From the IMG/VR virus record IMGVR_UViG_3300011008_000142: a stretch of 55,810 nt of DNA. One strand, given 5' to 3'. A model generated the notes under the pieces. It was not told the origin of the DNA. It ran no database searches and was given only the letters and a program-made list of their open reading frames with translations. Positions within the stretch are counted from its first letter, which is position 1. Every line of letters starts with the position of its first letter. Both the position numbers and the translations under genes were made by a program. This document shows, piece by piece, positions 1 to 55,810 of the stretch. This DNA comes from a virus.

Positions 1-99
1 TCTGCCCTCTGATAGTATCATACTTCGGAGGAAATAACAACAGTGAAAGAGCCTACTCCACGAAAACTAAAATCCGGGATGTACCGTGTCCAGCTGCGT
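1..99. repeat. Terminal overlap copy 1 (identical to 55712..55810)
   Basis: Read directly: tctgccctctgatag...ccagctgcgt occurs at both ends. It runs into the integrase start, which fits assembly closure of a circle rather than a physical terminal repeat. Confidence 0.9.
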
Positions 100-1116
100 T
101 TGGGCGGGGAAAGTATATCGATCACCAGGGCGGAAAAGCAAGACTGCATTTCAGAAGCGCGGGAGATCAAAGCTGCATACCTCGCCGGTAAAAGGCCAAA
201 GGTTACTGGCAAGGAGCTGACGCTGGACCAGGCCATGGATATCTACATTGAGGACCATAAGAACGTCCTGTCGCCGACCACGATCCGCGGCTACGGTATC
301 ATCCGCCGAAACCGCTTCCAGTCGGTCATCAATAAGCGGCTGAAGGATATCAAGGACTGGCAAGCCATCGTAAATCAAGAAGCGAAGAAGGATGTTTCCC
401 CGAAGACCCTGGCAAACGCTTGGCGCTTCACCAGCTCCGTCATCCGCTATCAGAATATCACCCCGCCCAAGGTTGTGCTGCCGCAGATCAACAGCAGCAC
501 CAGGGAATGGCTCGACTATGACGAGATAAAAACCTTCATGGCCACGATCAAGGGGACATACTACGAAATGCCATGTCTGCTCGCCCTGTGTTCACTTCGG
601 CGCTCGGAGATCTTCGGCCTACACTGGGAGGACGTCGATCTGAAGCATGAGGTCATCCGGGTGCATCAGACGATGGTCCCCGATGAAGATCACCATTATG
701 TTCTCCGGGAGGCAACAAAGAACGCGACCTCTCGCCGCACCGTGCCCATCATGATCCCGCGGCTCCTGGAGCTGATGAAAGAGAAGTATGGCGCCGGTCT
801 GATATTCCGTACCAATCCCGAGGGATGCAACCGACGCATCGGCGATCTGGCCGAGGACGCCGGCCTTCCTCGCGTCAGCCTGCACGGGCTCCGGCACAGC
901 TTCGCATCCCTCGCATATCACGTCGGTATGGACGAGCGCACATGCATGGAGCTGGGCGGCTGGTCAAATCCTGCGACCATGCAGAAGATCTACACTCACG
1001 TTGCCGCAAAGGACAAGGAAAAGCACCAGAATGCAATGAAGAAATTCTTCGAGGACGCCGAGGCTCCGGCCCCAAAACCAGAAGAAAATGCTCACAAAAA
1101 TGCTCACAAGGAGTGA
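43..1116 (+). CDS. int: Tyrosine site-specific integrase
   Basis: GTG start about 10 nt after GGAGG. C-terminal catalytic signature LHGLRHSFASLAY...GGWSNPATMQKIYTHV (R..HxxR..Y). Confidence 0.92.
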   Translation: MKEPTPRKLKSGMYRVQLRLGGESISITRAEKQDCISEAREIKAAYLAGKRPKVTGKELTLDQAMDIYIEDHKNVLSPTTIRGYGIIRRNRFQSVINKRLKDIKDWQAIVNQEAKKDVSPKTLANAWRFTSSVIRYQNITPPKVVLPQINSSTREWLDYDEIKTFMATIKGTYYEMPCLLALCSLRRSEIFGLHWEDVDLKHEVIRVHQTMVPDEDHHYVLREATKNATSRRTVPIMIPRLLELMKEKYGAGLIFRTNPEGCNRRIGDLAEDAGLPRVSLHGLRHSFASLAYHVGMDERTCMELGGWSNPATMQKIYTHVAAKDKEKHQNAMKKFFEDAEAPAPKPEENAHKNAHKE

Positions 1117-1154
1117 AATATGCAGTATTTACAGGCGCTCCGGCGGTTTTTTCC

Positions 1155-1182
1155 CAGGGTTCGAATCCCTCCTTCTCCGCCA
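1155..1182 (+). other. attP core candidate: 3' end of a tRNA (T-arm, acceptor 3' strand, CCA), tRNA-Ser-like
   Basis: CAGGG-TTCGAAT-CCCTC then CTTCTCC-G-CCA. No matching 5' half lies upstream, so this is a fragment, not a gene. It sits about 40 nt after the int stop. Confidence 0.6.
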
Positions 1183-1184
1183 TA

Positions 1185-1215
1185 CCGGGAAGCCTTGAGC
1201 TTCCCGGTTTTTCTT
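1185..1215 (+). terminator. Rho-independent terminator
   Basis: CCGGGAAGC-cttga-GCTTCCCGG followed by TTTTTCTT. Confidence 0.7.
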
Positions 1216-1380
1216 GTATTATCAAGGCTCAGCGGCTTTTCCCGCTCGTTCCTTATCGTTCCCGCTCGTGAGCGTTTTTACCGGGTCATTTCGCTCAAAA
1301 CGCTCACGGCAATGCTCACAAATTCCACCATCTGCGAGGCAATCAAACCCCACAGCTTCTTCTATTCCCATAACAACAAG

Positions 1381-1437
1381 AAAAGCGCCCTCTGGCAATT
1401 CTGATCCAGGCTTGTCAGGGGGCGCTTTTGCTTTTTG
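1381..1437. terminator. Hairpin terminator, possibly bidirectional
   Basis: AAAAGCGCCCTCTG ... CAGGGGGCGCTTTT (one mismatch), with A/T runs on both sides. Confidence 0.5.
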
Positions 1438-1536
1438 TTCTTCTCACCAGTGAGAAGGATTCCCTTACCGTAGTGAAGAATATCCGCTTTTCAAGATTTT
1501 TCTTTACGATGATGCCATAATCTACGGAAAGGAGAA

Positions 1537-1806
1537 ATGGCCATGATTAGGTTTTTACTATCCACCCGACTTGGCGAAGGACGGTGGACACAAGCCGATC
1601 TTGCCAGGGCAACGGATATCAGCCCTTCTCAGATTTGGGAATGGTATCACGGATATGTAGAGAGGATCCCAGTGTATCAGCTGGAGCGCATCTGCATCGC
1701 GCTTGACTGTCAACCCGGCGATCTGTTCGACTACATACCAGATGATAGCGAAGCCGCAAAGCGCTACCATCAAACAAAACCCCGCAAGGTCGTCACCACG
1801 AAATAG
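1537..1806 (+). CDS. XRE/Cro-C1-type HTH regulator
   Basis: RBS AAAGGAG. HTH core WTQADLARATDISPSQIWEW and C-terminal LDCQPGDLFDY motif, shared with the convergent neighbour. Confidence 0.8.
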   Translation: MAMIRFLLSTRLGEGRWTQADLARATDISPSQIWEWYHGYVERIPVYQLERICIALDCQPGDLFDYIPDDSEAAKRYHQTKPRKVVTTK

Positions 1807-1830
1807 TGGTCTCTCCCTCACCCCGGATGT

Positions 1831-2058
1831 TCACGCATCCGGGGTGTTTTCGTTCTCTCGCACGAACTCGATCAGATCTCCCGGTTGGCAGTCGAGCCAG
1901 TCGCAGAGTTTATCCATCAGCGTCCATGTTGCAGGAAGACCACCTCTGCGAAGAACGGTGAGCGTCTGCTGGCCCATAAGGTTTTGTTTCCTGATTCGGT
2001 ACGAGCTGTACCCGGCCTCCTTCAGTTTGGCCATGATATCCACCTTCCAGCGAATCAT
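1831..2058 (-). CDS. XRE/Cro-C1-type HTH regulator (paralogue-like of 1537..1806)
   Basis: Start moved to MIRWKV, preceded by AAGGAGG. C-terminal LDCQPGDLIEF motif. Divergent from the accessory island. Confidence 0.7.
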   Translation of the reverse strand: MIRWKVDIMAKLKEAGYSSYRIRKQNLMGQQTLTVLRRGGLPATWTLMDKLCDWLDCQPGDLIEFVRENENTPDA

Positions 2059-2233
2059 GCTATCGCCTCCTTTGTGTTCTATATAGTAACACACGCCTGC
2101 ACTTGTGTAAAGTGTATAATATGCACAACGGCGAAGTGCTCCATTCGTCAGTTCTCACTATATACATGCACTGTTGCATGGTGTACTATGTAGACAGAAA
2201 GAAACAGAACGAAACGCACAGGAGGACACCAAA

Positions 2234-2419
2234 ATGAAGGAATACGAGATCAAGGTTTCCGCGAGCTATATCACGGACGGCGGCTCCAAAGAGTGGAACG
2301 CCTTCAAGGAATACGTCACCGCCAAGACCCCCGCCGAGGCTCGCAAGATCCTCCGGGCAGAGCTCAAGGCCGAAGGCTACAAGAACATCACTCTGAGCGA
2401 CACGATCGCCACCAACTAA
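2234..2419 (+). CDS. Hypothetical protein (61 aa)
   Basis: ATG 8 nt after AGGAGGA. First gene of the plus-strand accessory island. Confidence 0.6.
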   Translation: MKEYEIKVSASYITDGGSKEWNAFKEYVTAKTPAEARKILRAELKAEGYKNITLSDTIATN

Positions 2420-2431
2420 GGAGGAATCAAG

Positions 2432-2563
2432 ATGTACAGCAAAGAAGAGATGAAAGTCCTAAACAAGATCGCGAAGGACTGGCACGGATGCAAGTTCAAC
2501 GACCTCGACCACGAGGAACAGGACATTATCTACTGCTACGCCGAAGACGACGGACTCCTCTAA
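2432..2563 (+). CDS. Hypothetical small protein (43 aa, MYSKEEMKVLNKIAKDWHGC...)
   Basis: Not in the ORF track because it is under 60 aa. ATG 7 nt after AGGAGGA; fills the gap between neighbouring genes. Confidence 0.5.
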   Translation: MYSKEEMKVLNKIAKDWHGCKFNDLDHEEQDIIYCYAEDDGLL

Positions 2564-2639
2564 GCCGAAACGCCCGCGAGGGCGTCGAGCGGAACCGCCC
2601 CACCGCTCCTGATGATGGCAGGGCAGAAAGGCAACCAAG

Positions 2640-3281
2640 ATGAAGTTCGAGAGCATCAACCGCAAATTCACCGAGACCGTCGCCGAGTGGATGGCGAAAG
2701 GCTGGTACATCAACACTGCCTCCATGAGAGGCAGCCAGGGCGAGATCGGAAAGGTCGACCTGACGGACGGCACCGAGGTCATCCGCGTTCTGCTCGACAA
2801 CTTCCGCGAGTGGGGCATACGGATCGAGGACAAGCGGTACGAGTTCGAGGGCGTGAAGATCGTGGTCGGCAAGGTCACGGACGGCACGATCCCCAACCGC
2901 TCGGACGACTGGAACACCGTCTGGAACGAGCATCTGGAGATCATCACCAAGGAGCGCTTCTACGAGATCGGCGACAGCCGCCGCAATAAGTGGTACGGCA
3001 CCCGGGAGGAATCCATCGCCCAACAGGATAAGGCCTGGGGCCGCTACACCAGACGTCAGATCGAGAACGTTATTATCATCGGCGCCCGCAATCCCGTGGA
3101 CAACAAGAAAGTCGCCGAGATAGCCAAAGCCTATGTGAAGCGTCAGCCGAGATGCCGTAGCACAAAGCGCCGCGACATCAAGGCCGTCAAGAAGACCATC
3201 GACACCAACCGCTTCGACCGCACCGTTACCGTCCGCTACACCATCGAGACCATCAAGGGTAACACCTACCGTCTGCACTAA
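2640..3281 (+). CDS. Hypothetical protein (213 aa)
   Basis: Long ORF with protein-like composition, immediately upstream of the amidoligase. Family not recognised. Confidence 0.65.
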   Translation: MKFESINRKFTETVAEWMAKGWYINTASMRGSQGEIGKVDLTDGTEVIRVLLDNFREWGIRIEDKRYEFEGVKIVVGKVTDGTIPNRSDDWNTVWNEHLEIITKERFYEIGDSRRNKWYGTREESIAQQDKAWGRYTRRQIENVIIIGARNPVDNKKVAEIAKAYVKRQPRCRSTKRRDIKAVKKTIDTNRFDRTVTVRYTIETIKGNTYRLH

Positions 3282-3294
3282 GGAGGAAAGATCA

Positions 3295-3540
3295 ATGACC
3301 ACCATTCAGACCCAGAACTTCGGCGTAGAGATCGAGCTGACCGGCATCACCCGCGAGAAGGCCGCCAAGACTATCTCCGCGTACTTCGAGAGCAACCACC
3401 GTCACACCGGCGGCTCCTATGACACCTGGTCTGCCTACGACCGCGAGGGCCGCATCTGGAAGGCCATGTCCGACGGCTCCATACGCCGCACACGGAAAGT
3501 GGACGGGCGGCAGGTCTCCGCCGACTGGACGTACTCCTGA
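3295..3540 (+). CDS. Amidoligase (Amidoligase_2-like) N-terminal fragment, ends at in-frame TGA
   Basis: RBS AAGGAGGAAAG. FGVEIELTGITREKAA and WKAMSDGSI motifs. Same reading frame as 3547..4224. Confidence 0.75.
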   Translation: MTTIQTQNFGVEIELTGITREKAAKTISAYFESNHRHTGGSYDTWSAYDREGRIWKAMSDGSIRRTRKVDGRQVSADWTYS

Positions 3541-3546
3541 GAGATC

Positions 3547-4224
3547 GTGACCCCGATCCTCCAGTACAAAGACATGGAAGACCTCCAGCAGATCGTCCGG
3601 CTCCTGGTCAAGAAGGGCGCCGTCGCAAACGACAGCTGCGGAATCCACGTCCACGTGGACGGGGCGAATCATACCCCCGACAGTCTCTCCCGCCTGCTCA
3701 ACTTTGCCGTCGGCCGTCAGGATCTTTTCTACGAGGCCCTGCAGATCGGCGACCGCGCCAACCGCTGGTGCCACAAGGCCAACAAGGACCTGTTCAAAGC
3801 CATCAAAAAGGACCACACCGACCGCCGCACCATCGAGCGCCTGTGGTACAGCAATCTCAACGACGGATACCGCGGCGGAATCAGCCACGAGCACTACAAC
3901 GACACCCGCTACCACGGTATCAACCTTCACGCCTATTTCACAAAGGGCACCGTCGAGTTCCGGCTGTTCAACGGCACGACCCACGCCGGGAAGATCAAGG
4001 CCTACGTCCAGTTCTGCTTGGCCATGTCCGCCTGGGCGATCAACTGCCCGAACGATAACCTGTTCTTCAAGTCCACCGCCAACATGACCCAGGATCAGAA
4101 AGCCGCCCTTATGCTCCGGGTCCTCACCAAGCGACTGAAAATGCGCGGGCTGGAATTCAAGACCGCCCGGCTCCACCTCACCAGCGCCTTCACCCAGACC
4201 GCCACCGCCGAAGAAGCGGCGTAA
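3547..4224 (+). CDS. Amidoligase (Amidoligase_2-like) C-terminal fragment
   Basis: Continues EIVTPIL...CGIHVHVDG...RYHGINLH...GTVEFRLFNGTTHAGKIKAY. No separate RBS; contiguous in frame with 3295..3540. Confidence 0.75.
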   Translation: MTPILQYKDMEDLQQIVRLLVKKGAVANDSCGIHVHVDGANHTPDSLSRLLNFAVGRQDLFYEALQIGDRANRWCHKANKDLFKAIKKDHTDRRTIERLWYSNLNDGYRGGISHEHYNDTRYHGINLHAYFTKGTVEFRLFNGTTHAGKIKAYVQFCLAMSAWAINCPNDNLFFKSTANMTQDQKAALMLRVLTKRLKMRGLEFKTARLHLTSAFTQTATAEEAA

Positions 4225-4269
4225 AAACTCCGGCTGTCCTACCGGCCACACGGGGAGAAAGGGAAACGA

Positions 4270-4923
4270 ATGAATCTGTACCTCGCCTACGGTTCCAACC
4301 TCAACGTACCGCAGATGAAAAACCGCTGTCTCGATGCCGAGCCCATCGGAAAGAGCGCGATCACTGATTACCGTCTCGCGTTCCGTGGGAATTCTCGCTC
4401 CGGTGTTCTGAACATCGAGCCGTTCCCCGGCAGCTCCGTCCCCGTGGTGATCTGGAATATCTCCGAGAGGGACGAGGAAGCTCTGGATATGTACGAGGGC
4501 TACCCCCACCTGTACACGAAGCAGACCTTCACGGTGGAATTCGAGGGGAGTCAACTCCAGGCCATGGCCTACATCATGACCCCCGGCCACAAATACGCGC
4601 CGCCTTTCGACAGTTACCTCCGCACCGTGGCCGATGGCTATGACTATTTCGGCTTCGACGCCAACCCTGTGTACGAGGCCGCCACCATCGCACACGCCCA
4701 CGCCGGGAAACTCGACGCTGAGAAGCCCGTCATCAACTATGACAGTCGCGGAGAGACGGGAAATGTCTATTGGCTCCTGGGGGCCGTTCATAGCGCCTTG
4801 CGGCGCGAGCACCGTCCGACCGATTATAATACCTGCCGGGATGCCGTCCTCGCCTCTCAGAGCTATGACGAAGCTCTCAGCATCATGTCCCGGTATGTAA
4901 CGCTGGTAGACAAGAGCAAGTGA
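4270..4923 (+). CDS. AIG2-like / gamma-glutamyl cyclotransferase family protein with C-terminal extension
   Basis: N-terminal LYLAYGSNLN...YRLAF...VVIWNISERDEEALDMYEGYP pattern, typical of the GGCT/AIG2 fold. Confidence 0.7.
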   Translation: MNLYLAYGSNLNVPQMKNRCLDAEPIGKSAITDYRLAFRGNSRSGVLNIEPFPGSSVPVVIWNISERDEEALDMYEGYPHLYTKQTFTVEFEGSQLQAMAYIMTPGHKYAPPFDSYLRTVADGYDYFGFDANPVYEAATIAHAHAGKLDAEKPVINYDSRGETGNVYWLLGAVHSALRREHRPTDYNTCRDAVLASQSYDEALSIMSRYVTLVDKSK

Positions 4924-4940
4924 TCCCCATAAAACGAAAA

Positions 4941-4976
4941 ACGCCCCTCACGGTCATTTCTGGCCGAGAGGGGCGT
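4941..4976. terminator. Bidirectional hairpin terminator between convergent genes
   Basis: ACGCCCCTC ... GAGGGGCGT with A-run upstream and T-rich downstream. Lies between the 4923 stop (+) and the 4982 stop (-). Confidence 0.7.
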
Positions 4977-4981
4977 CCTGT

Positions 4982-5314
4982 TTATACATTTTCGATGATG
5001 TGTTCCTGCACGTTCACGGATCTCGACATGTCGGCAAACGCATCAATCATACTGCCGACCGCGTCAAGGTCGATGTCGTAATTGAACGTATCCGCGGCGG
5101 CCTTGACGCACGTCAAGACCCACTCCTTGCGCTCGGGGCCGGATCCGAATTTACCCTCAGCCTCCTTCATGCGCTCGAGAACGAACGTCACGACCTTCTG
5201 CCAGTTCCGCTCCTTCACCGCCGTTCTCACGGCCTCGACGAGCTTGACTACCAGCGGGATCGTCACGCTGAGCCCCGAGAGGATCGCCACGATCCATTTG
5301 ATCCATTCCTGCAT
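4982..5314 (-). CDS. Holin candidate (LL-H-type-like)
   Basis: N-terminal TM WIVAILSGLSVTIPLVV, then a charged helical domain. Last gene of the lysis cassette. Confidence 0.5.
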   Translation of the reverse strand: MQEWIKWIVAILSGLSVTIPLVVKLVEAVRTAVKERNWQKVVTFVLERMKEAEGKFGSGPERKEWVLTCVKAAADTFNYDIDLDAVGSMIDAFADMSRSVNVQEHIIENV

Positions 5315-5332
5315 TTGCTGTTCCTCCTTTTC

Positions 5333-6238
5333 TCACGCGGCCATAAGCGAGGCAAACGTATCGGCGCCTGCCTCGCCATCCTTGGCCAGATTCTTGTCGC
5401 CCTGGTACGCCCTCACAGCTGCGTATGTACTGCCGCCGAACTCACCGTCGAAGCCGTTCGGATTGTAGCCTCGGCAGTAAAGCATCCCCTGCAGGATGTA
5501 CACAAGGTCGTTTTTGTCGCCCTTCTTGAGTTCGATCTTCTTGTCGGACATGAACGCCTTGGTCTTCGGACCGAAACCGCCGTCCACTTTGAGCCCGGCG
5601 CTGTAGGACTTGTTGAGATACGTCTGCAGAGCCTTGACCGCGGCCATGCGCGTCTGCTTCCCGAACACGCCGTCCACGCCGATGCTGGTGGCGTAGTTCT
5701 GGTTGAGCCACTTCTGGAACGCGGTGATGTAGGTGTTGTATCCGGTGGACGCGCTGCCGGATCCGCCGCTGTACGGCGGGCGGTACACCTCGCAGTTGCT
5801 GCCGAGAGTGCGCTTTTTATAGCCGATGCCCTCGAACGCGCCGGTCCCGGAATTGGACGCCCTCGCCTGCGCTGCCGTGGCGTAAACCGTGGCGTTGCCC
5901 TCCAGTGTGATCTTCGTTATGCCGCTGTATCCGTCGAAGCAGAAACAGACATGCTGCAGCGGACCGACGCAGATGATATCACCTGCACGGGCGTCCTCAT
6001 TCGGGACGCGCCATCCTTTGCCGCGCATATAATCCCGGATCGTCGGGAGATATGCCGGGTTGGAGCACCCGTCCAGCAGGTTGCACCCGGATTTCTTGAA
6101 TGCATACTTCACCGTCAGGCCGCAGTACGCCGCCCCCGGCCAGTTAAAATACTTGTTGATGGTCGTGTTGTTATTGGAGTTGATCTCCCTCTCGCCGGCA
6201 AGATCCATCACCGGCTTCATTACTTCCATGCCTGTCAT
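5333..6238 (-). CDS. Endolysin: N-terminal cysteine peptidase (CHAP/NlpC-P60-like) plus three peptidoglycan-binding (PG_binding_1-like) repeats
   Basis: NWPGAAYCGLTV...GDIICVGPLQHVCF (Cys/His). VDGVFGKQT, VDGGFGPKT and FDGEFGGSTYAAVRAYQ repeats. Confidence 0.85.
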   Translation of the reverse strand: MTGMEVMKPVMDLAGEREINSNNNTTINKYFNWPGAAYCGLTVKYAFKKSGCNLLDGCSNPAYLPTIRDYMRGKGWRVPNEDARAGDIICVGPLQHVCFCFDGYSGITKITLEGNATVYATAAQARASNSGTGAFEGIGYKKRTLGSNCEVYRPPYSGGSGSASTGYNTYITAFQKWLNQNYATSIGVDGVFGKQTRMAAVKALQTYLNKSYSAGLKVDGGFGPKTKAFMSDKKIELKKGDKNDLVYILQGMLYCRGYNPNGFDGEFGGSTYAAVRAYQGDKNLAKDGEAGADTFASLMAA

Positions 6239-6241
6239 GGT

Positions 6242-6565
6242 TCAGTCTCCTTTCGTGATGATCTCGGCAAATCTCGCCGCCGCCTCCCAGCCGTCTTTCG
6301 CGGCGATTTTCTCATACCAAAGCTGGGAGTATTTGTTTCGATTTTCGCTTCTGGCCTTCCAGAAGTAGGCCGGAGTCACGAGCGCAACCAAGCCGTACCA
6401 CACCTCTGTCAGTTCCTTCATGCAGCGCATGATGTCGGGATTCGGCTCTGGCGCTCGTCCCATCCGTACTGTGATGACCGTCAGTATGATCGCCATACCA
6501 TAGGCCAGAACGAGGATGATCTTCGACGCGCTGAGTTTCTTACTCTGGTGCTTGTATCTGCTCAT
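6242..6565 (-). CDS. Holin candidate (XhlB/SPP1-holin-like), 2 TM
   Basis: TMs IILVLAYGMAIILTVITV and VWYGLVALVTPAYFW, followed by K..SEN. Lies between the XhlA-like gene and the endolysin. Confidence 0.45.
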   Translation of the reverse strand: MSRYKHQSKKLSASKIILVLAYGMAIILTVITVRMGRAPEPNPDIMRCMKELTEVWYGLVALVTPAYFWKARSENRNKYSQLWYEKIAAKDGWEAAARFAEIITKGD

Positions 6566-6663
6566 CGGCGTTCACGCCTCCTTTCTCCTGGGGATCTTCC
6601 GGTTCGATGGGACCGAGGGCCGCCGGGTTGGCGACGAAAGCGTCGTAGGGCAGATCACGCCTG

Positions 6664-6888
6664 TCAATTCGAAATTTCCGGCTCTTGTCCTGCGGTGTCA
6701 TAGATGATCACCTCTCCTTCCTCGGTCAGATAATGCATGGTGTCCTCCTCCGGATACGGCGGGTCCTCGTATCGCACGACGATCCGCAGGGTGCTGTCCG
6801 TCGTCTCCGGCGCGTCCATAAGGACGAACGCGAAAAATGCCAGGATAAAGAGAATCCCTATAAAAGGAATCCACCACGGTTCTTTCAC
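6664..6888 (-). CDS. Small membrane protein (74 aa)
   Basis: GTG start chosen just after the upstream stop. TM WWIPFIGILFILAFFAFVL with an acidic C-terminal tail. Confidence 0.45.
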   Translation of the reverse strand: MKEPWWIPFIGILFILAFFAFVLMDAPETTDSTLRIVVRYEDPPYPEEDTMHYLTEEGEVIIYDTAGQEPEISN

Positions 6889-6893
6889 ACCGA

Positions 6894-7184
6894 TCACCCC
6901 AGCCCCAATAACGCCTTGACGGCGTAGCCGACGATCAGCCCGATCACCGCCGCGACGATTGCCTCCCAACGCTTGCCAGGGGTGGCTTTCAGGTCTTTGA
7001 CATCTGACTTGATCTCGGTGACGTCCGACTCAATCTGCTCCTGTTTGGCCTGCATGACCGCAACCGATTTTGTCAGAACCTCCAAATTGTCCTGCCGCTT
7101 CTCCATAGCGTCGAGGCGCTTTGTGTTTGACTTTGACCGCGCCGTTGTCTCGGTCAGTTCTTTTACGATCTGTTCGCTTTCCAT
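6894..7184 (-). CDS. xhlA: XhlA-like lysis-associated protein (coiled coil plus C-terminal TM)
   Basis: KRLDAMEKRQDNLE coiled coil and C-terminal WEAIVAAVIGLIVGYAV anchor, as in PBSX XhlA. Confidence 0.65.
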   Translation of the reverse strand: MESEQIVKELTETTARSKSNTKRLDAMEKRQDNLEVLTKSVAVMQAKQEQIESDVTEIKSDVKDLKATPGKRWEAIVAAVIGLIVGYAVKALLGLG

Positions 7185-7216
7185 TACTCCACCGCCTTAT
7201 ATATGGTTTTTGAGAG

Positions 7217-7244
7217 AAAAAGCCCGCGGGTTACCCCGCGAGCC
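7217..7244 (-). terminator. Rho-independent terminator (minus strand)
   Basis: Minus-sense GGCTCGCGGG-gtaa-CCCGCGGGC followed by TTTTT. A second weaker hairpin plus T-run lies at 7261..7288. Confidence 0.6.
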
Positions 7245-7287
7245 TTCTGTTTTCTGCAACAAAAAAGAGCCGCAGATGCGACCCTCT

Positions 7288-7479
7288 TTATTCAAGATCA
7301 AACGACGCTTCATCCGAGCCGATAGCCTTGGAGTATGCAGCCTCGACGCCTGCTATGGCCTCCTGCTCGATCTCGCTCAATCCGTCCAGTTCCGAGAGGC
7401 GGGAGGACAGTTTGCGAATGAGCTTTATCTGACACTCGACGATGTAGCACAGTTCCTCGATCAGTTGCAGATTCGACAC
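7288..7479 (-). CDS. Hypothetical protein (63 aa)
   Basis: ORF with helical, protein-like composition, followed by tandem terminators. Confidence 0.5.
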   Translation of the reverse strand: MSNLQLIEELCYIVECQIKLIRKLSSRLSELDGLSEIEQEAIAGVEAAYSKAIGSDEASFDLE

Positions 7480-7484
7480 AGCGC

Positions 7485-7631
7485 TTACTCTCCGATTACG
7501 ATCTGGTCGTATTCAGCCTGGGTGAGCTTTCCGGCGTCCACCAGCTTCTGGAGCATCCGCGCCGTCCACCTGCCGCTGTCATACTTGGCTTTGGCAAGCT
7601 CGAAAAATTCAGAGTGTTCACTGTTCGTCAT
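7485..7631 (-). CDS. xkdX: XkdX-family small phage protein (48 aa)
   Basis: Not in the ORF track. MTNSEHSEFFELAKAKYDSGRWTARMLQKLVDAGKLTQAEYDQIVIGE matches the XkdX pattern (W..... V..GKIT.EEY..I). Confidence 0.6.
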   Translation of the reverse strand: MTNSEHSEFFELAKAKYDSGRWTARMLQKLVDAGKLTQAEYDQIVIGE

Positions 7632-7788
7632 CGTCGGTTTCCTCCTCAAACAGATCTTCGATGTCTACATCGTTCAGCACGCCGAGAAACTCGATCATTT
7701 CCATGGCCTTGTCCAGTGCGATCTTCAAACGTCTGTTCTTCCGGCGTTCTTCCTTCAACGCCTGCCTATCGTTCTTGATGATGTCCAT
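7618..7788 (-). CDS. Hypothetical small acidic protein (56 aa)
   Basis: ATG after GGAGGCATTTGT. Its stop overlaps the xkdX start (ATGACGAACAGTGA). Confidence 0.45.
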   Translation of the reverse strand: MDIIKNDRQALKEERRKNRRLKIALDKAMEMIEFLGVLNDVDIEDLFEEETDDDEQ

Positions 7789-8905
7789 ACAAATGCCTCC
7801 TTACTGGCTTGTACTGTGGTTTTTGTCGAAATGTGATTGTGTAAAACCGGTCCATATCCCGAATGAGCCCGCCGCCTGTCGCATATGACGCCTGGGATAT
7901 GAACGCCTGATAGTGATTATGCACCGCGTCCATGGTAATCTCGCCGCGATCCAGAGCGTCCTTCATCCCGGCGAGCGTCTGCCGCTCATAGCGAGGAACA
8001 CTGGGATGTAGTTTGATGATCACCTTTCCTGTGCCTGTCAGGACAAAACGTTTCCGTAGGAAGTAGAAGCCGTCTTTCAACCGGAAGATACCGGTCTTGT
8101 CTGTGCAAGTAAAGCCTCGTTCTTCCAGCATTGCCACTATGGTGTCCCGCGCCCGCTCGCACACAGACCGGTCTTTGTCCACGACCTGAAAATCATCCAT
8201 GTACCGCTGGGAATGATGGCAGAAGGTTTTCAACTCGTGGTCGATCCGGTTGAGAAGCGCCACCTGGTGAAGCTGGTTGATCTGGCTGCCGAGGCCTGTC
8301 CCCCGCGATCCGAATGGATCGGCGGCGATGACATCTTCCGGCCTCTGGTCTTTAGCGCTTACGGCGATCTCCCGCAGATATGGCAGGAATCGGTCATCCG
8401 TGATAATGGACTCATCCATCATCACGATCTCCCTGTGCGGCGTAGATGGGAAGTACTTCTTCACGTCCAGGTGGATGCCGTAACCCTCGTTCGTACCGTC
8501 CTCCATGTAAACGCTGTGCAGCATGGCGACGGTGCGGCGTATCGCCTGCTCGGTGCCCTTTCCCTTCTGGCAGGCGCTGTTGTCGTAAACGAGGCTCCTT
8601 GTCAGGTCGTCGTATACGCCGTTATTACACATAGCCCGCTGCCAAACGCGATCCTTGAACCACGGAGCTATGGCCTCGCGGCGCTTCGGGCGGTAAATCT
8701 GGACACGGTTTCCCGGACGCAGCCTGTACCGACCTTTGAGCAGGTCGGTTTTCAGCGTGTATGCTTTCATGAGGCTGTGCATATACCAGTCGGTCGGGCC
8801 GTCCTTATAGCTCACACCGCTCCGGCACTCCCGGATAGCGCGGACGAGTTCGTTCATGCTGATAGCATCGTCATACTGAGCCATGCGCTGATCATCGCCT
8901 CCCAT
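7766..8905 (-). CDS. DGR reverse transcriptase
   Basis: RT motifs including YMDD (QRYMDDFQVV) and the DGR-typical GLGSQINQL (xGxxxSQ) motif. Lies directly downstream of TR. Confidence 0.9.
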   Translation of the reverse strand: MGGDDQRMAQYDDAISMNELVRAIRECRSGVSYKDGPTDWYMHSLMKAYTLKTDLLKGRYRLRPGNRVQIYRPKRREAIAPWFKDRVWQRAMCNNGVYDDLTRSLVYDNSACQKGKGTEQAIRRTVAMLHSVYMEDGTNEGYGIHLDVKKYFPSTPHREIVMMDESIITDDRFLPYLREIAVSAKDQRPEDVIAADPFGSRGTGLGSQINQLHQVALLNRIDHELKTFCHHSQRYMDDFQVVDKDRSVCERARDTIVAMLEERGFTCTDKTGIFRLKDGFYFLRKRFVLTGTGKVIIKLHPSVPRYERQTLAGMKDALDRGEITMDAVHNHYQAFISQASYATGGGLIRDMDRFYTITFRQKPQYKPVRRHLYGHHQER

Positions 8906-9222
8906 AACAGAAAAGCGGCCTCCGAGCGTTCATCTGCTCAGAAGCCGGTTTCCCGGCGCCGCCGCTGATAGCAGCACACCCGAAGCGCCTGCGTCGTCAG
9001 AGCACGGTTTGCCATTCCGTGCGCGGCCTCTTTTTGCCCTTACGGGACAGGAAAACGGCTCCCTGCGCGAGTGCTTTGCTTTCGGCAGATTGCTTACTTG
9101 TCTCTCGCGTATCTCGCAGTCTGGGCACGACCCCGTTCGCGTTGTTCGCGTTGTTGTTGTTGAGAGCGCCGGACGGGAGCACGTTCCGGACGTTGTTGCC
9201 GTTGGACGGGTTCACGGAGCCT
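8906..9222 (-). ncRNA. DGR template RNA region (TR plus about 210-nt spacer preceding RT)
   Basis: Non-coding stretch between avd and RT that contains TR. The ORF 8997..9482 across it is Asn-codon rich only within TR. Confidence 0.5.
9116..9222 (-). repeat. DGR template repeat (TR), 107 bp
   Basis: Aligns base-for-base with 10006..10112. All 17 differences lie at T on the plus strand, which is A in the sense strand. TR carries 12 AAC codons. Confidence 0.93.
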
Positions 9223-9234
9223 CTAAATCCTACA

Positions 9235-9783
9235 TCAGCCGTCTCCCCCGATATGGTCACTGTCATAGACAGGCACATCGCATTCTTTCGGGCGAATCCA
9301 TGCGCGGAGCATCTGCCGCATATCGACAAGAATCGCGATAACGCTCTCGCTGATGGAGCCGTCAAAGGTCGGGGTACCGTATCTCTTCTCGTCGCTGGTT
9401 TTCCATGCAAGTAGCTTGCTCCGACAGTCATTGGCGAGTTTGGCGTAATGCTCAAGCTTATTCGGCTCGATATCCAGCACACGCATGGCTAGGTTCATCT
9501 TGGCGTCAATGGCCATCAAATGCGCCAGCGCCATGTTCAGCTGGTGGTGTCGCTCGTCCCGATCTCTTGCCGTCTCCACATGGATTTCGTTGGCGAGGAA
9601 TATACAGGTATGAAAGTCGTTCACCAAGTCGGCGATCTTTCCGCCGAACAGCCATCGGCTGCGCTTCGGGAACTTATCCTCCGCACACAGCATCCTGAGC
9701 ACATACTGGCAGAATGTGTCCGAGGCGTTCAGCGCCGGGGTCTTCGCGGATATATTGCGGATTTTTGTTCCTCTCGCCGGCAT
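9235..9783 (-). CDS. avd: Avd-like accessory variability determinant (four-helix-bundle family), unusually long (182 aa)
   Basis: Start at MPARG after AAGGCGGTGAAGCT. KFPKRSRWLFGGKIADL...FLANEIH pattern of Avd / 23S-IVS four-helix-bundle proteins. Sits between VR and TR. Confidence 0.7.
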   Translation of the reverse strand: MPARGTKIRNISAKTPALNASDTFCQYVLRMLCAEDKFPKRSRWLFGGKIADLVNDFHTCIFLANEIHVETARDRDERHHQLNMALAHLMAIDAKMNLAMRVLDIEPNKLEHYAKLANDCRSKLLAWKTSDEKRYGTPTFDGSISESVIAILVDMRQMLRAWIRPKECDVPVYDSDHIGGDG

Positions 9784-9916
9784 AGCTTCACCGCCTTTTC
9801 CTGCGACGAAACAATACCGCACCCGGGCGCCGCTTGTCCAGCTTTTCTAATTTTCTTCGGCCAATGATGAATAATCTTCGGTTTATCGGGAAATCCGATT
9901 TTTCCAGAAAAATTTT

Positions 9917-9931
9917 CCGCGCTTCGCGCGG
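9917..9931. terminator. Short GC hairpin with flanking A/T runs
   Basis: CCGCGC-ttc-GCGCGG flanked by AAAATTTT and AAAG. Lies between the target gene and avd. Confidence 0.35.
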
Positions 9932-9942
9932 AAAGAACGCGA

Positions 9943-9981
9943 TTGCGGCATGACGCCGCTGGCGCAGCGCCCATGCCGCAA
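9943..9981 (-). other. Perfect 10-bp-stem hairpin/cruciform just downstream of VR
   Basis: TTGCGGCATG ... CATGCCGCAA with an inner CGCTG-gcg-CAGCG stem. Begins 25 nt beyond the VR 3' end. Confidence 0.6.
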
Positions 9982-9994
9982 GACGACGGATGGC

Positions 9995-11443
9995 TTACGC
10001 GATATGCAGGCTGGGCACGACCCCGTACGCGCTGCTCGCGTAGCCGCTGCTGAGAGCGCCGGACGGGAGCACGAGCCGGACGTGGTGGCCGACGGACGGG
10101 CCCACGGAGCCTAGCCACCAGTAATACGCAGCCGAATCTTCTTTGATCCTGTCCGCCTGTTCGTTGTTCTCCTGCCAATAGCTGTATGCTGTGGTTCTCG
10201 TGAGGTTCCCGCTGGCATCCACGGGACCTTCGGAGATGTTGTTGTTCTTGCTTCCGAACACGTCCAGCATCGTGGCCAGGGTGACGTAGTCCTCCACATC
10301 CTCGTAGCCGTAACCGTCCGAAATAGACAGGGCATAGCGCTTCCGCACTTTGCACAGCACCGCACGCAGCTCCGAATCCAGCGTATGCAGGAATCCCTCC
10401 GGGGTGGCGCTGGTGTTGCGGCTCCAGATGGTGCCGGGCTTCCAGGCCAGAGCTGCATCGTCACTGTTGAGCAGCTGACGGAGATACGACGTGCTCCAGC
10501 GGTTCGAGCCGTAGATCTGGCGGTCTGTGAAATTGATGTAGTCCCCGGACTTATACTGCGGATCGCGCGCTGTTGCGGTGCCGAGGTTTATGCCATCAGA
10601 TCCTTCGGTTGTGGTCAAACCCGTTTCCAGCGTGGTAATGGTGTCCGCACCGTATGTGATAAAGGTGCCGCCGGTTACATGGCTCTTTACATAGCCAGAC
10701 GAATCAGAAAGCCATCCACCTATCGTGGTATGCCGGATGCCACCGCCGATAGGGATATCCACGGTGGTCGTGAACTGATACGTCCCATCCTCACCTGTAC
10801 CGTTGCTGTACGATCCGTGGTTGAGAGTGACATTGTATGTACCAGCGGGGAGCACCGAGCCCGTAATGCCGAGAGCCGCCAGAGATTCAGCCGTCACCGG
10901 GAACAGATACTGCGGAGGATCGAAGTTAATCCTTCCCATGATCTTATCCCGCTGGATCGTCAGCACATGCTCCAGCTCGCTGTTGACGGGCGTCTCCTCG
11001 TCGATGCCCATCGCGTTGTAGTCCGCCGCGCCTGCCGCAACGACCACGGTGATCGTATCGTCTGCCGCTGGGGTGCCGGTGATCGAAACACCGTAGCTCG
11101 CGAGGGTCACTGCGTGACCGCCGTGATACCATGCCGCACCGTCGTAGGTGAACACATACGTTCCCGTGGCGGATTCCACCGCCGCCAGGAACGTGTCTTT
11201 CACCACCGTCGGCGTGCCGCTCAGCGAGCCGCCGACCGAGGCCGTGATGGTGTAGCCGCTGTTGACGGAGAGCTGATCCCCGGCGCTCAGATACCGCCTG
11301 ATACGGTTGTGCCGGACGGCGCCCTGGAACTGCGCCCATGTTTCCAGTTTACCGGGCGCGAGTTCGCCGATAGAGTCGGCCACGGATTCCAACGCAGCCG
11401 CCACTCGTTCGGCTTTGGTTCCTTCCCAAATGCTTACGCTCAT
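9995..11443 (-). CDS. DGR target: tail-fibre / receptor-binding protein with C-terminal variable (C-type-lectin-fold-like) region
   Basis: Position in the fibre cluster. C-terminal ...YYWWLGSVGPSVGHHVRLVLPSGALSSGYASSAYGVVPSLHIA is encoded by VR. Confidence 0.85.
   Translation of the reverse strand: MSVSIWEGTKAERVAAALESVADSIGELAPGKLETWAQFQGAVRHNRIRRYLSAGDQLSVNSGYTITASVGGSLSGTPTVVKDTFLAAVESATGTYVFTYDGAAWYHGGHAVTLASYGVSITGTPAADDTITVVVAAGAADYNAMGIDEETPVNSELEHVLTIQRDKIMGRINFDPPQYLFPVTAESLAALGITGSVLPAGTYNVTLNHGSYSNGTGEDGTYQFTTTVDIPIGGGIRHTTIGGWLSDSSGYVKSHVTGGTFITYGADTITTLETGLTTTEGSDGINLGTATARDPQYKSGDYINFTDRQIYGSNRWSTSYLRQLLNSDDAALAWKPGTIWSRNTSATPEGFLHTLDSELRAVLCKVRKRYALSISDGYGYEDVEDYVTLATMLDVFGSKNNNISEGPVDASGNLTRTTAYSYWQENNEQADRIKEDSAAYYWWLGSVGPSVGHHVRLVLPSGALSSGYASSAYGVVPSLHIA
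10006..10112 (-). repeat. DGR variable repeat (VR), 107 bp
   Basis: See TR. VR codons GVHHL...SSGY.SS.Y replace the 12 TR Asn codons. The invariant GC-rich 3' segment CGGGGTCGTGCCCAG lies at 10011..10025. Confidence 0.93.
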
Positions 11444-11461
11444 GTCAGATATTCCTCCTAT

Positions 11462-11959
11462 TTAAGATCCTGCATAGGTTACTGTGGTTTTCAGCGTGCT
11501 CAGATCCGTCACAAAGGTGATCGTCTCGCCTGTGCTCAGAGTCCTCACCTCAGTGACAGCCGCGTCGGTGTAGGTGAAGGCGTCCGTCCTGACGGTCTGC
11601 CCGCCCGCTGCGTGCGTGATCTGCGACACGGCCCCATTGGTATAGTCATACGTCTGTACCGTGCCGGGGATGGCATCGTGCAGCAGCTTCTCGTTGATCT
11701 TCAGCTGATCCAGATCTTCCGCGCCGACGATCCCGCACTCCTGCCAGATGGCCCCGGTGTACGCAAACTTTTTCTCGCCGTACACAGCCACGTTCCCGGC
11801 GACCGCCGTTACCGCCGTGCCGCCGATGATTATTGGGTTCGTGGTGCAGCCCTCGGTCAGCTCCGTCACAGTCACGCCGATGTACGTCGTGGCGTTCGAC
11901 AGAAGCTCAAACTTCCCCTGGGTGAACTGCCGTGCCAGCAGATATGCCGTGATGTCCAT
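11462..11959 (-). CDS. Tail-fibre-associated protein (165 aa), shares a C-terminal module with 12224..12592
   Basis: C-terminus IPGTVQTYDYTNGAVSQITH..VRTDAFTY...VTEVRTLSTGETITFVTDLSTLKTTVTY aligns with the 122-aa neighbour. Confidence 0.6.
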   Translation of the reverse strand: MDITAYLLARQFTQGKFELLSNATTYIGVTVTELTEGCTTNPIIIGGTAVTAVAGNVAVYGEKKFAYTGAIWQECGIVGAEDLDQLKINEKLLHDAIPGTVQTYDYTNGAVSQITHAAGGQTVRTDAFTYTDAAVTEVRTLSTGETITFVTDLSTLKTTVTYAGS

Positions 11960-11960
11960 G

Positions 11961-12194
11961 TCACTTCACCTCCGTCCATGTGTCCGACGGCGACAGAATC
12001 CACGCGGCCGAGCCGTCCGCCGTGTAAGCCACGCTGCCCACAGCCGCCACCGCGCCGTCCACTGCCGACGTGGATGTTGGCAGCTGACTCACGTCCGCAG
12101 CGCTGTCCAGCACGAACTCACGGTAATTCACGCTTTTGCCCAGGGTGTTGATATCCCGCCCGCTGCCGCCGGTCGTCACGATTGAAAATGCCAT
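11961..12194 (-). CDS. Hypothetical structural protein (77 aa)
   Basis: Tightly packed ORF in the fibre cluster; start 2 nt after the upstream stop. Confidence 0.5.
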   Translation of the reverse strand: MAFSIVTTGGSGRDINTLGKSVNYREFVLDSAADVSQLPTSTSAVDGAVAAVGSVAYTADGSAAWILSPSDTWTEVK

Positions 12195-12223
12195 ATTATC
12201 ACGTCCCTCCTTTTAAATTTCAT

Positions 12224-12592
12224 TCAACTCGAATACGTTGACGTGGTTGAGAGTGTAGTCAGGTTCGTCACGATCGTGAGTGTCTGCCCGGTTGCGAGCG
12301 TCCGAACCTCCGTGATCGTGTCCTCCCCGAATGTGAAAGCGTCTGTGCGGATCACCGTGCCGTTGAGCGTGTGCGTCACCGTCGAAACATTACCGGAGCC
12401 GTCGAAGGTGATCGCCTGGGTCGTGCCGGGGATGGGATCGGCGCCGAGCTCCGCGCCGAAGTATGCCGCAAATTTCTCGTGCGGTACCCGGAGGAGCGAA
12501 GGGGTGCCGCCCTCCGTCTGAGAGACATATACGTTCGTGTCCTGCCTCAGCTCGGTGGCCTGCGTCTGCACTGTTATCAGTTTTGTTGCCAT
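12224..12592 (-). CDS. Tail-fibre-associated protein (122 aa), paralogous C-terminal module
   Basis: IPGTTQAITFDGSGNVSTVTH..IRTDAFTF...ITEVRTLATGQTLTIVTNLTTLSTTSTY. Confidence 0.6.
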   Translation of the reverse strand: MATKLITVQTQATELRQDTNVYVSQTEGGTPSLLRVPHEKFAAYFGAELGADPIPGTTQAITFDGSGNVSTVTHTLNGTVIRTDAFTFGEDTITEVRTLATGQTLTIVTNLTTLSTTSTYSS

Positions 12593-12607
12593 ACCATCTC
12601 ACCTCTC

Positions 12608-14020
12608 TTATTTCCACGCCAGATAGAGATATTTCCGTCCATTGGCATCTACATCCGCAGTGCCAGAATAGTACGCAACTCCAAAACCATTCGTCATAAC
12701 TGCCGCGCCGCCATGGCCTCTAGCAAACAATGCTTCAGGTGTAGCAGTGCTCATATCTCCGCAGCCAGAATGATAAATGTTGTTGTTCGTGCCAAAGCAA
12801 TAATAATAAGAGCCGAGAGGGAAATAATTATAATAGCTTTGATTCGACTGGTAGCTGCTGCGCGTGAAGGTGTTATATTCCGGGATTACAAAGATCACGA
12901 CCTTTGATGGCTTAAAGCCAACCTCAATGAAGTGATAATTGTTCACGCCCGACGTTCCCTGGCCGGTATACGTTCCAAAAGCATCCGGGTTGCCAAAGAG
13001 AAGAGACAACAACGGGATGTCTGTAATATCGTGCTCATGTTGTTTTGCCGCCAAGTAAGTCAGCAGATTCGTATAAATATTGGCTGCAAAATCAGAGAGG
13101 CTGCCGACACCTGTACCGCCCTGTTCGACCGGCATAATACCACTGGTGATTTCGGCGGCACTGTGGGTATGGGACAGGCTGGCAAGATGCGATTTAAGCG
13201 AATTGGCGAGCGCAGCGATAGATGACACGCCGGTACCCCCATTCGCAACGCTCATAATTCCACTGTTGATATCCGCGGCATTGTGGTAATGATATTGAGC
13301 GGCCGCCCCCGTCTGCAGGTAAGTAACGGCATGCGGGTTTGCGCGGTCCGCAATATGGGATATCAGGTTGGATATGGCTCTCGCGATTTTGCCGAACGCG
13401 GTGCTCAGCGTTTCACCGCTGGAGAGATTCGACGCAGAACCGGGGACGGTATAAGTAGGTGTCTGATTGTTCGTAGATACGTTCGGAACGTTGGCGAGAC
13501 CGACCTGAGTCTTCGTGACCATATGCGGGTTGTCGTAATCGTAGATATGGCCTTCAAACTCGGATTTGGTCGCATACACCAGGGACTCACTGATCACAGC
13601 GCTTACGTCTTCAACGTCGCCGATATACACCTTCATAATAAGCGTCGTTTCCAGCGTGTAGTCTCCAGCAGAGGGGATGTACATTGCGTTCGACGACTCA
13701 ATGTATCCATACGCAAAAAGAATCTTCTGGCTCGGGTTGTCAGGGTTTTCGACCCATACACCCATCTCGGTAGCTCGGTACGATGCCGAAACGCTGGCGT
13801 TGTTCAGATATGCCGCGATGTTCACGAAGGTATCATCGAAGGTCATGCCGGTGATCGACATTGTGTTGAGCTCATTTGCAAGCGCTGTTACTTGATCGTC
13901 AAGGCCGCTGTTGTTACCATTTCCTATGGAAACGCCGTTGAATTTTATGTACGCATCCTCCGGTGATACAAGGCACTGCTGAATCAAGCCTTTGCCGATC
14001 GCGGTCAAATAAAGTACCAT
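12608..14020 (-). CDS. Tail fibre protein
   Basis: N-terminus MVLYLTAIGKGLI..ikfngvsiGNGN resembles tail-collar fibre N-domains. Internal H.H.AA(D/E)I.SGIM.V..GGTGV repeats. Confidence 0.75.
   Translation of the reverse strand: MVLYLTAIGKGLIQQCLVSPEDAYIKFNGVSIGNGNNSGLDDQVTALANELNTMSITGMTFDDTFVNIAAYLNNASVSASYRATEMGVWVENPDNPSQKILFAYGYIESSNAMYIPSAGDYTLETTLIMKVYIGDVEDVSAVISESLVYATKSEFEGHIYDYDNPHMVTKTQVGLANVPNVSTNNQTPTYTVPGSASNLSSGETLSTAFGKIARAISNLISHIADRANPHAVTYLQTGAAAQYHYHNAADINSGIMSVANGGTGVSSIAALANSLKSHLASLSHTHSAAEITSGIMPVEQGGTGVGSLSDFAANIYTNLLTYLAAKQHEHDITDIPLLSLLFGNPDAFGTYTGQGTSGVNNYHFIEVGFKPSKVVIFVIPEYNTFTRSSYQSNQSYYNYFPLGSYYYCFGTNNNIYHSGCGDMSTATPEALFARGHGGAAVMTNGFGVAYYSGTADVDANGRKYLYLAWK
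13100..13292 (-). repeat. Two imperfect ~75-bp direct repeats, 120 bp apart, inside the tail fibre gene
   Basis: ...taccactggtgatttcggcggcactgtgggtatg vs ...ttccactgttgatatccgcggcattgtggtaatg. They encode the repeated GGTG fibre motif. Confidence 0.7.
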
Positions 14021-14035
14021 TTTCCGTTTTCCTCC

Positions 14036-14713
14036 TTATGCCAATTCGCAGAGCCACGCGAGATCCTCGTTCGTTAGGATCACACCGTCAGTGTCAATGA
14101 AGAAATCCACATCGGCCATCGCGGGCGTGTCGCAGTCAACCTCCGAGGATATCCGCGCCTGCATTCCGATACCTGCGTACAGGTTGAGCTCTGCGCGGTC
14201 TTCGAACAGGATGAAGTATTCCACGGCCTCCAGCACAGACCGCGCAGATTTGTAAAAGTTCACGTTATCCAACAGCGCATTGTGCAGCGCAGCCGTTGGC
14301 TGTCCGTCTGTGATGTTAACTCGCAGCTTGAAGAAATAAGGATCACCGTTGTAATCCATCCATTCCAGCACTTCCGAATCCGGGTGAACAGCAGACACGG
14401 CGGTCTTGACCGACTGGACCGTTCCAAGGTGCTTGTGGACGTAGAAACTCTTTTTGAAGACGCGGCGCTTCTGTTCCAGGCTCAGCGTTTCATCCCACCA
14501 GTCGATCTTGAAATCATACGCCAGGATATCCAGAGCCTTCTCTTCCAGTGTATCGATGTTCGGGTAGATCGCACACAGTTTCGCCTCCGCGACGGCTCCC
14601 GACAGGTAATCCGCGAAGACATCCCCCAGCGTGGAGATCGCCTCGCTGCGCTGCAGGACCTCCGGGAATACGCGGAGAACCGCTTCCTTCGTGATCCCGT
14701 TACTCATACTCAA
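14036..14713 (-). CDS. Baseplate/tail protein, P2 gpI-like (XkdU-position)
   Basis: LDILAYDFKIDWWDETLSLEQKRRVFKKSFYVHKHLGT matches the gpI pattern (LA....vD.W......KR..i.....h..KGT). Confidence 0.65.
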   Translation of the reverse strand: MSMSNGITKEAVLRVFPEVLQRSEAISTLGDVFADYLSGAVAEAKLCAIYPNIDTLEEKALDILAYDFKIDWWDETLSLEQKRRVFKKSFYVHKHLGTVQSVKTAVSAVHPDSEVLEWMDYNGDPYFFKLRVNITDGQPTAALHNALLDNVNFYKSARSVLEAVEYFILFEDRAELNLYAGIGMQARISSEVDCDTPAMADVDFFIDTDGVILTNEDLAWLCELA

Positions 14714-16052
14714 AGCCTCCGTTCGTAATCGTCACGGCGCCAACGGAGGCGAGCTCGGGCGGCTTGTTGTTCAAGCCATCGTTGAGGGCGCGATAGGCGG
14801 GGCTTGTGACGGCCACGCGCTTGATGCCGGTCTCCATGAGCAGAGATATGAGCTTGGAGGGGTTGATGTCCCGTCCGAGTTTCCCAGCCTGCCAGCTCTT
14901 GTATTCCTCCACAGCCGCCGTGACAGCGTTCGCGATCTCGGTTGCCGACGAGCTGGCGTCGCGCGGGATGTAGTATGTCAGATTGATGTTGTACGACACT
15001 GTAGTGGGATCTTTGACGGAGACCTTGTCCGTCAGCGGCCTCACTTCCTCCGAATTGCAGATATCGAGGATCCTGCCTTTCAGCGTTGCCGACGGGATAG
15101 ACCCATCATTCATCAAGCCATAGATCCACACCTCACCGGCGAGGATGCTGTCTATCGTCACCGTCAGAGAGGCCGCGCTGTAATACGAGCTGCCGGAAAG
15201 CAGCGTAATCGTCAGAAGCCCGTCGGCATAGGCAACGGAGTAATCCGTGTCCTTGACAAGAGCCGTACTCCCCGACTTGATCACCAGCGTGTCGGTTTTC
15301 AGGTTGGCGCCACCGACGAACAGACAGTGATCGTGAACCGCGACCGTATCGGACAGCGTTTCCACAGGCTGAATGACCACCACATCCGCGATCTCCGTGC
15401 TGGCGGTTTTCGCCCAGTAGATATAGCTGCCAGACGCGCCCGCCGAGGAATACCCATCCTCGGATGCTCTCATGAGTTTATAAAACTCCTCGTCCGTCGC
15501 CTCGTCATACCCGCCGTCGGATGTCGTGACATTCGCGCAGCTCTCATAAAACGGGTAGATATCCACCAGTTCCGTGATCTGTCCGGCTACCCAGCCGTTA
15601 CCTTCTTCGCCGGCGGTCTGGCACACAGCCGTCACCGTCACAGATGTGTTTCCCGCTGTGATCGCCGCGTCTTCGGTCGTCGCCCAGACAAGCGTATTGT
15701 TGGCGTCCGTGATGCGCGTACCAGCAGGAACGATGACCGTCGAGCTCTGCGCTGCAGAAATATTGAACTGCATCGTGCACTGTGCAGCCGCGGCCGCCGG
15801 GCGCGTCTTGTCATAGAACAGCTCTGCTATGGCATCCAGATTGTCCCCCTCCGCGCGGCTGGGGATATTCTGGTTCGCCGCGTAGTTGATAAGAGAACGC
15901 AGCTGCACGATGATGTCAGCCGCCCAGGTGATAAAAAGACGCTCCGGGCTGGCCGGAGCGAGGGATTTCTTTGTCAGAGCTTCATACGCCCTTACCATGG
16001 CAGACACGATCTCGGCCGCGTTCGTTGATACGAATTTGTATTCACTCGCCAC
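14700..16052 (-). CDS. Baseplate J-like protein
   Basis: Size, position and N-terminal pattern of gpJ/XkdT baseplate wedge proteins. Confidence 0.75.
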   Translation of the reverse strand: MASEYKFVSTNAAEIVSAMVRAYEALTKKSLAPASPERLFITWAADIIVQLRSLINYAANQNIPSRAEGDNLDAIAELFYDKTRPAAAAAQCTMQFNISAAQSSTVIVPAGTRITDANNTLVWATTEDAAITAGNTSVTVTAVCQTAGEEGNGWVAGQITELVDIYPFYESCANVTTSDGGYDEATDEEFYKLMRASEDGYSSAGASGSYIYWAKTASTEIADVVVIQPVETLSDTVAVHDHCLFVGGANLKTDTLVIKSGSTALVKDTDYSVAYADGLLTITLLSGSSYYSAASLTVTIDSILAGEVWIYGLMNDGSIPSATLKGRILDICNSEEVRPLTDKVSVKDPTTVSYNINLTYYIPRDASSSATEIANAVTAAVEEYKSWQAGKLGRDINPSKLISLLMETGIKRVAVTSPAYRALNDGLNNKPPELASVGAVTITNGGFEYE

Positions 16053-16356
16053 CGATTTCCACCTCCGCTTCTATTGTGATGACGTCGCTGCCTTCCTCCG
16101 CCAGAACGATACCGATCAGGGTCGCCCTGGGCTCCTGCTCCTCGAGAGCTTCTTTCACTTCCGCGGCGACAAGGGCGTGGGCGACGTAGATCGAGCGCCC
16201 GATCCAGCTGTAGCTCAGTCCGATATTCCGGCTCATGGGACAGGTGCCTTTCCGGGTCGCAAGGATATTGGCGACGTTCTGAGCAACCTCCTCGACGGTA
16301 CCGTCCACCGTGCCGAGCTTCGGGACATACCCTTTGTTCGTAACAACTACTCTCAT
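16042..16356 (-). CDS. Baseplate wedge protein, gpW/gp25-like
   Basis: 104 aa. ILATRKGTCPMSRNIGL resembles the gp25/GPW core (..rkGe.p..p.fG). Confidence 0.65.
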   Translation of the reverse strand: MRVVVTNKGYVPKLGTVDGTVEEVAQNVANILATRKGTCPMSRNIGLSYSWIGRSIYVAHALVAAEVKEALEEQEPRATLIGIVLAEEGSDVITIEAEVEIGGE

Positions 16357-16360
16357 GGGA

Positions 16361-16759
16361 TCACCCTTTCAGATATTCTTTCAGGGTAACGGCAACGTCA
16401 CATTGCGTGATGTTGCCGTACTTGTCGTAATACTCGCCGGAGACCTTCATGCTCTCTACGAGCCATTTGTACCTGCCGTATGTCTTCCGCCCGAGAGCGA
16501 AGGCAACGGGTATTCCGTTCTGCAGGTAATTCTCCAACTGTCTGAGGTCCCCTTCCGGGGGTGCGCCAAGATACGCCGACAAGCGGAGCTTGAATGTGAT
16601 AGTCTGAGGATCGTTCCCTGTGAATTCCGCAATCCCGCCGCCCAGGTGAATCTTATGGACGCTGATGCTCGCGCTGTGGCTTACCTCGAAATTCCGCAGC
16701 GTCTTGATCTGCTTATCGGAGACATTGAAGGCCACATCCCCAAGTGCACCAACCTTCAT
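16361..16759 (-). CDS. Tail/baseplate protein (P2 GpU-like pattern, tentative)
   Basis: Start at MKVGALGDVAF (ATGA overlap with the upstream stop). Overall pattern LG.v.F...H.....G...f.G.d..tItf...L resembles GpU-type proteins. Confidence 0.4.
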   Translation of the reverse strand: MKVGALGDVAFNVSDKQIKTLRNFEVSHSASISVHKIHLGGGIAEFTGNDPQTITFKLRLSAYLGAPPEGDLRQLENYLQNGIPVAFALGRKTYGRYKWLVESMKVSGEYYDKYGNITQCDVAVTLKEYLKG

Positions 16760-17109
16760 TACATGATCCTCCCCAGAATAAACCCAGCTGCATTCCACAT
16801 CGGGAGATACAGGCACACAACATGATCCCCGACCTCCGGCATCCACGTTTTCAGCCTCGCACCGTGCGTATGACTACCGCCCGGGCTGATCGTTACCGAG
16901 CCCTCCGACGCCGACGCGCCGTGTGAATGGCTCCCGGCAGAATCGACCTCAACCGTCGCATTCGGATGTTGCAGCACCTGGAGCCAGTCAGACACCATGT
17001 TTTCCCGGTCCTCGAAGAGAACACGGGCTTTTAGCTCCGTCGTATTAACAGAGCTGACCTTCCCGACCCGGACGAGCTGCCCGAGTATCATGCTTACCAT
17101 ATCTGTCAT
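16759..17109 (-). CDS. Baseplate spike/hub protein, gpV-like OB-fold with HxH insert
   Basis: GKVSSVN...KARVLFED...SDWLQV...PEVGDHVVCLY...GFILGRI. The insert carries GSHSHGA and GGSHTHGA. Confidence 0.6.
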   Translation of the reverse strand: MTDMVSMILGQLVRVGKVSSVNTTELKARVLFEDRENMVSDWLQVLQHPNATVEVDSAGSHSHGASASEGSVTISPGGSHTHGARLKTWMPEVGDHVVCLYLPMWNAAGFILGRIM

Positions 17110-18650
17110 GCGAACACCTTCCTCAACGTGATTTGTGTCGAATACCCAGACCGGCTGAGCGTGTGCTTGCTCTGCTTGATCAGATATTTCCCGCTGAACA
17201 TTCCCCAGCCCTCCAGCTTGACGGTCACACCGGCAACCATGGAAGGATCTCCGGGGATGGTCAGCTTTACGGTGTACTCGAATTTGTTCTTCAAACGAAG
17301 AAGCTTTGCCGCCAGCGTCCGCGCCTCTCCCGTACTGGACACGCGCTGGTTGACGATCAGCCCTTCGGAATCGGAATCATAGTCCACTGCATAAGCAAAA
17401 CCGGTGTATACGGCCTTTGTGTCAGGGTCCTTGTAGTAGACCTTGCAATACCCGTATTTACTGTCGGCCTCGCCCGTTTCCAGGTCCCACTTCTCATAGG
17501 TTTTGTCGCCGCGCGTGAACGTGCGGACAGGCTCTTTCTTCTCGTAATCCTCCTGATCGAACAGGATCAGGGTGTTGTCGTAGATTTTGAGGGATATCCC
17601 TGCCCTGTGAACAAGTTCAACGAGGAAAGATATATCGCTCTGACTGTCCTGCTCCACGCGGGAATAATACGGGTTCGTCTTGCTGTCGTACTGCAAGCTC
17701 AGGCCGCCGCGCCCGGCAACATCCCGCGCTATGCCGGACAGGTAATACTTCTCCCATGCCTTTGTGCGGTCCGTCTGCCGGATCGCGCTGGAATAAAACA
17801 GGGACGTGCCTTTGATCGTGATCGTCCCCGGCGGTCCGGAGGCCTTCACGCTATCCAACTCAAAGTTTCCGGTTTTCAGCGTTTCGTCTACACCGTCGCC
17901 TTTCCAGTTCTGACGTATGAACTCCGCCGATATAGTCAGCCCTTTTGTGGCATCGGGCAGATTGCCGGTGCTGTTCTGAGTATTATCGACCGCCTTGAAC
18001 AGCGCACCGAAGGTAAGAGGACCGCAGATACCGTCAACGGTGATGCCCTGGCTCTGCTGGAACTGCTTGACGGCATCCAGTGTCAGGCTGCCGAATTCAC
18101 CGTCGCAGCCGTAAGATCCGAAATCATAGCCGAGCAGTTTGAGCATCTGCTGCGCCTGTTTCACAGAGGCGTTGTCGCTGCCATATTTGACCTGCTCGAC
18201 CTTATCCGCATTATCACCTGTCGCAGTGAGATAGGAGGCATAGCTGTATCCGATCTGTCCGTTGTAATCGATGATCGCCCATCCATTGATGATTGCATAA
18301 ACCTCCACTGAGTCGCCATAGGAGAAAGACCCAATCGGGCTATACATCGTACTCGCCCCGGAACGGCACCAAAGGCCACTCCGGGCATTGACTGTATATT
18401 CCATTTTCGGCGCAGCTTCCCCCTGCGGGGCCGAAGCGCTCTCCGCGTCAGCGTCAACCATTTCGGCCAGCCATTCAGACATCCAAATATTATCGCGGTC
18501 TTCGAGCTGGATCTGGAGATCGTCGGCGTTGTCCTCCTCGTTGTCCGTGTAGGACAGACTGATGAGGTATTTCTTGATGTCAGCGGTAATATCAACGCCG
18601 TCAAACGTCACCGTTGCCGCAGTCCTGCGGGCTAGGCTTACGTCGCTCAT
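17106..18650 (-). CDS. Late-control-D-like tail/baseplate hub protein with inserted SH3b-like and peptidoglycan-binding domains
   Basis: gpD/XkdQ-like termini. Internal YTVNARSGLWCRSG...GWAIIDYNGQIGYSYASYL (SH3b-like) and VKQAQQMLKLLGYDFG..DGEFGSLTLDAVKQFQ (PG_binding_1-like). Confidence 0.65.
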   Translation of the reverse strand: MSDVSLARRTAATVTFDGVDITADIKKYLISLSYTDNEEDNADDLQIQLEDRDNIWMSEWLAEMVDADAESASAPQGEAAPKMEYTVNARSGLWCRSGASTMYSPIGSFSYGDSVEVYAIINGWAIIDYNGQIGYSYASYLTATGDNADKVEQVKYGSDNASVKQAQQMLKLLGYDFGSYGCDGEFGSLTLDAVKQFQQSQGITVDGICGPLTFGALFKAVDNTQNSTGNLPDATKGLTISAEFIRQNWKGDGVDETLKTGNFELDSVKASGPPGTITIKGTSLFYSSAIRQTDRTKAWEKYYLSGIARDVAGRGGLSLQYDSKTNPYYSRVEQDSQSDISFLVELVHRAGISLKIYDNTLILFDQEDYEKKEPVRTFTRGDKTYEKWDLETGEADSKYGYCKVYYKDPDTKAVYTGFAYAVDYDSDSEGLIVNQRVSSTGEARTLAAKLLRLKNKFEYTVKLTIPGDPSMVAGVTVKLEGWGMFSGKYLIKQSKHTLSRSGYSTQITLRKVFA

Positions 18651-18654
18651 GACA

Positions 18655-18855
18655 TCACCTTCTCCACGGCGGGAGGCTGCTGTTCACAGCCTCCTCGACG
18701 TCAGGGATCACCAGTTCCACGCCAGCAGAAAAAATGAAGGTTTCGCACAGGCTGATGTTGGCATCGATCAGCAGGTGGGTGTAATCGGTAGAGCTCATCT
18801 GCGTGTAGGCGATAGCATCCCACATATCCCCCTGCTTCGTGGTATAGGTCTTCAT
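18655..18855 (-). CDS. Tail protein X-like / LysM-like small protein
   Basis: MKTYTTKQGDMWDAIAY...VELVIP matches the gpX/XkdP LysM-like pattern. Confidence 0.6.
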   Translation of the reverse strand: MKTYTTKQGDMWDAIAYTQMSSTDYTHLLIDANISLCETFIFSAGVELVIPDVEEAVNSSLPPWRR

Positions 18856-21800
18856 AGCCTGCTCCTCCTCGTGTCGGCGCCGATCCTTTCCATCTCGTCT
18901 GCAATCATTTCACGCAGCTGTTCGACCAAATCGGCGCTGACAGCCTGCATTTCGTCCGCAGAGCCCACGCCGGTTATCTCGATATGTGGAGACACGGTAA
19001 CCTCTACGGTCGTCCCCTGGGGCGTGTAATCGAACTCCATGGGGCGCTGATTGGACGTGTACTGTGTCTGCTCCGGCGGGTTGGCAGCTGCCATTTCCGC
19101 AGCCTCCATGTGCTGGGCAAACATTTCGCTTTCGTGATGATTGAGGATCTGCTCACCACCCTGCATCATCATCAGCTCCGGGCCGTTTTCGCCAACCCAC
19201 GCCCAGCCCGGCGGTGCGCTTTCCGTACCAGTTGCGAAACCGGGGATGGTCGGCGACGGAATACTCACAGAGTTCATGCCATTGACAAAACTCGTGGTGA
19301 GGTTTTGCCCTGTGGTAAACAGGACGTTGGAATACGATGCCAGAGTGTTGTTGTAGGTGGTCATCATGGACACACCTGCAGCCCCGGCCTCGGTGGATTT
19401 GTCGAAATCAGACGCAAGCTGGGCAAGCGTACCGTTGGCGTTGGCTTCCATCTCTGCGATAGCGCTTTCCATCTCTGCCATCTTCGCGGTAAAGTCCGTC
19501 TCCATTTCAGCCGTCGCGGTGGCCGCTTCGCCTTCGGCAATAGCCTTGGCGTTGTAGTTGTCGTTGATGGCAACAAGAGCTTCATCGCTCGCTGAGGCAA
19601 TGGCCGCGAACGCGTTGGCGGCATCCGCAGATCCGTCGTTTGCGGCAGAAATATACGCTTCGAGGCCGGACGTGTCGTAGCCCTGCGCATTCAGCGCGTC
19701 GATGCGTTCTTTGATGGTGTTGAGGTTTTCGGCGTATGTATTGAAATACTCGGTCTGCGATTCCAGGTTGGCAATGATCTCGTCGGTGCTGGTTGCCACG
19801 ATCTCAGGAGCTTGCTCAAAGAGAGAGAACTGCCCCTGAAAGGATTCAAGCGCAGACGTATAGACTTCGGCATATTCCTCGGAGAGGTCAGCCATAGCCT
19901 GATAAATAGCCTCGGTGCCGTCAACCGCCGCCTCCTGCGCCTCGGCATAGGATTCAAGAGCACCCTCCGCCTCGCCAAGCATATCGGCGTTTCTGTCTAC
20001 CGCTTCCGTGGCATTATCAAGAGCTTCCTGCAGTTCCGCGACTTTATCACGGGCGGCCTGTACTTCGGCATTTGCCCCCAAGCTATCAATCCCGGAATCC
20101 CATGCGTTCTTCTGCGCCTGTTCTGCCGCCTCAAGCTCTCGCTCCGCAGCCGCGAGTTCTTCCGCTGCGGTTTCATGTGCCTGAAGTAGCGCAGGCTGCT
20201 CCATGATAGCATTTTGATACTGCTGAACTGTGGCATTGAATCTCGCCTGCTCCGCCGCCGCTTCCGTGACAGCCCGGATGCTGTCCATTGTTATGGGCGT
20301 GCTTCCGGTCAGGTCTTCCATGGTGAGGCCAAGATCCTCATACCGGCTGTTCAGTATATCGACGATAGCAGACATTTCGGCCTGCTCGCCGGCGGTGAGC
20401 GACGTTTGAGTAGAGAGCTCTTCCAGCCTCGTGATAAGGTTGGCCGTACCCTCTTCCTGATCGTCAATGCTCGCCATTGTTTCATCGAAGCTCTCCCAGC
20501 TCTCAAGCGTGGATCTCGCCATCTCATTGACGCTATCAGTAAACTGCTCGACGCTCTGCTTGCTTGCCTCAAACTCTGCGGAGAGCTGGCTGATCTGCTG
20601 CTGAAGGACCTGCGCCTCGGCGCTGTTTCCTTCGCCAGCATCAACGAGCGCGTCATACTGCGCGGTAAGGCTGGCAATCTCGGCTTCCTGTTCCCGTCCT
20701 GCGGCAGTCAGAGACATGGATGCCTCATACATCTCGTCGTATGCCGCGAGACTGGACTGCACACCAACGACAACCAAGCCTAGCGCGGCCGCTACGCCGC
20801 CGATGGCCGCGAGCGTACCCGCAGCCGGGAGAAGCTCAGCAAGGCCGATCTTCTGAGCGAGCTGCTTTGCCGAATTGAACGCGAGGATCGCCGCCGTCAG
20901 GCCTCCGAAAGCAACCGCTGATGCACTAAGCCCTGACACAAGAGCCGGATTTTCTTCCGCAACTTCGGTCATCCAGCTCAGCACATCTGTCCCAACCTCA
21001 TACATGCCAGACAAGGCAGGAGTGAAGTTGTTCCCGACCGCTATCTGCAGGCCGTTGTATGCGGATTCGAGCAAGCGTAAATCTCCGATGGCGTTATCCA
21101 TTCGGGTATTCGCCATCCGCTCCGCCGCGCCAGTGCTGTTGTTTATCGCGTCGGTCAGGCTGTTATAGTCATCCTCGGTGGTGTTGAGGATCGCCAGGAG
21201 GCCGGCATAGGCACGGGTGCCCGCGAGCGCCTGGGCGTTCTGTACCTGCTCCGCCTCGGTCATTTGATCGAAGTAGCCGCGCAGCATCTGGATTGTGTCC
21301 GACAGACTCATCATCGTGCCGTCGGCGTTTACGGCGGAGATTTCGATATCACCGAATGCCGACGAGGACAGGGCAATATCCCCCGTCAGGGCATTGAACA
21401 CGTTCCGCAGCGTGGTGCCCGCCTGGGAGCCCTTGATGCCGTTATTCGCCATCAAGCCCATCGCCACGGCCACGTCCTCCACGGAGTAGCCGAGGGCGCC
21501 AGCAACCGGGGCCGCGTATTTGAACGCATCACCCAGCATATTGACGGTGGTGTTGGAGTTTGCCGCTGCCGCCGCCAGCACGTCCACAAATCCGGCGCTG
21601 TCAGACGCCGTAAGGCCGAACGCCGTCAAAGCATCAGTTACGATATCCGACACGGATGCAAGATCCTCGCCGGACGCCGCCGCGAGCTGGATGACGCCAT
21701 CAACGCCGGCGAGCATTTCCTGAGAGTTCCAGCCAGCCAGCGCCATGTAGGACAGCGCATCCGCTGCTTCGGTGGCGGTATACATCGTGGAGGCGCCGAT

Positions 21801-22502
21801 TTCCAAAGCCTTATCCGAGAGCGCCGATATTTCCTCTGTGGAGGAATTTGCGATGGCCTCCACGGCGCTCATGGCAAACTCGAAATCGGCGGCGGCATCG
21901 GCGGCCTCTTTCAGTCCATCGATGATCGTATCGAATATCTTACCGGCTCCAACGGCTGCCGCTACGCTTCCGAACGCAGCAAGGGAATCGGATGCAGGGT
22001 CCATGAACGAGCCGCTGCTGTCAATCTCGTCCATCTTCCCTTTGGTTTCGGCGAGCTCGCCCTGAATGCGATCCTGTGCTTCACTGAGGTTATTGGTGTC
22101 GATGCCCGCCTCTTCGAGCTTCGACCCCATCGTGCCGAGCTTTTCTTCCTGCTCGGTCAGTTTCCGGGAAGTCTCGCTCACCTTGAAAGCAAGCTCAGCT
22201 TCCTGCTGCTGGAGCTTTAGTGTTTCCTGAGTAGTCCCCTCGCCGGTCTGCTCCATCCTCGTAAGCGCCTCGCGGACGTTATCGAGCTTTTCCTGATACC
22301 GGGTCAGGGAGTTCTGCGTACTCTCGATAGCGGACTGCTGCCGGGTGTACGCAGATATATCATTCTGCTGTTCGGTGAGCTTGGCGGCCTCCTGATACAG
22401 CCTTTGAAATTCACCGCGCGCGCCAGAAAACGCAGCACCGAAAGAGCTGTTTTGTTTCGCCGCCAGCGTGAACATCATTTCATGCTGTTTCGCTCCTGCC
22501 AT
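18852..22502 (-). CDS. Tape measure protein (1216 aa)
   Basis: Length, Ala/Glu/Gln-rich coiled coils, central hydrophobic segments, and position after the chaperone pair. Confidence 0.9.
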   Translation of the reverse strand: MAGAKQHEMMFTLAAKQNSSFGAAFSGARGEFQRLYQEAAKLTEQQNDISAYTRQQSAIESTQNSLTRYQEKLDNVREALTRMEQTGEGTTQETLKLQQQEAELAFKVSETSRKLTEQEEKLGTMGSKLEEAGIDTNNLSEAQDRIQGELAETKGKMDEIDSSGSFMDPASDSLAAFGSVAAAVGAGKIFDTIIDGLKEAADAAADFEFAMSAVEAIANSSTEEISALSDKALEIGASTMYTATEAADALSYMALAGWNSQEMLAGVDGVIQLAAASGEDLASVSDIVTDALTAFGLTASDSAGFVDVLAAAAANSNTTVNMLGDAFKYAAPVAGALGYSVEDVAVAMGLMANNGIKGSQAGTTLRNVFNALTGDIALSSSAFGDIEISAVNADGTMMSLSDTIQMLRGYFDQMTEAEQVQNAQALAGTRAYAGLLAILNTTEDDYNSLTDAINNSTGAAERMANTRMDNAIGDLRLLESAYNGLQIAVGNNFTPALSGMYEVGTDVLSWMTEVAEENPALVSGLSASAVAFGGLTAAILAFNSAKQLAQKIGLAELLPAAGTLAAIGGVAAALGLVVVGVQSSLAAYDEMYEASMSLTAAGREQEAEIASLTAQYDALVDAGEGNSAEAQVLQQQISQLSAEFEASKQSVEQFTDSVNEMARSTLESWESFDETMASIDDQEEGTANLITRLEELSTQTSLTAGEQAEMSAIVDILNSRYEDLGLTMEDLTGSTPITMDSIRAVTEAAAEQARFNATVQQYQNAIMEQPALLQAHETAAEELAAAERELEAAEQAQKNAWDSGIDSLGANAEVQAARDKVAELQEALDNATEAVDRNADMLGEAEGALESYAEAQEAAVDGTEAIYQAMADLSEEYAEVYTSALESFQGQFSLFEQAPEIVATSTDEIIANLESQTEYFNTYAENLNTIKERIDALNAQGYDTSGLEAYISAANDGSADAANAFAAIASASDEALVAINDNYNAKAIAEGEAATATAEMETDFTAKMAEMESAIAEMEANANGTLAQLASDFDKSTEAGAAGVSMMTTYNNTLASYSNVLFTTGQNLTTSFVNGMNSVSIPSPTIPGFATGTESAPPGWAWVGENGPELMMMQGGEQILNHHESEMFAQHMEAAEMAAANPPEQTQYTSNQRPMEFDYTPQGTTVEVTVSPHIEITGVGSADEMQAVSADLVEQLREMIADEMERIGADTRRSRL

Positions 22503-22515
22503 AATCTCACCTCAC

Positions 22516-23024
22516 TTATTCTCTCGTTTCATGCAGGGAAACCTTTGCATCCCACCACCGCCGCAGCTCGAGCAGAGGCTGCTCAAGCCAGAACGGGATC
22601 GGTGTGTGTGTGGTTTCCGAAAGATTGATACAGATCTTCCGGATTTCTGTTACAAGGTCTCCCACCTCAGCAAAAAATTGCTGGTCGCGGTGCGGACCTT
22701 GAAGTAATCGCAGCCGGGAAGAGCTTTGATCATATCCGCGCCGATGGGCGCCTCGCAGGAGAGCGCCGCAAACTCGACGATGTATTCGTCGTTGTTGAAA
22801 GCCCGGAACATATTGATGTTCTTCCGCATCAGGTTCCGGTTGATCGCAATGCAATCTTTGCCGGTGGGTTTGTAAAAGTCGAATCTCAGTTCGGTGTAGA
22901 CGTTGTCCTCCCACTCGAACGGGCGGCGCAGTTTGACCGTAACGACATCGCCGCCGGTCGTGTTTTCGTCCAATACCTCCTGCTCCAGTTCGGTATCGGT
23001 CATCGTGGTCTTATCGGTTGCCAT
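22516..23024 (-). CDS. Tail assembly chaperone, long -1 frameshift product
   Basis: The 22650..23024 frame joins the overlapping 22516..22914 frame (-1 relative) at the slippery T_TTT_TTG. Confidence 0.6.
22650..23024 (-). CDS. Tail assembly chaperone (short product)
   Basis: 124 aa ORF between the tube and tape measure genes, the canonical chaperone position. Confidence 0.75.
   Translation of the reverse strand: MATDKTTMTDTELEQEVLDENTTGGDVVTVKLRRPFEWEDNVYTELRFDFYKPTGKDCIAINRNLMRKNINMFRAFNNDEYIVEFAALSCEAPIGADMIKALPGCDYFKVRTATSNFLLRWETL
22671..22677 (-). promoter_or_regulatory. -1 programmed frameshift slippery heptamer T_TTT_TTG
   Basis: Minus-sense aaT TTT TTG in the zero frame (N-F-L), 7 codons before the ORF1 stop. 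The -1 frame stays open to 22516. Confidence 0.6.
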
Positions 23025-23092
23025 GGGTAAACTCTCCTTTCAACATAAGCAAACCCCGGAGGGCGTTTCCCTCCGGGGCATACGGTTTGTTC

Positions 23093-23608
23093 TCAGCGAC
23101 CAAGCGCCCTGCGGACGTCGGCCAGGTAATCGACGCCGTTGATCATGCACTTGTAGTTGTAGGGCTCGATGTCGAGCACCATCTTGCCGCCGCGATAGCC
23201 CTTGAGGATATGGACGGCATAGTCGCCGGAGACATCGCCCTTGGACGCGGGTGCGACCGTACCGAGCTTGGTGCTCTTGGGCATCATCTCCATGACGTAC
23301 TTGTCCGCCACGACACCCTTCTGGCCGCTGATGTTATCAGCGACACTCTCCGCAATGCGGAGGTCAACGCTGTGCATCGTCGGCCGGGTAAGGTTGATCG
23401 CGTTTTCGGTGTAGGAGTTGAAGTTGAAGCTCGCGGTCATGGCATCCACCATGCCGGGAATCACGCCGTCCATGTTGCCGGCGATACCGGCGCCATTGAC
23501 GGTCTGGGTGAGGAAGTTGAGGTCAGGCAGCTTCACGCTCGCCACGCCGCAGAACATCTTCGCATTCTCGAACACCTCGAAATTGATGTAAGCTTCAGGG
23601 TATCTCAT
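23093..23608 (-). CDS. Tail tube protein (P2 FII-like)
   Basis: 171 aa, immediately after the sheath gene. Pattern typical of contractile-tail tube proteins. Confidence 0.8.
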   Translation of the reverse strand: MRYPEAYINFEVFENAKMFCGVASVKLPDLNFLTQTVNGAGIAGNMDGVIPGMVDAMTASFNFNSYTENAINLTRPTMHSVDLRIAESVADNISGQKGVVADKYVMEMMPKSTKLGTVAPASKGDVSGDYAVHILKGYRGGKMVLDIEPYNYKCMINGVDYLADVRRALGR

Positions 23609-23622
23609 TTCGCGTTACCTCC

Positions 23623-25056
23623 TCAGGTGAGATCGGAATAGGCTTCCGTCACATAGCTGGTATCGTACTCGAGGACGAAATCCAGCTCCTGCATCGGGCT
23701 GACAGGCGTCATAAACACATGGAGCTTGAGGATGCCGGCCATGAGATTCGTAGTCGGGTTCTCCTCATCGAGAAACTCCACGCGGGCACCGAGCAGATAC
23801 TCGGAGGAAACAAGGCCGGAGAGCCAGTTTTCCGCAGTGTTGATGATGCTGTCGATCAGGCGGCGATTCATGGGAACGTCGATACGACCCCAGAAGGACC
23901 GCACGAGAGTGTTGCCGACCCAGTTGAACATCCGGCGCACCGGGATGAAGTAATTTTTCACATCGGTGTTGCCGGGATAGGCAGCGGTGTAGTTGCCCCA
24001 GGCGACCCAGCCGGTGATGAAGTTGATCGCGGTGGTGATGCCGCCGGCGACCATGATATCGGCCTGGGTCTTTGTCAGCTGCACCTCGGTGGTTCCATCG
24101 GCCAGATACAGGGAATCGATCTTCAGGCCGTTGTTCGACGGACTCTGATAGGGGATGCCTTCATTGTCGTTGTCGATCGAGCACATCAGGCCGGCGATCT
24201 GAGTGGACATATGGAACAGGTAGTCCCCGAGCTTGCACATCGGCCAGCAGGCGATCTGATGTTCATCCGTAACGCCGTTGGAGTTCTTTTTCGCAACGAC
24301 GGCGGAGTATACGGTCGCGCCGCTGGAGCTAGTGCTGTCGATATCCACGATGGCCATAGCGCTGAACATGCCGTTGATGTCCGTAGCCTTCGCCGCCATG
24401 ACCGCGGCAACCGCAGGCAGGTGGGAGAAGTTGGGCGCCAGCAGGATGTCGGGAACGACACCGAGCGTGGTCAGGCACAGTTCGACCTTTTCGAACGCAG
24501 ACGTGACCATGGCCGAGGTGACACCAGAGGCGTCGATCGCGTTGTACGCAATATTCAGGGTCGTGGCGCTGTACGCTGTGCCGGTGGAGAGCAGCTCAAC
24601 AATGAGATTCCCGCCGGAATAGAACACATCGTAATCGGTGCCCTTTGTCAGGGTCGAAGTACCGTTCTTCACCACGAGGCCGGAGTCGATGATCGCGCTG
24701 CTCGGCAGGGTCGCCCTGTGATAGCTGACGTTGAAGTTCGCCGCAGCCACCGCTTCCTTCATGGTGGTCGGGTCGAGCAGGTTCACGATGATCATCGGAG
24801 TGCAGTTGTAGAGCTGGAACTGAGAATACATGACCTCGGAGATTCCGTAGGTATCCCAGCCGCTGTCATAGAAACCGAACTTCTCGACAGCCTCGCTCCA
24901 GGAAGTTACCAGAGTGGGGACGCCGACAGCCGCAGGATTATCCGCACTCTGGATAGGGGCAATGCCAACAACGAACGGGACGCCGCTCTCCGCCACATTG
25001 GGCGTGGTAAGCGCGGTATCAAGCTCGGTGACGTTGATGCCATGATTCGTGGCCAT
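23623..25056 (-). CDS. Tail sheath protein
   Basis: 477 aa, with N-terminal and C-terminal patterns of contractile sheath proteins. Position upstream of the tube gene. Confidence 0.85.
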   Translation of the reverse strand: MATNHGINVTELDTALTTPNVAESGVPFVVGIAPIQSADNPAAVGVPTLVTSWSEAVEKFGFYDSGWDTYGISEVMYSQFQLYNCTPMIIVNLLDPTTMKEAVAAANFNVSYHRATLPSSAIIDSGLVVKNGTSTLTKGTDYDVFYSGGNLIVELLSTGTAYSATTLNIAYNAIDASGVTSAMVTSAFEKVELCLTTLGVVPDILLAPNFSHLPAVAAVMAAKATDINGMFSAMAIVDIDSTSSSGATVYSAVVAKKNSNGVTDEHQIACWPMCKLGDYLFHMSTQIAGLMCSIDNDNEGIPYQSPSNNGLKIDSLYLADGTTEVQLTKTQADIMVAGGITTAINFITGWVAWGNYTAAYPGNTDVKNYFIPVRRMFNWVGNTLVRSFWGRIDVPMNRRLIDSIINTAENWLSGLVSSEYLLGARVEFLDEENPTTNLMAGILKLHVFMTPVSPMQELDFVLEYDTSYVTEAYSDLT

Positions 25057-25071
25057 AATGAATTCCTCCTG

Positions 25072-25407
25072 TTAAGATTTGCCGGATGCCAGATCCACAT
25101 ATCGTTTGTGGAGCAGCGTTCCGTTGGTTTTTACCTCGCTCCGGCTCCTCGCCAGAGTGTCGTCGGCGGGAACGATCAGCCCGACGATGCCTGGGTGCTT
25201 CTCAATCGCACCGGCGAGTGCGGCCTTGACCTCGCTCAGCGTGCCGGTGAACAGAGAATTGGCCTGGATCGTCCCGTGAATACTCGGGCCGACATAGCAA
25301 AAAACGCCCGGCTGCTCTTTGGCAGCCTCGGGCGCTTCAACCGGAACCTCTTCAAGCGCAACCGCTTCGGGTTCGGATCTCTTGGATTTAGTTGTAGTTG
25401 TAGCCAT
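25072..25407 (-). CDS. Hypothetical virion protein (111 aa)
   Basis: ORF in the head-tail joining region; family not recognised. Confidence 0.5.
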   Translation of the reverse strand: MATTTTKSKRSEPEAVALEEVPVEAPEAAKEQPGVFCYVGPSIHGTIQANSLFTGTLSEVKAALAGAIEKHPGIVGLIVPADDTLARSRSEVKTNGTLLHKRYVDLASGKS

Positions 25408-25891
25408 CGGCGACTATCTCCCTCCTGACAGGCGGCAGGCTCCAGTAGGAGACCATCTCCGCCATGTAGAAATCTTTGGTGTCTTCGGGATAGATCAAAA
25501 CCTGCATACCCTGTTCCATGTCCAGTTCAAATCGACCGTCGATCACAGGATTTCTCAGCCAGTGATTTTGCAGCCGTTGGATCATGGTCAGGAGCGCGAG
25601 GCTGCCTTCCTCCTCGTCAACATCGTTGTAGTTGCAAAAGATCGACCGCAGGCAAAGGCTGCTGGAAGCCCGCTGCCCGGGCTTCTGATTGTCGTCAGTC
25701 GTGATGATCTGATGGATGGTGTATGGTGCGATGTACTGAGAAGCGGAGCTCTTGGAAAGTCGCATCCGCCACACAGACGGTACGCGCAGCCCCGCCGCTT
25801 CGCCTTTCTGCGGCTTGTACGGCAACAGCAGGTTTGCGTATGCGGCTTCGGTATCGACCTTTGCCGCTTCGAGAAACTGTACAGCGTCCAT
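25388..25891 (-). CDS. Putative tail terminator/completion protein
   Basis: Assigned by position between the neck genes and the sheath gene. Confidence 0.4.
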   Translation of the reverse strand: MDAVQFLEAAKVDTEAAYANLLLPYKPQKGEAAGLRVPSVWRMRLSKSSASQYIAPYTIHQIITTDDNQKPGQRASSSLCLRSIFCNYNDVDEEEGSLALLTMIQRLQNHWLRNPVIDGRFELDMEQGMQVLIYPEDTKDFYMAEMVSYWSLPPVRREIVADGYNYN

Positions 25892-25895
25892 TTAA

Positions 25896-26441
25896 TCACC
25901 ATCCATTCAGGATCCGGGTCACTTCATGTTCCATACGTTCATCGTAGGTCTCGGTGATCGTCTGGTCCATCTGCGCCTTTACTTCCTCATCGTTCATCAT
26001 CTGCGCAGTTGCAGGGCCGTACTTCTGCTCAATCGGCAGGCGACTCGTGCCTTTGCGCTCGAATACGCCGCCGCCGAGCTTCGCATCAATAAAGCCGCGG
26101 CGGATGTTGCCGCCGCCCTGCTTCGCCCTGGCGTATACGCCAGAAGCGGACGATCTCACCTTGAATTCCTTCAAGGGGATCACCGCACCGGAAAAGGTTA
26201 TGGTGAGGAACGCCGTGCCCTCGCCTCTGACCTTTTCCGTGGTATGCGATTTGAACTGACCAGCGCTGATCTGATAGCGTGCTGACGCGAGCCGTCCAGC
26301 CTGAGTCCGGGCCTTTTGCCCGGCTCGTTTCATGGCGTCGTACTGAGCCCGTTCCAACGCACCCGGAATACCAGCCAACGCATTGGCGTAGCGTTGGGTT
26401 GCGTTGGATGCATCCAGAATCTCGAACTTCACATAGCTCAT
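25896..26441 (-). CDS. Putative neck/tail-completion protein (HK97 gp10 / lambda gpZ-like)
   Basis: Position and general pattern (A..A..RA..K.RT.A.R). Confidence 0.35.
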   Translation of the reverse strand: MSYVKFEILDASNATQRYANALAGIPGALERAQYDAMKRAGQKARTQAGRLASARYQISAGQFKSHTTEKVRGEGTAFLTITFSGAVIPLKEFKVRSSASGVYARAKQGGGNIRRGFIDAKLGGGVFERKGTSRLPIEQKYGPATAQMMNDEEVKAQMDQTITETYDERMEHEVTRILNGW

Positions 26442-26815
26442 TCGTCATACGCCTCCAGCTCCAGACGAAGCATCCCCATCTCAACGGCAACCTGGGCGAT
26501 TATGTACTTAACGTAATAATTGCCGTCCTCGGCGTCGTTGATTTCCAGCCGCATTCCCTTCTTCGGGATGGTCCCGCCGAGATCGGCAAGGTCACAATGC
26601 AGCGTCTGCGAAACGATGTAGAGCCCGGCGGCATGATCCTGAACGGTCTGGTGCCGGTCCTTCTCTTTGATGTTGGACAGCACAACGGAGATCCCTGTAC
26701 CGCCATCGCCGGCGTAGGTCTCTCCGTCGTACTTCACAATCCGTCGTTCCGCAAATTCATCAGTGGACAGAAACACGGCTTGGATGTCATTGGCAACCAT
26801 GTCCCTGAAACTCAT
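26438..26815 (-). CDS. Putative head-tail connector protein
   Basis: N-terminal MSFRDMVANDIQAVFLSTDEFAE pattern, common in head-closure/adaptor proteins. Position supports the call. Confidence 0.4.
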   Translation of the reverse strand: MSFRDMVANDIQAVFLSTDEFAERRIVKYDGETYAGDGGTGISVVLSNIKEKDRHQTVQDHAAGLYIVSQTLHCDLADLGGTIPKKGMRLEINDAEDGNYYVKYIIAQVAVEMGMLRLELEAYDE

Positions 26816-27285
26816 ACGATAGGCGCCTCCGCATTCAGATCAGGCGGCTCATCATCATCCGCAGCTTCGGGATCTTCGGTGTCTTCGATATCTATCTCCA
26901 CCGAAGTAAGAAGAGCAACGTACTGCTCCTTATTCCGGCACTTGGAAGCATCGAGCCCCATATCCTCCGCCAGCTTCTTCAGTGCAGCGTTGGTCATGGT
27001 ACGAAGCTGGTCGGGGTCAAGATGACCCCCTGCGGCCTCTTCGTCGCCCTGAGAGGCGTTTTCGGCGGCAGGCGGTGTAGACACCTCTCCCGCGTTCTCC
27101 GGTTCCTCTCCGGCCGCGGAATCGTTTCTGGGCAATGTTTGAGCATGATCGGGGGCTCCCACACGAACAGCGACGCCAAGCGAGACGAGGCGTTCTTCTG
27201 TCGCCTCGTCCGCCGAGAAAGCGCCGGTGGAAGCCGAGTGGATGTCATGGCCAACGCGGGTGCTTCCATATACCATACGGATCAT
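26812..27285 (-). CDS. Hypothetical head-associated protein with Rho_N/HeH-like motif
   Basis: LRTMTNAALKKLAEDMGLDASKCRNKEQYVALL resembles the Rho-N/SAP-like helix-extended-helix. Acidic low-complexity flanks. Confidence 0.45.
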   Translation of the reverse strand: MIRMVYGSTRVGHDIHSASTGAFSADEATEERLVSLGVAVRVGAPDHAQTLPRNDSAAGEEPENAGEVSTPPAAENASQGDEEAAGGHLDPDQLRTMTNAALKKLAEDMGLDASKCRNKEQYVALLTSVEIDIEDTEDPEAADDDEPPDLNAEAPIV

Positions 27286-27312
27286 ATCCTTTGCTCCTTT
27301 CTGGCTGGTGGA

Positions 27313-28404
27313 TCAGTTGCCGAAGACCTTCTTGGCGGCAATCCACGGCGTGGTGGAACGAGGCACATACAGCGGGCGGCAGGAGACGATGGTCTCATCC
27401 GCAGGGGGAACGATGGTGCTGATGTGGTTCGGGACGCGCATACCGGCATAGGTGTGCCACTCGTTGTCCATCTCCTTCTGCGTGACCGCTCCGTACAGGC
27501 CGCGACCACAGTTCGGCGCGGTGACGATGACGCTCCCGTTCTCGAGGAAAGGCGTCTCGGTGCCTTCCTCATCCTCGAACGTACCGTCGTTAACCAGGAT
27601 GTTCAGCCGACGTCCGCCAAAGTTGTAGGAGCCGAGACTGGTGACATAGGGGGTCAGCGCCTCGGGATTGATGGCACCGTACTCAGCACGGCGGTTGTCC
27701 ATCATTTCGACGACCCAGGGATCCTCCTGGAGGAAGTTTCCGACGTCGTTGGCAACGAGCAAATCGACCGCCGGACGGCCACGCTGGACAAGCATCTTGA
27801 TCATAGAGCAGATGTCGTTGTACCAGTTGCCCCTGGTGATGACGCCGGCGGAGGACTTGGTGCTGTGCGTCCAGGGGTTACCCGGCGTGAAAGCCCCAGG
27901 GTTGTTGGCTCCTTCATAGAATTTGACAGGGATGTCCTCATAGACATCGGGATCGTCGCTCTGGTGACGCATGATCGTGCCGTTGTTGAGCATGGTATCG
28001 CAGGACAGCCATTCCTCACGGCGGGTAATGCGGGCAGACAGGTCACTCAGATCACCCATGAGAAGACGGCGCGCACGCTCGGCGGGCGTCGCCGTGCTCA
28101 TCAGGCTCTCACCAAAGCCGCGCTTGTTGAGCTGGTCGATGGTGAGGGGCTTGCTGATGGAGATATTGCCGGGTTCCAGCTCATAGGTGCTGAAACCGCC
28201 GCGGCCAACAGGCAGCGCGCCGATGCGAGGCATTACGAACGGCGCCGCCTTATGGTTTCCTTCGCGGTAGTCGGCCAGAACCTTGGACGTGCCGAACACA
28301 TCGAGGTCCTGATTTGTCGGGAAATACCGACGCTTGAAGAAATTGGGCTCGGGGTCGAGCTGTTCGACCGCAGCGAGCATATACAGGGTATCGTAAATAT
28401 CCAT
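27313..28404 (-). CDS. Major capsid protein, lambda gpE-like
   Basis: Start at MDIYDTLYMLAAVEQL after AGGAGGAAAGTGAAG. The pattern F.RRYFP....f....v..D.....AP.V matches the capsid protein E family. Confidence 0.85.
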   Translation of the reverse strand: MDIYDTLYMLAAVEQLDPEPNFFKRRYFPTNQDLDVFGTSKVLADYREGNHKAAPFVMPRIGALPVGRGGFSTYELEPGNISISKPLTIDQLNKRGFGESLMSTATPAERARRLLMGDLSDLSARITRREEWLSCDTMLNNGTIMRHQSDDPDVYEDIPVKFYEGANNPGAFTPGNPWTHSTKSSAGVITRGNWYNDICSMIKMLVQRGRPAVDLLVANDVGNFLQEDPWVVEMMDNRRAEYGAINPEALTPYVTSLGSYNFGGRRLNILVNDGTFEDEEGTETPFLENGSVIVTAPNCGRGLYGAVTQKEMDNEWHTYAGMRVPNHISTIVPPADETIVSCRPLYVPRSTTPWIAAKKVFGN

Positions 28405-28423
28405 CTTCACTTTCCTCCTATCC

Positions 28424-28831
28424 TTAGTCCTCGAACATCTGCGTGAAGCGGATATTGTACTTACGCAGAGTGTCCTTGTCGGCGGCGGTGAGCTCGTAGC
28501 CATCGGCCACGATTACGGCATTGGGGTTGAAATTGCCGCTGCAATACGCAACGGCGGGAACGTCTGCACTGCCGCTGGCGTCCACATCATTGACGAGGAT
28601 AGCGGAAGGTTCACCGACAACGGTGGTTTCCTCATCGTCGCCCTCGCCGGTGGTGGCGGTCGTGCCGTAGACGATGTAGGCGCCGCTGTCCGAACGGGCC
28701 AGCACAGTGCCGCGCTTCAGTTCACCCTCACCGGCGGCGATCTTCACGCCGGTCGTGAGGGCGCTGGGGAACAGCCGTGCGATCAGGTTGTCCTGATCGA
28801 TGCTCCCGACTTTGTTGACGAGATTATCCAT
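28424..28831 (-). CDS. Head decoration protein, lambda gpD-like
   Basis: Start at MDNLVNKV. The pattern ...LKRGTVLA......Y..Y........ILV.DVDAS...V.AY.SG.FN is typical of gpD-like decoration proteins. Confidence 0.7.
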   Translation of the reverse strand: MDNLVNKVGSIDQDNLIARLFPSALTTGVKIAAGEGELKRGTVLARSDSGAYIVYGTTATTGEGDDEETTVVGEPSAILVNDVDASGSADVPAVAYCSGNFNPNAVIVADGYELTAADKDTLRKYNIRFTQMFED

Positions 28832-28832
28832 G

Positions 28833-30068
28833 TTATCGCGCCTCCTTCTTACTTTCGTTGTAGGCCTTCGCATCCGCGCGGGCCTGCTCAATGGTGTTCT
28901 TCTCGCCGCCCTCCGCAGGTGCGGGCGCGGGCTTGACGCCGTTGACGCCGGACACCTCGGCATCCGCCGCCGCGTCAGCGAGGAACTTGCTGCCCTGCTT
29001 CGCCGCGGCCTGCGCAGCGCGGAGCGTCATTTCGGCGGCGGTGCAGGGCGATTCGCCGTACTTAGCCTCCTTGACGAGCTCGGGGTCAAACAGACTCGCA
29101 ACCTCGTCAATCCCGGCCAGCCGATCACGCTCGGCTTTTACAGCATCGTCCGCCGCAGCGGTGGTGTCAACGGCAGCTCTGGCCTCGGCCTCCACCTGAG
29201 CAACCTCGTCCGGGTATTTCTCCCGGAACTCTTTGATGGTCATTTGGTTTCCTCCTTTGTTACCGCCGGTGACCTCCGGCTGTTTTATATTTGTCTCGAC
29301 CGAGGCAGGCGCCTCGGATTTGACCGTAGGTATGGTGTCGGGAGCGAACATCCCGGACGCGAGATGCATCTCGCGTCCGCGCACAAAAAGAGCGCGGCCA
29401 TCCGCGCTCGCTGCGATATCGACCGGTTCCGCGTCCTCGAGGATTTCGTCGACAAAGCCCTTTTCCTTGGCCTCGCGCCCGGTCATATATGTCGTCTCGG
29501 CCATCATGCCAAGGATTTCCTCGTCGGACAGGCCGGTCTTACGCTTGTAGACCTCCACTTGCATCTTGTCCCAGGCATCGTTCGTATCTGCCATCTTCCG
29601 CATTTCGTCGGCGTTATAACCGCCGAACAGGAAAACCCAGCCCTTATGAATCATGATGAGGCTGGACGGATTCGCCCGGACCGTATCACAGGCACACATG
29701 ATCAGGCTCCCTCCGCTCATGGACACTCCGTCAACGACACAGGTCAGATTTGCTCCACCCCGCGCCAACTCGCGAAGGCGGTTATGAATGGTGTTCGACA
29801 CACCGGCATCGCCGCCGTAGCTGTTCATTCGGATGGTGATGTTCTTACAGCCTTCGACGGTCTTCAGATCTTCCAGGAACTCCGACAGCAGAATAAACTG
29901 CCCCTCGATAGGCTCTCCCGTCCAAAAATCGACCGGCTGACTTTCATAGATATCACCATACATCGTGATCTCGGCGTTCTGACCATCCGTGGTGGCCATT
30001 GTGTAAACCGGTTTTTGGATATTAATTGCTTTGGGCTGCGGCATTTCCGTCTTCTCCCTTCGTATCAT
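28833..30068 (-). CDS. Prohead protease (ClpP/S49-like) with C-terminal scaffold-like domain
   Basis: ITIRMNSYGGDAGVSNTIHNRL...VDGVSMSGGSLIMCACD...IMIHKG (ClpP-type Ser/His region). Ala/Glu-rich C-terminus. The true start may be an internal Met. Confidence 0.8.
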   Translation of the reverse strand: MIRREKTEMPQPKAINIQKPVYTMATTDGQNAEITMYGDIYESQPVDFWTGEPIEGQFILLSEFLEDLKTVEGCKNITIRMNSYGGDAGVSNTIHNRLRELARGGANLTCVVDGVSMSGGSLIMCACDTVRANPSSLIMIHKGWVFLFGGYNADEMRKMADTNDAWDKMQVEVYKRKTGLSDEEILGMMAETTYMTGREAKEKGFVDEILEDAEPVDIAASADGRALFVRGREMHLASGMFAPDTIPTVKSEAPASVETNIKQPEVTGGNKGGNQMTIKEFREKYPDEVAQVEAEARAAVDTTAAADDAVKAERDRLAGIDEVASLFDPELVKEAKYGESPCTAAEMTLRAAQAAAKQGSKFLADAAADAEVSGVNGVKPAPAPAEGGEKNTIEQARADAKAYNESKKEAR

Positions 30069-31665
30069 CGTTTTCAGCGCTCACTTTCACTTCGAGGTTT
30101 CCGCCCGCTTCCGTAAGGCGTTTATTCTCGTCCGCGAGAATGGCGATGTTCTCCTCCCAGTCTCCGCCCGTCATTTCGCGCGTGACCTGCGCGTGAGTCT
30201 TGATGCCGCGGTTGATAAGCAGGATCGCGGCCTCGGCCTCCTTCTTTGGGTCGAGCTGGCTCTGCACCGGGCCCATCCACTGAGCGCCGCACCATGCGGT
30301 ACGGAGCAGCGGATCATCGAAAAAGCCCGGGGCCTTGATACGGCCACGGGCAACAGCTTCGGCAAGCCACACTTCATAGGTCGGCTGGCACAGATCATCA
30401 ACGAACCATGCCCGCCGCATCTTCACGGCCTCCCACGCTTCGAGTAGGGCGCCGCGGGCGGCTGAATAACTGGCATCAAATTTTTTAAGCAGCACATCGG
30501 ACGGCAGCTCCAAGGCTGCGCCCATTTCCCGACACATGGTTTCAAAGAATTTCTCGAAGCCGGCGCTCGGTACATTCGGATTTCCAAAATTAACTTTTTC
30601 ACCCGTCTTCAGATGGAAGACGTTGCCCGGACCCATCTCGTATTCGTGATCGTCATCCGAGACTGTCCCGGTCGGCTCCTCGCCGGGAATACCCTCGCCG
30701 CTGCCGACCTCAGAAAACGGCAAATCAACCGGGCTACTCTCCGTTTCGATCCACGCCGTGAAGAAGGTCTGGATCAGTGCTGCCCACAGCTCGCTTTCCG
30801 TATATCGCCGGAGCTGAAGCAGCGGTTCGATGACCTGGGCGAGATACGGGACGCCGCGGTATTGGTCCGGGCGCTCGCTGTCCATGATGTGCAGGACATT
30901 CGGAAGGCCCGTCCGTTCTCCGTCGGCAAGTACGCGTGTCCATTTCATCGCCCCTCGCACCCAGTCACCGGGGAAGTGGTCACAGATGTGATACGCTATC
31001 ACCCGGCCATCCGCATCGACCTCAACACCGTCATGCACACGATTTCCGGCACCCGGTTCCCCTTCGGGTACGATACCCTCGGTAACTCCGCTGATCGTTC
31101 GGCCACCGTAAATCCCGTTCGGCGTACACACGCGGTCTGCCTCGATCACATGGAGCCGAAGTCCATAAGGATTGAGTGGCGTCGGCTCCTTACGACAGAA
31201 CAGCACAAAAACGTCGCCACTCAGCAACCATGCCTTAAGCGCCAACTGCTGCAGAGCAGCAAAGTTATTCAGCCCCAGGGCATCGCAGTTCTGACGCCTG
31301 TTCGCCCAAAGCCCAAACTCCGCCTCAGCCTTATGCTGCCAATCTTTCGCAGCCTCCTGGGTAAGCCCCAGCACTTCACGGTCTATGGTGCTTTTGAGCG
31401 TCAGGCCCATACCTACGACTTTTGTGCGGTTGGTATTGATAGCCGATGTTGCCACCGGCGAGGCCATATAAAGCATTCGGGAACGCTGGCGAAGGGTATC
31501 GTTGTTGTTATCGATATCCTCCCGGGGCGATCCGCTGCGGGCAGTGAAGCCTTTGAGCGCCCGCCGTGTACGGCTCGCGCCGGCTTCGCTGTATCCTTTT
31601 GCCTGCGGACGAAGGGCGTCGGGCAAAAGCAGGCCCGTATTCTTGTCCCTGTAAATGGCGTCCAC
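30022..31665 (-). CDS. Portal protein, lambda gpB family
   Basis: 547 aa. Pattern RSRMLYMASPVATSAINTNRTKVVG, and position between gpW and the protease. Confidence 0.85.
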   Translation of the reverse strand: MDAIYRDKNTGLLLPDALRPQAKGYSEAGASRTRRALKGFTARSGSPREDIDNNNDTLRQRSRMLYMASPVATSAINTNRTKVVGMGLTLKSTIDREVLGLTQEAAKDWQHKAEAEFGLWANRRQNCDALGLNNFAALQQLALKAWLLSGDVFVLFCRKEPTPLNPYGLRLHVIEADRVCTPNGIYGGRTISGVTEGIVPEGEPGAGNRVHDGVEVDADGRVIAYHICDHFPGDWVRGAMKWTRVLADGERTGLPNVLHIMDSERPDQYRGVPYLAQVIEPLLQLRRYTESELWAALIQTFFTAWIETESSPVDLPFSEVGSGEGIPGEEPTGTVSDDDHEYEMGPGNVFHLKTGEKVNFGNPNVPSAGFEKFFETMCREMGAALELPSDVLLKKFDASYSAARGALLEAWEAVKMRRAWFVDDLCQPTYEVWLAEAVARGRIKAPGFFDDPLLRTAWCGAQWMGPVQSQLDPKKEAEAAILLINRGIKTHAQVTREMTGGDWEENIAILADENKRLTEAGGNLEVKVSAENDDTKGEDGNAAAQSN

Positions 31666-31755
31666 CTCCCATGGATTTTATATAAGCAGCCCCGCGGAGC
31701 AGGAGCAAGACTACGCGGAGCTGCCTTTGGTAATGCCCGTCCGGGCCGTTACCCA

Positions 31756-32013
31756 TTACCAATCGCGGGGGACGATACCCACCGCTTTTCGAGGACCGTT
31801 GCCCTCCAAAGCTGCCTCCAGCTCGTCAATCTTCTCCTCGATTTTCTCTATCTGTTTGAGCAAAACCGGAAGATCAAAGCGCGTGAGCTGACGATCGTCG
31901 ATCATGTATGACTTCACGCCGCCGGATACTAAAGCTTTATAGGCCGCCTGGAGCTTTTCATACATGCCGTTCCAGTAATTCAGCCGCCTTTCTATAGTCT
32001 TTTTCGATGCCAT
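31756..32013 (-). CDS. Head-tail joining protein gpW-like
   Basis: 85 aa. GGVKSYMIDDRQLTRFDLPVLLKQIE matches the lambda gpW pattern. Position after TerL. Confidence 0.7.
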   Translation of the reverse strand: MASKKTIERRLNYWNGMYEKLQAAYKALVSGGVKSYMIDDRQLTRFDLPVLLKQIEKIEEKIDELEAALEGNGPRKAVGIVPRDW

Positions 32014-32023
32014 GATTCACACC

Positions 32024-33997
32024 TCACCAGCTGTCAAATTGTTTTGATAACCCGCCGCTTCTGCGCTGTGCAGGTTTGCTTTTCGGCACTATTACGGAGT
32101 TGCCGTTTGAAGCCTGTCCCCGTGCGGTCTTGAGCCGACGGTCGATCTCGTCCAGGTTCGGCGCCAGGGCTTTAAATGCGGCAATGGCATAGTTCCGGCA
32201 GTCGAGGCGCTCATTTCGCTCATGCCCGGGGATCTTCACCCATGACCACGGCTGCTTCTTCTCTGCGTTGTATACCAAGTGCTCAGACAGGAGCCCTTTG
32301 AAATATGCCGTGCCATAATCGTCTCGCTTTGGGAAGTGGCAGTATTTCGAGCCCGGTTTCTTCACTCGTAGGTTGTCCATGATGATCTGCTTCCCGGCAT
32401 CCACACCGAGCTGATATTGCCAGCACATACCGATCGCCACACCACCGACCACGATCTTGATCTTCTTCGGTGGCGACGTATACGGGCGATCCCGCCCGGA
32501 GAATCCCTTTATGCAGAACACCTTTTTGCCGAGCCGTTCCCGGCAGCGGCGGCGAACCTCCTGGGTGAAATGGCCGCCCTCGTCAACAAACGTCAGGCTC
32601 ATACGCAGCCCCATGCCGTCCTTGAAGGTGTATACATGGTCAATGAGCTCGTCAAGTTCGTCCCATACTTCGGCAATATCTGGGCGGCCGAGGATAATCC
32701 CAGCCTTTATGCCCCATGTTTCACCGAAATGACCGTGACCAACAATCTCATATTCCAGTCGGTCATCCTGTGTATCGACGCCGCATGTCAGACAGAGAAC
32801 ACCATCCGGCAGCTCGGCAGGGTATTCCTCGCGCCGCGCCATGAGGCTGTCCTCGTCCTCGATGTCGCCGCGGTCCTCCCACAGTTCCCCGAAGCGCGTA
32901 TTATAAACGACCTGCAGAGCCTTGGAATCACCCAGAGCATACAGATATTCGAGAATCGTAGATTCCCATGAAGCCCATGGACTCACGAAGGAGTTTAGCC
33001 AGAAGGAACGGACGCCTCGTTTGTATGCATCTGGATTGTCTGCGATCCACTTTGCGGGTTGCTTTTTTATCTGCGCTTCTGTAGATACGCTGGCGCACTC
33101 CGGGCAGATGTAATAAATATCCGAGACCTCGTACTGCTTTTCGTGCTGCACAATGCTCTCGGTGGATGTAAAGCGTATATCTGAAAAGTGAATGTCATGA
33201 TAACCGCCACAGTGAGGACACTTCACGCACCAGCGCTCCATCGTCCCCTCTGCGTAGGAGCGGGCTATCCTGCTGACGTTTTTTACGGTCGGAGTGGAAA
33301 CCTCTACCGCTTTTGAATTGTGGAAGGTTATTTGCCGCGCCGTCGCCAGTTTCCACGGGTCGCCCTCGTTACCGGCACTCAGAGCCCAGCGGTCGCGTTC
33401 GTCTCCGAATACATATCGGCACGGTGTCGAAGCGAGGTCGGAAGGCGTCTGCGAACCGCAGATGATCAGCATTCCGCCAGGGAACGTCTTTGAAAGCATC
33501 GTGTTTCCGCTGTCGCGGCTTTTCGCCTTGGAAACGCGCGTCCGCAAAACCGGCGAATCCTGAATCATCGTTCCGACGCGCAGTCTGGAAAACCTCTTGG
33601 CATCGTCAATGTCGGGATGCACATACAGGATGTTGCCGGGATCTTGATGGATGATATAGCCGATGCAGTTCAGCTCAAATTCTGATTTTCCAACCTGAGA
33701 CGCCGCAACCATTACGATACGACGAACCTTTGGATCCCTGAACGCATCCATTGGCTCTTTCAGGTATGGCGTTCTGGATGTGCGCCATGGTCCGGACTCA
33801 GCATTGCCCCTCGGAAGGCGCCGGTATTTATCCGCCCACTCGGAAACGGTAAGGTTCTCCGGCGGCTTCATTCCGGCAACTGCCTTTGCTATGGCAGCGT
33901 TCAGTTTCGCCGCGCTGCGTCTCGCCTGCGCTCGCCGGGCCTCTTCCGCCTTTGCGGCGTCAGATTCCTTCGTCATCCCGGCTTCCCCCTTCTCCAT
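32024..33997 (-). CDS. terL: Terminase large subunit, lambda GpA family
   Basis: WADKYRRLP...GPWRTSRTPYLKEPMDAF...VMVAASQVGKSE (Walker A). Zn-ribbon CPHCGG/CPEC. The start could instead be the internal MTKESD. Confidence 0.9.
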   Translation of the reverse strand: MEKGEAGMTKESDAAKAEEARRAQARRSAAKLNAAIAKAVAGMKPPENLTVSEWADKYRRLPRGNAESGPWRTSRTPYLKEPMDAFRDPKVRRIVMVAASQVGKSEFELNCIGYIIHQDPGNILYVHPDIDDAKRFSRLRVGTMIQDSPVLRTRVSKAKSRDSGNTMLSKTFPGGMLIICGSQTPSDLASTPCRYVFGDERDRWALSAGNEGDPWKLATARQITFHNSKAVEVSTPTVKNVSRIARSYAEGTMERWCVKCPHCGGYHDIHFSDIRFTSTESIVQHEKQYEVSDIYYICPECASVSTEAQIKKQPAKWIADNPDAYKRGVRSFWLNSFVSPWASWESTILEYLYALGDSKALQVVYNTRFGELWEDRGDIEDEDSLMARREEYPAELPDGVLCLTCGVDTQDDRLEYEIVGHGHFGETWGIKAGIILGRPDIAEVWDELDELIDHVYTFKDGMGLRMSLTFVDEGGHFTQEVRRRCRERLGKKVFCIKGFSGRDRPYTSPPKKIKIVVGGVAIGMCWQYQLGVDAGKQIIMDNLRVKKPGSKYCHFPKRDDYGTAYFKGLLSEHLVYNAEKKQPWSWVKIPGHERNERLDCRNYAIAAFKALAPNLDEIDRRLKTARGQASNGNSVIVPKSKPAQRRSGGLSKQFDSW

Positions 33998-34526
33998 ATT
34001 CCCAGTTCATCCGCGCTCGGACACGCTCTTCATATCGTTCAGGGTCATATTCGTAATGGGACAGTTCCTCCATGATAAGGAATACCTGTTCCCGGACGAT
34101 TTCCTCTGCCTCGGCGGAGCTTTGTGCCGCCTGTGCATCCACGGCCACGCGGCCAGGTAATGCCGTAAGCATCCCGCGGATAGAGTAAATCAGATCTTCG
34201 GTCATGGCTGCGACATCCTCTGAGCGGTGCATTTTCCCCTGTAGTTCTGCGGCTTCCAGCTTCGCAATCTCCGCCTTCGATGCTTTAAGGGTGATTTCGG
34301 CTTTTCTCCGCGCCTTTTCCAGTTTCGTATCTTCCTCACTTGGCATCTGCAGGCGAAGGAACCTTTGGTAGCTATGTACACAAGCCGCAAGTGGATATTC
34401 GTTCTTCCCGCTTGGATGCATGATGCCATCCTCCACCATCTGCCGAATACGCTTGGAGGACAGCCCCAACACCACCGCCAGTTCGGAGAGCGTGACGGTC
34501 GTTTCCTGCGTGATCTTTTCAGCCAT
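33960..34526 (-). CDS. terS: Terminase small subunit (HTH N-domain)
   Basis: N-terminal winged HTH TVTLSELAVVLGLSSKRIRQMVEDG. Overlaps the terL start. Preceded by repeated palindromic sites. Confidence 0.7.
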   Translation of the reverse strand: MAEKITQETTVTLSELAVVLGLSSKRIRQMVEDGIMHPSGKNEYPLAACVHSYQRFLRLQMPSEEDTKLEKARRKAEITLKASKAEIAKLEAAELQGKMHRSEDVAAMTEDLIYSIRGMLTALPGRVAVDAQAAQSSAEAEEIVREQVFLIMEELSHYEYDPERYEERVRARMNWEYGEGGSRDDEGI

Positions 34527-34535
34527 TTTTGCTCC

Positions 34536-34640
34536 TTTTCGTCAACTGAGAGGCTGTTTCGTACAACTCAGTTGCGTTTTCATACAACTAATTGAGGTTT
34601 CATACAACTGAGTTGAACTTTTTCCTTCAACTCTGTACTG
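34536..34640. repeat. Five phased repeats (about 21-bp spacing) containing the palindrome CAACTnAGTTG; cosB/R-site-like
   Basis: CAACT cores at 34543, 34564, 34585, 34605 and 34628. Units TTTC(G/A)TACAACTNAGTTG. Immediately upstream of terS. Confidence 0.6.
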
Positions 34641-34803
34641 AAACGACCGAATTTTGCATGGTAACTAGACGCTTTTCGGGGTCAGCGTGCCCGCTCGGCT
34701 TGGGGGGTGCCTCTCACAGTACCTTTTTCGGTCGAAATCGTCCTCGACCCGCGAACACCGTTTTCCTACCATGGAGTTTCCGCGCGCTCTGTTCTGCGAC
34801 AAG

Positions 34804-34878
34804 GCGCTTTGTTTTGTTTCTTTCTTTCGGCAAAAGAGTTCTTTTCTTTTCTCGATCAAAAGAAACAAAACGAAACGC
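34804..34878. repeat. Long imperfect inverted repeat (20-bp arms, 2 mismatches, 35-nt A/T-rich spacer)
   Basis: GCGCTTTGTTTTGTTTCTTT ... AAAGAAACAAAACGAAACGC. Confidence 0.7.
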
Positions 34879-35082
34879 TTTGTTCTGTAGCACACCCCGC
34901 CCCCACCTTTATTTCGGCCCATCTCTTTCTGATAATTGTTTCGAGAGGCAATAGTCTTTGCCAGTGCCGGGCTTGCCGTGCACCCATCGCATGGGTACCG
35001 CACCTGGTATGTACACCGTATGCGCCACACCGTGTTTTTCGCGGGGTATCGTCTCACGCGCCGCCCTTGCCCGCCTGCGCCC

Positions 35083-35113
35083 CACCACCGGGCGCGGGGG
35101 CGCCCCGGTGGTG
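35083..35113. other. GC-rich near-perfect hairpin/palindrome
   Basis: CACCACCGGGCGC-gggg-GCGCCCCGGTGGTG. Lies about 80 nt downstream of the ParB-like gene stop. Confidence 0.5.
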
Positions 35114-35192
35114 TAGAGACATAGGCAAAGGCAGAAAGCGAACAGAGGCGCATTAAACGGCTCTGCGCGCTTCCTGCCATAAAGGAGAAATG

Positions 35193-35717
35193 CTACAGGT
35201 GCGTATATATGACGGCATTGCTGTATCGGTCATGTCCCCGTGTCATAAGATCGAGGAACTCCTGCCGCGTGAATCCTGAAAGCCTGAAGATCTCTTCGGG
35301 CTTCATCCCCAGTTGCTTTCCGATCTCCGCCACGGTCTTGCCTTCGTCCATGAGCCGCTTGACGATGGCCTTCATTGGCTCGAGCAGATGGGTACCGCGG
35401 GCGCGATTGTGGGTGATGGTGCCGTACACGTCCGCACTCTCGTCGCCGGCATGATCCACGATCACCACGGGCACCTTGCCGCCCAGCATGGTATGCAGCG
35501 GCTCGCGTCCGGCGACGGTCCACCGGTGGAAGCCGTCGATGATCGTATAGTCAGGCCGGACCACGATAGGGAGCGTCCAGCCGTTCGTGAGTATGGATTG
35601 GGTCAGGAGCTTCAGGTTGTCCTCACTGACCTTGTTCGGGTTGTAGTCATTGGCACGCAGCTGCTCCCGATCCACCCATTGCAGGGAGGCCAGCGGAGCG
35701 AATGGATCCATGGCCAT
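35193..35717 (-). CDS. IbrB-like ParB/sulfiredoxin-domain protein with C-terminal HTH
   Basis: LRANDYNPNKV...ILTNGWTLPIVVRPDYTIIDGFHRW (ParB-N/Srx core), then KTVAEIGKQLGMKPEEI (HTH). Confidence 0.75.
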   Translation of the reverse strand: MAMDPFAPLASLQWVDREQLRANDYNPNKVSEDNLKLLTQSILTNGWTLPIVVRPDYTIIDGFHRWTVAGREPLHTMLGGKVPVVIVDHAGDESADVYGTITHNRARGTHLLEPMKAIVKRLMDEGKTVAEIGKQLGMKPEEIFRLSGFTRQEFLDLMTRGHDRYSNAVIYTHL

Positions 35718-36850
35718 TACACCGCCCCCTTCCGGGCGCGCTTGCCGTAGTCCTCATAGATATCCGTCCAGAGGATGCGCATGACGCGCTTCTTAGGATC
35801 GCCGTACAGGATGCCCTCGTACATGGTCTTATAGTGCTTCTGTGTGGCGATGCCGTAGGTCTTCAGGAACAGGTTGCGGTAGCCGGGCAGCGCAGCCTTG
35901 GTGTCCGGGGCGATGTTGAAATCCTCCGTCCGCCGGAACAGGAGGTCCTTGCAGAGCTCCCGATAGTCCTTCTTCTCCTGCTCGGCTTCCAGCTCCCGAC
36001 GCTTCTGGCTCGATCTCCGGAACATTTCACTGTCCCAGTACAGAAGCACCAGGTAGGCGTTCGGCTCCCGGCGCTCGATGCGCTCCCACAGCTCATGGTC
36101 CGTCTCGGCTACCCAGCGAAGCCCCTGGGTGCTCATGTCCCCGAAGAAACAGCAGAGCCGGAGCTGGTTCTTTTTTACGCCGGCCTCATAGAGCCGCATG
36201 TATATGTCGGGAAATTCAAGGCCGCGCTCTTTGATGTAGAGCCAGACATCGGCATCCTTCCAGTCGTAGATGGGATAGAACTTCCCGCCTTTGAGCGAGG
36301 TCATATCCGCTTTGGATATGCACTGGAGCCGTGTCAGGCTCTCGGCGGTCCGGAGGCCGATCATCTGTATGCCGTCCCCGAAGGCACGCTCGCAGAAGGT
36401 CTGATAGTTCATTTCGCCCGGGTAATGCAGGTACGGGCTCGACATGATGGCGAAGGGCGGCGGCTGCCGCATCCAGATATCCTCCTTGCCCGGCTCCCAG
36501 GTGATCCAGCTCTCGGAGGCAGCAAGGCTGTCGATCACGCTCACCTGCTTCACCGGCAGGCACAGCCAGAGGAATTTCGCGCCGACGGAGAGGAATTTCT
36601 TTCGCCACCGCAGCGCGGCGTCCACCATGGAGGGGTACAGCCCTTCCTCGTCCACGAACGTGACCGTGAGCTGGGCGCTGTCGATCTCCCCGGCTCGGAT
36701 CAGGTCATAGGTGATGCTGGACATCACGAGGCTGTCCTTCCCGCAGGAGAACGAGAGGTACACCTTGAAGCCGTTTCGGAACACGTTCCGGATGCGCGTC
36801 TTCGTCGCCTCCAGCACGTTCACCCGGCTCTCTATGCGTTTGGTAGGCAT
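35717..36850 (-). CDS. PAPS-reductase-family PP-loop protein, IbrA-like with long C-terminal extension
   Basis: Start at MPTKRIE after GGAGGT. PP-loop YLSFSCGKDSLV...IGLRTAES...YPIYDWKDADVW. About 150-aa helical C-terminal region. Confidence 0.8.
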   Translation of the reverse strand: MPTKRIESRVNVLEATKTRIRNVFRNGFKVYLSFSCGKDSLVMSSITYDLIRAGEIDSAQLTVTFVDEEGLYPSMVDAALRWRKKFLSVGAKFLWLCLPVKQVSVIDSLAASESWITWEPGKEDIWMRQPPPFAIMSSPYLHYPGEMNYQTFCERAFGDGIQMIGLRTAESLTRLQCISKADMTSLKGGKFYPIYDWKDADVWLYIKERGLEFPDIYMRLYEAGVKKNQLRLCCFFGDMSTQGLRWVAETDHELWERIERREPNAYLVLLYWDSEMFRRSSQKRRELEAEQEKKDYRELCKDLLFRRTEDFNIAPDTKAALPGYRNLFLKTYGIATQKHYKTMYEGILYGDPKKRVMRILWTDIYEDYGKRARKGAV

Positions 36851-37491
36851 ATCGTACCTCCGCAATGGGGGCAGGTGATCGTTCTGGCTCCCTCGGGCGT
36901 CTCTGCGGCCTCTCCCGGCGCCGCAGCGTCCGGGGCCATATCCGAACCCGTCCCGCCCGGCGCGTCCGCCGAGGCCGCTGACGCGGCCTCCATGGGCGCG
37001 GCGCCGGGGACGTGTTCCTCCCGCGTCCGCCGGTTCATGGCGTCGACCTCTTCCTGGGAATATACGCCGTAGTTCTCCACGAGGTCCGTCGCCTCCGCTG
37101 CGGAGGCGTTGAGCATTTCCAGCAGATCGTCATCCCAGCCGGGGATGTCGATATCGCCGTCCAGCTCCTTCAGGATCTCGTCGAACATATCCATGTCCGT
37201 GATCCCCAGCTCGTACACCCGGTTATCCGAGAGCATGAGCTTTTTCTTCATGGCTGGGGTCAGCCCCGTCATGACGCGGCACTCGGCGGAATCGCGGCCC
37301 ATCTGCATCAGCGCGGCATACAGACCGTTCCCGGCAATGATCTCGCCGGTCTCGTCGATCAGGATGGGCTTCGTCTGGCCGAACATTTCCACGGAGCGGA
37401 CGTATTCGGCAAGCTGCTTGTCTGTGTGCCGGCGGACGTTCTTCTCCGCCGGGCGAAGCTCGGAGAGCTTCTTGGTGACGATCTTCATCAT
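36832..37491 (-). CDS. ParB N-terminal-domain protein with C-terminal zinc ribbon
   Basis: LSELRPAEKNVRRHTDKQLAEYVRSVEMFGQTKPILIDETGEIIAGNG (ParB-N), Ala/Glu linker, CPHCGGTIC. Confidence 0.75.
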   Translation of the reverse strand: MMKIVTKKLSELRPAEKNVRRHTDKQLAEYVRSVEMFGQTKPILIDETGEIIAGNGLYAALMQMGRDSAECRVMTGLTPAMKKKLMLSDNRVYELGITDMDMFDEILKELDGDIDIPGWDDDLLEMLNASAAEATDLVENYGVYSQEEVDAMNRRTREEHVPGAAPMEAASAASADAPGGTGSDMAPDAAAPGEAAETPEGARTITCPHCGGTICLPNA

Positions 37492-38093
37492 GCCGCAGCC
37501 CTCCGCTTCTCACGGAGCCGCCACAGCAGCGCGAACAGGATTGCGCCGGCGACGAAGTAGATGCGCACCGAGGCCATAAGGGTCCACATCCCCATCACGC
37601 CGAGAGGGATCAGGAATTGCCAGCCGAGGATCAGGCCGCCGTTGACGGCCAAGCCGACCTTCTTCCCAAAGGCGATGTAGATGCTGTACATGGAGCTGGA
37701 GAGCGTCGACGTGCCGATCAGCGTTATCAAAATGGCCTTGAGCGTGTTCAGAAGCGGTGTAAACTGCACCCAGGCCAGCAGAAACGTTATCAGCATGTAG
37801 ATGCCGAAGTACGCGCCGCCCAGGGTGAAAGCCTCCTGCACGTCGATCTTATGGGCGCCGTCCTCATTCTCGTCGTTATAGTTCAGGATCTCGAAGAAGT
37901 ACGGATAGGTGAAGGGACCGGGCAGGAGCAGTATCGCTTTCCAGATGCCCGTTTTCAGGGCGCCGGGACCGGCGATGGCGGGGATCTCATTGAAACTGTA
38001 CTGGGAATGGATCGCCGCGGCGACGGTCACGCCGTAGGCCAGCAGATAGACGACGATCCAGCCGAAGCCGTCCGTCAGAACGTTTCGGATCAT
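37488..38093 (-). CDS. Polytopic membrane protein, C-terminal part (frame-disrupted with 37987..38403)
   Basis: Several TM segments. The open frame continues upstream of the listed Met as ...FLLILLKYG. Confidence 0.55.
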   Translation of the reverse strand: MIRNVLTDGFGWIVVYLLAYGVTVAAAIHSQYSFNEIPAIAGPGALKTGIWKAILLLPGPFTYPYFFEILNYNDENEDGAHKIDVQEAFTLGGAYFGIYMLITFLLAWVQFTPLLNTLKAILITLIGTSTLSSSMYSIYIAFGKKVGLAVNGGLILGWQFLIPLGVMGMWTLMASVRIYFVAGAILFALLWRLREKRRAAA

Positions 38094-38403
38094 GCCGTAT
38101 TTCAGCAGGATCAGCAGAAAGGGAGAGCCAGGCCTGGAACACGCACATGATGGCGCAGATCCATTTCATGATCTTCGTGCCGAATACCTCCCGCACCTTC
38201 GGGATCCTCATGGCGGCCCACCCGAACAGAATGCAGGCCAGGACATTCCCCAGCACCCAGATGGCCGAGGGAACGAAGCCGTAGGTCTGCGTCATCGTGA
38301 CGCCGTTCATCAGACTTCCGATGCCGGCCCACGTCGCGCAGATGGACAGGGCGTAATAGATCTTCGGATCTTCCTTGAATCTCGATTTGATTTTCGTAAG
38401 CAT
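37987..38403 (-). CDS. Polytopic membrane protein, N-terminal part (frame-disrupted)
   Basis: RBS AAAAGGAGGA. Three TM segments, then the sequence turns Arg-rich nonsense after ...VFQAWLS at the CCCTTT run (38117..38122). Confidence 0.55.
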   Translation of the reverse strand: MLTKIKSRFKEDPKIYYALSICATWAGIGSLMNGVTMTQTYGFVPSAIWVLGNVLACILFGWAAMRIPKVREVFGTKIMKWICAIMCVFQAWLSLSADPAEIRHDPKRSDGRLRLDRRLSAGLRRDRRRGDPFPVQFQ

Positions 38404-38630
38404 GTACGCTTATCCTCCTTTTTTGATGCACGCTCCCCGAAAACCAACTGGCGATATTGATTTTCGTGAGTGTGTACGCCGGGCAAAGGAGAAATCCCGG
38501 CTCAAAAAACCTCCTTCCGAAATAGAATAGGCGCTGTTCCATTTTGACCAATTCGGCCTTTTGGAACAACGCCCGCCTGATTAAGTTTTTACGAGCATAC
38601 TCTAAACCATCTGACCACCCGCTTGCAACC

Positions 38631-38705
38631 GGAACGTACCGGAGCCACCTGGAGGCACCCGGAGCGACCCGGAGTGACCCGGAGGCAACCGCAGGGAACC
38701 GAAGG
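38631..38705. repeat. Tandem array of about 7 copies of a 10-bp unit (plus strand GGAGNNACCC)
   Basis: ggaacgtacc ggagccacct ggaggcaccc ggagcgaccc ggagtgaccc ggaggcaacc gcagggaacc. Starts right after the stop of 38706..39095. Confidence 0.8.
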
Positions 38706-39095
38706 CTATGGCTGGAAGTAATTGTATACGGACCGGTATGCGCTGTCCTCCGTGAAGCTCCCCCCCAGCATATAGGCGACCTCTTTCCATTGGAGCGCGT
38801 GGATATATCGCAGCCGTATGATCAGTCGTATCGTCGGCGGCACAGTTTTCAGCCAGGCTTCAATGCTTTTCTGCTGCTCACCGATCTCCGCCTCCAGTTC
38901 CTCGATGTGCGCCTTATAGTCTGCGATCTCCACAGCGAATATCTCCACCTTCGCAACTACGCCTGGAGTGTGAGGCATACCTGTGAGGACCTGCGCCCCG
39001 GGCACGGCGCGGCTCTCCAAGGACATGAGGATCTCTCTGTCCTTTACGAGCTCCTGCCTCAGCGCCAGATGCTGGTTTAATTCCTCTAAGGTCAT
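38706..39095 (-). CDS. Sigma-70 region-4-like / phage late-transcription regulator candidate
   Basis: C-terminal IRLIIRLRYIHALQWKEVAYMLGGSFTEDSAYRSVY resembles a sigma region-4 HTH (RinA/ArpU/DUF1492-type regulators). N-terminal coiled coil. Confidence 0.5.
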   Translation of the reverse strand: MTLEELNQHLALRQELVKDREILMSLESRAVPGAQVLTGMPHTPGVVAKVEIFAVEIADYKAHIEELEAEIGEQQKSIEAWLKTVPPTIRLIIRLRYIHALQWKEVAYMLGGSFTEDSAYRSVYNYFQP

Positions 39096-39315
39096 GCCCC
39101 TCTCCTCTCAGATCCAGAAGACACTCTTTGATGCCGGCGGCATCGAACGTCACCTGAAACCACCGCCCATATGGATGGACGTATGTAACCGTTCCGTTAT
39201 ATGGTTTCCTGTGTTCGCCATCCACGCCCCGCATCGCCTTCGGCGTCCCAATCACCTGGTTCCCAAAGGTCTCCGGGACTATTCTTATTCTATCACCTAC
39301 ACTTGGTTTTGTCAT
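38914..39315 (-). CDS. Hypothetical protein; 3' 180 nt overlap the next gene, so the true end is uncertain
   Basis: The N-terminal 70 aa look protein-like (MTKPSVGDRIRIVPETFGN...WFQVTFDAAGIKE). The remainder is Arg/Gly-rich. Confidence 0.4.
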   Translation of the reverse strand: MTKPSVGDRIRIVPETFGNQVIGTPKAMRGVDGEHRKPYNGTVTYVHPYGRWFQVTFDAAGIKECLLDLRGEGHDLRGIKPASGAEAGARKGQRDPHVLGEPRRARGAGPHRYASHSRRSCEGGDIRCGDRRL

Positions 39316-39324
39316 GGGAGCCTC

Positions 39325-39564
39325 CTACAGCTCAAAATTCGACCGCTGCAGGAGAAGCAGGTCCCGGAGTTTTTTATTCTCCGACTCCAGATCCCGGACC
39401 CTTGCATTAGCCTCATCACGTTCCTTGGCAGCCCTGGCATACAGCGTCTGATAAATCTCGATCTGCTCGTCCTTTGTGCATACTCCGGTGAGACCGGCAG
39501 ACTTGGCCACGCTCTTATCCCACCAGCGGAGCCGGCCCCTAACACGCATCTTTCGTCCAAACAT
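39325..39564 (-). CDS. Hypothetical coiled-coil protein (79 aa)
   Basis: Start at MFGRKMRV after GGAGGTAACGTGC. Confidence 0.5.
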   Translation of the reverse strand: MFGRKMRVRGRLRWWDKSVAKSAGLTGVCTKDEQIEIYQTLYARAAKERDEANARVRDLESENKKLRDLLLLQRSNFEL

Positions 39565-39569
39565 GCACG

Positions 39570-39806
39570 TTACCTCCGTGGCCGCCTGCGGAACAGCCGC
39601 CGGAACCAGCTCCGGATCCGCGCCGGCAGCCGCTTCCACCAAAGGCGGCGCATATACCTGCGCCGCTCTTTCTCGAATCCGCTCCTGTCGGAAATGACAG
39701 GCTTGTAGTCGGCGTCCATATGCCCGTACCGTTCTCCATGCAATTCACGGAAATCCTGTTCCATCCGCTCCAGCTTCCGTTTTCGGTGCCATTGTTTTGC
39801 GCTCAT
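39570..39806 (-). CDS. Hypothetical highly basic protein (78 aa)
   Basis: ORF with an Arg/Lys/Trp-rich C-terminus. Confidence 0.4.
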   Translation of the reverse strand: MSAKQWHRKRKLERMEQDFRELHGERYGHMDADYKPVISDRSGFEKERRRYMRRLWWKRLPARIRSWFRRLFRRRPRR

Positions 39807-39815
39807 GTCAGCCTC

Positions 39816-40496
39816 CTATTCCATGAACGAGAACCCGCAGTCTTCACATCGAAAATGCTTATGCCCGTTGTACTTGGAAATGATGGCCTTTCCGACCTTC
39901 CCGCAGTTAGAACAGGTGTAATCCTTCTCGATGGGCGTAGCGTATTCCTCCAGATCCTCGTCCTGTATGAACCGCTGGCCGCACCAGTAGCACTGTTCCA
40001 GATCGTACGGCATTTCGCCGCAGACCGGACACTGCGGGATATTCCCATAGCCGTCGTTCACGATGGGCAACTTGACCGGCTCTTTCTCAGCGTAAACTGC
40101 CCACAGCTCCTCGCGCCGTTTCTGGATATCGTCCTCGTGCTTCTGCTCAGCTCTCTCATACTCGGCTCTGTCCCAATGGCTGACACAGGCCTTGTCCTCG
40201 GCGCGGATGGGAATATCCCAGCCGCGCATCGAACAATGATACCCTTCCGGGCTGATACCTTTTCGCCCGAAGCCGTCGTTGTTGCTGGTGTAACGAACAC
40301 ACCCGCCGCACGTCTTGCCGATGATCTCCTCGGGATAGATGAACGTGGCGCCGCTGTTCTTTCGCTCGTCGCTCTCGGGGATGCCGTCGCCGAAGCGAAC
40401 CTCAAAACCGTTTTTGAACTCAAACATAGATGGTTTTCTGTACCTCCTCCACCGGATTTTTTCTTCCAGGTTCACTTGGGATCCTCCTTTGTCCAT
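39816..40496 (-). CDS. Hypothetical multi-zinc-ribbon protein
   Basis: CGGC, CPVCGE...CYWCG, CSNCG...CEDCG motifs. Confidence 0.55.
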   Translation of the reverse strand: MDKGGSQVNLEEKIRWRRYRKPSMFEFKNGFEVRFGDGIPESDERKNSGATFIYPEEIIGKTCGGCVRYTSNNDGFGRKGISPEGYHCSMRGWDIPIRAEDKACVSHWDRAEYERAEQKHEDDIQKRREELWAVYAEKEPVKLPIVNDGYGNIPQCPVCGEMPYDLEQCYWCGQRFIQDEDLEEYATPIEKDYTCSNCGKVGKAIISKYNGHKHFRCEDCGFSFME

Positions 40497-40771
40497 TCAC
40501 GGCCGAACGTGGTAATCGATCTTTCTATCTTCCGAATGCCGAACACCACCCAGCCGTCTTTCAGCCCCCATCCGGACAGGACATAGGTGATCTCGAACCT
40601 TTCCCGGCCCAGCGGGTGTGTAACCATGAGCCCGGCTTTATCGCGGACATCGAACTCCACGGTGTCGCCCTTCTGAAATCCCCGGTCATTCTCCCGGATC
40701 TCGAATGGCTTCTCGCCGGAATAAACGACATCCGCGAACTGCTCCAGCAGCTTCAGCTTATGATGTGACAT
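40472..40771 (-). CDS. ASCH/DUF3850-like protein
   Basis: HKLKLLEQFADVVYSGEKPFEIRENDRGFQKGDTV matches the DUF3850 pattern (H.LK....F..v..G.K.fEiR.NDR.fq.GD). Confidence 0.6.
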   Translation of the reverse strand: MSHHKLKLLEQFADVVYSGEKPFEIRENDRGFQKGDTVEFDVRDKAGLMVTHPLGRERFEITYVLSGWGLKDGWVVFGIRKIERSITTFGREWTKEDPK

Positions 40772-41093
40772 TGTTCTCTGCCTCCTTTTGTGCCAGATCG
40801 TCCAGCGTTTTCTTCAGTTCCAGCATTTCGTCCTCGGTCAGAACGCGGACGCTTTTCCCGTATACTTTCCGGCTGACGGTTTCCAGCATACCGATCACCG
40901 GCAGCGGGATCTTCTTATTCCGAGTAAACCGCAAATACCAGTCATAGCAGCCCCGACAGATGTACAGTCCCTCGCGCTTCAACAGCGTTTCCCGGGTCAG
41001 TCCGCAGAGCGCACACCCGGTCACGGTACCCCGCCGGGCTTTCCCCTTCGGCGGCATGACGATCGGCTCGTCAAGATATGGCCCCAGTCTCAT
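40758..41093 (-). CDS. Hypothetical zinc-ribbon protein
   Basis: CALCG...CRGC. Confidence 0.5.
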   Translation of the reverse strand: MRLGPYLDEPIVMPPKGKARRGTVTGCALCGLTRETLLKREGLYICRGCYDWYLRFTRNKKIPLPVIGMLETVSRKVYGKSVRVLTEDEMLELKKTLDDLAQKEAENNVTS

Positions 41094-41436
41094 GCTGCGC
41101 CTCCTTTCTCTGGATCTCCCTCAGACGCTCCCAGTGATCGTACATAAGATGCTCCTGGTGGCGGCAGTCCTCCTTGTTGTCATACAGGGCCGATTTGAAA
41201 TACCAGCCCTCATAGAAGCCGAAGCCGACCATGCCGGAGGCGTTATAGACGCCCTGGCCATTCTCCCGGACCACCCGGTAGATGTCCCGTTCGTCATGCG
41301 TGGCCAGGCTGACGATCTTCACCTTAATGACCCTATCAGCGCTGTCCAGCATGTAATACTCGAATCCAGGATCCAGCTCAGGATCCGGCGGGTTCGGGAT
41401 GTACCCCTCGATCATCTGGCGTTCACGATCAGTCAT
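41071..41436 (-). CDS. Hypothetical protein (121 aa)
   Basis: Tightly packed ORF with protein-like composition. Confidence 0.5.
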   Translation of the reverse strand: MTDRERQMIEGYIPNPPDPELDPGFEYYMLDSADRVIKVKIVSLATHDERDIYRVVRENGQGVYNASGMVGFGFYEGWYFKSALYDNKEDCRHQEHLMYDHWERLREIQRKEAQHETGAIS

Positions 41437-41615
41437 GGCTTCTTATACCCCCTGCACCGTTCGGTGCCATAGAACTTTTCGACGGTGATATTGTCGCCCT
41501 TCTTGGTATTCCGCAGGTTTACACGGCAGTCCATATTCCCGCAGTCAACGGAGCAGGTCGCCTTCGGCCCTCTCTGTATGGGCAGCTGCGGCGGGCGGCT
41601 GTTATATCGCTTCAT
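41433..41615 (-). CDS. Hypothetical small protein (60 aa)
   Basis: ATGA-type overlaps with both neighbours. Confidence 0.45.
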   Translation of the reverse strand: MKRYNSRPPQLPIQRGPKATCSVDCGNMDCRVNLRNTKKGDNITVEKFYGTERCRGYKKP

Positions 41616-41866
41616 ACCCGACCTCCTCTTTTGAATTTGTCCGCATGCGGGCAGGTCGCCCAGTGCGGCATCCTGGCCATGCCGGTTGGCAGACCGTCAA
41701 ACTGCAGCTGACACTTTATGTACTCGCCGGTATCAGAAATCAGGACATCCGGCCCAGCGTCATCCTGCTTATAGCGGATCAGGCCCTCGTCACAGGGTAT
41801 CCATTTCGCATTGGCCGAGCTCATGATCCACACGATCGAAGCTCCGCAGGCTTTACACGTTGCCAT
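41612..41866 (-). CDS. Hypothetical Cys/His-containing protein (84 aa)
   Basis: CKACG...C...CPH. Confidence 0.5.
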   Translation of the reverse strand: MATCKACGASIVWIMSSANAKWIPCDEGLIRYKQDDAGPDVLISDTGEYIKCQLQFDGLPTGMARMPHWATCPHADKFKRGGRV

Positions 41867-42182
41867 TTCTTACCTCCGTTTCCATAAGCTCCAGCGCGTA
41901 ATGAAGGATATCCGCCGGGGTATGCAGCCAGGCGAGCGTCTTCGCCCGCTCGATCTTCTCGGCCAGCACCGCGGTCTTGCCCGCCCGGTGGACAGCGGCC
42001 TCCATGGCCATGTACCAGTCGGACAGCTCCATCTTCCCGGCGCCGACGGTGTTCACGAACTCGACGCCCCGCGTCTCCTCCTTCATCCTGCCGTTCCCGG
42101 CCCGGTAGAACTTCCCGGTCCCGACGGACTGGAATTCACGGACGCCGACCCATACGAGATCTGCCATGCTGTATTCAGGCAT
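41853..42182 (-). CDS. Hypothetical protein (109 aa)
   Basis: Start at MPEYS, overlapping the upstream stop (ATGCCTGA) after the conserved junction box. Confidence 0.5.
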   Translation of the reverse strand: MPEYSMADLVWVGVREFQSVGTGKFYRAGNGRMKEETRGVEFVNTVGAGKMELSDWYMAMEAAVHRAGKTAVLAEKIERAKTLAWLHTPADILHYALELMETEVRNGNV

Positions 42183-42393
42183 CCCCGTCACCGTCCTCTC
42201 CATCGCTGATTCCCTCTTGGATGACATCAGCCCACAGCCAGTAGGTGATGACCAACGCAAGCAGAATTTCAAAAAAGATAGTCCACTTGTTGCACCGCTC
42301 TCCAAAAACGAGATAGCTCGTGAACGTCAACGCATAAAACGTCCCAAGAAAAGACGTGACCGTTTGGAAAACCATTTTTACCAGATATTTCAT
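42175..42393 (-). CDS. Small membrane protein (72 aa, 2 TM)
   Basis: TMs FQTVTSFLGTFYALTFTSYLVF and IFFEILLALVITYWLW. Ends ...GEDGDGDA. Confidence 0.5.
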   Translation of the reverse strand: MKYLVKMVFQTVTSFLGTFYALTFTSYLVFGERCNKWTIFFEILLALVITYWLWADVIQEGISDGEDGDGDA

Positions 42394-42599
42394 GCGTCAC
42401 CGTCCTCCCATGCTCTTTCGTTCCATCTATTAACCGCTTCTTCGAGCCTGTCGCAGAAGCCGGTGTTATGGATGTGTCCATTTACTCGACACTCGATTCC
42501 ATACGCCCGTATTGACGAAAACTCGTGAACTACTGGCACTTCTCCGCAACACCCCCGCAAGTGTAATGGGCGAGGGTCTAAAAGTTTGTCAGACTTCAT
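42390..42599 (-). CDS. Lar-like restriction-alleviation family candidate
   Basis: C-terminal EEAVNRWNERA, typical of Lar-family proteins. The N-terminal Cys cluster is degenerate. Confidence 0.4.
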   Translation of the reverse strand: MKSDKLLDPRPLHLRGCCGEVPVVHEFSSIRAYGIECRVNGHIHNTGFCDRLEEAVNRWNERAWEDGDA

Positions 42600-43003
42600 G
42601 CGTCACCGTCCTCTCCTGGCTCATAGCAAAACGCCATGGGGTCAAGCGTTTTCCCTCGGCAATAACTCCAATGCTTACATCCTTCGCAACAGGCAGAGCC
42701 TATCAATGCAGGGCCAACAGGACGGTAATAGTCATGATCGTCATATCGGACGCTTTCTCCAGTCAATATGACATTACCATCAGATGAAATCTGAATTTCG
42801 ATAAAACCTTGCTCTGGGATTCTTACGCCTTTCAGCAACATGGCGTTTTTCATCACGGGCTGATTCCGTTCGATCTCCTCGATCGCCGCCCGGAGGATCG
42901 CGCAGCCGCGGGTCGAGCAGCTGTTCTCATGACCGCAGCCCATGCAGGCCAGGGAGCCAGTTTCCACCTTCAACCGCTGGAGAGTTTTCAATAGATCGTC
43001 CAT
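42596..43003 (-). CDS. Hypothetical Cys-rich protein (135 aa)
   Basis: Start at MDDLLKTL after AAGGAGGG. CMGCGHENSCSTRGC and CCEGCKHWSYC clusters. Confidence 0.5.
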   Translation of the reverse strand: MDDLLKTLQRLKVETGSLACMGCGHENSCSTRGCAILRAAIEEIERNQPVMKNAMLLKGVRIPEQGFIEIQISSDGNVILTGESVRYDDHDYYRPVGPALIGSACCEGCKHWSYCRGKTLDPMAFCYEPGEDGDA

Positions 43004-43013
43004 GCTGCCCTCC

Positions 43014-43514
43014 TTACCATCCCTGCGGGAGAATCGTGGCTTCCATTTCCTCCCACTCGCCTGTCGCATCGTACATAACCGAAACGAGAAGCCCGCCAGC
43101 ATAACCTTCTCCGTCCAGTCGGATAAGGGCCTCGGGCTTTACCTTGGAAAGCAGCTCCACCAATACGCCCGCCGTCATTCGGGGCCCCTCCGGCTCCGCT
43201 GCATTCTCGCAGCACTCTGGCTCCTCCTGCTGCGGTTCCGCAGCGGGCTCCTCCTCAGCCACGGCCTCGGGCTCCTCGGGGGCCTCCGGCACGGCCGGCA
43301 GATCTTCAGTGGGCGCGATCTCAGGCTTTTTCGTCTGCGTACTCCCGATCCTGCCGTCAACAGTCTCCCCGCAGGCGCGAAGAAATTCCGCGATATCCCG
43401 TTTATCGCAACCGTTCAGATCCGCCAGGATCTGAATTTGTTCCCGGCGCTCCCTCGGTGTCAGAGCCCGGCGGTATTTCTCCAGGATCTCGTTCCCGCTC
43501 ATTACAAACGCCAT
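43014..43514 (-). CDS. Hypothetical protein with acidic Pro/Glu-rich linker
   Basis: RBS GGGAGAAAGGA. N-terminal helical domain (ILADLNGCDKRDIAEFL). Confidence 0.5.
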   Translation of the reverse strand: MAFVMSGNEILEKYRRALTPRERREQIQILADLNGCDKRDIAEFLRACGETVDGRIGSTQTKKPEIAPTEDLPAVPEAPEEPEAVAEEEPAAEPQQEEPECCENAAEPEGPRMTAGVLVELLSKVKPEALIRLDGEGYAGGLLVSVMYDATGEWEEMEATILPQGW

Positions 43515-43842
43515 GTTTTAGTCCTTTCTCCCTATATGGGCAGTTTTTCGAGGGCGCCACCCAGCGCCCGTCTTTGTCCTTATGTCCTCTAAGCCTTCCG
43601 GTGTACAGGGAATAATGGCAGGCCGGCATCGATCCCAGCATCACCCAATAGATGCAGCCGCGGCACCCCCTCACCTGATTCCTGTACTCTTCCGTGGGCG
43701 GGGTAGACGTCAGAGCCTGCTCCAACGTCCACCCGCGCTCAAGTCGGTTGCTTAGGGCGTTGGGCTCGATCCCGAGCGCCTGCGCCCACTCCCGGAGGGT
43801 CATCGTCCTACCGTTGAATGTGAGAAGGGTGGTGTACCTCAT
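43402..43842 (-). CDS. Hypothetical HTH-containing protein
   Basis: MTLREWAQALGIEPNALSNRLERGWTLEQAL (HTH), then a Cys cluster. The 3' end overlaps the next gene by about 110 nt. Confidence 0.45.
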   Translation of the reverse strand: MRYTTLLTFNGRTMTLREWAQALGIEPNALSNRLERGWTLEQALTSTPPTEEYRNQVRGCRGCIYWVMLGSMPACHYSLYTGRLRGHKDKDGRWVAPSKNCPYREKGLKHGVCNERERDPGEIPPGSDTEGAPGTNSDPGGSERLR

Positions 43843-43999
43843 TCTTCTGCATGCCCTCCATTACGATCTGCTCCGGCACGAACTCCTTTACGTCGTACAC
43901 CCGGATGCCGCCCAGGTGTTCAAGCGCCTGGGCGATCGCCTCCTTGGTCCCCTGCTGCATGCCGGGCGGACAGTCGGCGTAGATCGTGATGATCAGCAT
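43808..43999 (-). CDS. Hypothetical small protein (63 aa)
   Basis: ORF overlapping both neighbours by a few codons. Confidence 0.4.
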   Translation of the reverse strand: MLIITIYADCPPGMQQGTKEAIAQALEHLGGIRVYDVKEFVPEQIVMEGMQKNEVHHPSHIQR

Positions 44000-45384
44000 T
44001 CGGGCTCCTCACCGGCGTGGAAGCAGGGATGGTCCCCGCAGAGCCATTCAGCCTCTTCCGTGCTGGGCTCATAGCCCATCTTCGTAAGCCAGCGATACAG
44101 AAGCTCTGCCTGCCCCTTCCGCTCCCAGCGGGGAAATTCGCTCCTGCTTCCGACGCCGGTCAGATTCAGCCTGATGCCGTCGCCGAAGATATACTGGACG
44201 ACCTTCGGAAGATCCTTATCCTGGACCTCGGTGATCGCCTCCCCCACCTTGACGGAGAAGTCGCGCTTCCAGGCCTCCGCCGTATCCAAACCCATCATAT
44301 TCCGGATATCCCGACCGCCGCTGTCGGTCACATAGCACAGGTGCCGGATCAAGGCTGCGTTCACCATGCCGTACATCATCTCGAAACGGTCGGCGTTGGT
44401 CAGTTTGGTGATCCCGTCCACAAAGGCCGTCCGCAGCTCATAGAATTCCTTGGCCTTCGCGTCCACCAGCTCCCAGGCCTCCCGGACCGCCTTCTCTCTG
44501 GCGCGCTGCTCCGGGGATTTCTCTTCCCGCGGCGCTTTGGCCTTTTTCTTCTTCAGATACAGGGTGCCGTAGCTGATGTAGTAGAAGATCGGCTCTTCCA
44601 CAGTCTCCGGGAGCGTTTCGCCGGGATCTCCAAGCTTCGTGATTTCGATACGGCTGGCACCGGGCCAGTCCTCGTATTTCCCGGACCATTTATCGCTGTC
44701 CTTCAGCTCCTTGGCCTTGACCGACTTCAGCCAGGCCTCCACCGTCGGAAGGTTGCGGGAGATCTTCTGCGCCCGGAGGGCTCCGTTCACGGCCATGTCG
44801 AAATCCCTGGTGCCGATTTTTCCCAGAACCTCGTTCCGGGCCTCCAGATCCTCGATCTCCGCCAGGCGGTCAAAATCACCCAGAGTGAGCTGCCGTTCCT
44901 CGTCAGCGACCACCGCCCGGAGCTTGTCCTTGTCCAGCTCGGCCATCTTCAGCCGCCGCCGCACCGTGGTGGTGGAGAAGCCCGTCCGCTCCACGATATC
45001 CGCCGGGGTATCTCCCAGGTCAATCATCATCTGGAACCCCTGGGCCTCGTCGAAGGCAGTCATGTTCTCCCGGACGATGTTCTCCGTCATCATGGCTCGG
45101 AGCTGCTGGATGCCGACCATGGATCGGATGACGCAGGGGACCGTTTCCAGCCCCGCCAGCTTTGCCGCTGCGTGACGGCGGTGACCGGCCACAATGGTGT
45201 AGGTGCCCGTGGGATCGCCGGTAAGTTCTCCAACATCCGTCACGACGATCAGGGGTTCCAACACCCCCATCTGCTTCATGGATGACGCCAGCTCCGCCAC
45301 GTCGCCCACGCCAGCCCGTGGGTTTTTCGGATTGCTTCGCAATGCAGTCACGGGGATCTGAATAATCAGTTCGTTTTCGCTCAT
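43993..45384 (-). CDS. ParB N-terminal-domain protein (463 aa)
   Basis: IPVTALRSNPKNPR...MKQMGVLEPLIV...YTIVAGHRRHAAAKLAGLETVPCVI (ParB box). Confidence 0.8.
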   Translation of the reverse strand: MSENELIIQIPVTALRSNPKNPRAGVGDVAELASSMKQMGVLEPLIVVTDVGELTGDPTGTYTIVAGHRRHAAAKLAGLETVPCVIRSMVGIQQLRAMMTENIVRENMTAFDEAQGFQMMIDLGDTPADIVERTGFSTTTVRRRLKMAELDKDKLRAVVADEERQLTLGDFDRLAEIEDLEARNEVLGKIGTRDFDMAVNGALRAQKISRNLPTVEAWLKSVKAKELKDSDKWSGKYEDWPGASRIEITKLGDPGETLPETVEEPIFYYISYGTLYLKKKKAKAPREEKSPEQRAREKAVREAWELVDAKAKEFYELRTAFVDGITKLTNADRFEMMYGMVNAALIRHLCYVTDSGGRDIRNMMGLDTAEAWKRDFSVKVGEAITEVQDKDLPKVVQYIFGDGIRLNLTGVGSRSEFPRWERKGQAELLYRWLTKMGYEPSTEEAEWLCGDHPCFHAGEEPEC

Positions 45385-45768
45385 TTAGTGCTTCCTTTCT
45401 ACTGGAATATCATTTTCGTGTTTCCGGGAGGGCCGCAGCCGATATACGGCCTCATAGAAGTCGTCGGCCTCGGCAGTGCGTCCCTCGGACTTCGCATAGA
45501 CGGTGGCTGCGTGCTCCACCCGCCGCCAGAACGCCGCCCAGTTCATTTGGACCATATCGGCGTCGGCCAGCTTGCGCGCGAGCGCGTCCTTTTGGTCGAT
45601 TGCCTGACGCTTCTTCACAGCGCAGATCTCTTTCGGGAATTTCTTCATCCGGTACAGGCGGTATATCTCCCGGAGCTCGAAGAACAGAAGCCGATCCGGT
45701 GGATCAAGCTCCAGCTCGGCGGGGTCAGCCTCGTCGATGGCAAGATGGGAAATGAGTTCTTCGTCCAT
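45385..45768 (-). CDS. Hypothetical protein (127 aa)
   Basis: ORF abutting the parB-like start; helical composition. Confidence 0.5.
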   Translation of the reverse strand: MDEELISHLAIDEADPAELELDPPDRLLFFELREIYRLYRMKKFPKEICAVKKRQAIDQKDALARKLADADMVQMNWAAFWRRVEHAATVYAKSEGRTAEADDFYEAVYRLRPSRKHENDIPVERKH

Positions 45769-45777
45769 GGCGTCACC

Positions 45778-46689
45778 TCAGAAAAATGTCAGCTGCCCGG
45801 TCGCGGTCTCCGCGTACACAGGCATCGGTGTTTCCTCTGGATTCTCGGTGATCTCCGGCGGCGCGGGCAGCTCCAGGGGCGAGGGCTCGGTAACCGCCTC
45901 TGTCGGCCTCTCCGCGGCCCCCAGCGCGGCCATCTGGTTTATCGCTATATCCAGCATCGCCCACTGCCTCCGGTGATACCACACGTCGCGGAAAAACATA
46001 GGGGTGTACCAGATGGTGCCGTTGTCCACAGGAAGCAGGCACTTTCTGTCATGCGACGTGAGCGGTTCCGTGATGCTGTTCCCGATCTTCACATAACCGG
46101 GAGCTCCTATGAGACTGAGCTGCAGGTAGCACATGAGGCCTACCGTATAATCAATATCCTGCGCCGTGAACAGCACGTCCGTCTGGTAGTTCACCTTCTG
46201 TGCCAGGCACTCGTTGGCAAACGCCACGAGGAGCGCCCCGGCGCCGCAGGCGCAGTCGTTCACGGATATGAACCCGTCCCGCTCCACACGGCCCTTGATG
46301 TCCGGTTCCGTGATCTTCGCCATGAGCTTGCATACATGGTACGGGGTGAAGAACTGCCCCGCGTGGTCATTGCTCAGCTCCAGGTTCATGAACAGGTCGC
46401 CGAGGAAGTCCTGATCCGGGTTTACATCGATTGCCACGATCATCTGCGCCAGCATGTCGGAAAAGACGTTCATCTCCGCGCTGTTGTACCGTTTGGCAAG
46501 GGTCATATAGGTCTTTTCCCGCTCCTCGGCGTGGGCCAGATCCACCGTGTTCGATATGGCAATGGCGGACATGGATATGAAATCGCTCCACACCTGCCAG
46601 CGGTTGTGCCGGTCGCAGAGAGCGGAGAAGGTCTTGACCAGCTCCTTCTGCCGCTCGCCGCGGACCATCCGCACCTGCTTCCGGCTCAT
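45778..46689 (-). CDS. N6-DNA-methyltransferase-like SAM-binding protein with no recognisable (D/N)PP(Y/F) motif
   Basis: GQFFTPYHVCKLMAKI and VNDCACGAGALLVAF (HsdM-like motifs X/I). No NPPF/DPPY found by eye downstream. Confidence 0.55.
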   Translation of the reverse strand: MSRKQVRMVRGERQKELVKTFSALCDRHNRWQVWSDFISMSAIAISNTVDLAHAEEREKTYMTLAKRYNSAEMNVFSDMLAQMIVAIDVNPDQDFLGDLFMNLELSNDHAGQFFTPYHVCKLMAKITEPDIKGRVERDGFISVNDCACGAGALLVAFANECLAQKVNYQTDVLFTAQDIDYTVGLMCYLQLSLIGAPGYVKIGNSITEPLTSHDRKCLLPVDNGTIWYTPMFFRDVWYHRRQWAMLDIAINQMAALGAAERPTEAVTEPSPLELPAPPEITENPEETPMPVYAETATGQLTFF

Positions 46690-46746
46690 GAGTACAGCCC
46701 CGGGCTATCTGTCAGGCAAAAGTAAGTGGTGCTGCCGAGGTAAAAA

Positions 46747-47214
46747 TCATGATATGTAACCACCGTACCGCGCCCCTGCTGCCAGTTCTATGTAGTGCTC
46801 TTCCGGCTGCATTCTATCCCAGCCGGGCTCATGTACCGGGGCATACTGCCGGGGGTTGTCCTGCATCAGAACCGCCTCGATAGTGTCCGGGAATTCCACC
46901 GAATCTACCCGGTTCAGAACAACCTCTCCGATGGCCATGATCGCCCAGTCGGGCCATTCGTGACCGTCCTCCGCTGCCATGATCTTCGCCAGCAGTGTGA
47001 CATCATCAGATGAAAACGGTGATACGGGCTCGGTAACGGGTTCCTGGGGAAACGTGATTGCTTCCAAGGTCACTACATGAAGCGTGTCCTCCTCGGCGAC
47101 CACGGGGGCAGGAATCGCCTCCTGGGGCGGCTCCGTGCTTCGCTCCCAGACCAGAGCCCCGAGGAACGCCAGCAGCATGATCGCCAGCGTACCCAGCCAC
47201 TTAGCTTTCGTCAT
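46747..47214 (-). CDS. SleB-like cell-wall hydrolase with N-terminal signal/anchor
   Basis: Start MTKAKW after GGAGGCAGACG. TM WLGTLAIMLLAFLGALVW. LLAKIMAAE...IGEVVLNRVDSVEFPDTIEAVL...QYAP matches the Hydrolase_2/SleB pattern. Confidence 0.65.
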   Translation of the reverse strand: MTKAKWLGTLAIMLLAFLGALVWERSTEPPQEAIPAPVVAEEDTLHVVTLEAITFPQEPVTEPVSPFSSDDVTLLAKIMAAEDGHEWPDWAIMAIGEVVLNRVDSVEFPDTIEAVLMQDNPRQYAPVHEPGWDRMQPEEHYIELAAGARYGGYIS

Positions 47215-47485
47215 CGTCTGCCTCCACATCCGGCCCTTTAATGACCATGGACTCAGCTGACAGCATCAGGAGATCGTAAACGTAGCTGTCATACTCGGTG
47301 AAGTTCGCCTTCATCCCGGCCGCCATAGCCTCCATCACATAGACCAGAAGGGCCAAGTCACATTCCTTGAAGCTGTTGACGAATTCCTCGACCTGCGCAC
47401 CGACGCCACCGCAGCAGATCTCCAGTTGGTGGTTGACCTGATCCAGGGCATCAATCAGATCTTCTGAAAAGAAAGGCTCATTCAT
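47201..47485 (-). CDS. Hypothetical acidic protein (94 aa)
   Basis: Start at MNEPFF after GGAGGATGAAGCCG. Confidence 0.45.
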   Translation of the reverse strand: MNEPFFSEDLIDALDQVNHQLEICCGGVGAQVEEFVNSFKECDLALLVYVMEAMAAGMKANFTEYDSYVYDLLMLSAESMVIKGPDVEADDDES

Positions 47486-47570
47486 CGGCTTCATCCTCCA
47501 GCAGATCGTCATCATCCTCCGGGATGTCCAGTTCTTCGGACAGATCGTCATCGTCCAGCTCCTCCAAAGG

Positions 47571-47969
47571 CTACACATCAGGATCCTTTTCCGGCGGCAT
47601 CAAACGGACGTCCATACCGTTCTCGATCTGATACCGGAAGAAGTGCTCCACCCAGCACAGGTGGATATTCTTGTACAGGTTCTTCAGCTTGGAGAACAGC
47701 GTGTCGCTGATGGTGAAGGTGTCCGAGGTCTTCCAGCTCAGATCCCCGTCCTCCATGGAGAAGGACAGGTACGCCTCCGGGCTCATATAGGCCTTCTCGT
47801 CCGCCATCTCCAGCATCGCCAGCTGCTCTCCCACGCCGCTCAGCGGCTTGACGGTCAGCCGGATAGGATACTGGGTCCTCTTGAAGGAGAACACCAGCCC
47901 GTTCTCATTGCAGATACCCTCCAGCTTCTTGTAATAGCTCTCAAATTTTGCGTACTCAGTCATTTTCAT
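47571..47969 (-). CDS. Hypothetical protein (132 aa)
   Basis: ORF with protein-like composition. Confidence 0.5.
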   Translation of the reverse strand: MKMTEYAKFESYYKKLEGICNENGLVFSFKRTQYPIRLTVKPLSGVGEQLAMLEMADEKAYMSPEAYLSFSMEDGDLSWKTSDTFTISDTLFSKLKNLYKNIHLCWVEHFFRYQIENGMDVRLMPPEKDPDV

Positions 47970-47978
47970 AAGCTCCTT

Positions 47979-48491
47979 TCAGCTCAAAATCATCAGTCGG
48001 CCATTTCGCACATCCACCAGAAAATCAATCAGATCTTCCTCCCGGACGTACTTCCGGCCAAATCGTTCTTTCATCCCGGCCCACACCTTCCAGGGGATGC
48101 GGTAGACCCGCCCGGAGGCGAAGCCGGCGATCACATAGCACCGGGCGCCCAGCGCCTGGTGGCGGTTGAGGTACTCCGTCTGTGAGGGGAGCACCCGGGT
48201 CTGTTCCAGCCGGTCACCGGTGGTGTACTTTGCCTCGAACATCACCGAGCGCCCGCCTCGGATCGTGCCGGTGAAATCCGGCTGTGCCTTTTTGGTGAAG
48301 CAGGCCAGGAACTGGCCCCGCCCCGTGCTCCGAAGCACCTTCATCGGCTCCGGCGTCTTTTCGATGCTGGCCATGCCGCGCAGCTGATACCAGCTGAATG
48401 CTTCCTGCAGCCGGTCCTCGAATGCCTTACCCTGGGCCTTGGCCTCGGCGCCCTGGCGGTGCCGATCAACGGGTGGTTTATTTTGCTTCAT
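47979..48491 (-). CDS. RecU-like Holliday junction resolvase
   Basis: GKAFEDRLQEAFSWY...ASIEKTPEP...DFTGTIRGGRSVMFEAKYT pattern of RecU-type nucleases. Confidence 0.55.
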   Translation of the reverse strand: MKQNKPPVDRHRQGAEAKAQGKAFEDRLQEAFSWYQLRGMASIEKTPEPMKVLRSTGRGQFLACFTKKAQPDFTGTIRGGRSVMFEAKYTTGDRLEQTRVLPSQTEYLNRHQALGARCYVIAGFASGRVYRIPWKVWAGMKERFGRKYVREEDLIDFLVDVRNGRLMILS

Positions 48492-49000
48492 GAAGTTGTC
48501 CTTTCCGGAATGAGGGCTGATTTTCCAGGTAGGGCTTTCCTTTGACGAATAACCTTTTTCGCTGTTGTGAGAATTGCATCAACATTCCACATCTGACCGC
48601 CACTTTTCAGATTTTGGACGAGGTTGTTTATCCCGCCCATCTCGTCGATGACGCTCTTGATCTCATCGCCCTCCGAAAGTCCTTCGTACATCGCTTCAAG
48701 CGACCCGCTCAGAAGTTCCTTTTGCCTAATGGCATAGAAGATGTTTTTCGCATTTTTCTCGATATCTTCTGTCACCGCAACAGCGGCCGCCCGGAACTCC
48801 GCAATCGTCGGAGGAAATGCGCATTCTTTGCACACACGGAATACAGCCTGCTGTCCTGTCCAGAAGTCGATATCCTCCATACATCGTGACCAAAGAGCAA
48901 TCGTCGGCCCAAGTTTTTCAATACCCCCCTTGAACATTTCTGCACGAGGATAGGCCAGCATCAGCACAGAGAAGATCTCTGTCATTTCCTTTCGCGTCAT
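48488..49000 (-). CDS. Helicase loader/inhibitor, SPP1 G39P-like
   Basis: IFSVLMLAYPRAEMF...IALWSRCMEDIDF...AFPPTIAEF matches the G39P-family pattern. Confidence 0.55.
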   Translation of the reverse strand: MTRKEMTEIFSVLMLAYPRAEMFKGGIEKLGPTIALWSRCMEDIDFWTGQQAVFRVCKECAFPPTIAEFRAAAVAVTEDIEKNAKNIFYAIRQKELLSGSLEAMYEGLSEGDEIKSVIDEMGGINNLVQNLKSGGQMWNVDAILTTAKKVIRQRKALPGKSALIPERTTS

Positions 49001-49812
49001 TCTCCATCCTCCTCGAACATGTCATGCAAGGTACGCAAATCATCCATGGGCGTTCTCTTTACTCTTGGCTCCGTTTCTGCATCATGAAGAGGAAAGACTC
49101 CCTGCCAATTATGAAAAATGCTTTGCTCCAGAATGGCTATCCACTGTTCTCTCGGAAACGCTTCCAGCTTTGTCACCAGCATGGACTTCGCCCGGTCTGA
49201 CAGCGGTTTTTTGATACTCTTCCGCATCTGTTCAAAATCCCGAAGAGCTTTTAAAAGGTCGGGATCATCGCTCGCCAGGGCGGAAAAGGCGTCAGCCTTT
49301 TTCCTCTTATCTCTCGTATCTTTATCTCTAATCTCTAATCTCTTATCTCTATCTCTATCTCTAATATCTATCTCTGTGTGGACATTTTCGTGGACATTGT
49401 CCACACCTGTGTCCACAGGCGGGAGCGCCGGAGTATTTTTCCGCTGGACCTGTTTTTGTCTCGCATAGTCCGTTTCACTTCCGACAAGGTTTTGGTGGTC
49501 GGTAAGTACCAGCGTCCCGTCTACGTCCTCGTATATGAGACCGAAAGACTGAAAGAGCTTTAGAGCCACACGGATGGTATCGGCAGAGAAGTATTTGCAG
49601 TCCCGTTGAATCTTCTCGACGTCATACGGAATGATGATTTCTCCGATCTGGCGGGAGAGCCGGCCATCCGTGTTGATGGTTTTGAGACAAAGCATCTGAT
49701 AAAGAACGACATAGTTGGCGCCGTCCGGCTGGCTCATGAGGTAGTCCACGGTATCGGAGTTCATGAAAGACTCTTTGAGCTTGATCCAGAAATACCGTTT
49801 TCCTGTAGCCAT
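48997..49812 (-). CDS. Phage replisome organizer (N-terminal domain family)
   Basis: KRYFWIKLKESFMNSDTVDYLMSQPDGANYVVLYQMLCLKT matches the replisome organizer N-domain. Internal DNA iterons. Confidence 0.75.
   Translation of the reverse strand: MATGKRYFWIKLKESFMNSDTVDYLMSQPDGANYVVLYQMLCLKTINTDGRLSRQIGEIIIPYDVEKIQRDCKYFSADTIRVALKLFQSFGLIYEDVDGTLVLTDHQNLVGSETDYARQKQVQRKNTPALPPVDTGVDNVHENVHTEIDIRDRDRDKRLEIRDKDTRDKRKKADAFSALASDDPDLLKALRDFEQMRKSIKKPLSDRAKSMLVTKLEAFPREQWIAILEQSIFHNWQGVFPLHDAETEPRVKRTPMDDLRTLHDMFEEDGE
49300..49420. repeat. Candidate replication origin: TCTCT-type short tandem repeats plus GTGGACA direct/inverted iterons inside the organizer gene
   Basis: ttatctct/aatctct units across 49306..49375. 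GTGGACA at 49378 and 49390; TGTCCACA at 49398 and 49410. Confidence 0.55.
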
Positions 49813-49825
49813 GTCTTACCTCCGA

Positions 49826-50386
49826 TCAGATCGGCAGCTCCCCGTCATCGTCCAGTTCCGAGAACTGGCCACCGGCCGGCGGCATCCCGTATCCGCCCTG
49901 CTGGTAATTCTGCGGGGGCGGTGCACCGTAGCCCTGCTGGGGCGGGTATCCGTTCTGAGGCTGACTGTAACCCTGGGGCGGCTGGGAATATCCCTGCCGG
50001 TAGTCGGCGCCGCCGTAAGAACCCTGGGGCTGACCGTAACCGCCGCTCTGACCGCTGCTGTCCTGCTTCTTCTCGCAGAAGCTGGCCTCATCCAGAACGA
50101 CCTCGGTGGAGTACCGCTTGTTTCCGTTCTGATCCGTCCATTCCCGCTTCTGCAGGCGGCCCCGGCAGATAATCATGGAGCCCTTTTTGAAATACTTACT
50201 GATGAATTCGGCGGTCTGCCGCCAGGCTACACAGTCGATGAAGTCCACCGGGTAGTCCTGCGCTCCCTCCGATTTCACATTCCGCTGGCAGGCAAGGCCG
50301 AAGGAGAGCACCGCCGTCTGCGACTGGGTATAGCGCAGCTCCGGATCCCGCGTGAGCCTGCCCTGAATCACAACTGAATTGATCAT
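49826..50386 (-). CDS. ssb: Single-stranded DNA-binding protein
   Basis: OB-fold MINSVVIQGRLTRDPELRYT...CVAWRQTAE, Gly/Gln/Tyr/Pro-rich linker, acidic tip DDDGELPI. Confidence 0.9.
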   Translation of the reverse strand: MINSVVIQGRLTRDPELRYTQSQTAVLSFGLACQRNVKSEGAQDYPVDFIDCVAWRQTAEFISKYFKKGSMIICRGRLQKREWTDQNGNKRYSTEVVLDEASFCEKKQDSSGQSGGYGQPQGSYGGADYRQGYSQPPQGYSQPQNGYPPQQGYGAPPPQNYQQGGYGMPPAGGQFSELDDDGELPI

Positions 50387-50928
50387 GTCTTTGTCCTTTC
50401 TTGCTCCTCCCAGAGCGCTTTCCGTCTGGCCAGCTCCTCGGGAGTATCGGTTTCGATGCCCAGCTCCTGGGCTTCGGAAATGGCGCCGTCTATCAGACGG
50501 GCCATTTCCTTGGTATCCATGTCGCTGGTGTGCTTGTAAAACAGGTAGCAGTCGAAGATCTTATCGTTCTCGATCTTGGTTTCCACGTACCGGACATAGG
50601 GCCAGTATTTGGTGATGTCCACCTTGTGGGGCACCTTCACCCCGGCCATCAGGCCGTTCTCGTCCTTGTCGATGGCGCCGTAGGATTCCACCAGCCGTTT
50701 CTTTACCTGGTCATCGCTCTCGCCGGTCTCGGCGGCGATTTTATTGACCAGGATGTGAAAATAGGCGTTGGCGTTTTTCGAGCGCTTCTCCCGATGCTGC
50801 TTGATTTCGATGTCCAGATCCTTGTCCCGGAGCGCATCGGCCCGGGAGCGGAAGTCCCCGTCGATCTCCACCGTGATCTGCTGCTTCCCGTTAATCCCTC
50901 TGGCGAAGTTGATCAGCCGGCCTCTCAT
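50383..50928 (-). CDS. NinB/Orf-like recombination mediator candidate
   Basis: ATG chosen at the ATGA overlap. IKQHREKRSKNANAYFHILVNKIA and TSDMDTKEMARLIDGAISEAQELGI mirror the NinB architecture. Confidence 0.45.
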   Translation of the reverse strand: MRGRLINFARGINGKQQITVEIDGDFRSRADALRDKDLDIEIKQHREKRSKNANAYFHILVNKIAAETGESDDQVKKRLVESYGAIDKDENGLMAGVKVPHKVDITKYWPYVRYVETKIENDKIFDCYLFYKHTSDMDTKEMARLIDGAISEAQELGIETDTPEELARRKALWEEQERTKT

Positions 50929-51575
50929 GCGGCAAGCCAATGCTCCCGGTAAATCCCCGTGAGCCCCTGGATCTCCAGCCAGAGATAGAACTCGTCGATG
51001 GTCTTGATGATGTCCGGCGTTTCATCCCGGCGGTAAGTCTCGGTCCATACATCGGTGCCATTGCTGATGATGTAGGTGAAATCCACGGCCTCCGGGATCA
51101 GCTTCATGTACATCGGGTGCTGGGTGCTGTCGATGTACTTGCCTCGGTCATAGCTCTTGCTGAATTTGATGTCGTAGATATGCCCGCCCCGGAGAGCGTC
51201 CAAGCGGCCATACAGGAGCGCGTCCTGGTTGCCTATCGGGAATACGGACTTTGCCACAAGCTGCAGCTGCGCCCCATGAATGATCTCTGCGACGGCCGTG
51301 GCTGCCGAATACCAGCGGTCCTCTTCGATTGCCGCGGGGATCTCGATGCTGCCGTCCAGCAGCGGGTGATCCTGCGCGTACAGAATGTCCGTCACCATCT
51401 GCTCGAAGCGGATGCCGTTCCGCATGGCCTCGGTGGTCTCCGTGGGCTCCCGGCGAAGCACTTGCATGAATTCGGCGAAGGGGTCCCGCTCCGTAGTGAG
51501 ATCTTCGTAAGGGTTATCCTTCATCGTGTATTTCCACGACGCCAGCAGGGAATGGGTCACAAGGTAGCGGCTCAT
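50925..51575 (-). CDS. PD-(D/E)XK-family nuclease
   Basis: YGRLDAL..GHIYDIKFSK (D...D-x-K) core. Confidence 0.55.
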   Translation of the reverse strand: MSRYLVTHSLLASWKYTMKDNPYEDLTTERDPFAEFMQVLRREPTETTEAMRNGIRFEQMVTDILYAQDHPLLDGSIEIPAAIEEDRWYSAATAVAEIIHGAQLQLVAKSVFPIGNQDALLYGRLDALRGGHIYDIKFSKSYDRGKYIDSTQHPMYMKLIPEAVDFTYIISNGTDVWTETYRRDETPDIIKTIDEFYLWLEIQGLTGIYREHWLAA

Positions 51576-51576
51576 G

Positions 51577-52572
51577 TCAGCCCTCCGTTCCCTCCGGCGC
51601 AGGGCGTACCCACTGCTTTGTTTCCCGATCAGCGATCAGCCCGATCTCCCGCATGCGGGCATTCCACAGGCTGTTCAGCTCCCGCCTGGATGTCATAGCC
51701 TCCGGCAGCTGCTGGAAGGCGGTGTACAGAGTATTGGCCGTTACTTCATCGGTAACGTTCTCGATGATGGCCTTGCCCCTGGTCATAGCGTCCTCATAGG
51801 CTACTTTTGCCTCGGCTGCAGCTTTGGCCTCGCCCTCGGAGATCGCGTTGTACTGGTCGAACAGATTGGCCAGGAAGTTGTTGGGGACGCCTGGCGCCAG
51901 CTCAGGGATCGGCATCACGCCATGGATGCCGCGGGTGCCCTTGGCGAAGTACCGCTCGCAGTTGGAGAAACCAATGGTGCGGACGTTCCCGCGCATCTCC
52001 ATGAAGCCTCCCAGATCCATGACCTCCCATACGGAGTTCTTGGAGCTACCTTCGGCCTTGATGCGGAGGCGGGTGTCATCGCCGTCCTTATCCTCCACCG
52101 CGTGGAAGACAATCACGATGTGCTTGTCCAGCTGATAGATGCAGTGATCGAGGAACCGCTGGAACTCCCGGCCGAGCCAGCCGTAGCCCTTCAAGGACAG
52201 GCTTCCGTCACGCTGGCCATATTTCGGCTCAATGGTCTTCCCGTACTGGCCCATGATGGTGAGGAGCTTACCGCCGGTATCAACGACGATGGTCTCGAAG
52301 TCCTTCAGGGCGTCCTTGACCTGGATCAGCTCCACGTCGGAGCAGCCGATGCCAAGATCCTTCCGCAGCTCCTTGTAATCCTTCGGCTGGGTGACGCCGG
52401 CAGCCATGTTCAACACATCCCGGTTGATGCGTTCCGCCGACAGGTCGACGTCTATGTACAGCGGCTTCGGCGCAGAAAGCGCCAGGGTGGTCTTGCCGAT
52501 GCCGGGATAACCGGCGATCAGCATGCGGATCTTCTTATCCGCGAAGGTCAGACGTTCGGGTTTTACGATCAT
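51577..52572 (-). CDS. AAA_24/Sak4-like recombination ATPase
   Basis: IRMLIAGYPGIGKTTLA (Walker A) near the N-terminus. Size and context match phage Sak4-type proteins. Confidence 0.7.
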   Translation of the reverse strand: MIVKPERLTFADKKIRMLIAGYPGIGKTTLALSAPKPLYIDVDLSAERINRDVLNMAAGVTQPKDYKELRKDLGIGCSDVELIQVKDALKDFETIVVDTGGKLLTIMGQYGKTIEPKYGQRDGSLSLKGYGWLGREFQRFLDHCIYQLDKHIVIVFHAVEDKDGDDTRLRIKAEGSSKNSVWEVMDLGGFMEMRGNVRTIGFSNCERYFAKGTRGIHGVMPIPELAPGVPNNFLANLFDQYNAISEGEAKAAAEAKVAYEDAMTRGKAIIENVTDEVTANTLYTAFQQLPEAMTSRRELNSLWNARMREIGLIADRETKQWVRPAPEGTEG

Positions 52573-52573
52573 T

Positions 52574-52912
52574 TCAGAAAACCTCCGCCTGCTTATTCAG
52601 CCGGGCCGTCAGATCCGACACAGAGGCACAGGCCTCGGCCTTTTTGTTCATCTCATAAAGCTCGGCCTTCAACTTGGCATTCTCCTCCGCGAGCCGCTTA
52701 TTCTCCTGCTCGCGGGAATACTTGTCGGCCTCGGCCTTCTTAACATCAGCGTCCCGCGTGGCCACAGAAGATACCAGGGCGCGGTACTCGGCCAGGGTGA
52801 TGGTGACGCGCAGCTCCTGATCACAGGTCAGATCATAGATGCCGTCCGGCGTGCTATAGGAGCTGGCACGTTCCAGCTTCTTTTCCAAAACAGAATTTTC
52901 GTTGCAAGTCAT
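52574..52912 (-). CDS. Hypothetical coiled-coil protein
   Basis: Start at MTCNEN after AAAGGAG. Confidence 0.5.
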   Translation of the reverse strand: MTCNENSVLEKKLERASSYSTPDGIYDLTCDQELRVTITLAEYRALVSSVATRDADVKKAEADKYSREQENKRLAEENAKLKAELYEMNKKAEACASVSDLTARLNKQAEVF

Positions 52913-52925
52913 TGAAATGCTCCTT

Positions 52926-53069
52926 TCAAAAATCGTGGTCTTCATCCCACTGGCGGTCTACCTGTTCCCAGAACCGCTCTTCCTCATCTTCGGGGGTGGG
53001 ATACTCTTCATCCATCCAGCCAGGCGGCGGATCCGGGTAGTCGTGGACCATATATGAGGTGTCGCTCAT
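52926..53069 (-). CDS. Hypothetical very acidic small protein (47 aa)
   Basis: Not in the ORF track. MSDTSYMVHDYPDPPPGWMDEEYPTPEDEEERFWEQVDRQWDEDHDF. Confidence 0.4.
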   Translation of the reverse strand: MSDTSYMVHDYPDPPPGWMDEEYPTPEDEEERFWEQVDRQWDEDHDF

Positions 53070-53455
53070 ACCTTGCCCTTTTTCAGAAAGCGGAACTGCT
53101 GCAGCAGTTTCTCCGTCATTTCGGAGATCTCCGCATCCGTCAGGCCGACGATATCCGGTTCATCCTGGTAAAAGCCTTCCTTCATGAGGATAATGTTTCC
53201 CTCCATGGGAATGCCGTGCTCAGCATATCCGTACAGGAGGCTGCAGGCCCGGTTCCGGGGCAGATCGCGGATCTTTCCCTCATCGTTGCAGACCAGGACG
53301 AACGGAGGCTCCAGGTGAATCGGATGAACGATCTCTATGTACCCGCCAACGATGGCCTGCAGGCCGTCGTTCATGAGCCCGTTATCCTTCCGCTCCAGTT
53401 CCCGGACGAAAAGCTCATTGCTCGATGTGATGACGATGACTTTTTCTTTTGCCAT
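53066..53455 (-). CDS. DUF3846-like protein (129 aa)
   Basis: Start at MAKEKV. GLQAIVGGYIEIV...VCNDEGKIRDLPRN matches the DUF3846 pattern. The upstream part of the 323-aa ORF is Arg-rich noise. Confidence 0.6.
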   Translation of the reverse strand: MAKEKVIVITSSNELFVRELERKDNGLMNDGLQAIVGGYIEIVHPIHLEPPFVLVCNDEGKIRDLPRNRACSLLYGYAEHGIPMEGNIILMKEGFYQDEPDIVGLTDAEISEMTEKLLQQFRFLKKGKV

Positions 53456-53550
53456 ATTTGACCTTTCCTTTCTTGCCATGATATAATCGTGGCAGCACAG
53501 ATCTCTTTTGCTTTGCCGTCCTCGGAGTGCCAGCTCTGGGGGCGGCTCTT

Positions 53551-53745
53551 TTATCTCCTTTTCCCTCCTTTGCTGCCCCGCCCAAAGTACGGGCGCGGGG
53601 TATTGTCGATCTTCTGGCCCTGCGTCAGAAATGCCATGAGGGTCGGCCAGAAGATCAGGCGGCGGTTTCCTGACGGCACAAAGGCCAGTTTGCCTTCCGC
53701 GATCCAGGCCCGAAGTGCCTTTTCGCTCACGCCCAGGCCCTCGGC
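53551..53745 (-). CDS. Excisionase/MerR-type HTH (HTH_17-like) segment lacking its own ATG; in frame behind a TGA
   Basis: AEGLGVSEKALRAWIAEGKLAFVPSGNRRLIFWPTLMAFL. The only in-frame candidate start is GTG at 53730. Confidence 0.5.
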   Translation of the reverse strand, partial: AEGLGVSEKALRAWIAEGKLAFVPSGNRRLIFWPTLMAFLTQGQKIDNTPRPYFGRGSKGGKRR

Positions 53746-53889
53746 TCACCCCCGCTCCGCTATGCGGATGCTCAGGCCGGCGCCGAGGATCATGCCGATG
53801 GCTGTGCGGGGAAACGCCTCGATGATGAAGGCGCCGAACAGGATCAGAGCGAGCGCGATCCCGTACATGGCTGTTTGCTTCCTGGTCAT
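53746..53889 (-). CDS. Small hydrophobic protein (47 aa) ending at the in-frame TGA
   Basis: Start MTRKQT after AAGGAGGAAG. TM YGIALALILFGAFIIEAF. Confidence 0.5.
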   Translation of the reverse strand: MTRKQTAMYGIALALILFGAFIIEAFPRTAIGMILGAGLSIRIAERG

Positions 53890-54081
53890 ATTTGTCTTCC
53901 TCCTTTGTGTTTTCTCTACCCGCTCCACGGTGCCGCTTTCCTCCGGTAAGTTTTAGGAGAGAGGAGTGATTCCGAAGCATGAAGAACACCATGGCAGGTG
54001 AGCCCATTCGGGCGGTTTCCCAGGCCGCGCCGGGCAAGAATAAAGAAAAGCGGCACGGTGGAACGGATAGGGCGTCGCATT

Positions 54082-54300
54082 TTATGCGACATTCTCAGCA
54101 AAAAAAATTGCCACGGCCTCATCCTTGGTGAGATGGAGAATGCGAATGATCTCATTGGCTTCACAGACCAGCATCGTTTTACCGTTATCCCGCAGCTTAC
54201 GATACAGAGTAGCCTTATCGATCTCCATCTCACGGGCGAGATCCGCGACGGACCAGCCAAGCTCGACAAGTTTTCCTTTGAGCTTGTTGACGTTGACCAC
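54082..54300 (-). CDS. cro: Cro-like HTH regulator
   Basis: GTG start after GGAGGA. WSVADLAREMEIDKATLYRKL HTH. Divergent from the cI-like gene. Confidence 0.75.
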   Translation of the reverse strand: MVNVNKLKGKLVELGWSVADLAREMEIDKATLYRKLRDNGKTMLVCEANEIIRILHLTKDEAVAIFFAENVA

Positions 54301-54324
54301 AGGGTTGTCCTCCTTTCTTGGTGT

Positions 54325-54444
54325 GTCGCATTTCGTGCGACCATCTGCATATTACACCCGATCCCTTTGTTATGTCAACACTTTTTTCGCAAAATCTGCG
54401 AAAATTTTATTTACTTCGTGAAATAATGGTTGCATATTTGCAAC
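54325..54444. promoter_or_regulatory. Lysogeny switch: three palindromic operator candidates
   Basis: GTCGCA-N5-TGCGAC (54325..54341), TTCGCA-N5-TGCGAA (54386..54402), GTTGCA-N4-TGCAAC (54429..54444). Confidence 0.55.
54349..54378 (-). promoter_or_regulatory. Early (cro-side) promoter
   Basis: Minus-sense TTGACA (54378..54373), 18-nt spacer ending TG, TAATAT (54354..54349). Confidence 0.6.
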
Positions 54445-54458
54445 TCTTATAATATAAT
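54430..54458 (+). promoter_or_regulatory. Repressor-side promoter
   Basis: TTGCAT (54430..54435), 17-nt spacer, TATAAT (54453..54458). Overlaps the third operator. Confidence 0.6.
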
Positions 54459-54483
54459 AAATGTCCCGAAGGAGGGCGGTATT

Positions 54484-55032
54484 ATGATGACGATGGGAGA
54501 GAGGATCCGCGCAAGACGTGAGCAGCTTGGCTACAATGCGGATTACCTGGGAAAGCTGGTTGGGAAGAACCGAGCCACGATTTACAGATACGAAAACGGG
54601 GATGTAACCACGATCCCCGCCGATGTTGTCGCCGATCTTGCTTCCGTGCTGCACGTTCCTGTGCAATACCTGTACGGGGTGGAAGATGATAGTGAATGGT
54701 CGCTGCTCTTCTGTGATACGCTGGCCGCAATTCTGGCCAATGCAGATCGCGAGGATATCACCGCGGCCGGCATTGATCTCGCATCACTGGAACGTGTTGT
54801 CAAGGGAGAAACCGCCCTTATGCTGGATCTCGCCTGTTCGATCTGCGACCAGCTGGGCGAAACATTGGACACCATGCTCGGCCGCGATCCGATAGAAAGC
54901 ATCAAGGCCGCCATCGGTGACGATGGCGACCTCGGTGCTCAGATCATTGATGCAATTCTTCATCTGTCGGAGTCCTCGAAGCTAAAGGCGCTCGGGTACC
55001 TTCAAGCGCTTCAAGCGAACGAACAAAAGTAA
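54484..55032 (+). CDS. cI: CI-like repressor (XRE HTH plus C-terminal domain)
   Basis: Start MMTMGERI after GAAGGAGGG. ERIRARREQLGYNADYLGKLVGKNRATIYRYENG HTH. Confidence 0.8.
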   Translation: MMTMGERIRARREQLGYNADYLGKLVGKNRATIYRYENGDVTTIPADVVADLASVLHVPVQYLYGVEDDSEWSLLFCDTLAAILANADREDITAAGIDLASLERVVKGETALMLDLACSICDQLGETLDTMLGRDPIESIKAAIGDDGDLGAQIIDAILHLSESSKLKALGYLQALQANEQK

Positions 55033-55105
55033 GGAACTCCTTTTTCTCCTCTTCGGTCATGCGCCGTATGCCAGCTACCAGCTGGCGCCATTGGTCTGCT
55101 CTCAT
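54944..55105 (-). CDS. Possible small ORF (53 aa) convergent with, and overlapping, the cI 3' end
   Basis: ATG 6 nt after GGAAGGAG. MRADQWRQLVAGIRRMTEEEKKEFLTFVRSLEA... Confidence 0.3.
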   Translation of the reverse strand: MRADQWRQLVAGIRRMTEEEKKEFLTFVRSLEALEGTRAPLASRTPTDEELHQ

Positions 55106-55259
55106 CGGAAAACTCCTTCCACGTCGTTTTCCACCGGTGGGAGTGTCGATTATATCACCATTGCCGTTTACTGTCACAAAAAACTAAGAAAATTCACATC
55201 GACAGTATTCGCACCACAGGAAGAGTAAAATATCCAGCTCTTTATGAGGAGGGAGATCC

Positions 55260-55556
55260 ATGAAAAAAACTATCGCCTTGATTTTGTGCCTTATCCTGAT
55301 AGGATCGGTTATCACGGCGTGTGAAAAGAATCCGGAAACCGCAGCTATTGCCGCGGCAAAACTCACGATCCTGGATAAGTACCCTGGTGCCACATTCGAT
55401 CAGCGCACCTTCACCGTGCGGCACAATGAGAGTGACGGTCGATACATCGTCAACGGGAAATACCAGCTCAATGGTGTGAATCATGATTTCGTAATCGAGC
55501 TCAAATTCACGGACAAAGAGTACAAGGCATTTCGGGTGGTATCCTCTGCCTATTAA
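55260..55556 (+). CDS. Lipoprotein (superinfection-exclusion-type candidate)
   Basis: Signal peptide MKKTIALILCLILIGSVITAC with lipobox ITAC. Lies between the repressor and the integrase. Confidence 0.75.
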   Translation: MKKTIALILCLILIGSVITACEKNPETAAIAAAKLTILDKYPGATFDQRTFTVRHNESDGRYIVNGKYQLNGVNHDFVIELKFTDKEYKAFRVVSSAY

Positions 55557-55590
55557 AACCAAATCTCTTGTGTTTTGGTTTTAGCCTCGC

Positions 55591-55614
55591 AACCTCGCAA
55601 ATAATTGCGAGGTT
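55591..55614 (+). other. Perfect 10-bp hairpin AACCTCGCAA-ataa-TTGCGAGGTT
   Basis: Read directly. Preceded by a direct CCTCGCAA duplication. No T-run follows. Confidence 0.6.
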
Positions 55615-55642
55615 CATGAAAGGCTTTGAAAAGTAATAAGGC

Positions 55643-55685
55643 GCCGCCCGTCGGTGCCGGTAACACCAACGGGCGGCCTTTTTTG
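55643..55685 (+). terminator. Rho-independent terminator
   Basis: GCCGCCCGT...ACGGGCGGC followed by CTTTTTTG. Confidence 0.8.
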
Positions 55686-55711
55686 AGGTGCAGAATGTTT
55701 CTCACGACACG

Positions 55712-55810
55712 TCTGCCCTCTGATAGTATCATACTTCGGAGGAAATAACAACAGTGAAAGAGCCTACTCCACGAAAACTAAAATCCGGGATGTACCGTGT
55801 CCAGCTGCGT
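55712..55810. repeat. Terminal overlap copy 2 (identical to 1..99)
   Basis: Read directly. Confidence 0.9.

Follow-up and report, generated by a model that had tools for sequence, protein, structure and literature searches.

In the 55,810-nt viral window analysed here (IMG/VR record IMGVR_UViG_3300011008_000142), five plus-strand open reading frames occupy positions 2234-4923, all at the coordinates given in a preliminary description of this DNA, and lie among the following features.

1150-1183, plus strand: 3' fragment of a tRNA (T-arm, acceptor strand, CCA), 34-67 nt past the integrase stop, a probable attP core.
1537-1806, plus strand: HTH+, an HTH_26 (Cro/C1-type) gene of 89 aa (Pfam HTH_26, E 3.4e-17).
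1831-2058, minus strand: divergent HTH_26 regulator gene (Pfam HTH_26, E 1.3e-8).
2059-2233, no strand: divergent intergenic region, the presumed seat of the island promoter.
2234-2419, plus strand: orf61, 61 aa (coding score 0.40).
2432-2563, plus strand: orf43, 43 aa (coding score 0.46).
2563-2627, plus strand: type II hammerhead self-cleaving ribozyme motif (Rfam RF02276), between orf43 and orf213.
2640-3281, plus strand: orf213, 213 aa (phrog_38037, E 1.5e-41).
3295-4224, plus strand: Amidoligase_2 gene (Pfam; GS/GCS2-like carboxylate-amine ligase), a probable pseudogene with an in-frame TGA at 3538-3540.
4270-4923, plus strand: GGCT/AIG2-like cyclotransferase fusion, 217 aa (Pfam GGACT, E 3.4e-12).
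4941-4976, bidirectional: intrinsic-terminator-like hairpin separating the island from the convergent holin-like and endolysin genes.

Each of the five frames is preceded by a Shine-Dalgarno-like sequence, and their codon-usage scores (0.31-0.46) are among the top values in the phage. About 1 kb from the island, directly past the integrase, the tRNA fragment reads GGGTTCGAATCCC...TCCGCCA at ~1156-1183 (attP core as read directly, GGGTTCGAATCCCTCCTTCTCCGCCA), and in integrated relatives a whole tRNA-Ala, tRNA-Leu, tRNA-Gln or tmRNA gene stands immediately upstream of the HTH+ gene; both observations bear out the attP-proximal, classical prophage-end position proposed for the island. Of 62 amidoligase clusters, 39 have an HTH+ gene within the 3 kb before them; here it is followed by a terminator-like hairpin (1819-1846). 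The divergent regulator, the same 75-aa gene as gp84 of phage Taranis, likely starts at the ATG at 2058 with AGGAGG 7 nt upstream, and a promoter-like site on the minus strand (2111-2083) overlaps its longer GTG start. Scanning 2059-2233 for the island promoter resolved a minus-strand consensus site and no plus-strand one; a candidate TATAAT hexamer can be read at 2115-2120. At the other border, the hairpin at 4941-4976 (-30.5 kcal/mol, z -4.31, with 0 of 200 shuffles equally stable) carries an A-tract on its 5' side and a T-rich tract on its 3' side, so that the proposed bracketing by a divergent regulator and a bidirectional terminator stands. The orientation had been called opposite to the rest of the phage, which is an overstatement: the island does oppose the lytic genes, but the integrase, the HTH+ gene, a CI-like repressor (54430-55032) and orf98 also lie on the plus strand. 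The best explanation of the region is a variable cargo (accessory) island, set at the end next to attP in a temperate gut phage that resembles Taranis and has Oscillospiraceae or Faecalibacterium as its hosts.

The three genes upstream of the amidoligase appear to be interchangeable cargo of this island. A homologue of orf61 (E 2e-24) lies directly upstream of the intact amidoligase in one close relative (locus L003), the only one to share it, and orf61 has no match in Pfam, PHROG, NCBIfam or PADLOC; orf43 is limited to three identical contigs, is absent from close relatives and has no family match in Pfam or PHROGs. The AlphaFold2 model of orf213 shows a confident alpha+beta fold (pLDDT 88.5) for which Foldseek found no match in the PDB (best E 0.21, TM <0.25), and none of its 81 homologues of ~200 aa carries a Pfam domain. 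Of 62 amidoligase clusters, only 7 have a phrog_38037 gene upstream of the ligase, and the family is also present in islands without an amidoligase. These three proteins had been put forward as possible substrates or partners of the enzymes; a dedicated partnership is unlikely because the five genes, two of them nearly private to this phage, form no conserved unit and do not co-occur elsewhere.

Between orf43 and orf213, the transcript would contain a type II hammerhead, an element absent from the preliminary description. The motif scores 37.6 bits (E 4e-4 over the whole window, 2.7e-6 locally), which barely exceeds the Rfam gathering score of 37, and it has a 2-nt insertion beside stem II. 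It carries the complete set of core nucleotides, a predicted cleavage site 3' of C2586 (GUC) and a pseudoknot between loop I and the 3' tail, in which GCCC (2597-2600) pairs with GGGC (2621-2624); the tail extends into the ribosome-binding site of orf213. Related islands contain the same hammerhead subfamily with compensatory stem changes, and the pseudoknot is complementary in 104 of 121 distinct relatives as against 23.7 in shuffles. If active in vivo, the hammerhead would cut the polycistronic transcript between orf43 and orf213 and split the two small frames from an orf213-amidoligase-GGCT message, leaving a downstream RNA piece with a 5'-OH, a 5' hairpin and its own ribosome-binding site. 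It shares its core, topology, short stem II and pseudoknot with the RF02276 type II class described, with prophage context, by Perreault et al. 2011 (PMC3088659), as well as an intergenic location between short prophage gene blocks near an integrase. The present subfamily differs from that class in a conserved UG insertion between CUGAUGA and stem II and in a 3' tail that often reaches the AGAAAGG of the next gene's ribosome-binding site (41 of 123 sequences).

Both enzyme families named in the preliminary description were matched above curated Pfam cut-offs. The Amidoligase_2 match runs across the TGA (220 bits, E 4.4e-65), and in PHROGs the gene falls into phrog_2443, 'amidoligase enzyme'. 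Its nearest homologues (93%, 91% and 85% identity) are intact proteins of 309-310 aa, and the strand motifs GxExE, xE, HxH and ExR are conserved. A model of the intact 93%-identical homologue (pLDDT 90.8) finds YbdK (1R8G, GCS2) as its top PDB match (E 2.8e-5, probability 1.0) and also matches glutamine synthetases and gamma-glutamylmethylamide synthetase (Foldseek E 2.8e-5 to 1e-3, probability 0.96-1.0). The cyclotransferase matches Pfam GGACT (47.4 bits) and AIG2_2 (28.9 bits), together with phrog_2520, 'gamma-glutamyl cyclotransferase', and phrog_1933; it keeps the YGSNL motif and a Glu aligned with Glu98 of human GGCT (Gln in the 3CRY column). Its cyclotransferase part (aa 1-145) is fused to a C-terminal module of 68 aa (4717-4920, phrog_1933), which in three related loci is a separate 70-aa frame after the GGCT gene and whose free-standing form makes up 116 representative clusters, mostly of 65-75 aa. 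The fusion looks intact in this genome.

Iyer, Abhiman, Burroughs and Aravind (2009) reportedly predicted pairs of Amidoligase_2 (PF12224) and Aig2/GGCT genes in phages and conjugative elements of Firmicutes, and the adjacency on which the preliminary description relied is conserved among Bacillota mobile elements. Among 63 non-redundant loci drawn from phages and Bacillota genomes, 50 have a GGCT gene downstream of the amidoligase on the same strand, and in 30 of these 50 the gap is at most 150 nt. What is conserved is thus the pair and not the five-gene neighbourhood. The ligase can evidently work without the cyclotransferase, because the Taranis cluster (54 loci) keeps the amidoligase and has no recognisable GGCT. 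In distant relatives, the pair lies on the lytic strand with DNA methylase genes before it and TerS/TerL/portal genes after it, or else beside T4SS and relaxase (conjugation) genes. The 52 long neighbour frames that we scanned comprise, among others, TerL (10), portal (6), N6_N4_Mtase with ParB_N (5), C5 methylase (4), VirB4/TraG-like (4) and MobL relaxase (2) genes, and sister islands contain YodL, Nmad4, DarA_C, DUF4314 and DUF2786. The same pair is annotated in the Heliusvirales phage PV036426 and listed in C. clostridioforme prophages (PMC11318856). It is an already catalogued combination (phrog_2443 plus phrog_2520), of which the present island is a further example; in agreement with the preliminary description, a literature search found no paper reporting a demonstrated function.

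Taken as a whole, the best explanation, to which we assign a probability of about 0.55, is that the pair works for the mobile element and not to protect the lysogen, helping with host takeover or counter-defence while the element enters, establishes itself or grows lytically; the direction of this benefit, the timing of expression and the substrates are what we infer. Family chemistry guides both the choice of carboxylate and the order of the two reactions. The ligase would spend ATP on turning a carboxylate into an acyl-phosphate (the gamma-carboxylate of glutamate is the most plausible candidate) and would join the acyl group to the amine of a small molecule or protein, after which the cyclotransferase would resolve the gamma-glutamyl amide into 5-oxoproline and the free amine, the glutamyl group acting as a transient tag or protecting group.

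The preliminary description had instead seen a lysogen-expressed conversion or defence cassette with a dedicated regulator; on this reading, the prophage would transcribe the five genes from a promoter of their own, controlled by the divergent HTH protein, to protect or alter the host. Position, orientation and regulator are as this reading would have them: the island sits at the prophage end adjoining a tRNA attachment site, it opposes the lytic genes, it is shielded from the lysis genes by a divergent HTH gene of its own and a strong terminator, and the PHROGs category of the GGCT family is 'moron, auxiliary metabolic gene and host takeover'. However, PADLOC matched none of the five island proteins with a defence model, the five genes are not found together elsewhere, and the ligase is broken in this genome. 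Moreover, the pre-terminase, lytic-strand arrays of other phages and the T4SS/relaxase settings of conjugative elements argue against a function tied to lysogeny, and the co-resident DarA_C, YodL and DUF4314 genes and nearby orphan methylases are of an anti-restriction or element-benefit type. Mobile-element cargo of the anti-restriction kind fits the island better than a lysogen-expressed defence cassette, which we regard as unlikely, with a host-protective role kept in consideration by the prophage-end site and by the island's own divergent regulator and terminator, a classical place for lysogen conversion.

Distinctly less probable is a role in base or nucleotide modification that protects the element's DNA, with the ligase adding an amino-acid-type group for the cyclotransferase to trim. 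The pair does directly follow DNA methyltransferases in distant relatives, in one of these phages an Nmad4 ('nucleotide modification associated domain') gene closely follows GGCT, after two small frames, and amidoligase-domain genes have been reported together with thymidine-hypermodification genes in viral contigs (PMC8989533). However, neither the island nor the Taranis annotation contains a hydroxymethylase, 5-HMUDK kinase, aGPT-Pplase or DpdA-type gene, Nmad4 is present in only 1 of 63 clusters, and the proximity of methylases may just reflect a common region for accessory genes. We likewise give little credence to a futile cycle (Glu + ATP to gamma-Glu-X to 5-oxoproline + X) that, as a toxin or metabolic-takeover device, would drain glutamate and ATP or flood the cell with 5-oxoproline: the GS/GCS2-type ligase fold and the intact GGCT catalytic motif would permit such chemistry, and the tight gene adjacency suggests co-expression, but the idea derives purely from family chemistry, no toxin-antitoxin-like partner or evidence of toxicity accompanies the pair, and the Taranis group, with the ligase alone, could run no cycle.

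In this genome, the enzyme module is very probably decaying. The TGA at 3538-3540 interrupts the ligase in frame, as had been noticed, by a single-base change at a cysteine codon that reads TGC in three relatives (L003, Taranis and L005). Cys82 and Glu83 are invariant across 57 close homologues, and 18 of 69 clusters have Thr or Val in place of the Cys. Because TGA is the commonest stop in the phage, ending 42 of its 80 frames, the ligase, split beside the invariant Glu, is most likely dead, and the present cassette therefore cannot run the proposed add-and-remove cycle. Low-level UGA read-through could leave residual activity, since relatives tolerate Thr and Val at the Cys position. In another locus, the in-frame stop is a different one, TAG. 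An assembly or sequencing error masking an intact ligase is very unlikely: the allele differs from the relatives by one base and coverage is only ~14x according to the ENA record name, but a second, independent contig from JGI (1785 nt) matches window positions 1880-3664 at 100% identity, TGA included, and what differs is a substituted base rather than an indel in a homopolymer. The ENA and JGI assemblies that carry the TGA could derive from related samples. Decoding of the TGA (as selenocysteine, as tryptophan or by programmed read-through) into a full-length active enzyme is scarcely credible even with a Cys codon replaced, as in the usual Sec/Cys pattern, and an allele persisting in two assemblies, for TGA is the most frequent genuine stop here, its surroundings show no SECIS-like fold (z -0.26 against shuffles) and no Rfam SECIS match, the small hairpin past it is shared by TGC-bearing relatives since it encodes conserved residues, all close relatives have TGC, and the Thr or Val of other clusters speaks against a redox or catalytic Cys.

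Among known systems, the island is closest to other Amidoligase_2-GGCT pairs, with which it shares adjacent genes on one strand of a mobile element and both families above threshold. It differs in the nonsense codon of its ligase, in the extra 68-aa module fused to its GGCT and in its location at the prophage end, antisense to the lytic genes, whereas distant members are pre-terminase. The layout recurs in the gp77-gp85 island of Faecalibacterium phage FP_Taranis (NC_047914) and in phage Pioen: recombinase, att site, HTH genes on the plus and minus strands, a phrog_38037 protein, amidoligase and small genes are followed by convergent holin, endolysin and DGR reverse transcriptase genes, with 68% identity to Taranis in the amidoligase and 62% in TerL. 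Unlike the present ligase, theirs is intact (312 aa), and in place of a recognisable GGCT they have two ~133-aa proteins of unknown function, a Zn-ribbon protein and a 59-aa protein; neither phage has a hammerhead at the Rfam gathering threshold.

At the level of structure, the modelled ligase shares a GS-like fold with YbdK/GCS2, glutamine synthetase and gamma-glutamylmethylamide synthetase (Foldseek), and the Pup ligase PafA is a further structural relative of GS-like ligases. With only 10-14% identity to these enzymes and a TM of ~0.4, the amidoligase is the shorter protein at 309 aa; it has no counterpart of the GS N-terminal domain but ends in a C-terminal two-helix tail that they do not show. 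In butirosin biosynthesis, where BtrJ and BtrG operate, gamma-glutamyl is a transient protecting group taken off by a GGCT-fold enzyme; BtrJ is an ATP-grasp rather than a GS-like ligase, and the substrates are carrier-protein-bound intermediates in a biosynthetic cluster. While the present island has nothing resembling such a cluster, the two systems would be alike in their logic, in which a ligase adds a gamma-glutamyl group and a cyclotransferase releases it as 5-oxoproline.

Five plus-strand genes make up the island, each with a ribosome-binding site and phage-typical codon usage:

2234-2419, plus strand: orf61, no family match
2432-2563, plus strand: orf43, no family match
2640-3281, plus strand: orf213, assigned to phrog_38037
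3295-4224, plus strand: amidoligase, with an in-frame TGA at 3538-3540
4270-4923, plus strand: gamma-glutamyl cyclotransferase (GGCT) fusion, 217 aa, with an extra 68-aa C-terminal module

A megablast search of 1400-5100 against annotated phages returned no match, and only protein-level searches were informative; against NCBIfam, none of the five proteins had a match. Profile searches placed the last two genes above the curated cut-offs of the families named for them in the preliminary description, Amidoligase_2 and GGCT/AIG2. The amidoligase matches PF12224 with 220.4 bits against a cut-off of 22 (E 4e-65), in an alignment that runs across the stop codon and covers residues 6-244, corresponding to profile positions 2-244 of 245, and PHROGs assigns it to phrog_2443 ('amidoligase enzyme'). 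Searching the PDB by sequence gave nothing real for this protein. The AlphaFold2 model of an intact, 93% identical homologue (pLDDT 90.8) matches YbdK (1R8G; E 2.8e-5, probability 1.0, TM 0.43) and, after YbdK/GCS2, glutamine synthetases as well as gamma-glutamylmethylamide synthetase. These fold matches support the prediction of a glutamine synthetase (GS)-type ATP-dependent carboxylate-amine ligase. The motifs GVEIE, xE-h-h-[ST]-P, HVHV and EFR are kept in the window translation, as are E12, E14, E83, H118, H120, E221 and R223, which are invariant among 57 homologues and which we take to be catalytic from what is known of the GS family. The ligase family comprises ~7000 proteins in the protein collection at E up to 1e-20, and the literature searched yielded no biochemical data for any Amidoligase_2 member. 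The Klebsiella 'amidoligase-like' CfmP is irrelevant here, being an ATP-grasp enzyme.

The C-terminal ~40 residues of the amidoligase (aa ~262-300, window 4075-4200) make up a basic two-helix motif with the pattern ..K....R..L.RLG..G.EFK..R..L...L.G..AF. The same motif ends unrelated proteins of ~250-290 aa encoded immediately upstream of the enzyme in distant relatives (comparison loci L085 5109-5870, L086 4518-5309 and L131-L168), in which no Pfam domain was found; jackhmmer recruits these ~250-aa proteins only because they have this segment in common with the amidoligase. The motif may serve as a docking or targeting module common to both kinds of protein.

The cyclotransferase matches GGACT (PF06094) with 47.4 bits against a cut-off of 22.8, AIG2_2 (PF13772) with 28.9 bits against 27, and phrog_2520 ('gamma-glutamyl cyclotransferase') at E 1.2e-35. 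In the alignment with human GGCT (E 3.6e-6), LYLAYGSNL of the window pairs with LYFAYGSNL, keeping the YGSNL substrate-binding motif, and DMYEG pairs with DEQEG, which holds the catalytic Glu98 (Gln in entry 3CRY). The enzyme is predicted to release 5-oxoproline from a gamma-glutamyl amide. Residues 160-211 correspond to phrog_1933. With the 68-aa C-terminal module as query, a word-indexed search gave a single match, and an exhaustive search mainly a free-standing protein of ~70 aa encoded directly 3' of GGCT; the module occurs in 116 representative clusters, one of them fused to DUF4314, the only domain that a Pfam scan detected among ten longer or fusion proteins.

The interruption of the ligase by TGA, already pointed out in the preliminary description, is borne out; the codon reads TGC in three relatives. 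The replaced Cys and the following Glu (E83) do not vary among 57 homologues sharing at least 65% identity, and the ligase is intact in the closest homologues (93%, 91% and 85% identity). Decoding of the codon, as selenocysteine or by read-through, is very improbable, and both selenocysteine and TGA recoding are rejected: TGA is a normal stop here, since it terminates 42 of the 80 ORFs of this phage; a SECIS-like fold downstream of it does no better than shuffled sequence (z -0.26), and Rfam gives no SECIS match at E up to 10; Thr or Val occupies the position in 18/69 clusters, so no special chemistry is tied to the Cys. An assembly error, which would leave the true gene intact, is also improbable, as the same TGA allele recurs base for base in a JGI contig belonging to a different data set, arguing against a random error. 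A distant homologue in a Clostridia genome (L166, 6387-7424) has a different in-frame stop, TAG, and nonsense decay of the amidoligase has therefore occurred in at least one other lineage. The window ligase is probably a recent pseudogene, possibly with residual read-through.

Conservation of the island was assessed across 169 loci (80 viral contigs, 80 species-representative genomes, and annotated phage records with exact-match contigs), whose amidoligases fall into 71 clusters at 90% identity; the denominators 63 and 62 below count the clusters in which 1.5 kb or more of sequence was available on the side concerned. A GGCT gene lies within 3.5 kb downstream on the same strand in 50/63 clusters, at a distance of 150 nt or less in 30, and a Zn-ribbon protein is encoded downstream in 28/63. 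Upstream, the HTH_26 gene that we call HTH+ is present in 39/62 clusters and the orf213 family in 7/62. The pairing of the two enzymes in mobile elements thus stands as described earlier, while conservation of the five-gene neighbourhood holds for the pair and fails for the rest: orf61 is common only to the window and L003, where it lies directly 5' of an intact amidoligase, and orf43 has no relatives. We conclude that the conserved unit is the enzyme pair and the remainder exchangeable cargo, and the suggestion that orf213 and the small upstream proteins are its substrates or partners finds no support, so experiments are better not built around them. A large cluster around Taranis carries orf213 and amidoligase without a recognisable GGCT, and orf213 homologues also occur in islands without amidoligase, there with DarA_C, DUF4314 and DUF2786 proteins. 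The orf213 model is confident (pLDDT 88.5); Foldseek found no PDB fold match for it, its profile had no match among PDB sequences, and no Pfam domain was detected in 81 homologues. The idea that orf213 is a degenerate paralogue of the ~250-aa proteins 5' of distant amidoligases was rejected (hhalign probability 0.5%).

The pair occurs in Oscillospiraceae, Lachnospiraceae, Negativicutes and other genomes as well as in viral contigs, in keeping with its earlier attribution to Firmicute mobile elements. A Pfam scan of 52 long neighbouring ORFs identified TerL (10), portal (6), N6_N4_Mtase with ParB_N (5), C5 methylase (4), VirB4/TraG-like ATPases (4) and MobL relaxase (2), and also Fic, NlpC/P60 and DUF4314. 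The amidoligase is on the lytic-gene strand, between DNA methyltransferases and terminase, in relatives at 45-49% identity as well as in the Heliusvirales phages PV036446 and PV036426, the latter with an annotated GGCT after it; the Heliusvirales paper leaves the amidoligase unmentioned. With terminase, methylase and conjugation genes as neighbours, the pair is general cargo of phages and conjugative elements. Sister islands, at the prophage end or before the terminase, carry DarA_C, DUF4314, YodL-like and Nmad4 proteins (L172 6083-6737; L174 7867-8403; L081 8810-9148; L086 7809-8093), families that we take to be typical of the anti-restriction or 'polyvalent protein' repertoires of phages and conjugative elements. 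The pair is accompanied by orphan methylases and by proteins of such a repertoire.

In the window itself, nt 1-99 are repeated exactly at 55712-55810, so the contig is circular and holds the whole phage genome, free of host flanks; ENA contig ERZ3810914 NODE_70 is identical to it. The nearest cultured relatives are the Faecalibacterium phages FP_Taranis and Pioen (TerL 62%, amidoligase 68% identity). The minus strand carries all lytic genes, and one plus-strand block spans the contig junction. The members of this block and the elements around the island are:

54430-55032, plus strand: CI-like repressor, member of the block
orf98, plus strand: member of the block
43-1116, plus strand: tyrosine integrase, member of the block
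about 1150-1183, plus strand: tRNA 3' fragment (T-arm, acceptor strand, CCA), directly 3' of the integrase stop
1184-1208: terminator hairpin, after the tRNA 3' fragment
1537-1806, plus strand: HTH_26 gene (HTH+), member of the block
1831-2058, minus strand: divergent HTH_26 gene, 75 aa, 5' bracket of the island
4941-4976: hairpin with flanking A and T tracts (-30.5 kcal/mol, z -4.3)

The tRNA fragment is probably the attP core. At the equivalent site, immediately 5' of HTH+, integrated relatives carry an entire gene for tRNA-Ala, tRNA-Leu, tRNA-Gln or tmRNA, and the island would therefore end the prophage after integration, with the attachment site on one side and the convergent holin-like and endolysin genes on the other. 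Both the attP-proximal position and the bracketing by a divergent HTH regulator and a bidirectional terminator agree with the preliminary description; a consensus scan resolved no plus-strand sigma-70-like promoter for the island. Elsewhere in the genome, the CI-like repressor (HTH_3/HTH_31, 182-200 aa) is divergent from a 72-aa gene at 54082-54300 (minus strand), the first of the lytic-strand genes; together they probably form a lysis-lysogeny switch. A diversity-generating retroelement (DGR) occupies 7766-8905 (minus strand), 9116-9222 and 9995-11443 (minus strand) with 10006-10112, and consists of a reverse transcriptase gene and a 107-nt template repeat, together with a DUF6273 target gene whose 3' end holds the variable repeat; template and variable repeat are 84% identical, with mismatches almost only at template adenines. 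In relatives the Rfam RT-14 RNA adjoins the reverse transcriptase gene, and the Taranis homologue is already annotated as a DGR target.

A type II hammerhead ribozyme (Rfam RF02276; 37.6 bits against a gathering score of 37) at 2563-2627 on the plus strand fills the spacer between orf43 and orf213 exactly. Its core is complete (GAAA, CUGAUGA and a GUC cleavage site at C2586), with a GNRA-capped stem III, a 6-bp stem I and a short stem II with a UG insertion; the 3' tail GGGC (2621-2624) is complementary to GCCC in loop I (2597-2600), forming a pseudoknot, and runs into the orf213 ribosome-binding site, AGAAAGG. A weak CRISPR-DR21 match at 2555-2591 (E 0.22) is the antisense of stem III. The subfamily with the conserved UG insertion, CUGAUGAUGGCAG, occurs in no fewer than 120 viral contigs, and in related islands it occupies different junctions, for example between amidoligase and GGCT in L097 and at other intergenic junctions in L172 (2672-2738), L174 (6928-6994) and L100. 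Among 121 distinct relatives there are 60 variants of stem I and 33 of stem III, with a median of 6 consecutive pairs per stem, and the variation is compensatory; the pseudoknot 4-mer, in 18 different forms, is complementary in 104/121, compared with 23.7 (maximum 37) in 500 shuffles. Predicted self-cleavage at GUC would detach an orf61-orf43 message from an orf213-amidoligase-GGCT message, the latter starting with a 5'-OH and the stem I hairpin, followed by the AGAAAGG site. Hammerheads flank short gene blocks near prophage integrases and have been proposed to process long phage transcripts (Perreault et al. 2011, PMC3088659); the window hammerhead is of the same class and offers a concrete case for asking whether prophage ribozymes separate the messages of accessory genes.

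As the most plausible reading, to which we assign a probability of roughly 55%, the island is accessory cargo that serves the mobile element, with a core that makes and resolves a gamma-glutamyl-type amide and a ligase that is inactivated in this phage. The ligase would activate a carboxylate and form the amide on a target, and the cyclotransferase would act second to resolve it; that order, the timing of expression and a benefit to the element are what we infer from the families and their context. The preliminary description had instead seen a conversion or defence cassette expressed in the lysogen. The position at the prophage end and the private regulator do speak for such a cassette in the Taranis-like group, but none of the five proteins matches a PADLOC-DB v2 defence model at E up to 0.01 (the HTH+ protein has a marginal 'mad1' match, E 0.01), and elsewhere the pair is general cargo, in lytic-strand and conjugative contexts and alongside orphan methylases and anti-restriction-type proteins. 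This company favours a role in entry or lytic growth over lysogeny-specific defence, which we regard as possible but doubtful. Modification of DNA or nucleotides by the pair is unlikely, and a futile cycle or a toxin is quite improbable.

A good part of the setting is known: Iyer et al. in 2009 reportedly predicted the amidoligase-Aig2 pair of mobile elements, both families are in PHROGs, an annotation exists for the Taranis amidoligase, and the hammerhead class has been described. We found no report of an experimental function for the pair in the literature searched, and as temperate phages and conjugative elements of the human gut commonly carry it, with its ~7000 ligase homologues, a tractable example could open new phage-host biochemistry. 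With its ligase broken, the window locus makes a poor entry point, and the role of the pair is no more testable here than in intact relatives; better starting points are the intact versions of the same island in contigs L003 and L171, and the cultured Taranis and Pioen, which have an intact ligase without GGCT. More speculatively, the pair might write and erase gamma-glutamyl-type marks on a macromolecule of the host or the element, and serve phages and conjugative elements of gut Bacillota in neutralising host defences or redirecting host machinery at entry or during lytic growth. If true, this would be a widespread, unstudied counter-defence chemistry of the gut virome, loosely resembling pupylation and depupylation by GS-fold enzymes.

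Follow-up and report, generated by a model that had tools for sequence, protein, structure and literature searches.

A complete diversity-generating retroelement with a DUF6273 target gene in a temperate myovirus-type prophage

Results

The window, i.e. the whole stretch of 55,810 nt of viral DNA analysed here, carries prophage genes (integrase, terminase, portal, capsid, sheath, tape measure, baseplate and fibre) and lysis genes encoding an endolysin and a holin-like protein (PHROG label 'hemolysin'). [quoted passage not shown] Its canonical gene order on the minus strand, part of the same proposal, was likewise found: target gene, avd-like open reading frame (ORF), template repeat (TR), a spacer of 210 nt and reverse transcriptase (RT). 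The genes and repeats are the following.

9995..11443, minus strand: DGR target gene, 482 aa (Pfam DUF6273, AF2 model, Foldseek)
10006..10112, minus strand: variable repeat (VR) (repeat search and alignment; second allele in contig L006)
10006..10026, minus strand: IMH-like 3' end of VR (ACGGGGTCGTGCCCAGCCTGC), G/C-rich, one fixed base versus TR, at 10010
9235..9783, minus strand: Avd-like accessory gene, 182 aa; four-helix-bundle core at aa 16-135, then a C-terminal extension
9116..9222, minus strand: TR (repeat search and TR/VR alignment), 27 A in 107 nt
9116-9136, minus strand: IMH*-like end of TR (TR/VR comparison)
7766..8905, minus strand: DGR reverse transcriptase, 379 aa (PHROG 1423, E 1e-49; D147, YMDD 235-238, R76, L205-GSQINQ)

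TR and VR form a 107-nt direct repeat (9116-9222 / 10006-10112) of 84% identity. Realignment reproduced the gapless alignment with 17 differences described before. Every mismatch is at a TR adenine of the minus strand (9 to G, 4 to T, 4 to C), and substitutions at non-adenine TR positions, which had been named as evidence against a DGR, amount to 0 of the 17. The proposed test for A-bias gave p = 3.6e-13, the hypergeometric chance of 17/17 mismatches on A with 27 A among 107 nt. The A-masked TR pattern is present in 2 copies only in the window, with 0 expected by chance. The majority of TR adenines (24/27) are found inside 12 AAC (Asn) codons. None of the 12 is retained in VR, where G,V,H,H,L,S,S,G,Y,S,S,Y take the place of Asn, in full agreement with the earlier list. 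These diversified codons correspond to aa 448, 451, 453, 454, 457, 465-468, 470, 471 and 473 of the target (window 10027-10102). VR comprises codons 444-479 of 482 and ends 9 nt ahead of the target stop codon. Most of the roughly 20 related loci that were examined have the same TR/VR design with A-only differences; three loci have one or two non-A mismatches each.

The G/C-rich VR end and the non-identical TR end fit the definition of IMH and IMH* (PMC5758913) and are putatively assigned this role. They differ by a single base, GGGGTCGTGCCCAG(C/A)CTGC, which is fixed across lineages: at the position equivalent to window 10010, relatives have A->C in 8/8 lineages or A->G in 6/6 lineages. Since the 17th mismatch (10010) is fixed, 16 mismatches are regarded as mutagenic. 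The earlier reading of one AGA codon as AGC is thus correct as a codon change; its attribution to random mutagenesis is not, because the difference is the same in every related lineage and rather marks an IMH/IMH* discriminator.

Evidence for recent diversification came from a contig of a different metagenome sample. Contig L006 corresponds to window 4422-10555 with 99.77% identity over 6.1 kb and 14 differences. Twelve of these are inside the 107-nt VR, all at TR-A positions (binomial probability of such clustering, 7e-20), showing that the element diversified recently. VR variation at TR-A sites between otherwise near-identical genomes is the pattern of mutagenic retrohoming. TR is identical to that of the window in L006 and, where covered, in L008, a contig from a third sample. 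As the three assemblies hold only two VR alleles, we infer current activity from the differences between samples. Within the mutagenised part of VR, the window and L006 alleles agree in 5 substitutions, which could reflect selection or partial homing and not independent events.

These data have also to be weighed against a genuine DGR that is now dormant or a relic, with the VR pattern and the two alleles recording past homing. The small number of alleles, the VR of L008 being exactly that of the window, and the 5 substitutions common to both alleles are compatible with this explanation, and several intact Faecalibacterium prophage DGRs have been reported without read-level variation (PMC11792537). 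However, all ORFs and RNA elements of the cassette are intact, and TR has remained identical between samples with its 12 AAC codons retained. Moreover, 12 differences in VR stand against 2 in the other 6 kb, which indicates that homing was faster than the ordinary divergence of the window and L006 genomes. We regard dormancy as unlikely. The intact and active look that had been ascribed to the DGR was upheld on every test run.

The RT is related to Brt of phage BPP-1. Profile alignment (hhalign) of the two gave a probability of 98.3% (E 1.9e-14, 294 columns), and the best PDB match of the RT is the Brt entry 8ub7 (E 9e-8). The enzyme had been recognised before by its YMDD motif, and missing catalytic residues would have counted against it; D147, D237 and D238 are present and invariant in 22 RT homologs, with YMDD at residues 235-238. 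In the hhalign alignment, R76 and L205 are the counterparts of Brt R74 and I181, positions whose roles as determinants of adenine mutagenesis have been described (PMC7826257). GLGSQINQL, noted earlier as a DGR-type motif, occupies residues 204-212 and aligns to Brt IGSLTSQL. It is not the canonical signature [I/V/L]GxxxSQ of DGR RTs (PMC7826257): L205-G-S-Q-I-N-Q211 agrees with this at its first, second and last positions and has N in place of S, giving LGxxxNQ. This N is at least 90% conserved in the RT clade of the window. The window RT is only 26-33% identical to any RT in deposited phage genomes; its clade is a separate one, so far known from metagenome assemblies only.

The alternative to a DGR would be a retron, group II intron or defence-associated RT that is unrelated and happens to be adjacent to a diverged duplication. 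Some RT homologs are indeed labelled 'retron-type RT' in the source annotation, the Pfam RVT_1 match is just below threshold (27.6 bits versus a gathering score of 29.6), and NCBIfam/PADLOC matches are generic or below threshold (e.g. TIGR04416, 57 bits versus a cut-off of 300). The A-only mismatches (p = 4e-13) and the recurrence of the TR/VR design in related loci speak against it, as do the alignment of the RT profile with Brt along its length, an Rfam search that found no retron or intron RNA, and the restriction of VR differences between samples to TR-A sites. This alternative is effectively refuted, its probability being negligible.

The accessory protein matches PHROG 3206, 'Avd protein of DGR' (E 1.6e-6). 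Its AF2 model predicts four long helices, and the core has a pI of 9.1. Foldseek returned 2gsc and 2rld as top matches of the model (TM 0.78-0.87) and Bordetella Avd (4dwl) with a probability of 0.90 and a TM of 0.71, the E-values being only 0.01-1.4. Sequence similarity to Bordetella Avd, to Pfam bAvd or to any PDB chain was not detected. Because the sequence tests versus bAvd failed, the protein is assigned to the Avd type, as a predicted basic four-helix bundle, at the level of fold only.

Further DNA and RNA elements surround the repeats.

9943..9981, minus strand: inverted repeat, hairpin/cruciform candidate, 17 bp with one bulge and a GCCA loop (DNA fold z = -3.6)
9908..9934, minus strand: intrinsic-terminator-like hairpin and T-run after the target gene
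9811..9840, minus strand: weak sigma-70-like promoter match upstream of avd (consensus scan only)
9237..9248, minus strand: 5' strand (GGGGAGACGGCU) of a long-range RNA duplex bracketing TR, pairing 12/12 with 9049-9060
9113-9118 with 9063-9071, minus strand: TR-end:spacer helix (spacer alignment)
8906..9115, minus strand: structured spacer RNA, from TR to RT (alignment of relatives, covariance model)
9071-9083, minus strand: conserved GAAAGCAAAGCAC block of the spacer (spacer alignment)
9049-9060, minus strand: 3' strand of the long-range duplex
9037-9047, minus strand: GUAA-capped stem-loop of the spacer, followed by an A-run (about 9029-9035); the spacer has further helices besides
8916..8947, minus strand: terminator-like stem-loop with U-run that closes the spacer, directly ahead of the RT start

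The G/C-rich inverted repeat downstream of VR does not follow directly but starts 24 nt after the TR/VR homology. At the equivalent site, relatives form a covarying stem capped by GACA or GGCA, loops that fit the GRNA consensus (PMC3240598); the GCCA loop of the window departs from it. The sigma-70-like matches in the region are no more numerous than expected from shuffles.

Conservation of the RNA elements was evident from relatives. The long-range duplex (9237-9248 / 9049-9060) shows compensatory changes across 17 loci. The spacer alignment of 13 relatives contains 36 pairs, 13 of them with compensatory changes; 92.6% of cells were paired versus about 40% when slid, and 0/500 shuffles reached the observed values. 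Covariance model R1 of the spacer matched 46 loci, each just 5' of its own RT. The GGCCGCUUUUCU motif of the terminator-like element of the spacer is kept in L010 and L011.

In the target protein, a part rich in helices and beta structure at the N-terminus is followed by a DUF6273 domain at the C-terminus (aa 306-481; Pfam E 3.9e-11, above cut-off), which holds VR. DUF6273 has been described as a C-type-lectin-like DGR target domain with VR at its C-terminus (PMC11792537, PMC10743442). The AF2 model has a pLDDT of 93.3, and its Foldseek matches are DUF6273 proteins of uncultured phages and 9qa6 (IgA peptidase of T. ramosa), the latter in its N-terminal part, where the annotated domain is DUF6273. 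At E <= 0.001, 9qa6 was the sole PDB match, and neither Mtd nor a C-type-lectin entry was found; Mtd was also absent among the 50 matches listed. The target sequence matched no PDB entry, Mtd included, and hhalign against Mtd gave a probability of 0.1. Membership of the Mtd family was not supported: the designation 'Mtd-type' in the sequence-only reading is right for the mechanism, not for the protein. The target is at most 31-33% identical to targets of deposited phage genomes.

The variable region had been placed at a tail-fibre C-terminus. VR is at the C-terminus of the target; 'tail fibre' goes beyond the evidence, and the recognisable domain is DUF6273. Gene position suggests such a role: the gene closes the baseplate and tail-fibre module distally, with a fibre-like gene and a pair of small paralogous ORFs before it and XkdX-like, holin and lysin genes directly after it. 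Given this position, diversification most likely alters what the virion binds.

Alternatively, the target of the DGR may be no tail fibre for binding host receptors but an adhesin, accessory or on the virion surface, with mucus glycans, immunoglobulin or another environmental ligand, in line with Hoc-like and 'tentaclin' proposals for DGR targets. The PHROG relatives of the target are unannotated or, for the DUF6273 region, 'Hoc-like head decoration' (phrog_10993). Homology to Mtd or any characterised fibre is lacking, the IgA peptidase is the only solved structure retrieved at E <= 0.001, and the ligand of DUF6273 targets is not established in the literature (PMC10743442). The gene position and the fibre-like upstream neighbour argue against an adhesin, as do structural neighbours in BFVD, a few of which are named tail-collar fibre or receptor-binding protein. 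On balance, an adhesin of this kind is possible but rather unlikely.

As a side observation, 9qa6, the only solved structural relative, is an IgA peptidase with DUF6273, which hints at binding of a mammalian-gut ligand (immunoglobulin A or mucin glycans) and of no bacterial receptor by the diversified tip. This is improbable; if true, the DGR would serve to adjust how the phage is retained in the gut or interacts there with the immune system, not host range.

Discussion

In this study, we identify what is very probably a complete, recently active DGR of a temperate myovirus-type prophage, whose host is probably an Oscillospiraceae or Faecalibacterium-like gut bacterium. BPP-1-type adenine mutagenesis by an intact-looking and active-looking element is supported by direct observations of sequence anatomy, homologies, covariation and VR polymorphism. 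These comprise A-only TR/VR differences, a Brt-related RT, an Avd-like bundle, IMH/IMH*-like ends, a hairpin downstream of VR and conserved RNA structure flanking TR. Moreover, VR polymorphism is confined to TR-A sites in near-identical genomes from different samples.

The following mechanism, in which priming and homing are modelled on BPP-1, may be proposed. RNA covering the avd 3' end, TR and spacer would fold such that the 12-bp duplex brackets TR, with a segment of the spacer paired to the 3' end of TR. In complex with the Avd-like protein, the RT would cis-prime on this RNA and copy TR to cDNA, with misincorporation opposite adenines only. Homing of the cDNA to VR would be guided by the hairpin downstream of it together with the G/C-rich IMH-like end, while the one fixed base, A in TR and C in VR, and the divergent flanks would make TR the donor and VR the recipient. 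As the outcome, the 12 Asn-templated codons, predicted to lie in C-terminal strands of the putatively ligand-binding DUF6273 domain, would be randomised. Up to 15^12 = about 1.3e14 peptide variants can arise in this way, and no stop codon is possible.

Group II intron and retron RTs have the RT palm and fingers fold in common with the window RT (PDB matches, E 4e-6 to 1e-5). Unlike these systems, the window has no maturase, intron RNA or msr/msd, its RT carries the DGR-type [L]GxxxNQ in place of QGxxxSP, and it is paired with TR/VR and an Avd-like protein.

The BPP-1 DGR (mtd-avd-TR-brt) has the identical gene order, and its cassette also adjoins lysis genes. Common to both are A-specific transfer from TR to VR, 12 variable codons at the target C-terminus, a G/C-rich IMH-like end, an inverted repeat after VR and a Brt-homologous RT with equivalents of R74 and I181. 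The bRT-Avd-RNA structure of BPP-1 (bioRxiv 10.1101/2023.10.23.563531) has the same pairing of TR 3' end and spacer, and the long-range duplex with its adjoining tetraloop-capped stem-loop, then adenosines, matches the 'cPRT Stop' described there. In contrast to BPP-1, the target is unrelated to Mtd in sequence, the accessory protein has no detectable bAvd sequence similarity and the RT carries LGxxxNQ. A single base separates IMH from IMH*, and the hairpin is longer (17 bp), further from VR and capped by GCCA. The spacer measures 210 nt versus about 140 nt, its covariance model misses BPP-1, and the RNA elements are unrelated in sequence, with an extra terminator-like hairpin before the RT.

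A close likeness also exists to DGRs with DUF6273 targets in Faecalibacterium-type prophages, described in 2023-2024 (PMC11792537, PMC10743442), whose activity was shown by comparing cognate genomes, the approach also taken here. The window has a single target gene and no tentaclin, unlike these DGRs. The DGRs of Roos, Pioen, Lelie and CP11 (PMC11792537) and tgt2 of nd4/nd12 (PMC10743442) belong to temperate gut Bacillota phages and, as here, have a DUF6273 target with VR at the C-terminus of the domain. The window TerL is 62% identical to those of Pioen and Taranis, and the TR region is about 80% identical to nd12 over 69 nt. DGRs of this kind are thus already known, and the copy in the window is a further ordinary member.

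Cassette architecture and adenine-specific repeat differences

A complete diversity-generating retroelement (DGR) is found on the minus strand at 7766-11443, in the layout described by the sequence-only reading.

9995-11443, minus strand: target ORF
10006-10112, minus strand: variable repeat (VR), within the target ORF
9235-9783, minus strand: avd-like accessory ORF
9116-9222, minus strand: template repeat (TR)
8906-9115, minus strand: spacer, TR to RT
7766-8905, minus strand: reverse transcriptase (RT)

A repeat search of the window recovered TR and VR as a 107-nt direct repeat (84% identity). On the minus strand they differ at 17 positions, each an A in TR, replaced in VR by G (9), T (4) or C (4). 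Adenines make up 27/107 nt of TR, and the probability of all 17 differences falling on A by chance is 3.6e-13 (hypergeometric); realignment gave no substitution at a non-adenine position. Read in the frame of the 482-aa target ORF, TR contains 12 AAC codons, all of which are altered in VR (G,V,H,H,L,S,S,G,Y,S,S,Y), and a single AGA codon which reads AGC. Length, differences, codon readings and a spacer of about 210 nt had all been claimed before and were reproduced, with exactly 210 nt of spacer between the end of TR (9116) and the start of RT (8905). Twelve NNC-randomisable codons allow up to 15^12 (1.3e14) peptides and zero stop codons. The A-masked TR pattern occurs twice in the 55.8-kb window, as TR and VR, with 0 copies expected by chance. 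The interpretation as a complete DGR with adenine-specific mutagenesis is supported.

The 17th difference has to be set apart from the others. Among loci L004, L010, L011, L015 and L018-L033, related loci from metagenome assemblies, the last mismatch (TR position 102; TR 9120, VR 10010; AGA to AGC in the window) recurs in every lineage, as GACTG (TR) to GCCTG (VR), i.e. A to C, in 8/8 loci and as CCGACC to CCGGCC, i.e. A to G, in 6/6 loci of a sister group; in L004 and L030, which are one contig, the change is synonymous. Being identical across lineages, it is therefore a fixed difference in G/C-rich IMH/IMH*-like ends rather than random mutagenesis. The earlier count of 17 differences thus holds as to their position at TR adenines, and 16 of them are mutagenic. 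IMH and IMH* are imperfect repeats past the mutagenised zone (PMC5758913), a definition which the fixed mismatch fits. The comparison suggests a one-base IMH/IMH* discriminator at a template adenine (10010/9120), a small, testable clue to telling donor from recipient.

Reverse transcriptase

The 379-aa RT matches PHROG 1423 (E 1e-49). Among solved structures it is best matched by the reverse transcriptase in entry 8ub7, whose aligned residues agree with the translation of Brt, the RT of Bordetella phage BPP-1, used in profile comparison. A profile of 22 RT homologs aligned with Brt over 294 columns (hhalign probability 98.3%). The catalytic residues D147, D237 and D238 are invariant in this alignment, and the YMDD motif noted from sequence is present. 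In addition, R76 pairs with Brt R74 and L205-GSQINQ with Brt I181-GSLTSQ; adenine mutagenesis is promoted by these two Brt residues, R74 and I181 (PMC7826257). Compared with the DGR signature [I/V/L]GxxxSQ (PMC7826257), the GLGSQINQL motif previously called DGR-type aligns at the right place and represents an N-for-S variant carried by the clade. The Pfam RVT_1 score is slightly under the gathering score.

Readings as a retron, a group II intron or a defence RT were rejected after examination with NCBIfam and PADLOC, which returned generic RT matches only. Among the RT homologs P0001-P0120 (alignment A1) the catalytic motif is mostly YNDD, with YMDD in the window and a minority; RTs do not usually carry Asn at that position.

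Avd-like accessory protein

Read from its ATG at 9783, the accessory ORF encodes 182 aa and matches PHROG 3206, 'Avd protein of DGR' (E 1.6e-6). There was no match to BPP-1 Avd by hhalign, to PDB sequences by single query or profile, or to Pfam, where one relative only matches bAvd (E 0.038). An AF2 model built from an alignment of database homologs (pLDDT 76.8, core above 90) shows four long helices. Its closest structures are 2gsc and 2rld (TM 0.78-0.87, rmsd 2.1-2.5 A), members of the 23S-rRNA-IVS four-helix-bundle family, where Avd is also placed; Bordetella Avd (4dwl) is among the structural matches (probability 0.90, TM 0.71). Given the modelled fold, synteny and the PHROG match, we accept the protein as Avd-like in fold and gene position.

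A C-terminal extension of 40 residues (about 140-182; 9235-9360, minus strand), containing a predicted fifth helix, is shared by one database homolog only (P0242), most relatives being about 34 residues shorter. In several relatives the avd ORF continues into TR.

RNA and hairpin elements

Across 13 loci the TR-RT spacer has 36 consensus pairs, 13 with compensatory changes. In the consensus 92.6% of cells are paired vs 38-48% with slid partners, and 0/500 shuffles reach the observed percentage paired, two-sided-change pairs or covariation score. A single-sequence fold of TR and spacer RNA is no more stable than shuffles (z = 0.05), so the structure rests on covariation, not on energy. A covariance model of the spacer matched 46 loci, all on the RT strand directly 5' of RT, including loci with RTs just 30-37% identical. 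It gave no match to BPP-1, Rfam is without a family matching the spacer RNA, and an Rfam search of 7000-12000 returned nothing even at E <= 1. By these comparative criteria the spacer is a conserved structured RNA.

TR is also bracketed by pairing. An anchored 12-mer search found a perfect duplex between spacer 9049-9060 (AGCCGUUUUCCU) and the 12 nt at 9237-9248 (GGGGAGACGGCU), located 14 nt upstream of TR. The central duplex bases covary in 17 loci (e.g. ACAGC/GCUGU, CGGUCC/GGACCG, AUCCGGC/GCCGGAU, CAGCGGUC/GACCGCUG); shuffle tests per locus are modest, and RNAduplex energies for long flanks did not beat those of shuffled sequence. A GUAA-capped stem-loop (9037-9047) and an A-run come after the duplex. 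Furthermore, the TR 3' end (9113-9118) pairs with spacer 9063-9071, with a compensatory change between the window (GCGAG/CUCGC) and relatives (GUGAG/CUCAC). This helix resembles the TR:Sp priming duplex, and priming is predicted to occur near its spacer strand.

An inverted repeat lies 3' of VR (9943-9981; 17 bp, one bulge, GCCA loop; DNA fold z = -3.6). Relatives have a hairpin at the equivalent site with different but compensating stems and GACA or GGCA loops, which fit the 5'-GRNA loop consensus of the hairpin/cruciform that BPP-1 needs to recognise its target (PMC3240598). Beyond the inverted repeat, at 9914-9934, is a distinct hairpin of terminator type.

At the spacer end, directly before the RT start codon, lies a terminator-like stem-loop with a U-run (8916-8947, minus strand), kept in close relatives. 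An abundant TR-spacer RNA could terminate here, with RT expressed at a low level by read-through.

Target protein

Pfam assigns aa 306-481 of the target to DUF6273 (E 4e-11), and in a confident model (pLDDT 93.3) VR is located in the C-terminal strands of this domain. Foldseek returned only DUF6273 proteins of uncultured phages, a few proteins named fibre or RBP, and entry 9qa6, the IgA peptidase of T. ramosa, which has DUF6273 as the annotation of its N-terminal domain. No match was obtained with PDB sequences. The system had been called Mtd-type: this applies to the A-specific mutagenesis pattern and not to the target, for which hhalign found no relationship to Mtd, the BPP-1 target. Its tail-fibre role is positional, from the neighbouring fibre-like genes.

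The interval from the fibre-like gene to the target holds two small ORFs (11462-11959 and 12224-12592, minus strand), both without any family match, whose C-terminal segments are similar (53% identity over 58 aa, E 5e-16). The 165-aa neighbour, tested for paralogy with the target N-terminus, was not significant (E 0.11).

Genome context and host

PHROG assignments describe a temperate, contractile-tailed prophage or phage genome. As noted previously, the cassette lies between fibre and lysis genes, flanked by fibre-like genes and by an XkdX-like ORF, holin and lysin.

Phage genes assigned by PHROG
43-1116: integrase
5333-6238: endolysin
6894-7184: holin-like protein (PHROG label 'hemolysin')
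12608-14020: fibre-like protein
14036-16052: baseplate proteins
18852-22502: tape measure
23623-25056: sheath
27313-28503: major head protein
30022-31665: portal
32024-34526: small and large terminase

TerL shares 62% identity with its counterparts in Faecalibacterium phages Taranis and Pioen, and RT and target homologs are named from Oscillospiraceae and Lachnospiraceae MAGs; a clostridial gut bacterium is therefore the likely host. TerL and MAG names are the only basis, because the A-masked TR pattern found nothing in IMG/VR and JGI metagenome contigs and the RT found no relative in GTDB genomes.

A type II hammerhead ribozyme (Rfam RF02276; 2563-2627, plus strand; 37.6 bits vs gathering score 37, E 4e-4) lies directly upstream of a plus-strand block (2640-4923) near the integrase with amidoligase-like and GGACT-like genes. 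Other cargo on the minus strand comprises PAPS-reductase-like (phrog_2302; 35717-36865), ParB-like (43993-45384) and Sak4-like ssDNA-annealing (51577-52572) proteins.

Allelic variation at VR

Exact RT and Avd protein matches were found in ENA ERZ3810914, which holds the contig from which the window itself derives (100% identical), and in two JGI contigs from other samples. Contig L006 (6134 bp) corresponds to window 4422-10555 and differs at 14 positions. Twelve of these lie inside VR, 12/12 at TR-adenine positions (binomial p = 7e-20 for the clustering), TR is identical, and the remaining two are at 7568 and 4448. VR has thus been rewritten at A-sites while the rest of the 6-kb segment gained two substitutions, and the two alleles in otherwise near-identical genomes provide a clean natural experiment. 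Five substitutions are common to both alleles, which may reflect selection or partial homing. Contig L008 (1136 bp) carries the VR allele of the window. At sequence level, A-site rewriting is the signature of mutagenic retrohoming, not proof of activity in the sampled population; of the earlier description 'intact and active', intactness and rewriting between samples stand.

Related loci

In metagenome assemblies, homologs of the RT number about 200, the best at 72-73% identity, and those of the target about 230. About 95 related loci were retrieved and roughly 20 examined for TR/VR, most of which show the target-avd-TR-spacer-RT order and A-biased differences. Deposited phage genomes offer 26-33% identity only for RT and target, with no relative of the RT clade >33%, and an INPHARED nucleotide search gave only 63-77-nt matches, to the TR region. 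As far as these searches reach, the RT clade is known only from metagenomes.

In L010, the closest RT relative (72% identity), 2/17 TR/VR mismatches (4671-4771 vs 3897-3997) are non-adenine, and TR has AGC and ATC at sites that should hold an AAC-type codon, suggesting that this TR is itself mutated. In L009, an ENA contig with the same RT, a 100-N gap (4596-4695) collapses the VR-to-TR stretch; this is a repeat-caused assembly artefact, which calls for care when DGRs are sought in assemblies.

Comparison with known systems

Anatomy, homologies, covariation and A-site polymorphism, all observed directly, can be placed in a model whose folding, priming and homing steps are borrowed from BPP-1. 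The avd-TR-spacer RNA would fold, RT with Avd would cis-prime on it, copy TR and misincorporate opposite A, and the cDNA would replace VR, guided by the IMH-like end and the hairpin. The covarying TR-bracketing duplex, the spacer RNA and the VR hairpin, found family-wide, are usable to seed a DGR-RNA covariance model, which could serve for annotation of DGR RNAs and prediction of priming and stop sites. What the comparison shows for RNA and hairpin is a set of useful refinements, not surprises. DGRs are abundant in gut phages, and the class known so far is very large. For prophages of Faecalibacterium type, DUF6273 targets have already been published (PMC11792537). The present cassette is of modest interest as one more well-documented, intact example of such systems.

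Follow-up and report, generated by a model that had tools for sequence, protein, structure and literature searches.

A cysteine-free PP-loop enzyme between two ParB-fold genes ahead of phage terminase genes: a candidate DNA-modification module

The closest described relatives of the locus analysed here are the IbrA/IbrB pairs. In Escherichia coli (the ECOR-9 island and Escherichia phage PhiR5_2) a PP-loop enzyme of the PAPS_reduct family is likewise followed by an overlapping ParB-like gene, and to our knowledge this pair has been without known biochemistry for more than 20 years. The E. coli pair has no partner comparable to the first gene of our trio (ParB1 below), and no terminase genes adjacent to it. 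A nearer relative is the Faecalibacterium phage FP_Taranis, whose gp35-gp38 region has the same order as our locus (RinA-like regulator, membrane protein, ParB, IbrA, IbrB and terS/terL), although in FP_Taranis two small ORFs precede terS and the membrane gene is unbroken. The FP_Taranis enzyme is 72.6% identical to ours, and with a 20-kb query its IbrA/IbrB stretch was the sole DNA-level match found. The trio is already known as an annotation, gp36-38 of FP_Taranis being labelled IbrA/IbrB, and our full-text literature searches found no functional study of it.

Several systems share single components with the trio. DndB-DndC, SspD and BrxP also contain a PP-loop enzyme of the PAPS-reductase family, which acts there on DNA (PMC12914056), and in the Dnd system the ParB superfamily is represented by DndB (PMC10853773). 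Unlike them, our enzyme conserves neither a Cys dyad nor an Fe-S ligand, and only ParB1, IbrB, membrane protein and terminase genes surround it, with no DndD/SspC/BrxC-type ATPase, DndE or cysteine desulfurase nearby; its matches to the PADLOC models of DndC and BrxP were marginal (5e-4 to 8e-4), with no domain passing. A phage PAPS-Dam fusion overcomes the Dnd defence (bioRxiv 10.1101/2021.05.05.442762). The thymine dioxygenase 5mYOX176 needs a small phage ParB-fold protein, ParB176, for its action on dsDNA (PMC13229309), a likeness of role, although 5mYOX176 is an Fe/2OG dioxygenase and the trio encodes a PP-loop ATPase. CysD, the adenylyl-transferring PAPS_reduct-fold subunit of the GTP-regulated ATP sulfurylase CysD/CysN, which is driven by an NTPase partner, is the best NCBIfam match of our enzyme and among its best structural matches (TM 0.58 on the target). 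Nevertheless, the score is far under the family cut-off, the partner in the trio has a ParB/Srx fold and not that of a translational-type GTPase, and there is no sulfur pathway context.

The window, that is, the whole 55,810-nucleotide stretch of IMG/VR record IMGVR_UViG_3300011008_000142, belongs to a phage of a gut bacterium and contains all three ORFs of the trio, and they are listed with their neighbours in Table 1.

Table 1. Position of the trio and of the neighbouring features in the window
Feature	Coordinates	Strand	Remarks
RinA/sigma-70 region-4-like regulator	38706..39095	(-)	phrog_36; upstream of the trio
Multi-pass membrane protein gene	37488..38403	(-)	two frames: 37987-38403, 37488-38093
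ParB1	36832..37491	(-)	degenerate ParB-N-like, 219 aa; phrog_620 match
IbrA-like PP-loop ATP pyrophosphatase, PAPS_reduct family	35717..36850	(-)	377 aa; PF01507 + phrog_2302
IbrB-like ParB/Srx-fold protein with HTH	35193..35717	(-)	174 aa; ParB_N + phrog_2159
cos-like DNA element	34672..34729	(-)	between the trio and terS
Terminase small subunit (terS)	33960..34526	(-)	phrog_57 at 1.6e-28
Terminase large subunit (terL), lambda GpA type	32024..33997	(-)	GpA_ATPase 1.3e-77, GpA_nuclease 1.8e-72

An earlier note on this DNA had described three translationally coupled genes. The overlaps within the trio are there, one of 19 nt between the stop of ParB1 and the enzyme ATG at 36850, which has a GGAGG upstream, and one of the TAATG type between the enzyme stop and the IbrB-like start. 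However, the membrane gene also overlaps ParB1, as ATGA, and therefore we count four coupled genes rather than three. The ORF list gives an alternative TTG start of the enzyme at 36865, and the public gene calls correspond to the 377-aa ATG form. The trio is indeed the last unit ahead of the cos-like site and terS, as the note had stated, and the membrane gene and sigma-like regulator that it placed upstream are both present. The regulator was confirmed by a profile search (phrog_36 at 2.2e-13); its matches to Sigma70_r4 (6e-4) and TIGR02937 (7e-5) stayed below the cut-offs of those models, and its homologue in FP_Taranis is annotated as a RinA-like activator. The membrane gene, on the other hand, is frameshifted: compared by tblastn with an intact 355-aa homologue (locus L026), it lacks about 25 codons and changes frame near 38100-38120. 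No Pfam family reached threshold in it, and its homologues precede ParB1 in many loci. The phage encodes an integrase, and a separate canonical-type ParB is found elsewhere. An Rfam scan of the region gave no matches.

Regarding the enzyme, its assignment to the PP-loop PAPS-reductase family with a helical C-terminal domain was upheld. The protein carries the motif SFSCGKDS and matches PF01507 PAPS_reduct at 2.3e-9 (37.9 bits, cut-off 22.5) and phrog_2302 at 2.2e-83. For all three proteins of the trio the family matches greatly exceed what chance would give. By BLASTP it is 28% identical over 320 aa (2e-29) to IbrA of an E. coli phage, and the third gene is 40% identical over 158 aa (2e-32) to the corresponding IbrB, so the proposed likeness of the last two genes to IbrA/IbrB is confirmed. 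The same note had named DUF3440 as a profile to search for. In the enzyme the Pfam model gave no match at E<=0.01, whereas E. coli IbrA matches it clearly (4.7e-33) and four canonical IbrA proteins do so at 1e-33 to 1e-55. Still, the BLASTP alignment spans IbrA residues 226-312, which are the start of DUF3440.

Residue conservation was judged on 44 enzyme homologues, down to 23% identity. S35, K38, S40, D67, E69, G165, E170, S171, R174, D201, W203, R231 and R261 are invariant, and the SxGKDS PP-loop, D67/E69 and the block G165-x-R167-x-x-E170-S171-x-x-R174 are invariant or nearly so, a pattern that places the enzyme under catalytic constraint. No cysteine is conserved among the 44 homologues, and therefore the gene is neither a CysH sulfur-assimilation gene nor one for a DndC-type phosphorothioation enzyme. 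A Foldseek search of the PDB with the AF2 model (pLDDT 81) returned only generic PP-loop folds with TM <= 0.58 and gave no guidance on the substrate; the nearest structures include NcsA, TilS, FAD synthase, CysD and LarE. When PDB sequences were searched with a profile, no match fell below E 1e-4. Seven long homologues (P0102, P0116, P0121, P0125, P0210, P0170 and P0123) were considered as Rosetta-stone fusions and rejected, as they resemble assembly chimeras; they carry tail, portal, SSF or MBL sequence.

The IbrB-like protein matches Pfam ParB_N at 3.8e-7 and phrog_2159 at 6.3e-69, and its alignment with Spo0J of the PDB (E 0.004) crosses the HTH region, in agreement with the call of a ParB/sulfiredoxin-like protein with an HTH. 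Its motifs NPN, DGFHR and HNRARG, which E. coli IbrB shares, are intact and invariant in the alignment. ParB1 is degenerate. It had been described as a ParB-N domain protein with a Zn ribbon, and this holds only in part. The fold is ParB-N-like, since ParB1 aligns in register with the IbrB profile (hhalign, E 4.7e-5) and matches phrog_620 at 5.9e-49. However, Pfam ParB_N does not reach threshold (E 0.075), GNGL replaces the DGxHR nucleotide-binding motif (it does so in 133/154 homologues) and, in place of a ribbon, there is a single CPxCG knuckle (CPHCG), which follows a non-conserved Ala/Pro/Glu-rich linker at the C-terminus. A CxxC lies within the last 40 residues in all 154 of the 154 homologues. 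ParB1 also matches phrog_498, the phage fusions of a ParB-N domain with a DNA methyltransferase, at 8.7e-30 and the PADLOC model MTase_II at 3.9e-18, in both cases only over the first ~135-170 positions of the model, and no methyltransferase domain was found in ParB1 itself. These profiles make ParB1 a homologue of the N-terminal domain in such fusions, from which it differs by the absence of the methyltransferase and by the loss of the GHGR/DGxHR-type motif. We rejected a canonical ParABS ParB for both proteins: the IbrB-like protein has DGFHR and not GERR, is only 174 aa long and scores 28 bits against TIGR00180 (cut-off 58.45), ParB1 has GNGL, and no ParA was found among the trio neighbours.

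The intergenic element consists of GAAAAAGGTACTGTGA, about 20 variable nucleotides and GCGGGCACGCTGACCCCGAAAAG. Of the loci with a GpA-type terminase, 89/122 have it upstream of TerL, against 0/60 of those whose terminase is of another type. Because this block tracks GpA-type terminases and also occurs in GpA loci that have no trio, we consider it cos-like rather than a parS. The direct repeats AGTTGTAYGAAA at 34551-34609 were discarded as loading sites of the IbrB-like protein, as they are conserved in no other trio locus; no repeat or palindrome conserved together with the trio was found.

In a survey of 160 related loci, with completeness scored where the flanks permitted, the trio was complete in 137/137 testable loci (72/72 from IMG/VR and 65/65 genome loci). 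Bacteroidota-type loci keep all three genes in the permuted order ParB1-IbrB-enzyme, and by this gene content the trio is an obligate unit. As for co-occurrence with terminase genes, which the earlier note had suggested surveying, a terminase gene lies directly downstream in 118/122 loci. Nevertheless, a mechanistic sense of the coupling to packaging that the note had proposed was not supported, because cos-type and other terminases, from at least four unrelated families, follow the trio alike, and therefore a specific partnership with the terminase is unlikely. Among related phages with a GpA TerL, 31/38 have the trio and 7/38 do not. Among the latter, the slot ahead of terS is taken by a ParB_N-N6_N4 methylase fusion in L172 and L173 and by a C5 methylase with an amidoligase in L235, and in L219 and L221 the RinA/sigma-like gene alone abuts terS, so DNA methyltransferases occupy it in 3/7 relatives, two of them as ParB-methyltransferase fusions, in a sample of only 7 loci. 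More distant IbrA homologues have other DNA-handling partners: in Pseudomonas phage Amjad_SA the partner is an SNF2/DEAD helicase that carries Zn ribbons, Gaia has an ectoine-synthase-cupin-ParB fusion, and S. equinus phages have a helicase.

Of the two roles that had been proposed, DNA or nucleotide modification and late-gene activation, these results lean towards a DNA-directed enzymatic one, because the catalytic residues do not vary, ParB1 is a homologue of the N-domains of ParB-methyltransferases, methyltransferases fill the slot where the trio is missing, and helicases or a cupin-ParB protein are the partners in distant relatives. Our main reading, with a probability of roughly 0.4, is that the trio forms an adenylating complex, gated by an NTP and bound to DNA, by which phage DNA is modified ahead of packaging. 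Precedents are the DNA-acting enzymes of the PAPS-reductase family, the PAPS-Dam fusion, DndB and the ParB176-dependent dioxygenase mentioned above. The proteins would be made shortly before packaging and would place a covalent mark on replicated phage DNA, with an anti-restriction or epigenetic function. The IbrB-like protein, with its intact ParB/Srx nucleotide pocket and HTH, would bind DNA and an NTP and recruit or activate the enzyme; the IbrA-like enzyme would adenylate a substrate group with ATP, releasing PPi, and a nucleophile would then displace AMP. ParB1, without the HR dyad for nucleotide binding, may be a scaffold or adaptor with a flexible tail, whose invariant CPxCG knuckle may form a shared Zn site or bring the active site a thiol or persulfide. 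We infer DNA as the substrate, the formation of the complex, the order of the steps and the chemistry. No known DNA chemistry fits, because Cys and Fe-S ligands are not conserved in the enzyme and neither a desulfurase nor a DndD/SspC/BrxC-type ATPase is nearby. A bolder form, which we hold only tentatively, is a new DNA-modification machine in which the NTP switch of IbrB would license a cysteine-free PP-loop adenylation of a base carbonyl or backbone phosphate, completed by the CPxCG of ParB1 or by a non-sulfur nucleophile and yielding an uncatalogued modification.

Late-gene activation stays a serious rival, although we consider it rather unlikely. Here the trio would be a co-activator of late or prophage genes: the IbrB-like ParB/HTH protein would load near the late promoter with help from the enzyme, relieving silencing or activating the packaging/structural operon, in a way resembling the ParB-family regulators VirB and KorB. 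The slot ahead of the late/packaging operon is the classic position of a late activator, and the trio occupies it regardless of the terminase family. IbrAB reportedly activates prophage (eib) genes, as Sandt et al. 2002 are said to have found and other papers repeat, and we know of no other experimental IbrAB phenotype. ParB-fold clamps can moreover regulate transcription, KorB being an example (PMC13229309). Yet a RinA/sigma-like activator is already just upstream, and it alone abuts terS in two trio-less relatives; the strictly conserved ATP-pyrophosphatase residues are unexpected in a pure transcription factor; no repeat or palindrome is linked to the trio, the intergenic block following the terminase type; and distant IbrA/IbrB pairs are located in replication modules or after lysis genes, away from late promoters.

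PP-loop enzymes act equally often on tRNA or small molecules. The trio might thus modify RNA, tRNA or a nucleotide pool or signal, for instance by re-modifying tRNA against anticodon nucleases or by consuming a defence signalling nucleotide, with its ParB/Srx proteins as NTP-using enzymes and not DNA binders. The nearest structures include tRNA enzymes (NcsA, TilS), small-molecule adenylyltransferases (FAD synthase, CysD) and LarE, the kinases SerK and Srx, which act on small substrates, belong to the ParB/Srx folds (PMC12704722), and Aca-regulated anti-defence operons can contain PAPS reductases (PMC13551039). We nevertheless find this unlikely: the IbrB-like protein has an HTH and aligns there with DNA-binding Spo0J, ParB1 is related to domains of DNA methyltransferases, distant relatives are partnered with DNA helicases, and no tRNA-binding domain (THUMP, PUA) was detected. 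An accessory role in packaging or partition, where ParB-like nucleases or clamps would aid the terminase on concatemers or segregate a plasmid prophage, has in its favour the terminase adjacency and the fact that some ParB-like domains nick DNA (PMC5512222), but it is improbable, as it leaves the PP-loop enzyme unexplained, the cos-like element tracks the terminase and not the trio, and the phage has an integrase, a canonical-type ParB elsewhere and no ParA next to the trio. Finally, the Pfam and PHROG family names would suggest an auxiliary metabolic gene, a CysH-type PAPS reductase boosting host sulfur assimilation. This we regard as most improbable, since the enzyme scores 20.8 bits with the CysH model NF002537 (cut-off 154) and 33.8 with CysD (cut-off 195), its PP-loop is the canonical ATP-type SxGKDS, it lacks the catalytic Cys at the C-terminus of CysH, as no cysteine is conserved, and two ParB-fold genes invariably enclose the gene. 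A 7-deazaguanine pathway, an idea prompted by the presence of a QueC-like PP-loop enzyme together with a DpdB-like ParB and a transporter, was also rejected, as scans of most window ORFs gave no TGT/DpdA or queuosine-pathway family.

Virome studies still count phage 'PAPS reductases' as sulfur auxiliary genes (PMC13369170; bioRxiv 10.64898/2026.02.18.706556). In this abundant family a cysteine-free PP-loop ATPase between two ParB-fold genes, in a fixed slot before the terminase, speaks against the metabolic reading and for a function directed at DNA. If the new DNA-modification machine were real, DNA modification or anti-defence would be the role of most phage 'PAPS reductase AMGs' of this type. 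FP_Taranis is a cultivable carrier and therefore the function can be tested directly.

The module is widespread and not rare, being found in hundreds of gut and rumen phages: relatives are carried by at least 478 contigs in IMG/VR and by at least 466 from species-representative genomes (GTDB), and archaeal viruses are possibly among the carriers. The IbrB-like protein of the window is 61-62% identical to copies from Bacteroidota-binned contigs and from a Methanolobus MAG.

The trio, composed of ParB1, a PAPS_reduct-family PP-loop enzyme and an IbrB-like ParB protein, lies in a P2-like-tailed temperate phage or prophage, Faecalibacterium/Oscillospiraceae in type, whose tail genes include Baseplate_J, GpU and gp25. 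Among cultured phages, Faecalibacterium phage FP_Taranis is the nearest to it; there the same three genes are already deposited and annotated as IbrA/IbrB, and therefore the window is not unique. A membrane protein gene and a sigma-like regulator precede the trio, as the earlier note had described. The coupled three-gene unit also proposed there was only partly right: the overlaps exist (19 nt for ParB1/enzyme, with GGAGG before the enzyme ATG, and TAATG for enzyme/IbrB-like), but the membrane gene overlaps ParB1 too (ATGA), so that translational coupling spans four minus-strand genes. This membrane gene is broken. Around 25 codons are missing with respect to the intact 355-aa homologue of a related locus (L026), the frame shifts near 38100-38120 and two ORFs are left (37987-38403 and 37488-38093); the disruption may be genuine, making this a pseudogene, or may stem from misassembly.

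Features of the window, with their positions and strands
Feature	Position	Strand	Remarks
Integrase	43-1116
Hammerhead_II ribozyme match	2563-2627	+	Rfam; 37.6 bits, gathering score 37
Probable reverse transcriptase	7766-8905	-	379-aa ORF with YMDD; RVT_1 match in ORF set
terL	32024-33997		lambda GpA-type; downstream of trio
terS	33960-34526		downstream of trio
Direct repeats of AGTTGTAYGAAA	34551-34609		three to four copies, spacing 20-21 nt, just upstream of terS ATG
Conserved cos-like block	34672-34729	-	between trio and terS: GAAAAAGGTACTGTGA, ~20 variable nt, GCGGGCxCGxCGACCCCRAAA
Imperfect inverted repeat	34799-34883		39-nt arms, 79% complementary; between IbrB-like stop and cos-like block
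IbrB-like ParB protein	35193-35717	-
PAPS_reduct-family enzyme	35717-36850	-
ParB1	36832-37491	-
Membrane protein gene	37488-38403	-	broken; coupled to ParB1
RinA/sigma-70-region-4-like regulator	38706-39095		upstream of coupled genes
Third ParB	43993-45384	-	more canonical; ParB_N + HTH_ParB, 463 aa
N6_Mtase-domain protein	45778-46689	-	303 aa; two genes from third ParB

The gap between the IbrB-like gene and terS comprises 666 non-coding bases. The cos-like block in it shows strong conservation even between phages with no more than 62-75% identity in their genes. This block was found upstream of TerL in 89 of 122 GpA-type loci, including GpA loci that lack the trio, versus none of the 60 loci with other terminases. 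We infer that it is the cos site; if so, no other coding unit separates the trio from cos, in agreement with the earlier placement of the trio immediately ahead of cos/terS. The second half of the element, GCGGGCACGCTGACCCCGAAAAG, is GC-rich and may hold the cohesive-end site. As RNA, the inverted repeat folds at -37.8 kcal/mol (z = -5.4 vs shuffles) and might serve as a terminator or as an accessory site of cos. The AGTTGTAYGAAA repeats, for which no conservation was found in other loci, might be bound by terS in the manner of cosB, or act as promoter elements. An Arg-rich 171-aa ORF that stretches across the gap and covers hairpin and block (34665-35180, minus strand) has no Pfam match and was taken as spurious.

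Regarding its spread, relatives of the enzyme form 2188 clusters at 90% identity among the candidates collected (E<=1e-5) and 1072 clusters at 50% identity in an exhaustive scan (E<=1e-3); a pattern scan found a relative on at least 478 contigs of IMG/VR and on at least 466 from species-representative genomes. We took the 80 best loci of each set, at 40-75% identity: wherever both flanks were available, all three genes were present (72/72 IMG/VR and 65/65 genome loci). In the same loci the next gene was a same-strand terminase in 58/58 and 60/64 cases, respectively; the median gap from IbrB stop to terminase was 356 nt in the IMG/VR set. At least four terminase families are represented, and each is paired with a distinct type of small subunit: GpA, Terminase_6N/Terminase_3, TerL_ATPase/TerL_nuclease and the phrog_2/phrog_5902 type. 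A further search seed was the terminase of phage PJN03 (locus L002). In two related loci, L064 (9315-11559) and L071 (8583-9065 onwards), the large terminase gene is apparently split into separate ORFs, maybe by an inserted element or a frameshift. Bacteroidota-type loci keep all three genes in the permuted order ParB1-IbrB-enzyme, and the IbrB-like protein is unusually conserved, with 61-62% identity to copies on Bacteroidota-assigned contigs and a Methanolobus MAG, host labels largely derived from MAGs, among which there may be mis-binned viral contigs. Independently, IbrA/IbrB homologues have been reported in a Heimdallarchaeal virus whose closest relatives are Firmicutes phages (PMC8813620).

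The trio occurs in 31 of 38 phages with related TerL. In the other seven, the position before terS is occupied by a ParB_N-N6_N4 DNA methylase fusion (two loci), a SNF2 helicase and then, abutting terS, a DUF1492/RinA-like gene (two), a C5 DNA methylase with an amidoligase (one), a replication-associated protein with unannotated ORFs (one) or, between the sigma-like gene and terS, a sodium:solute symporter (L188 3504-4952, protein P0210). The symporter echoes the membrane protein ahead of ParB1 in trio phages. Judged by these contents, the position is a cargo slot between late regulator and cos, with DNA-modifying genes as common occupants. Since the trio precedes both cos-type and other terminases, and the DNA element tracks the terminase, the trio is unlikely to be the mechanistic partner of any one packaging enzyme. 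Mechanistic coupling to packaging of the modification step that had been suggested is not supported, and a role as packaging or partition accessory seems quite improbable.

The enzyme has the canonical PP-loop SFSCGKDS, and its assignment to the PAPS-reductase family with a helical C-terminal extension was sound: the AlphaFold model (pLDDT 81) shows a Rossmann-like core and a helical C-terminal domain. Across 44 aligned homologues, down to 23% identity, S35, K38, S40, D67, E69, G165, E170, S171, R174, D201, W203, R231 and R261 are invariant and no cysteine is conserved. The enzyme scores 20.8 bits with the CysH model (curated cut-off 154) and 33.8 with CysD (cut-off 195), and matches DndC and BrxP marginally. 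Foldseek against the PDB retrieved only generic PP-loop enzymes (NcsA, CysH, LarE, CysD, TilS, FAD synthase; TM <=0.58). None of its close relatives has a solved structure. The likeness of the last two genes to IbrA/IbrB stands: E. coli-phage IbrA is homologous to the enzyme (28% identity over 320 residues) and IbrB is 40% identical to the IbrB-like protein, which has the predicted HTH and retains NPN, DGFHR and HNRARG, motifs of a nucleotide-binding ParB/Srx fold. The enzyme falls below the Pfam DUF3440 threshold, unlike canonical IbrA proteins, which match strongly. Distant DUF3440-positive pairs (27-30% identity) lack ParB1 and have other genomic positions: downstream of the lysis genes in S. 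thermophilus phages; in mycobacteriophage Gaia, within the replication module and with the ParB partner fused to an ectoine-synthase-like cupin; and next to a SNF2/DEAD helicase in a Pseudomonas phage.

ParB1 has matches in phage 'ParB-like' families and also in ParB-methyltransferase fusions, there to the N-terminal domain. In profile-profile alignment its GNGL (133/154 homologues) aligns exactly with GFHR of IbrB, hence it has lost the His-Arg dyad. A CxxC is present within the last 40 residues of every one of the 154 homologues; in those copies that were examined it is a CPxCG knuckle after a non-conserved acidic/Pro/Ala linker; the Zn ribbon once assigned to ParB1 is thus only half a ribbon. 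The full-text literature searched yielded no description of this obligate third partner, of the degenerate motif and the invariant CPxCG tail that it carries, or of a trio placed almost without exception ahead of terminases from several families, and the main text of a 2025 ParB-fold survey includes neither PAPS reductase nor IbrB (PMC12704722).

Our tentative reading, at a probability of about 40%, is that the trio forms a DNA-bound adenylating complex, gated by an NTP, and modifies phage DNA ahead of its packaging; we infer both substrate and chemistry. IbrB would be the licensing subunit binding DNA and NTP, IbrA the ATP-pyrophosphatase, and ParB1 a catalytically dead adaptor whose CPxCG tail might supply a shared Zn site or a thiol shuttle. 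An enzymological analogy is the GTPase CysN, which drives CysD. Precedents are DndB/DndC and BrxP (PMC10853773, PMC12914056), a PAPS-Dam fusion through which a phage defeats Dnd (bioRxiv 10.1101/2021.05.05.442762) and a thymine dioxygenase that needs a phage ParB to act on dsDNA (PMC13229309). Phosphorothioation as known was rejected, because it involves a conserved Cys, a desulfurase and a DndD-like ATPase, whereas the enzyme lacks the former and neither of the latter is encoded near the trio.

The main rival is that the trio co-activates prophage genes, as IbrAB reportedly does. The position of the trio fits this role; however, a separate RinA-like activator is encoded, the enzymatic residues are strictly conserved and no DNA site conserved along with the trio was found, so we rank co-activation below the modification reading, though as a serious contender. 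Modification of tRNA or nucleotides is less probable still, and a sulfur AMG, contradicted by the sequence data, hardly deserves consideration.

Elsewhere in the window, the third ParB and the N6_Mtase protein are a second ParB/DNA-modification pairing in the same phage. The Hammerhead_II match, barely at its gathering score, lies near the probable reverse transcriptase, and this area may be a diversity-generating retroelement region.
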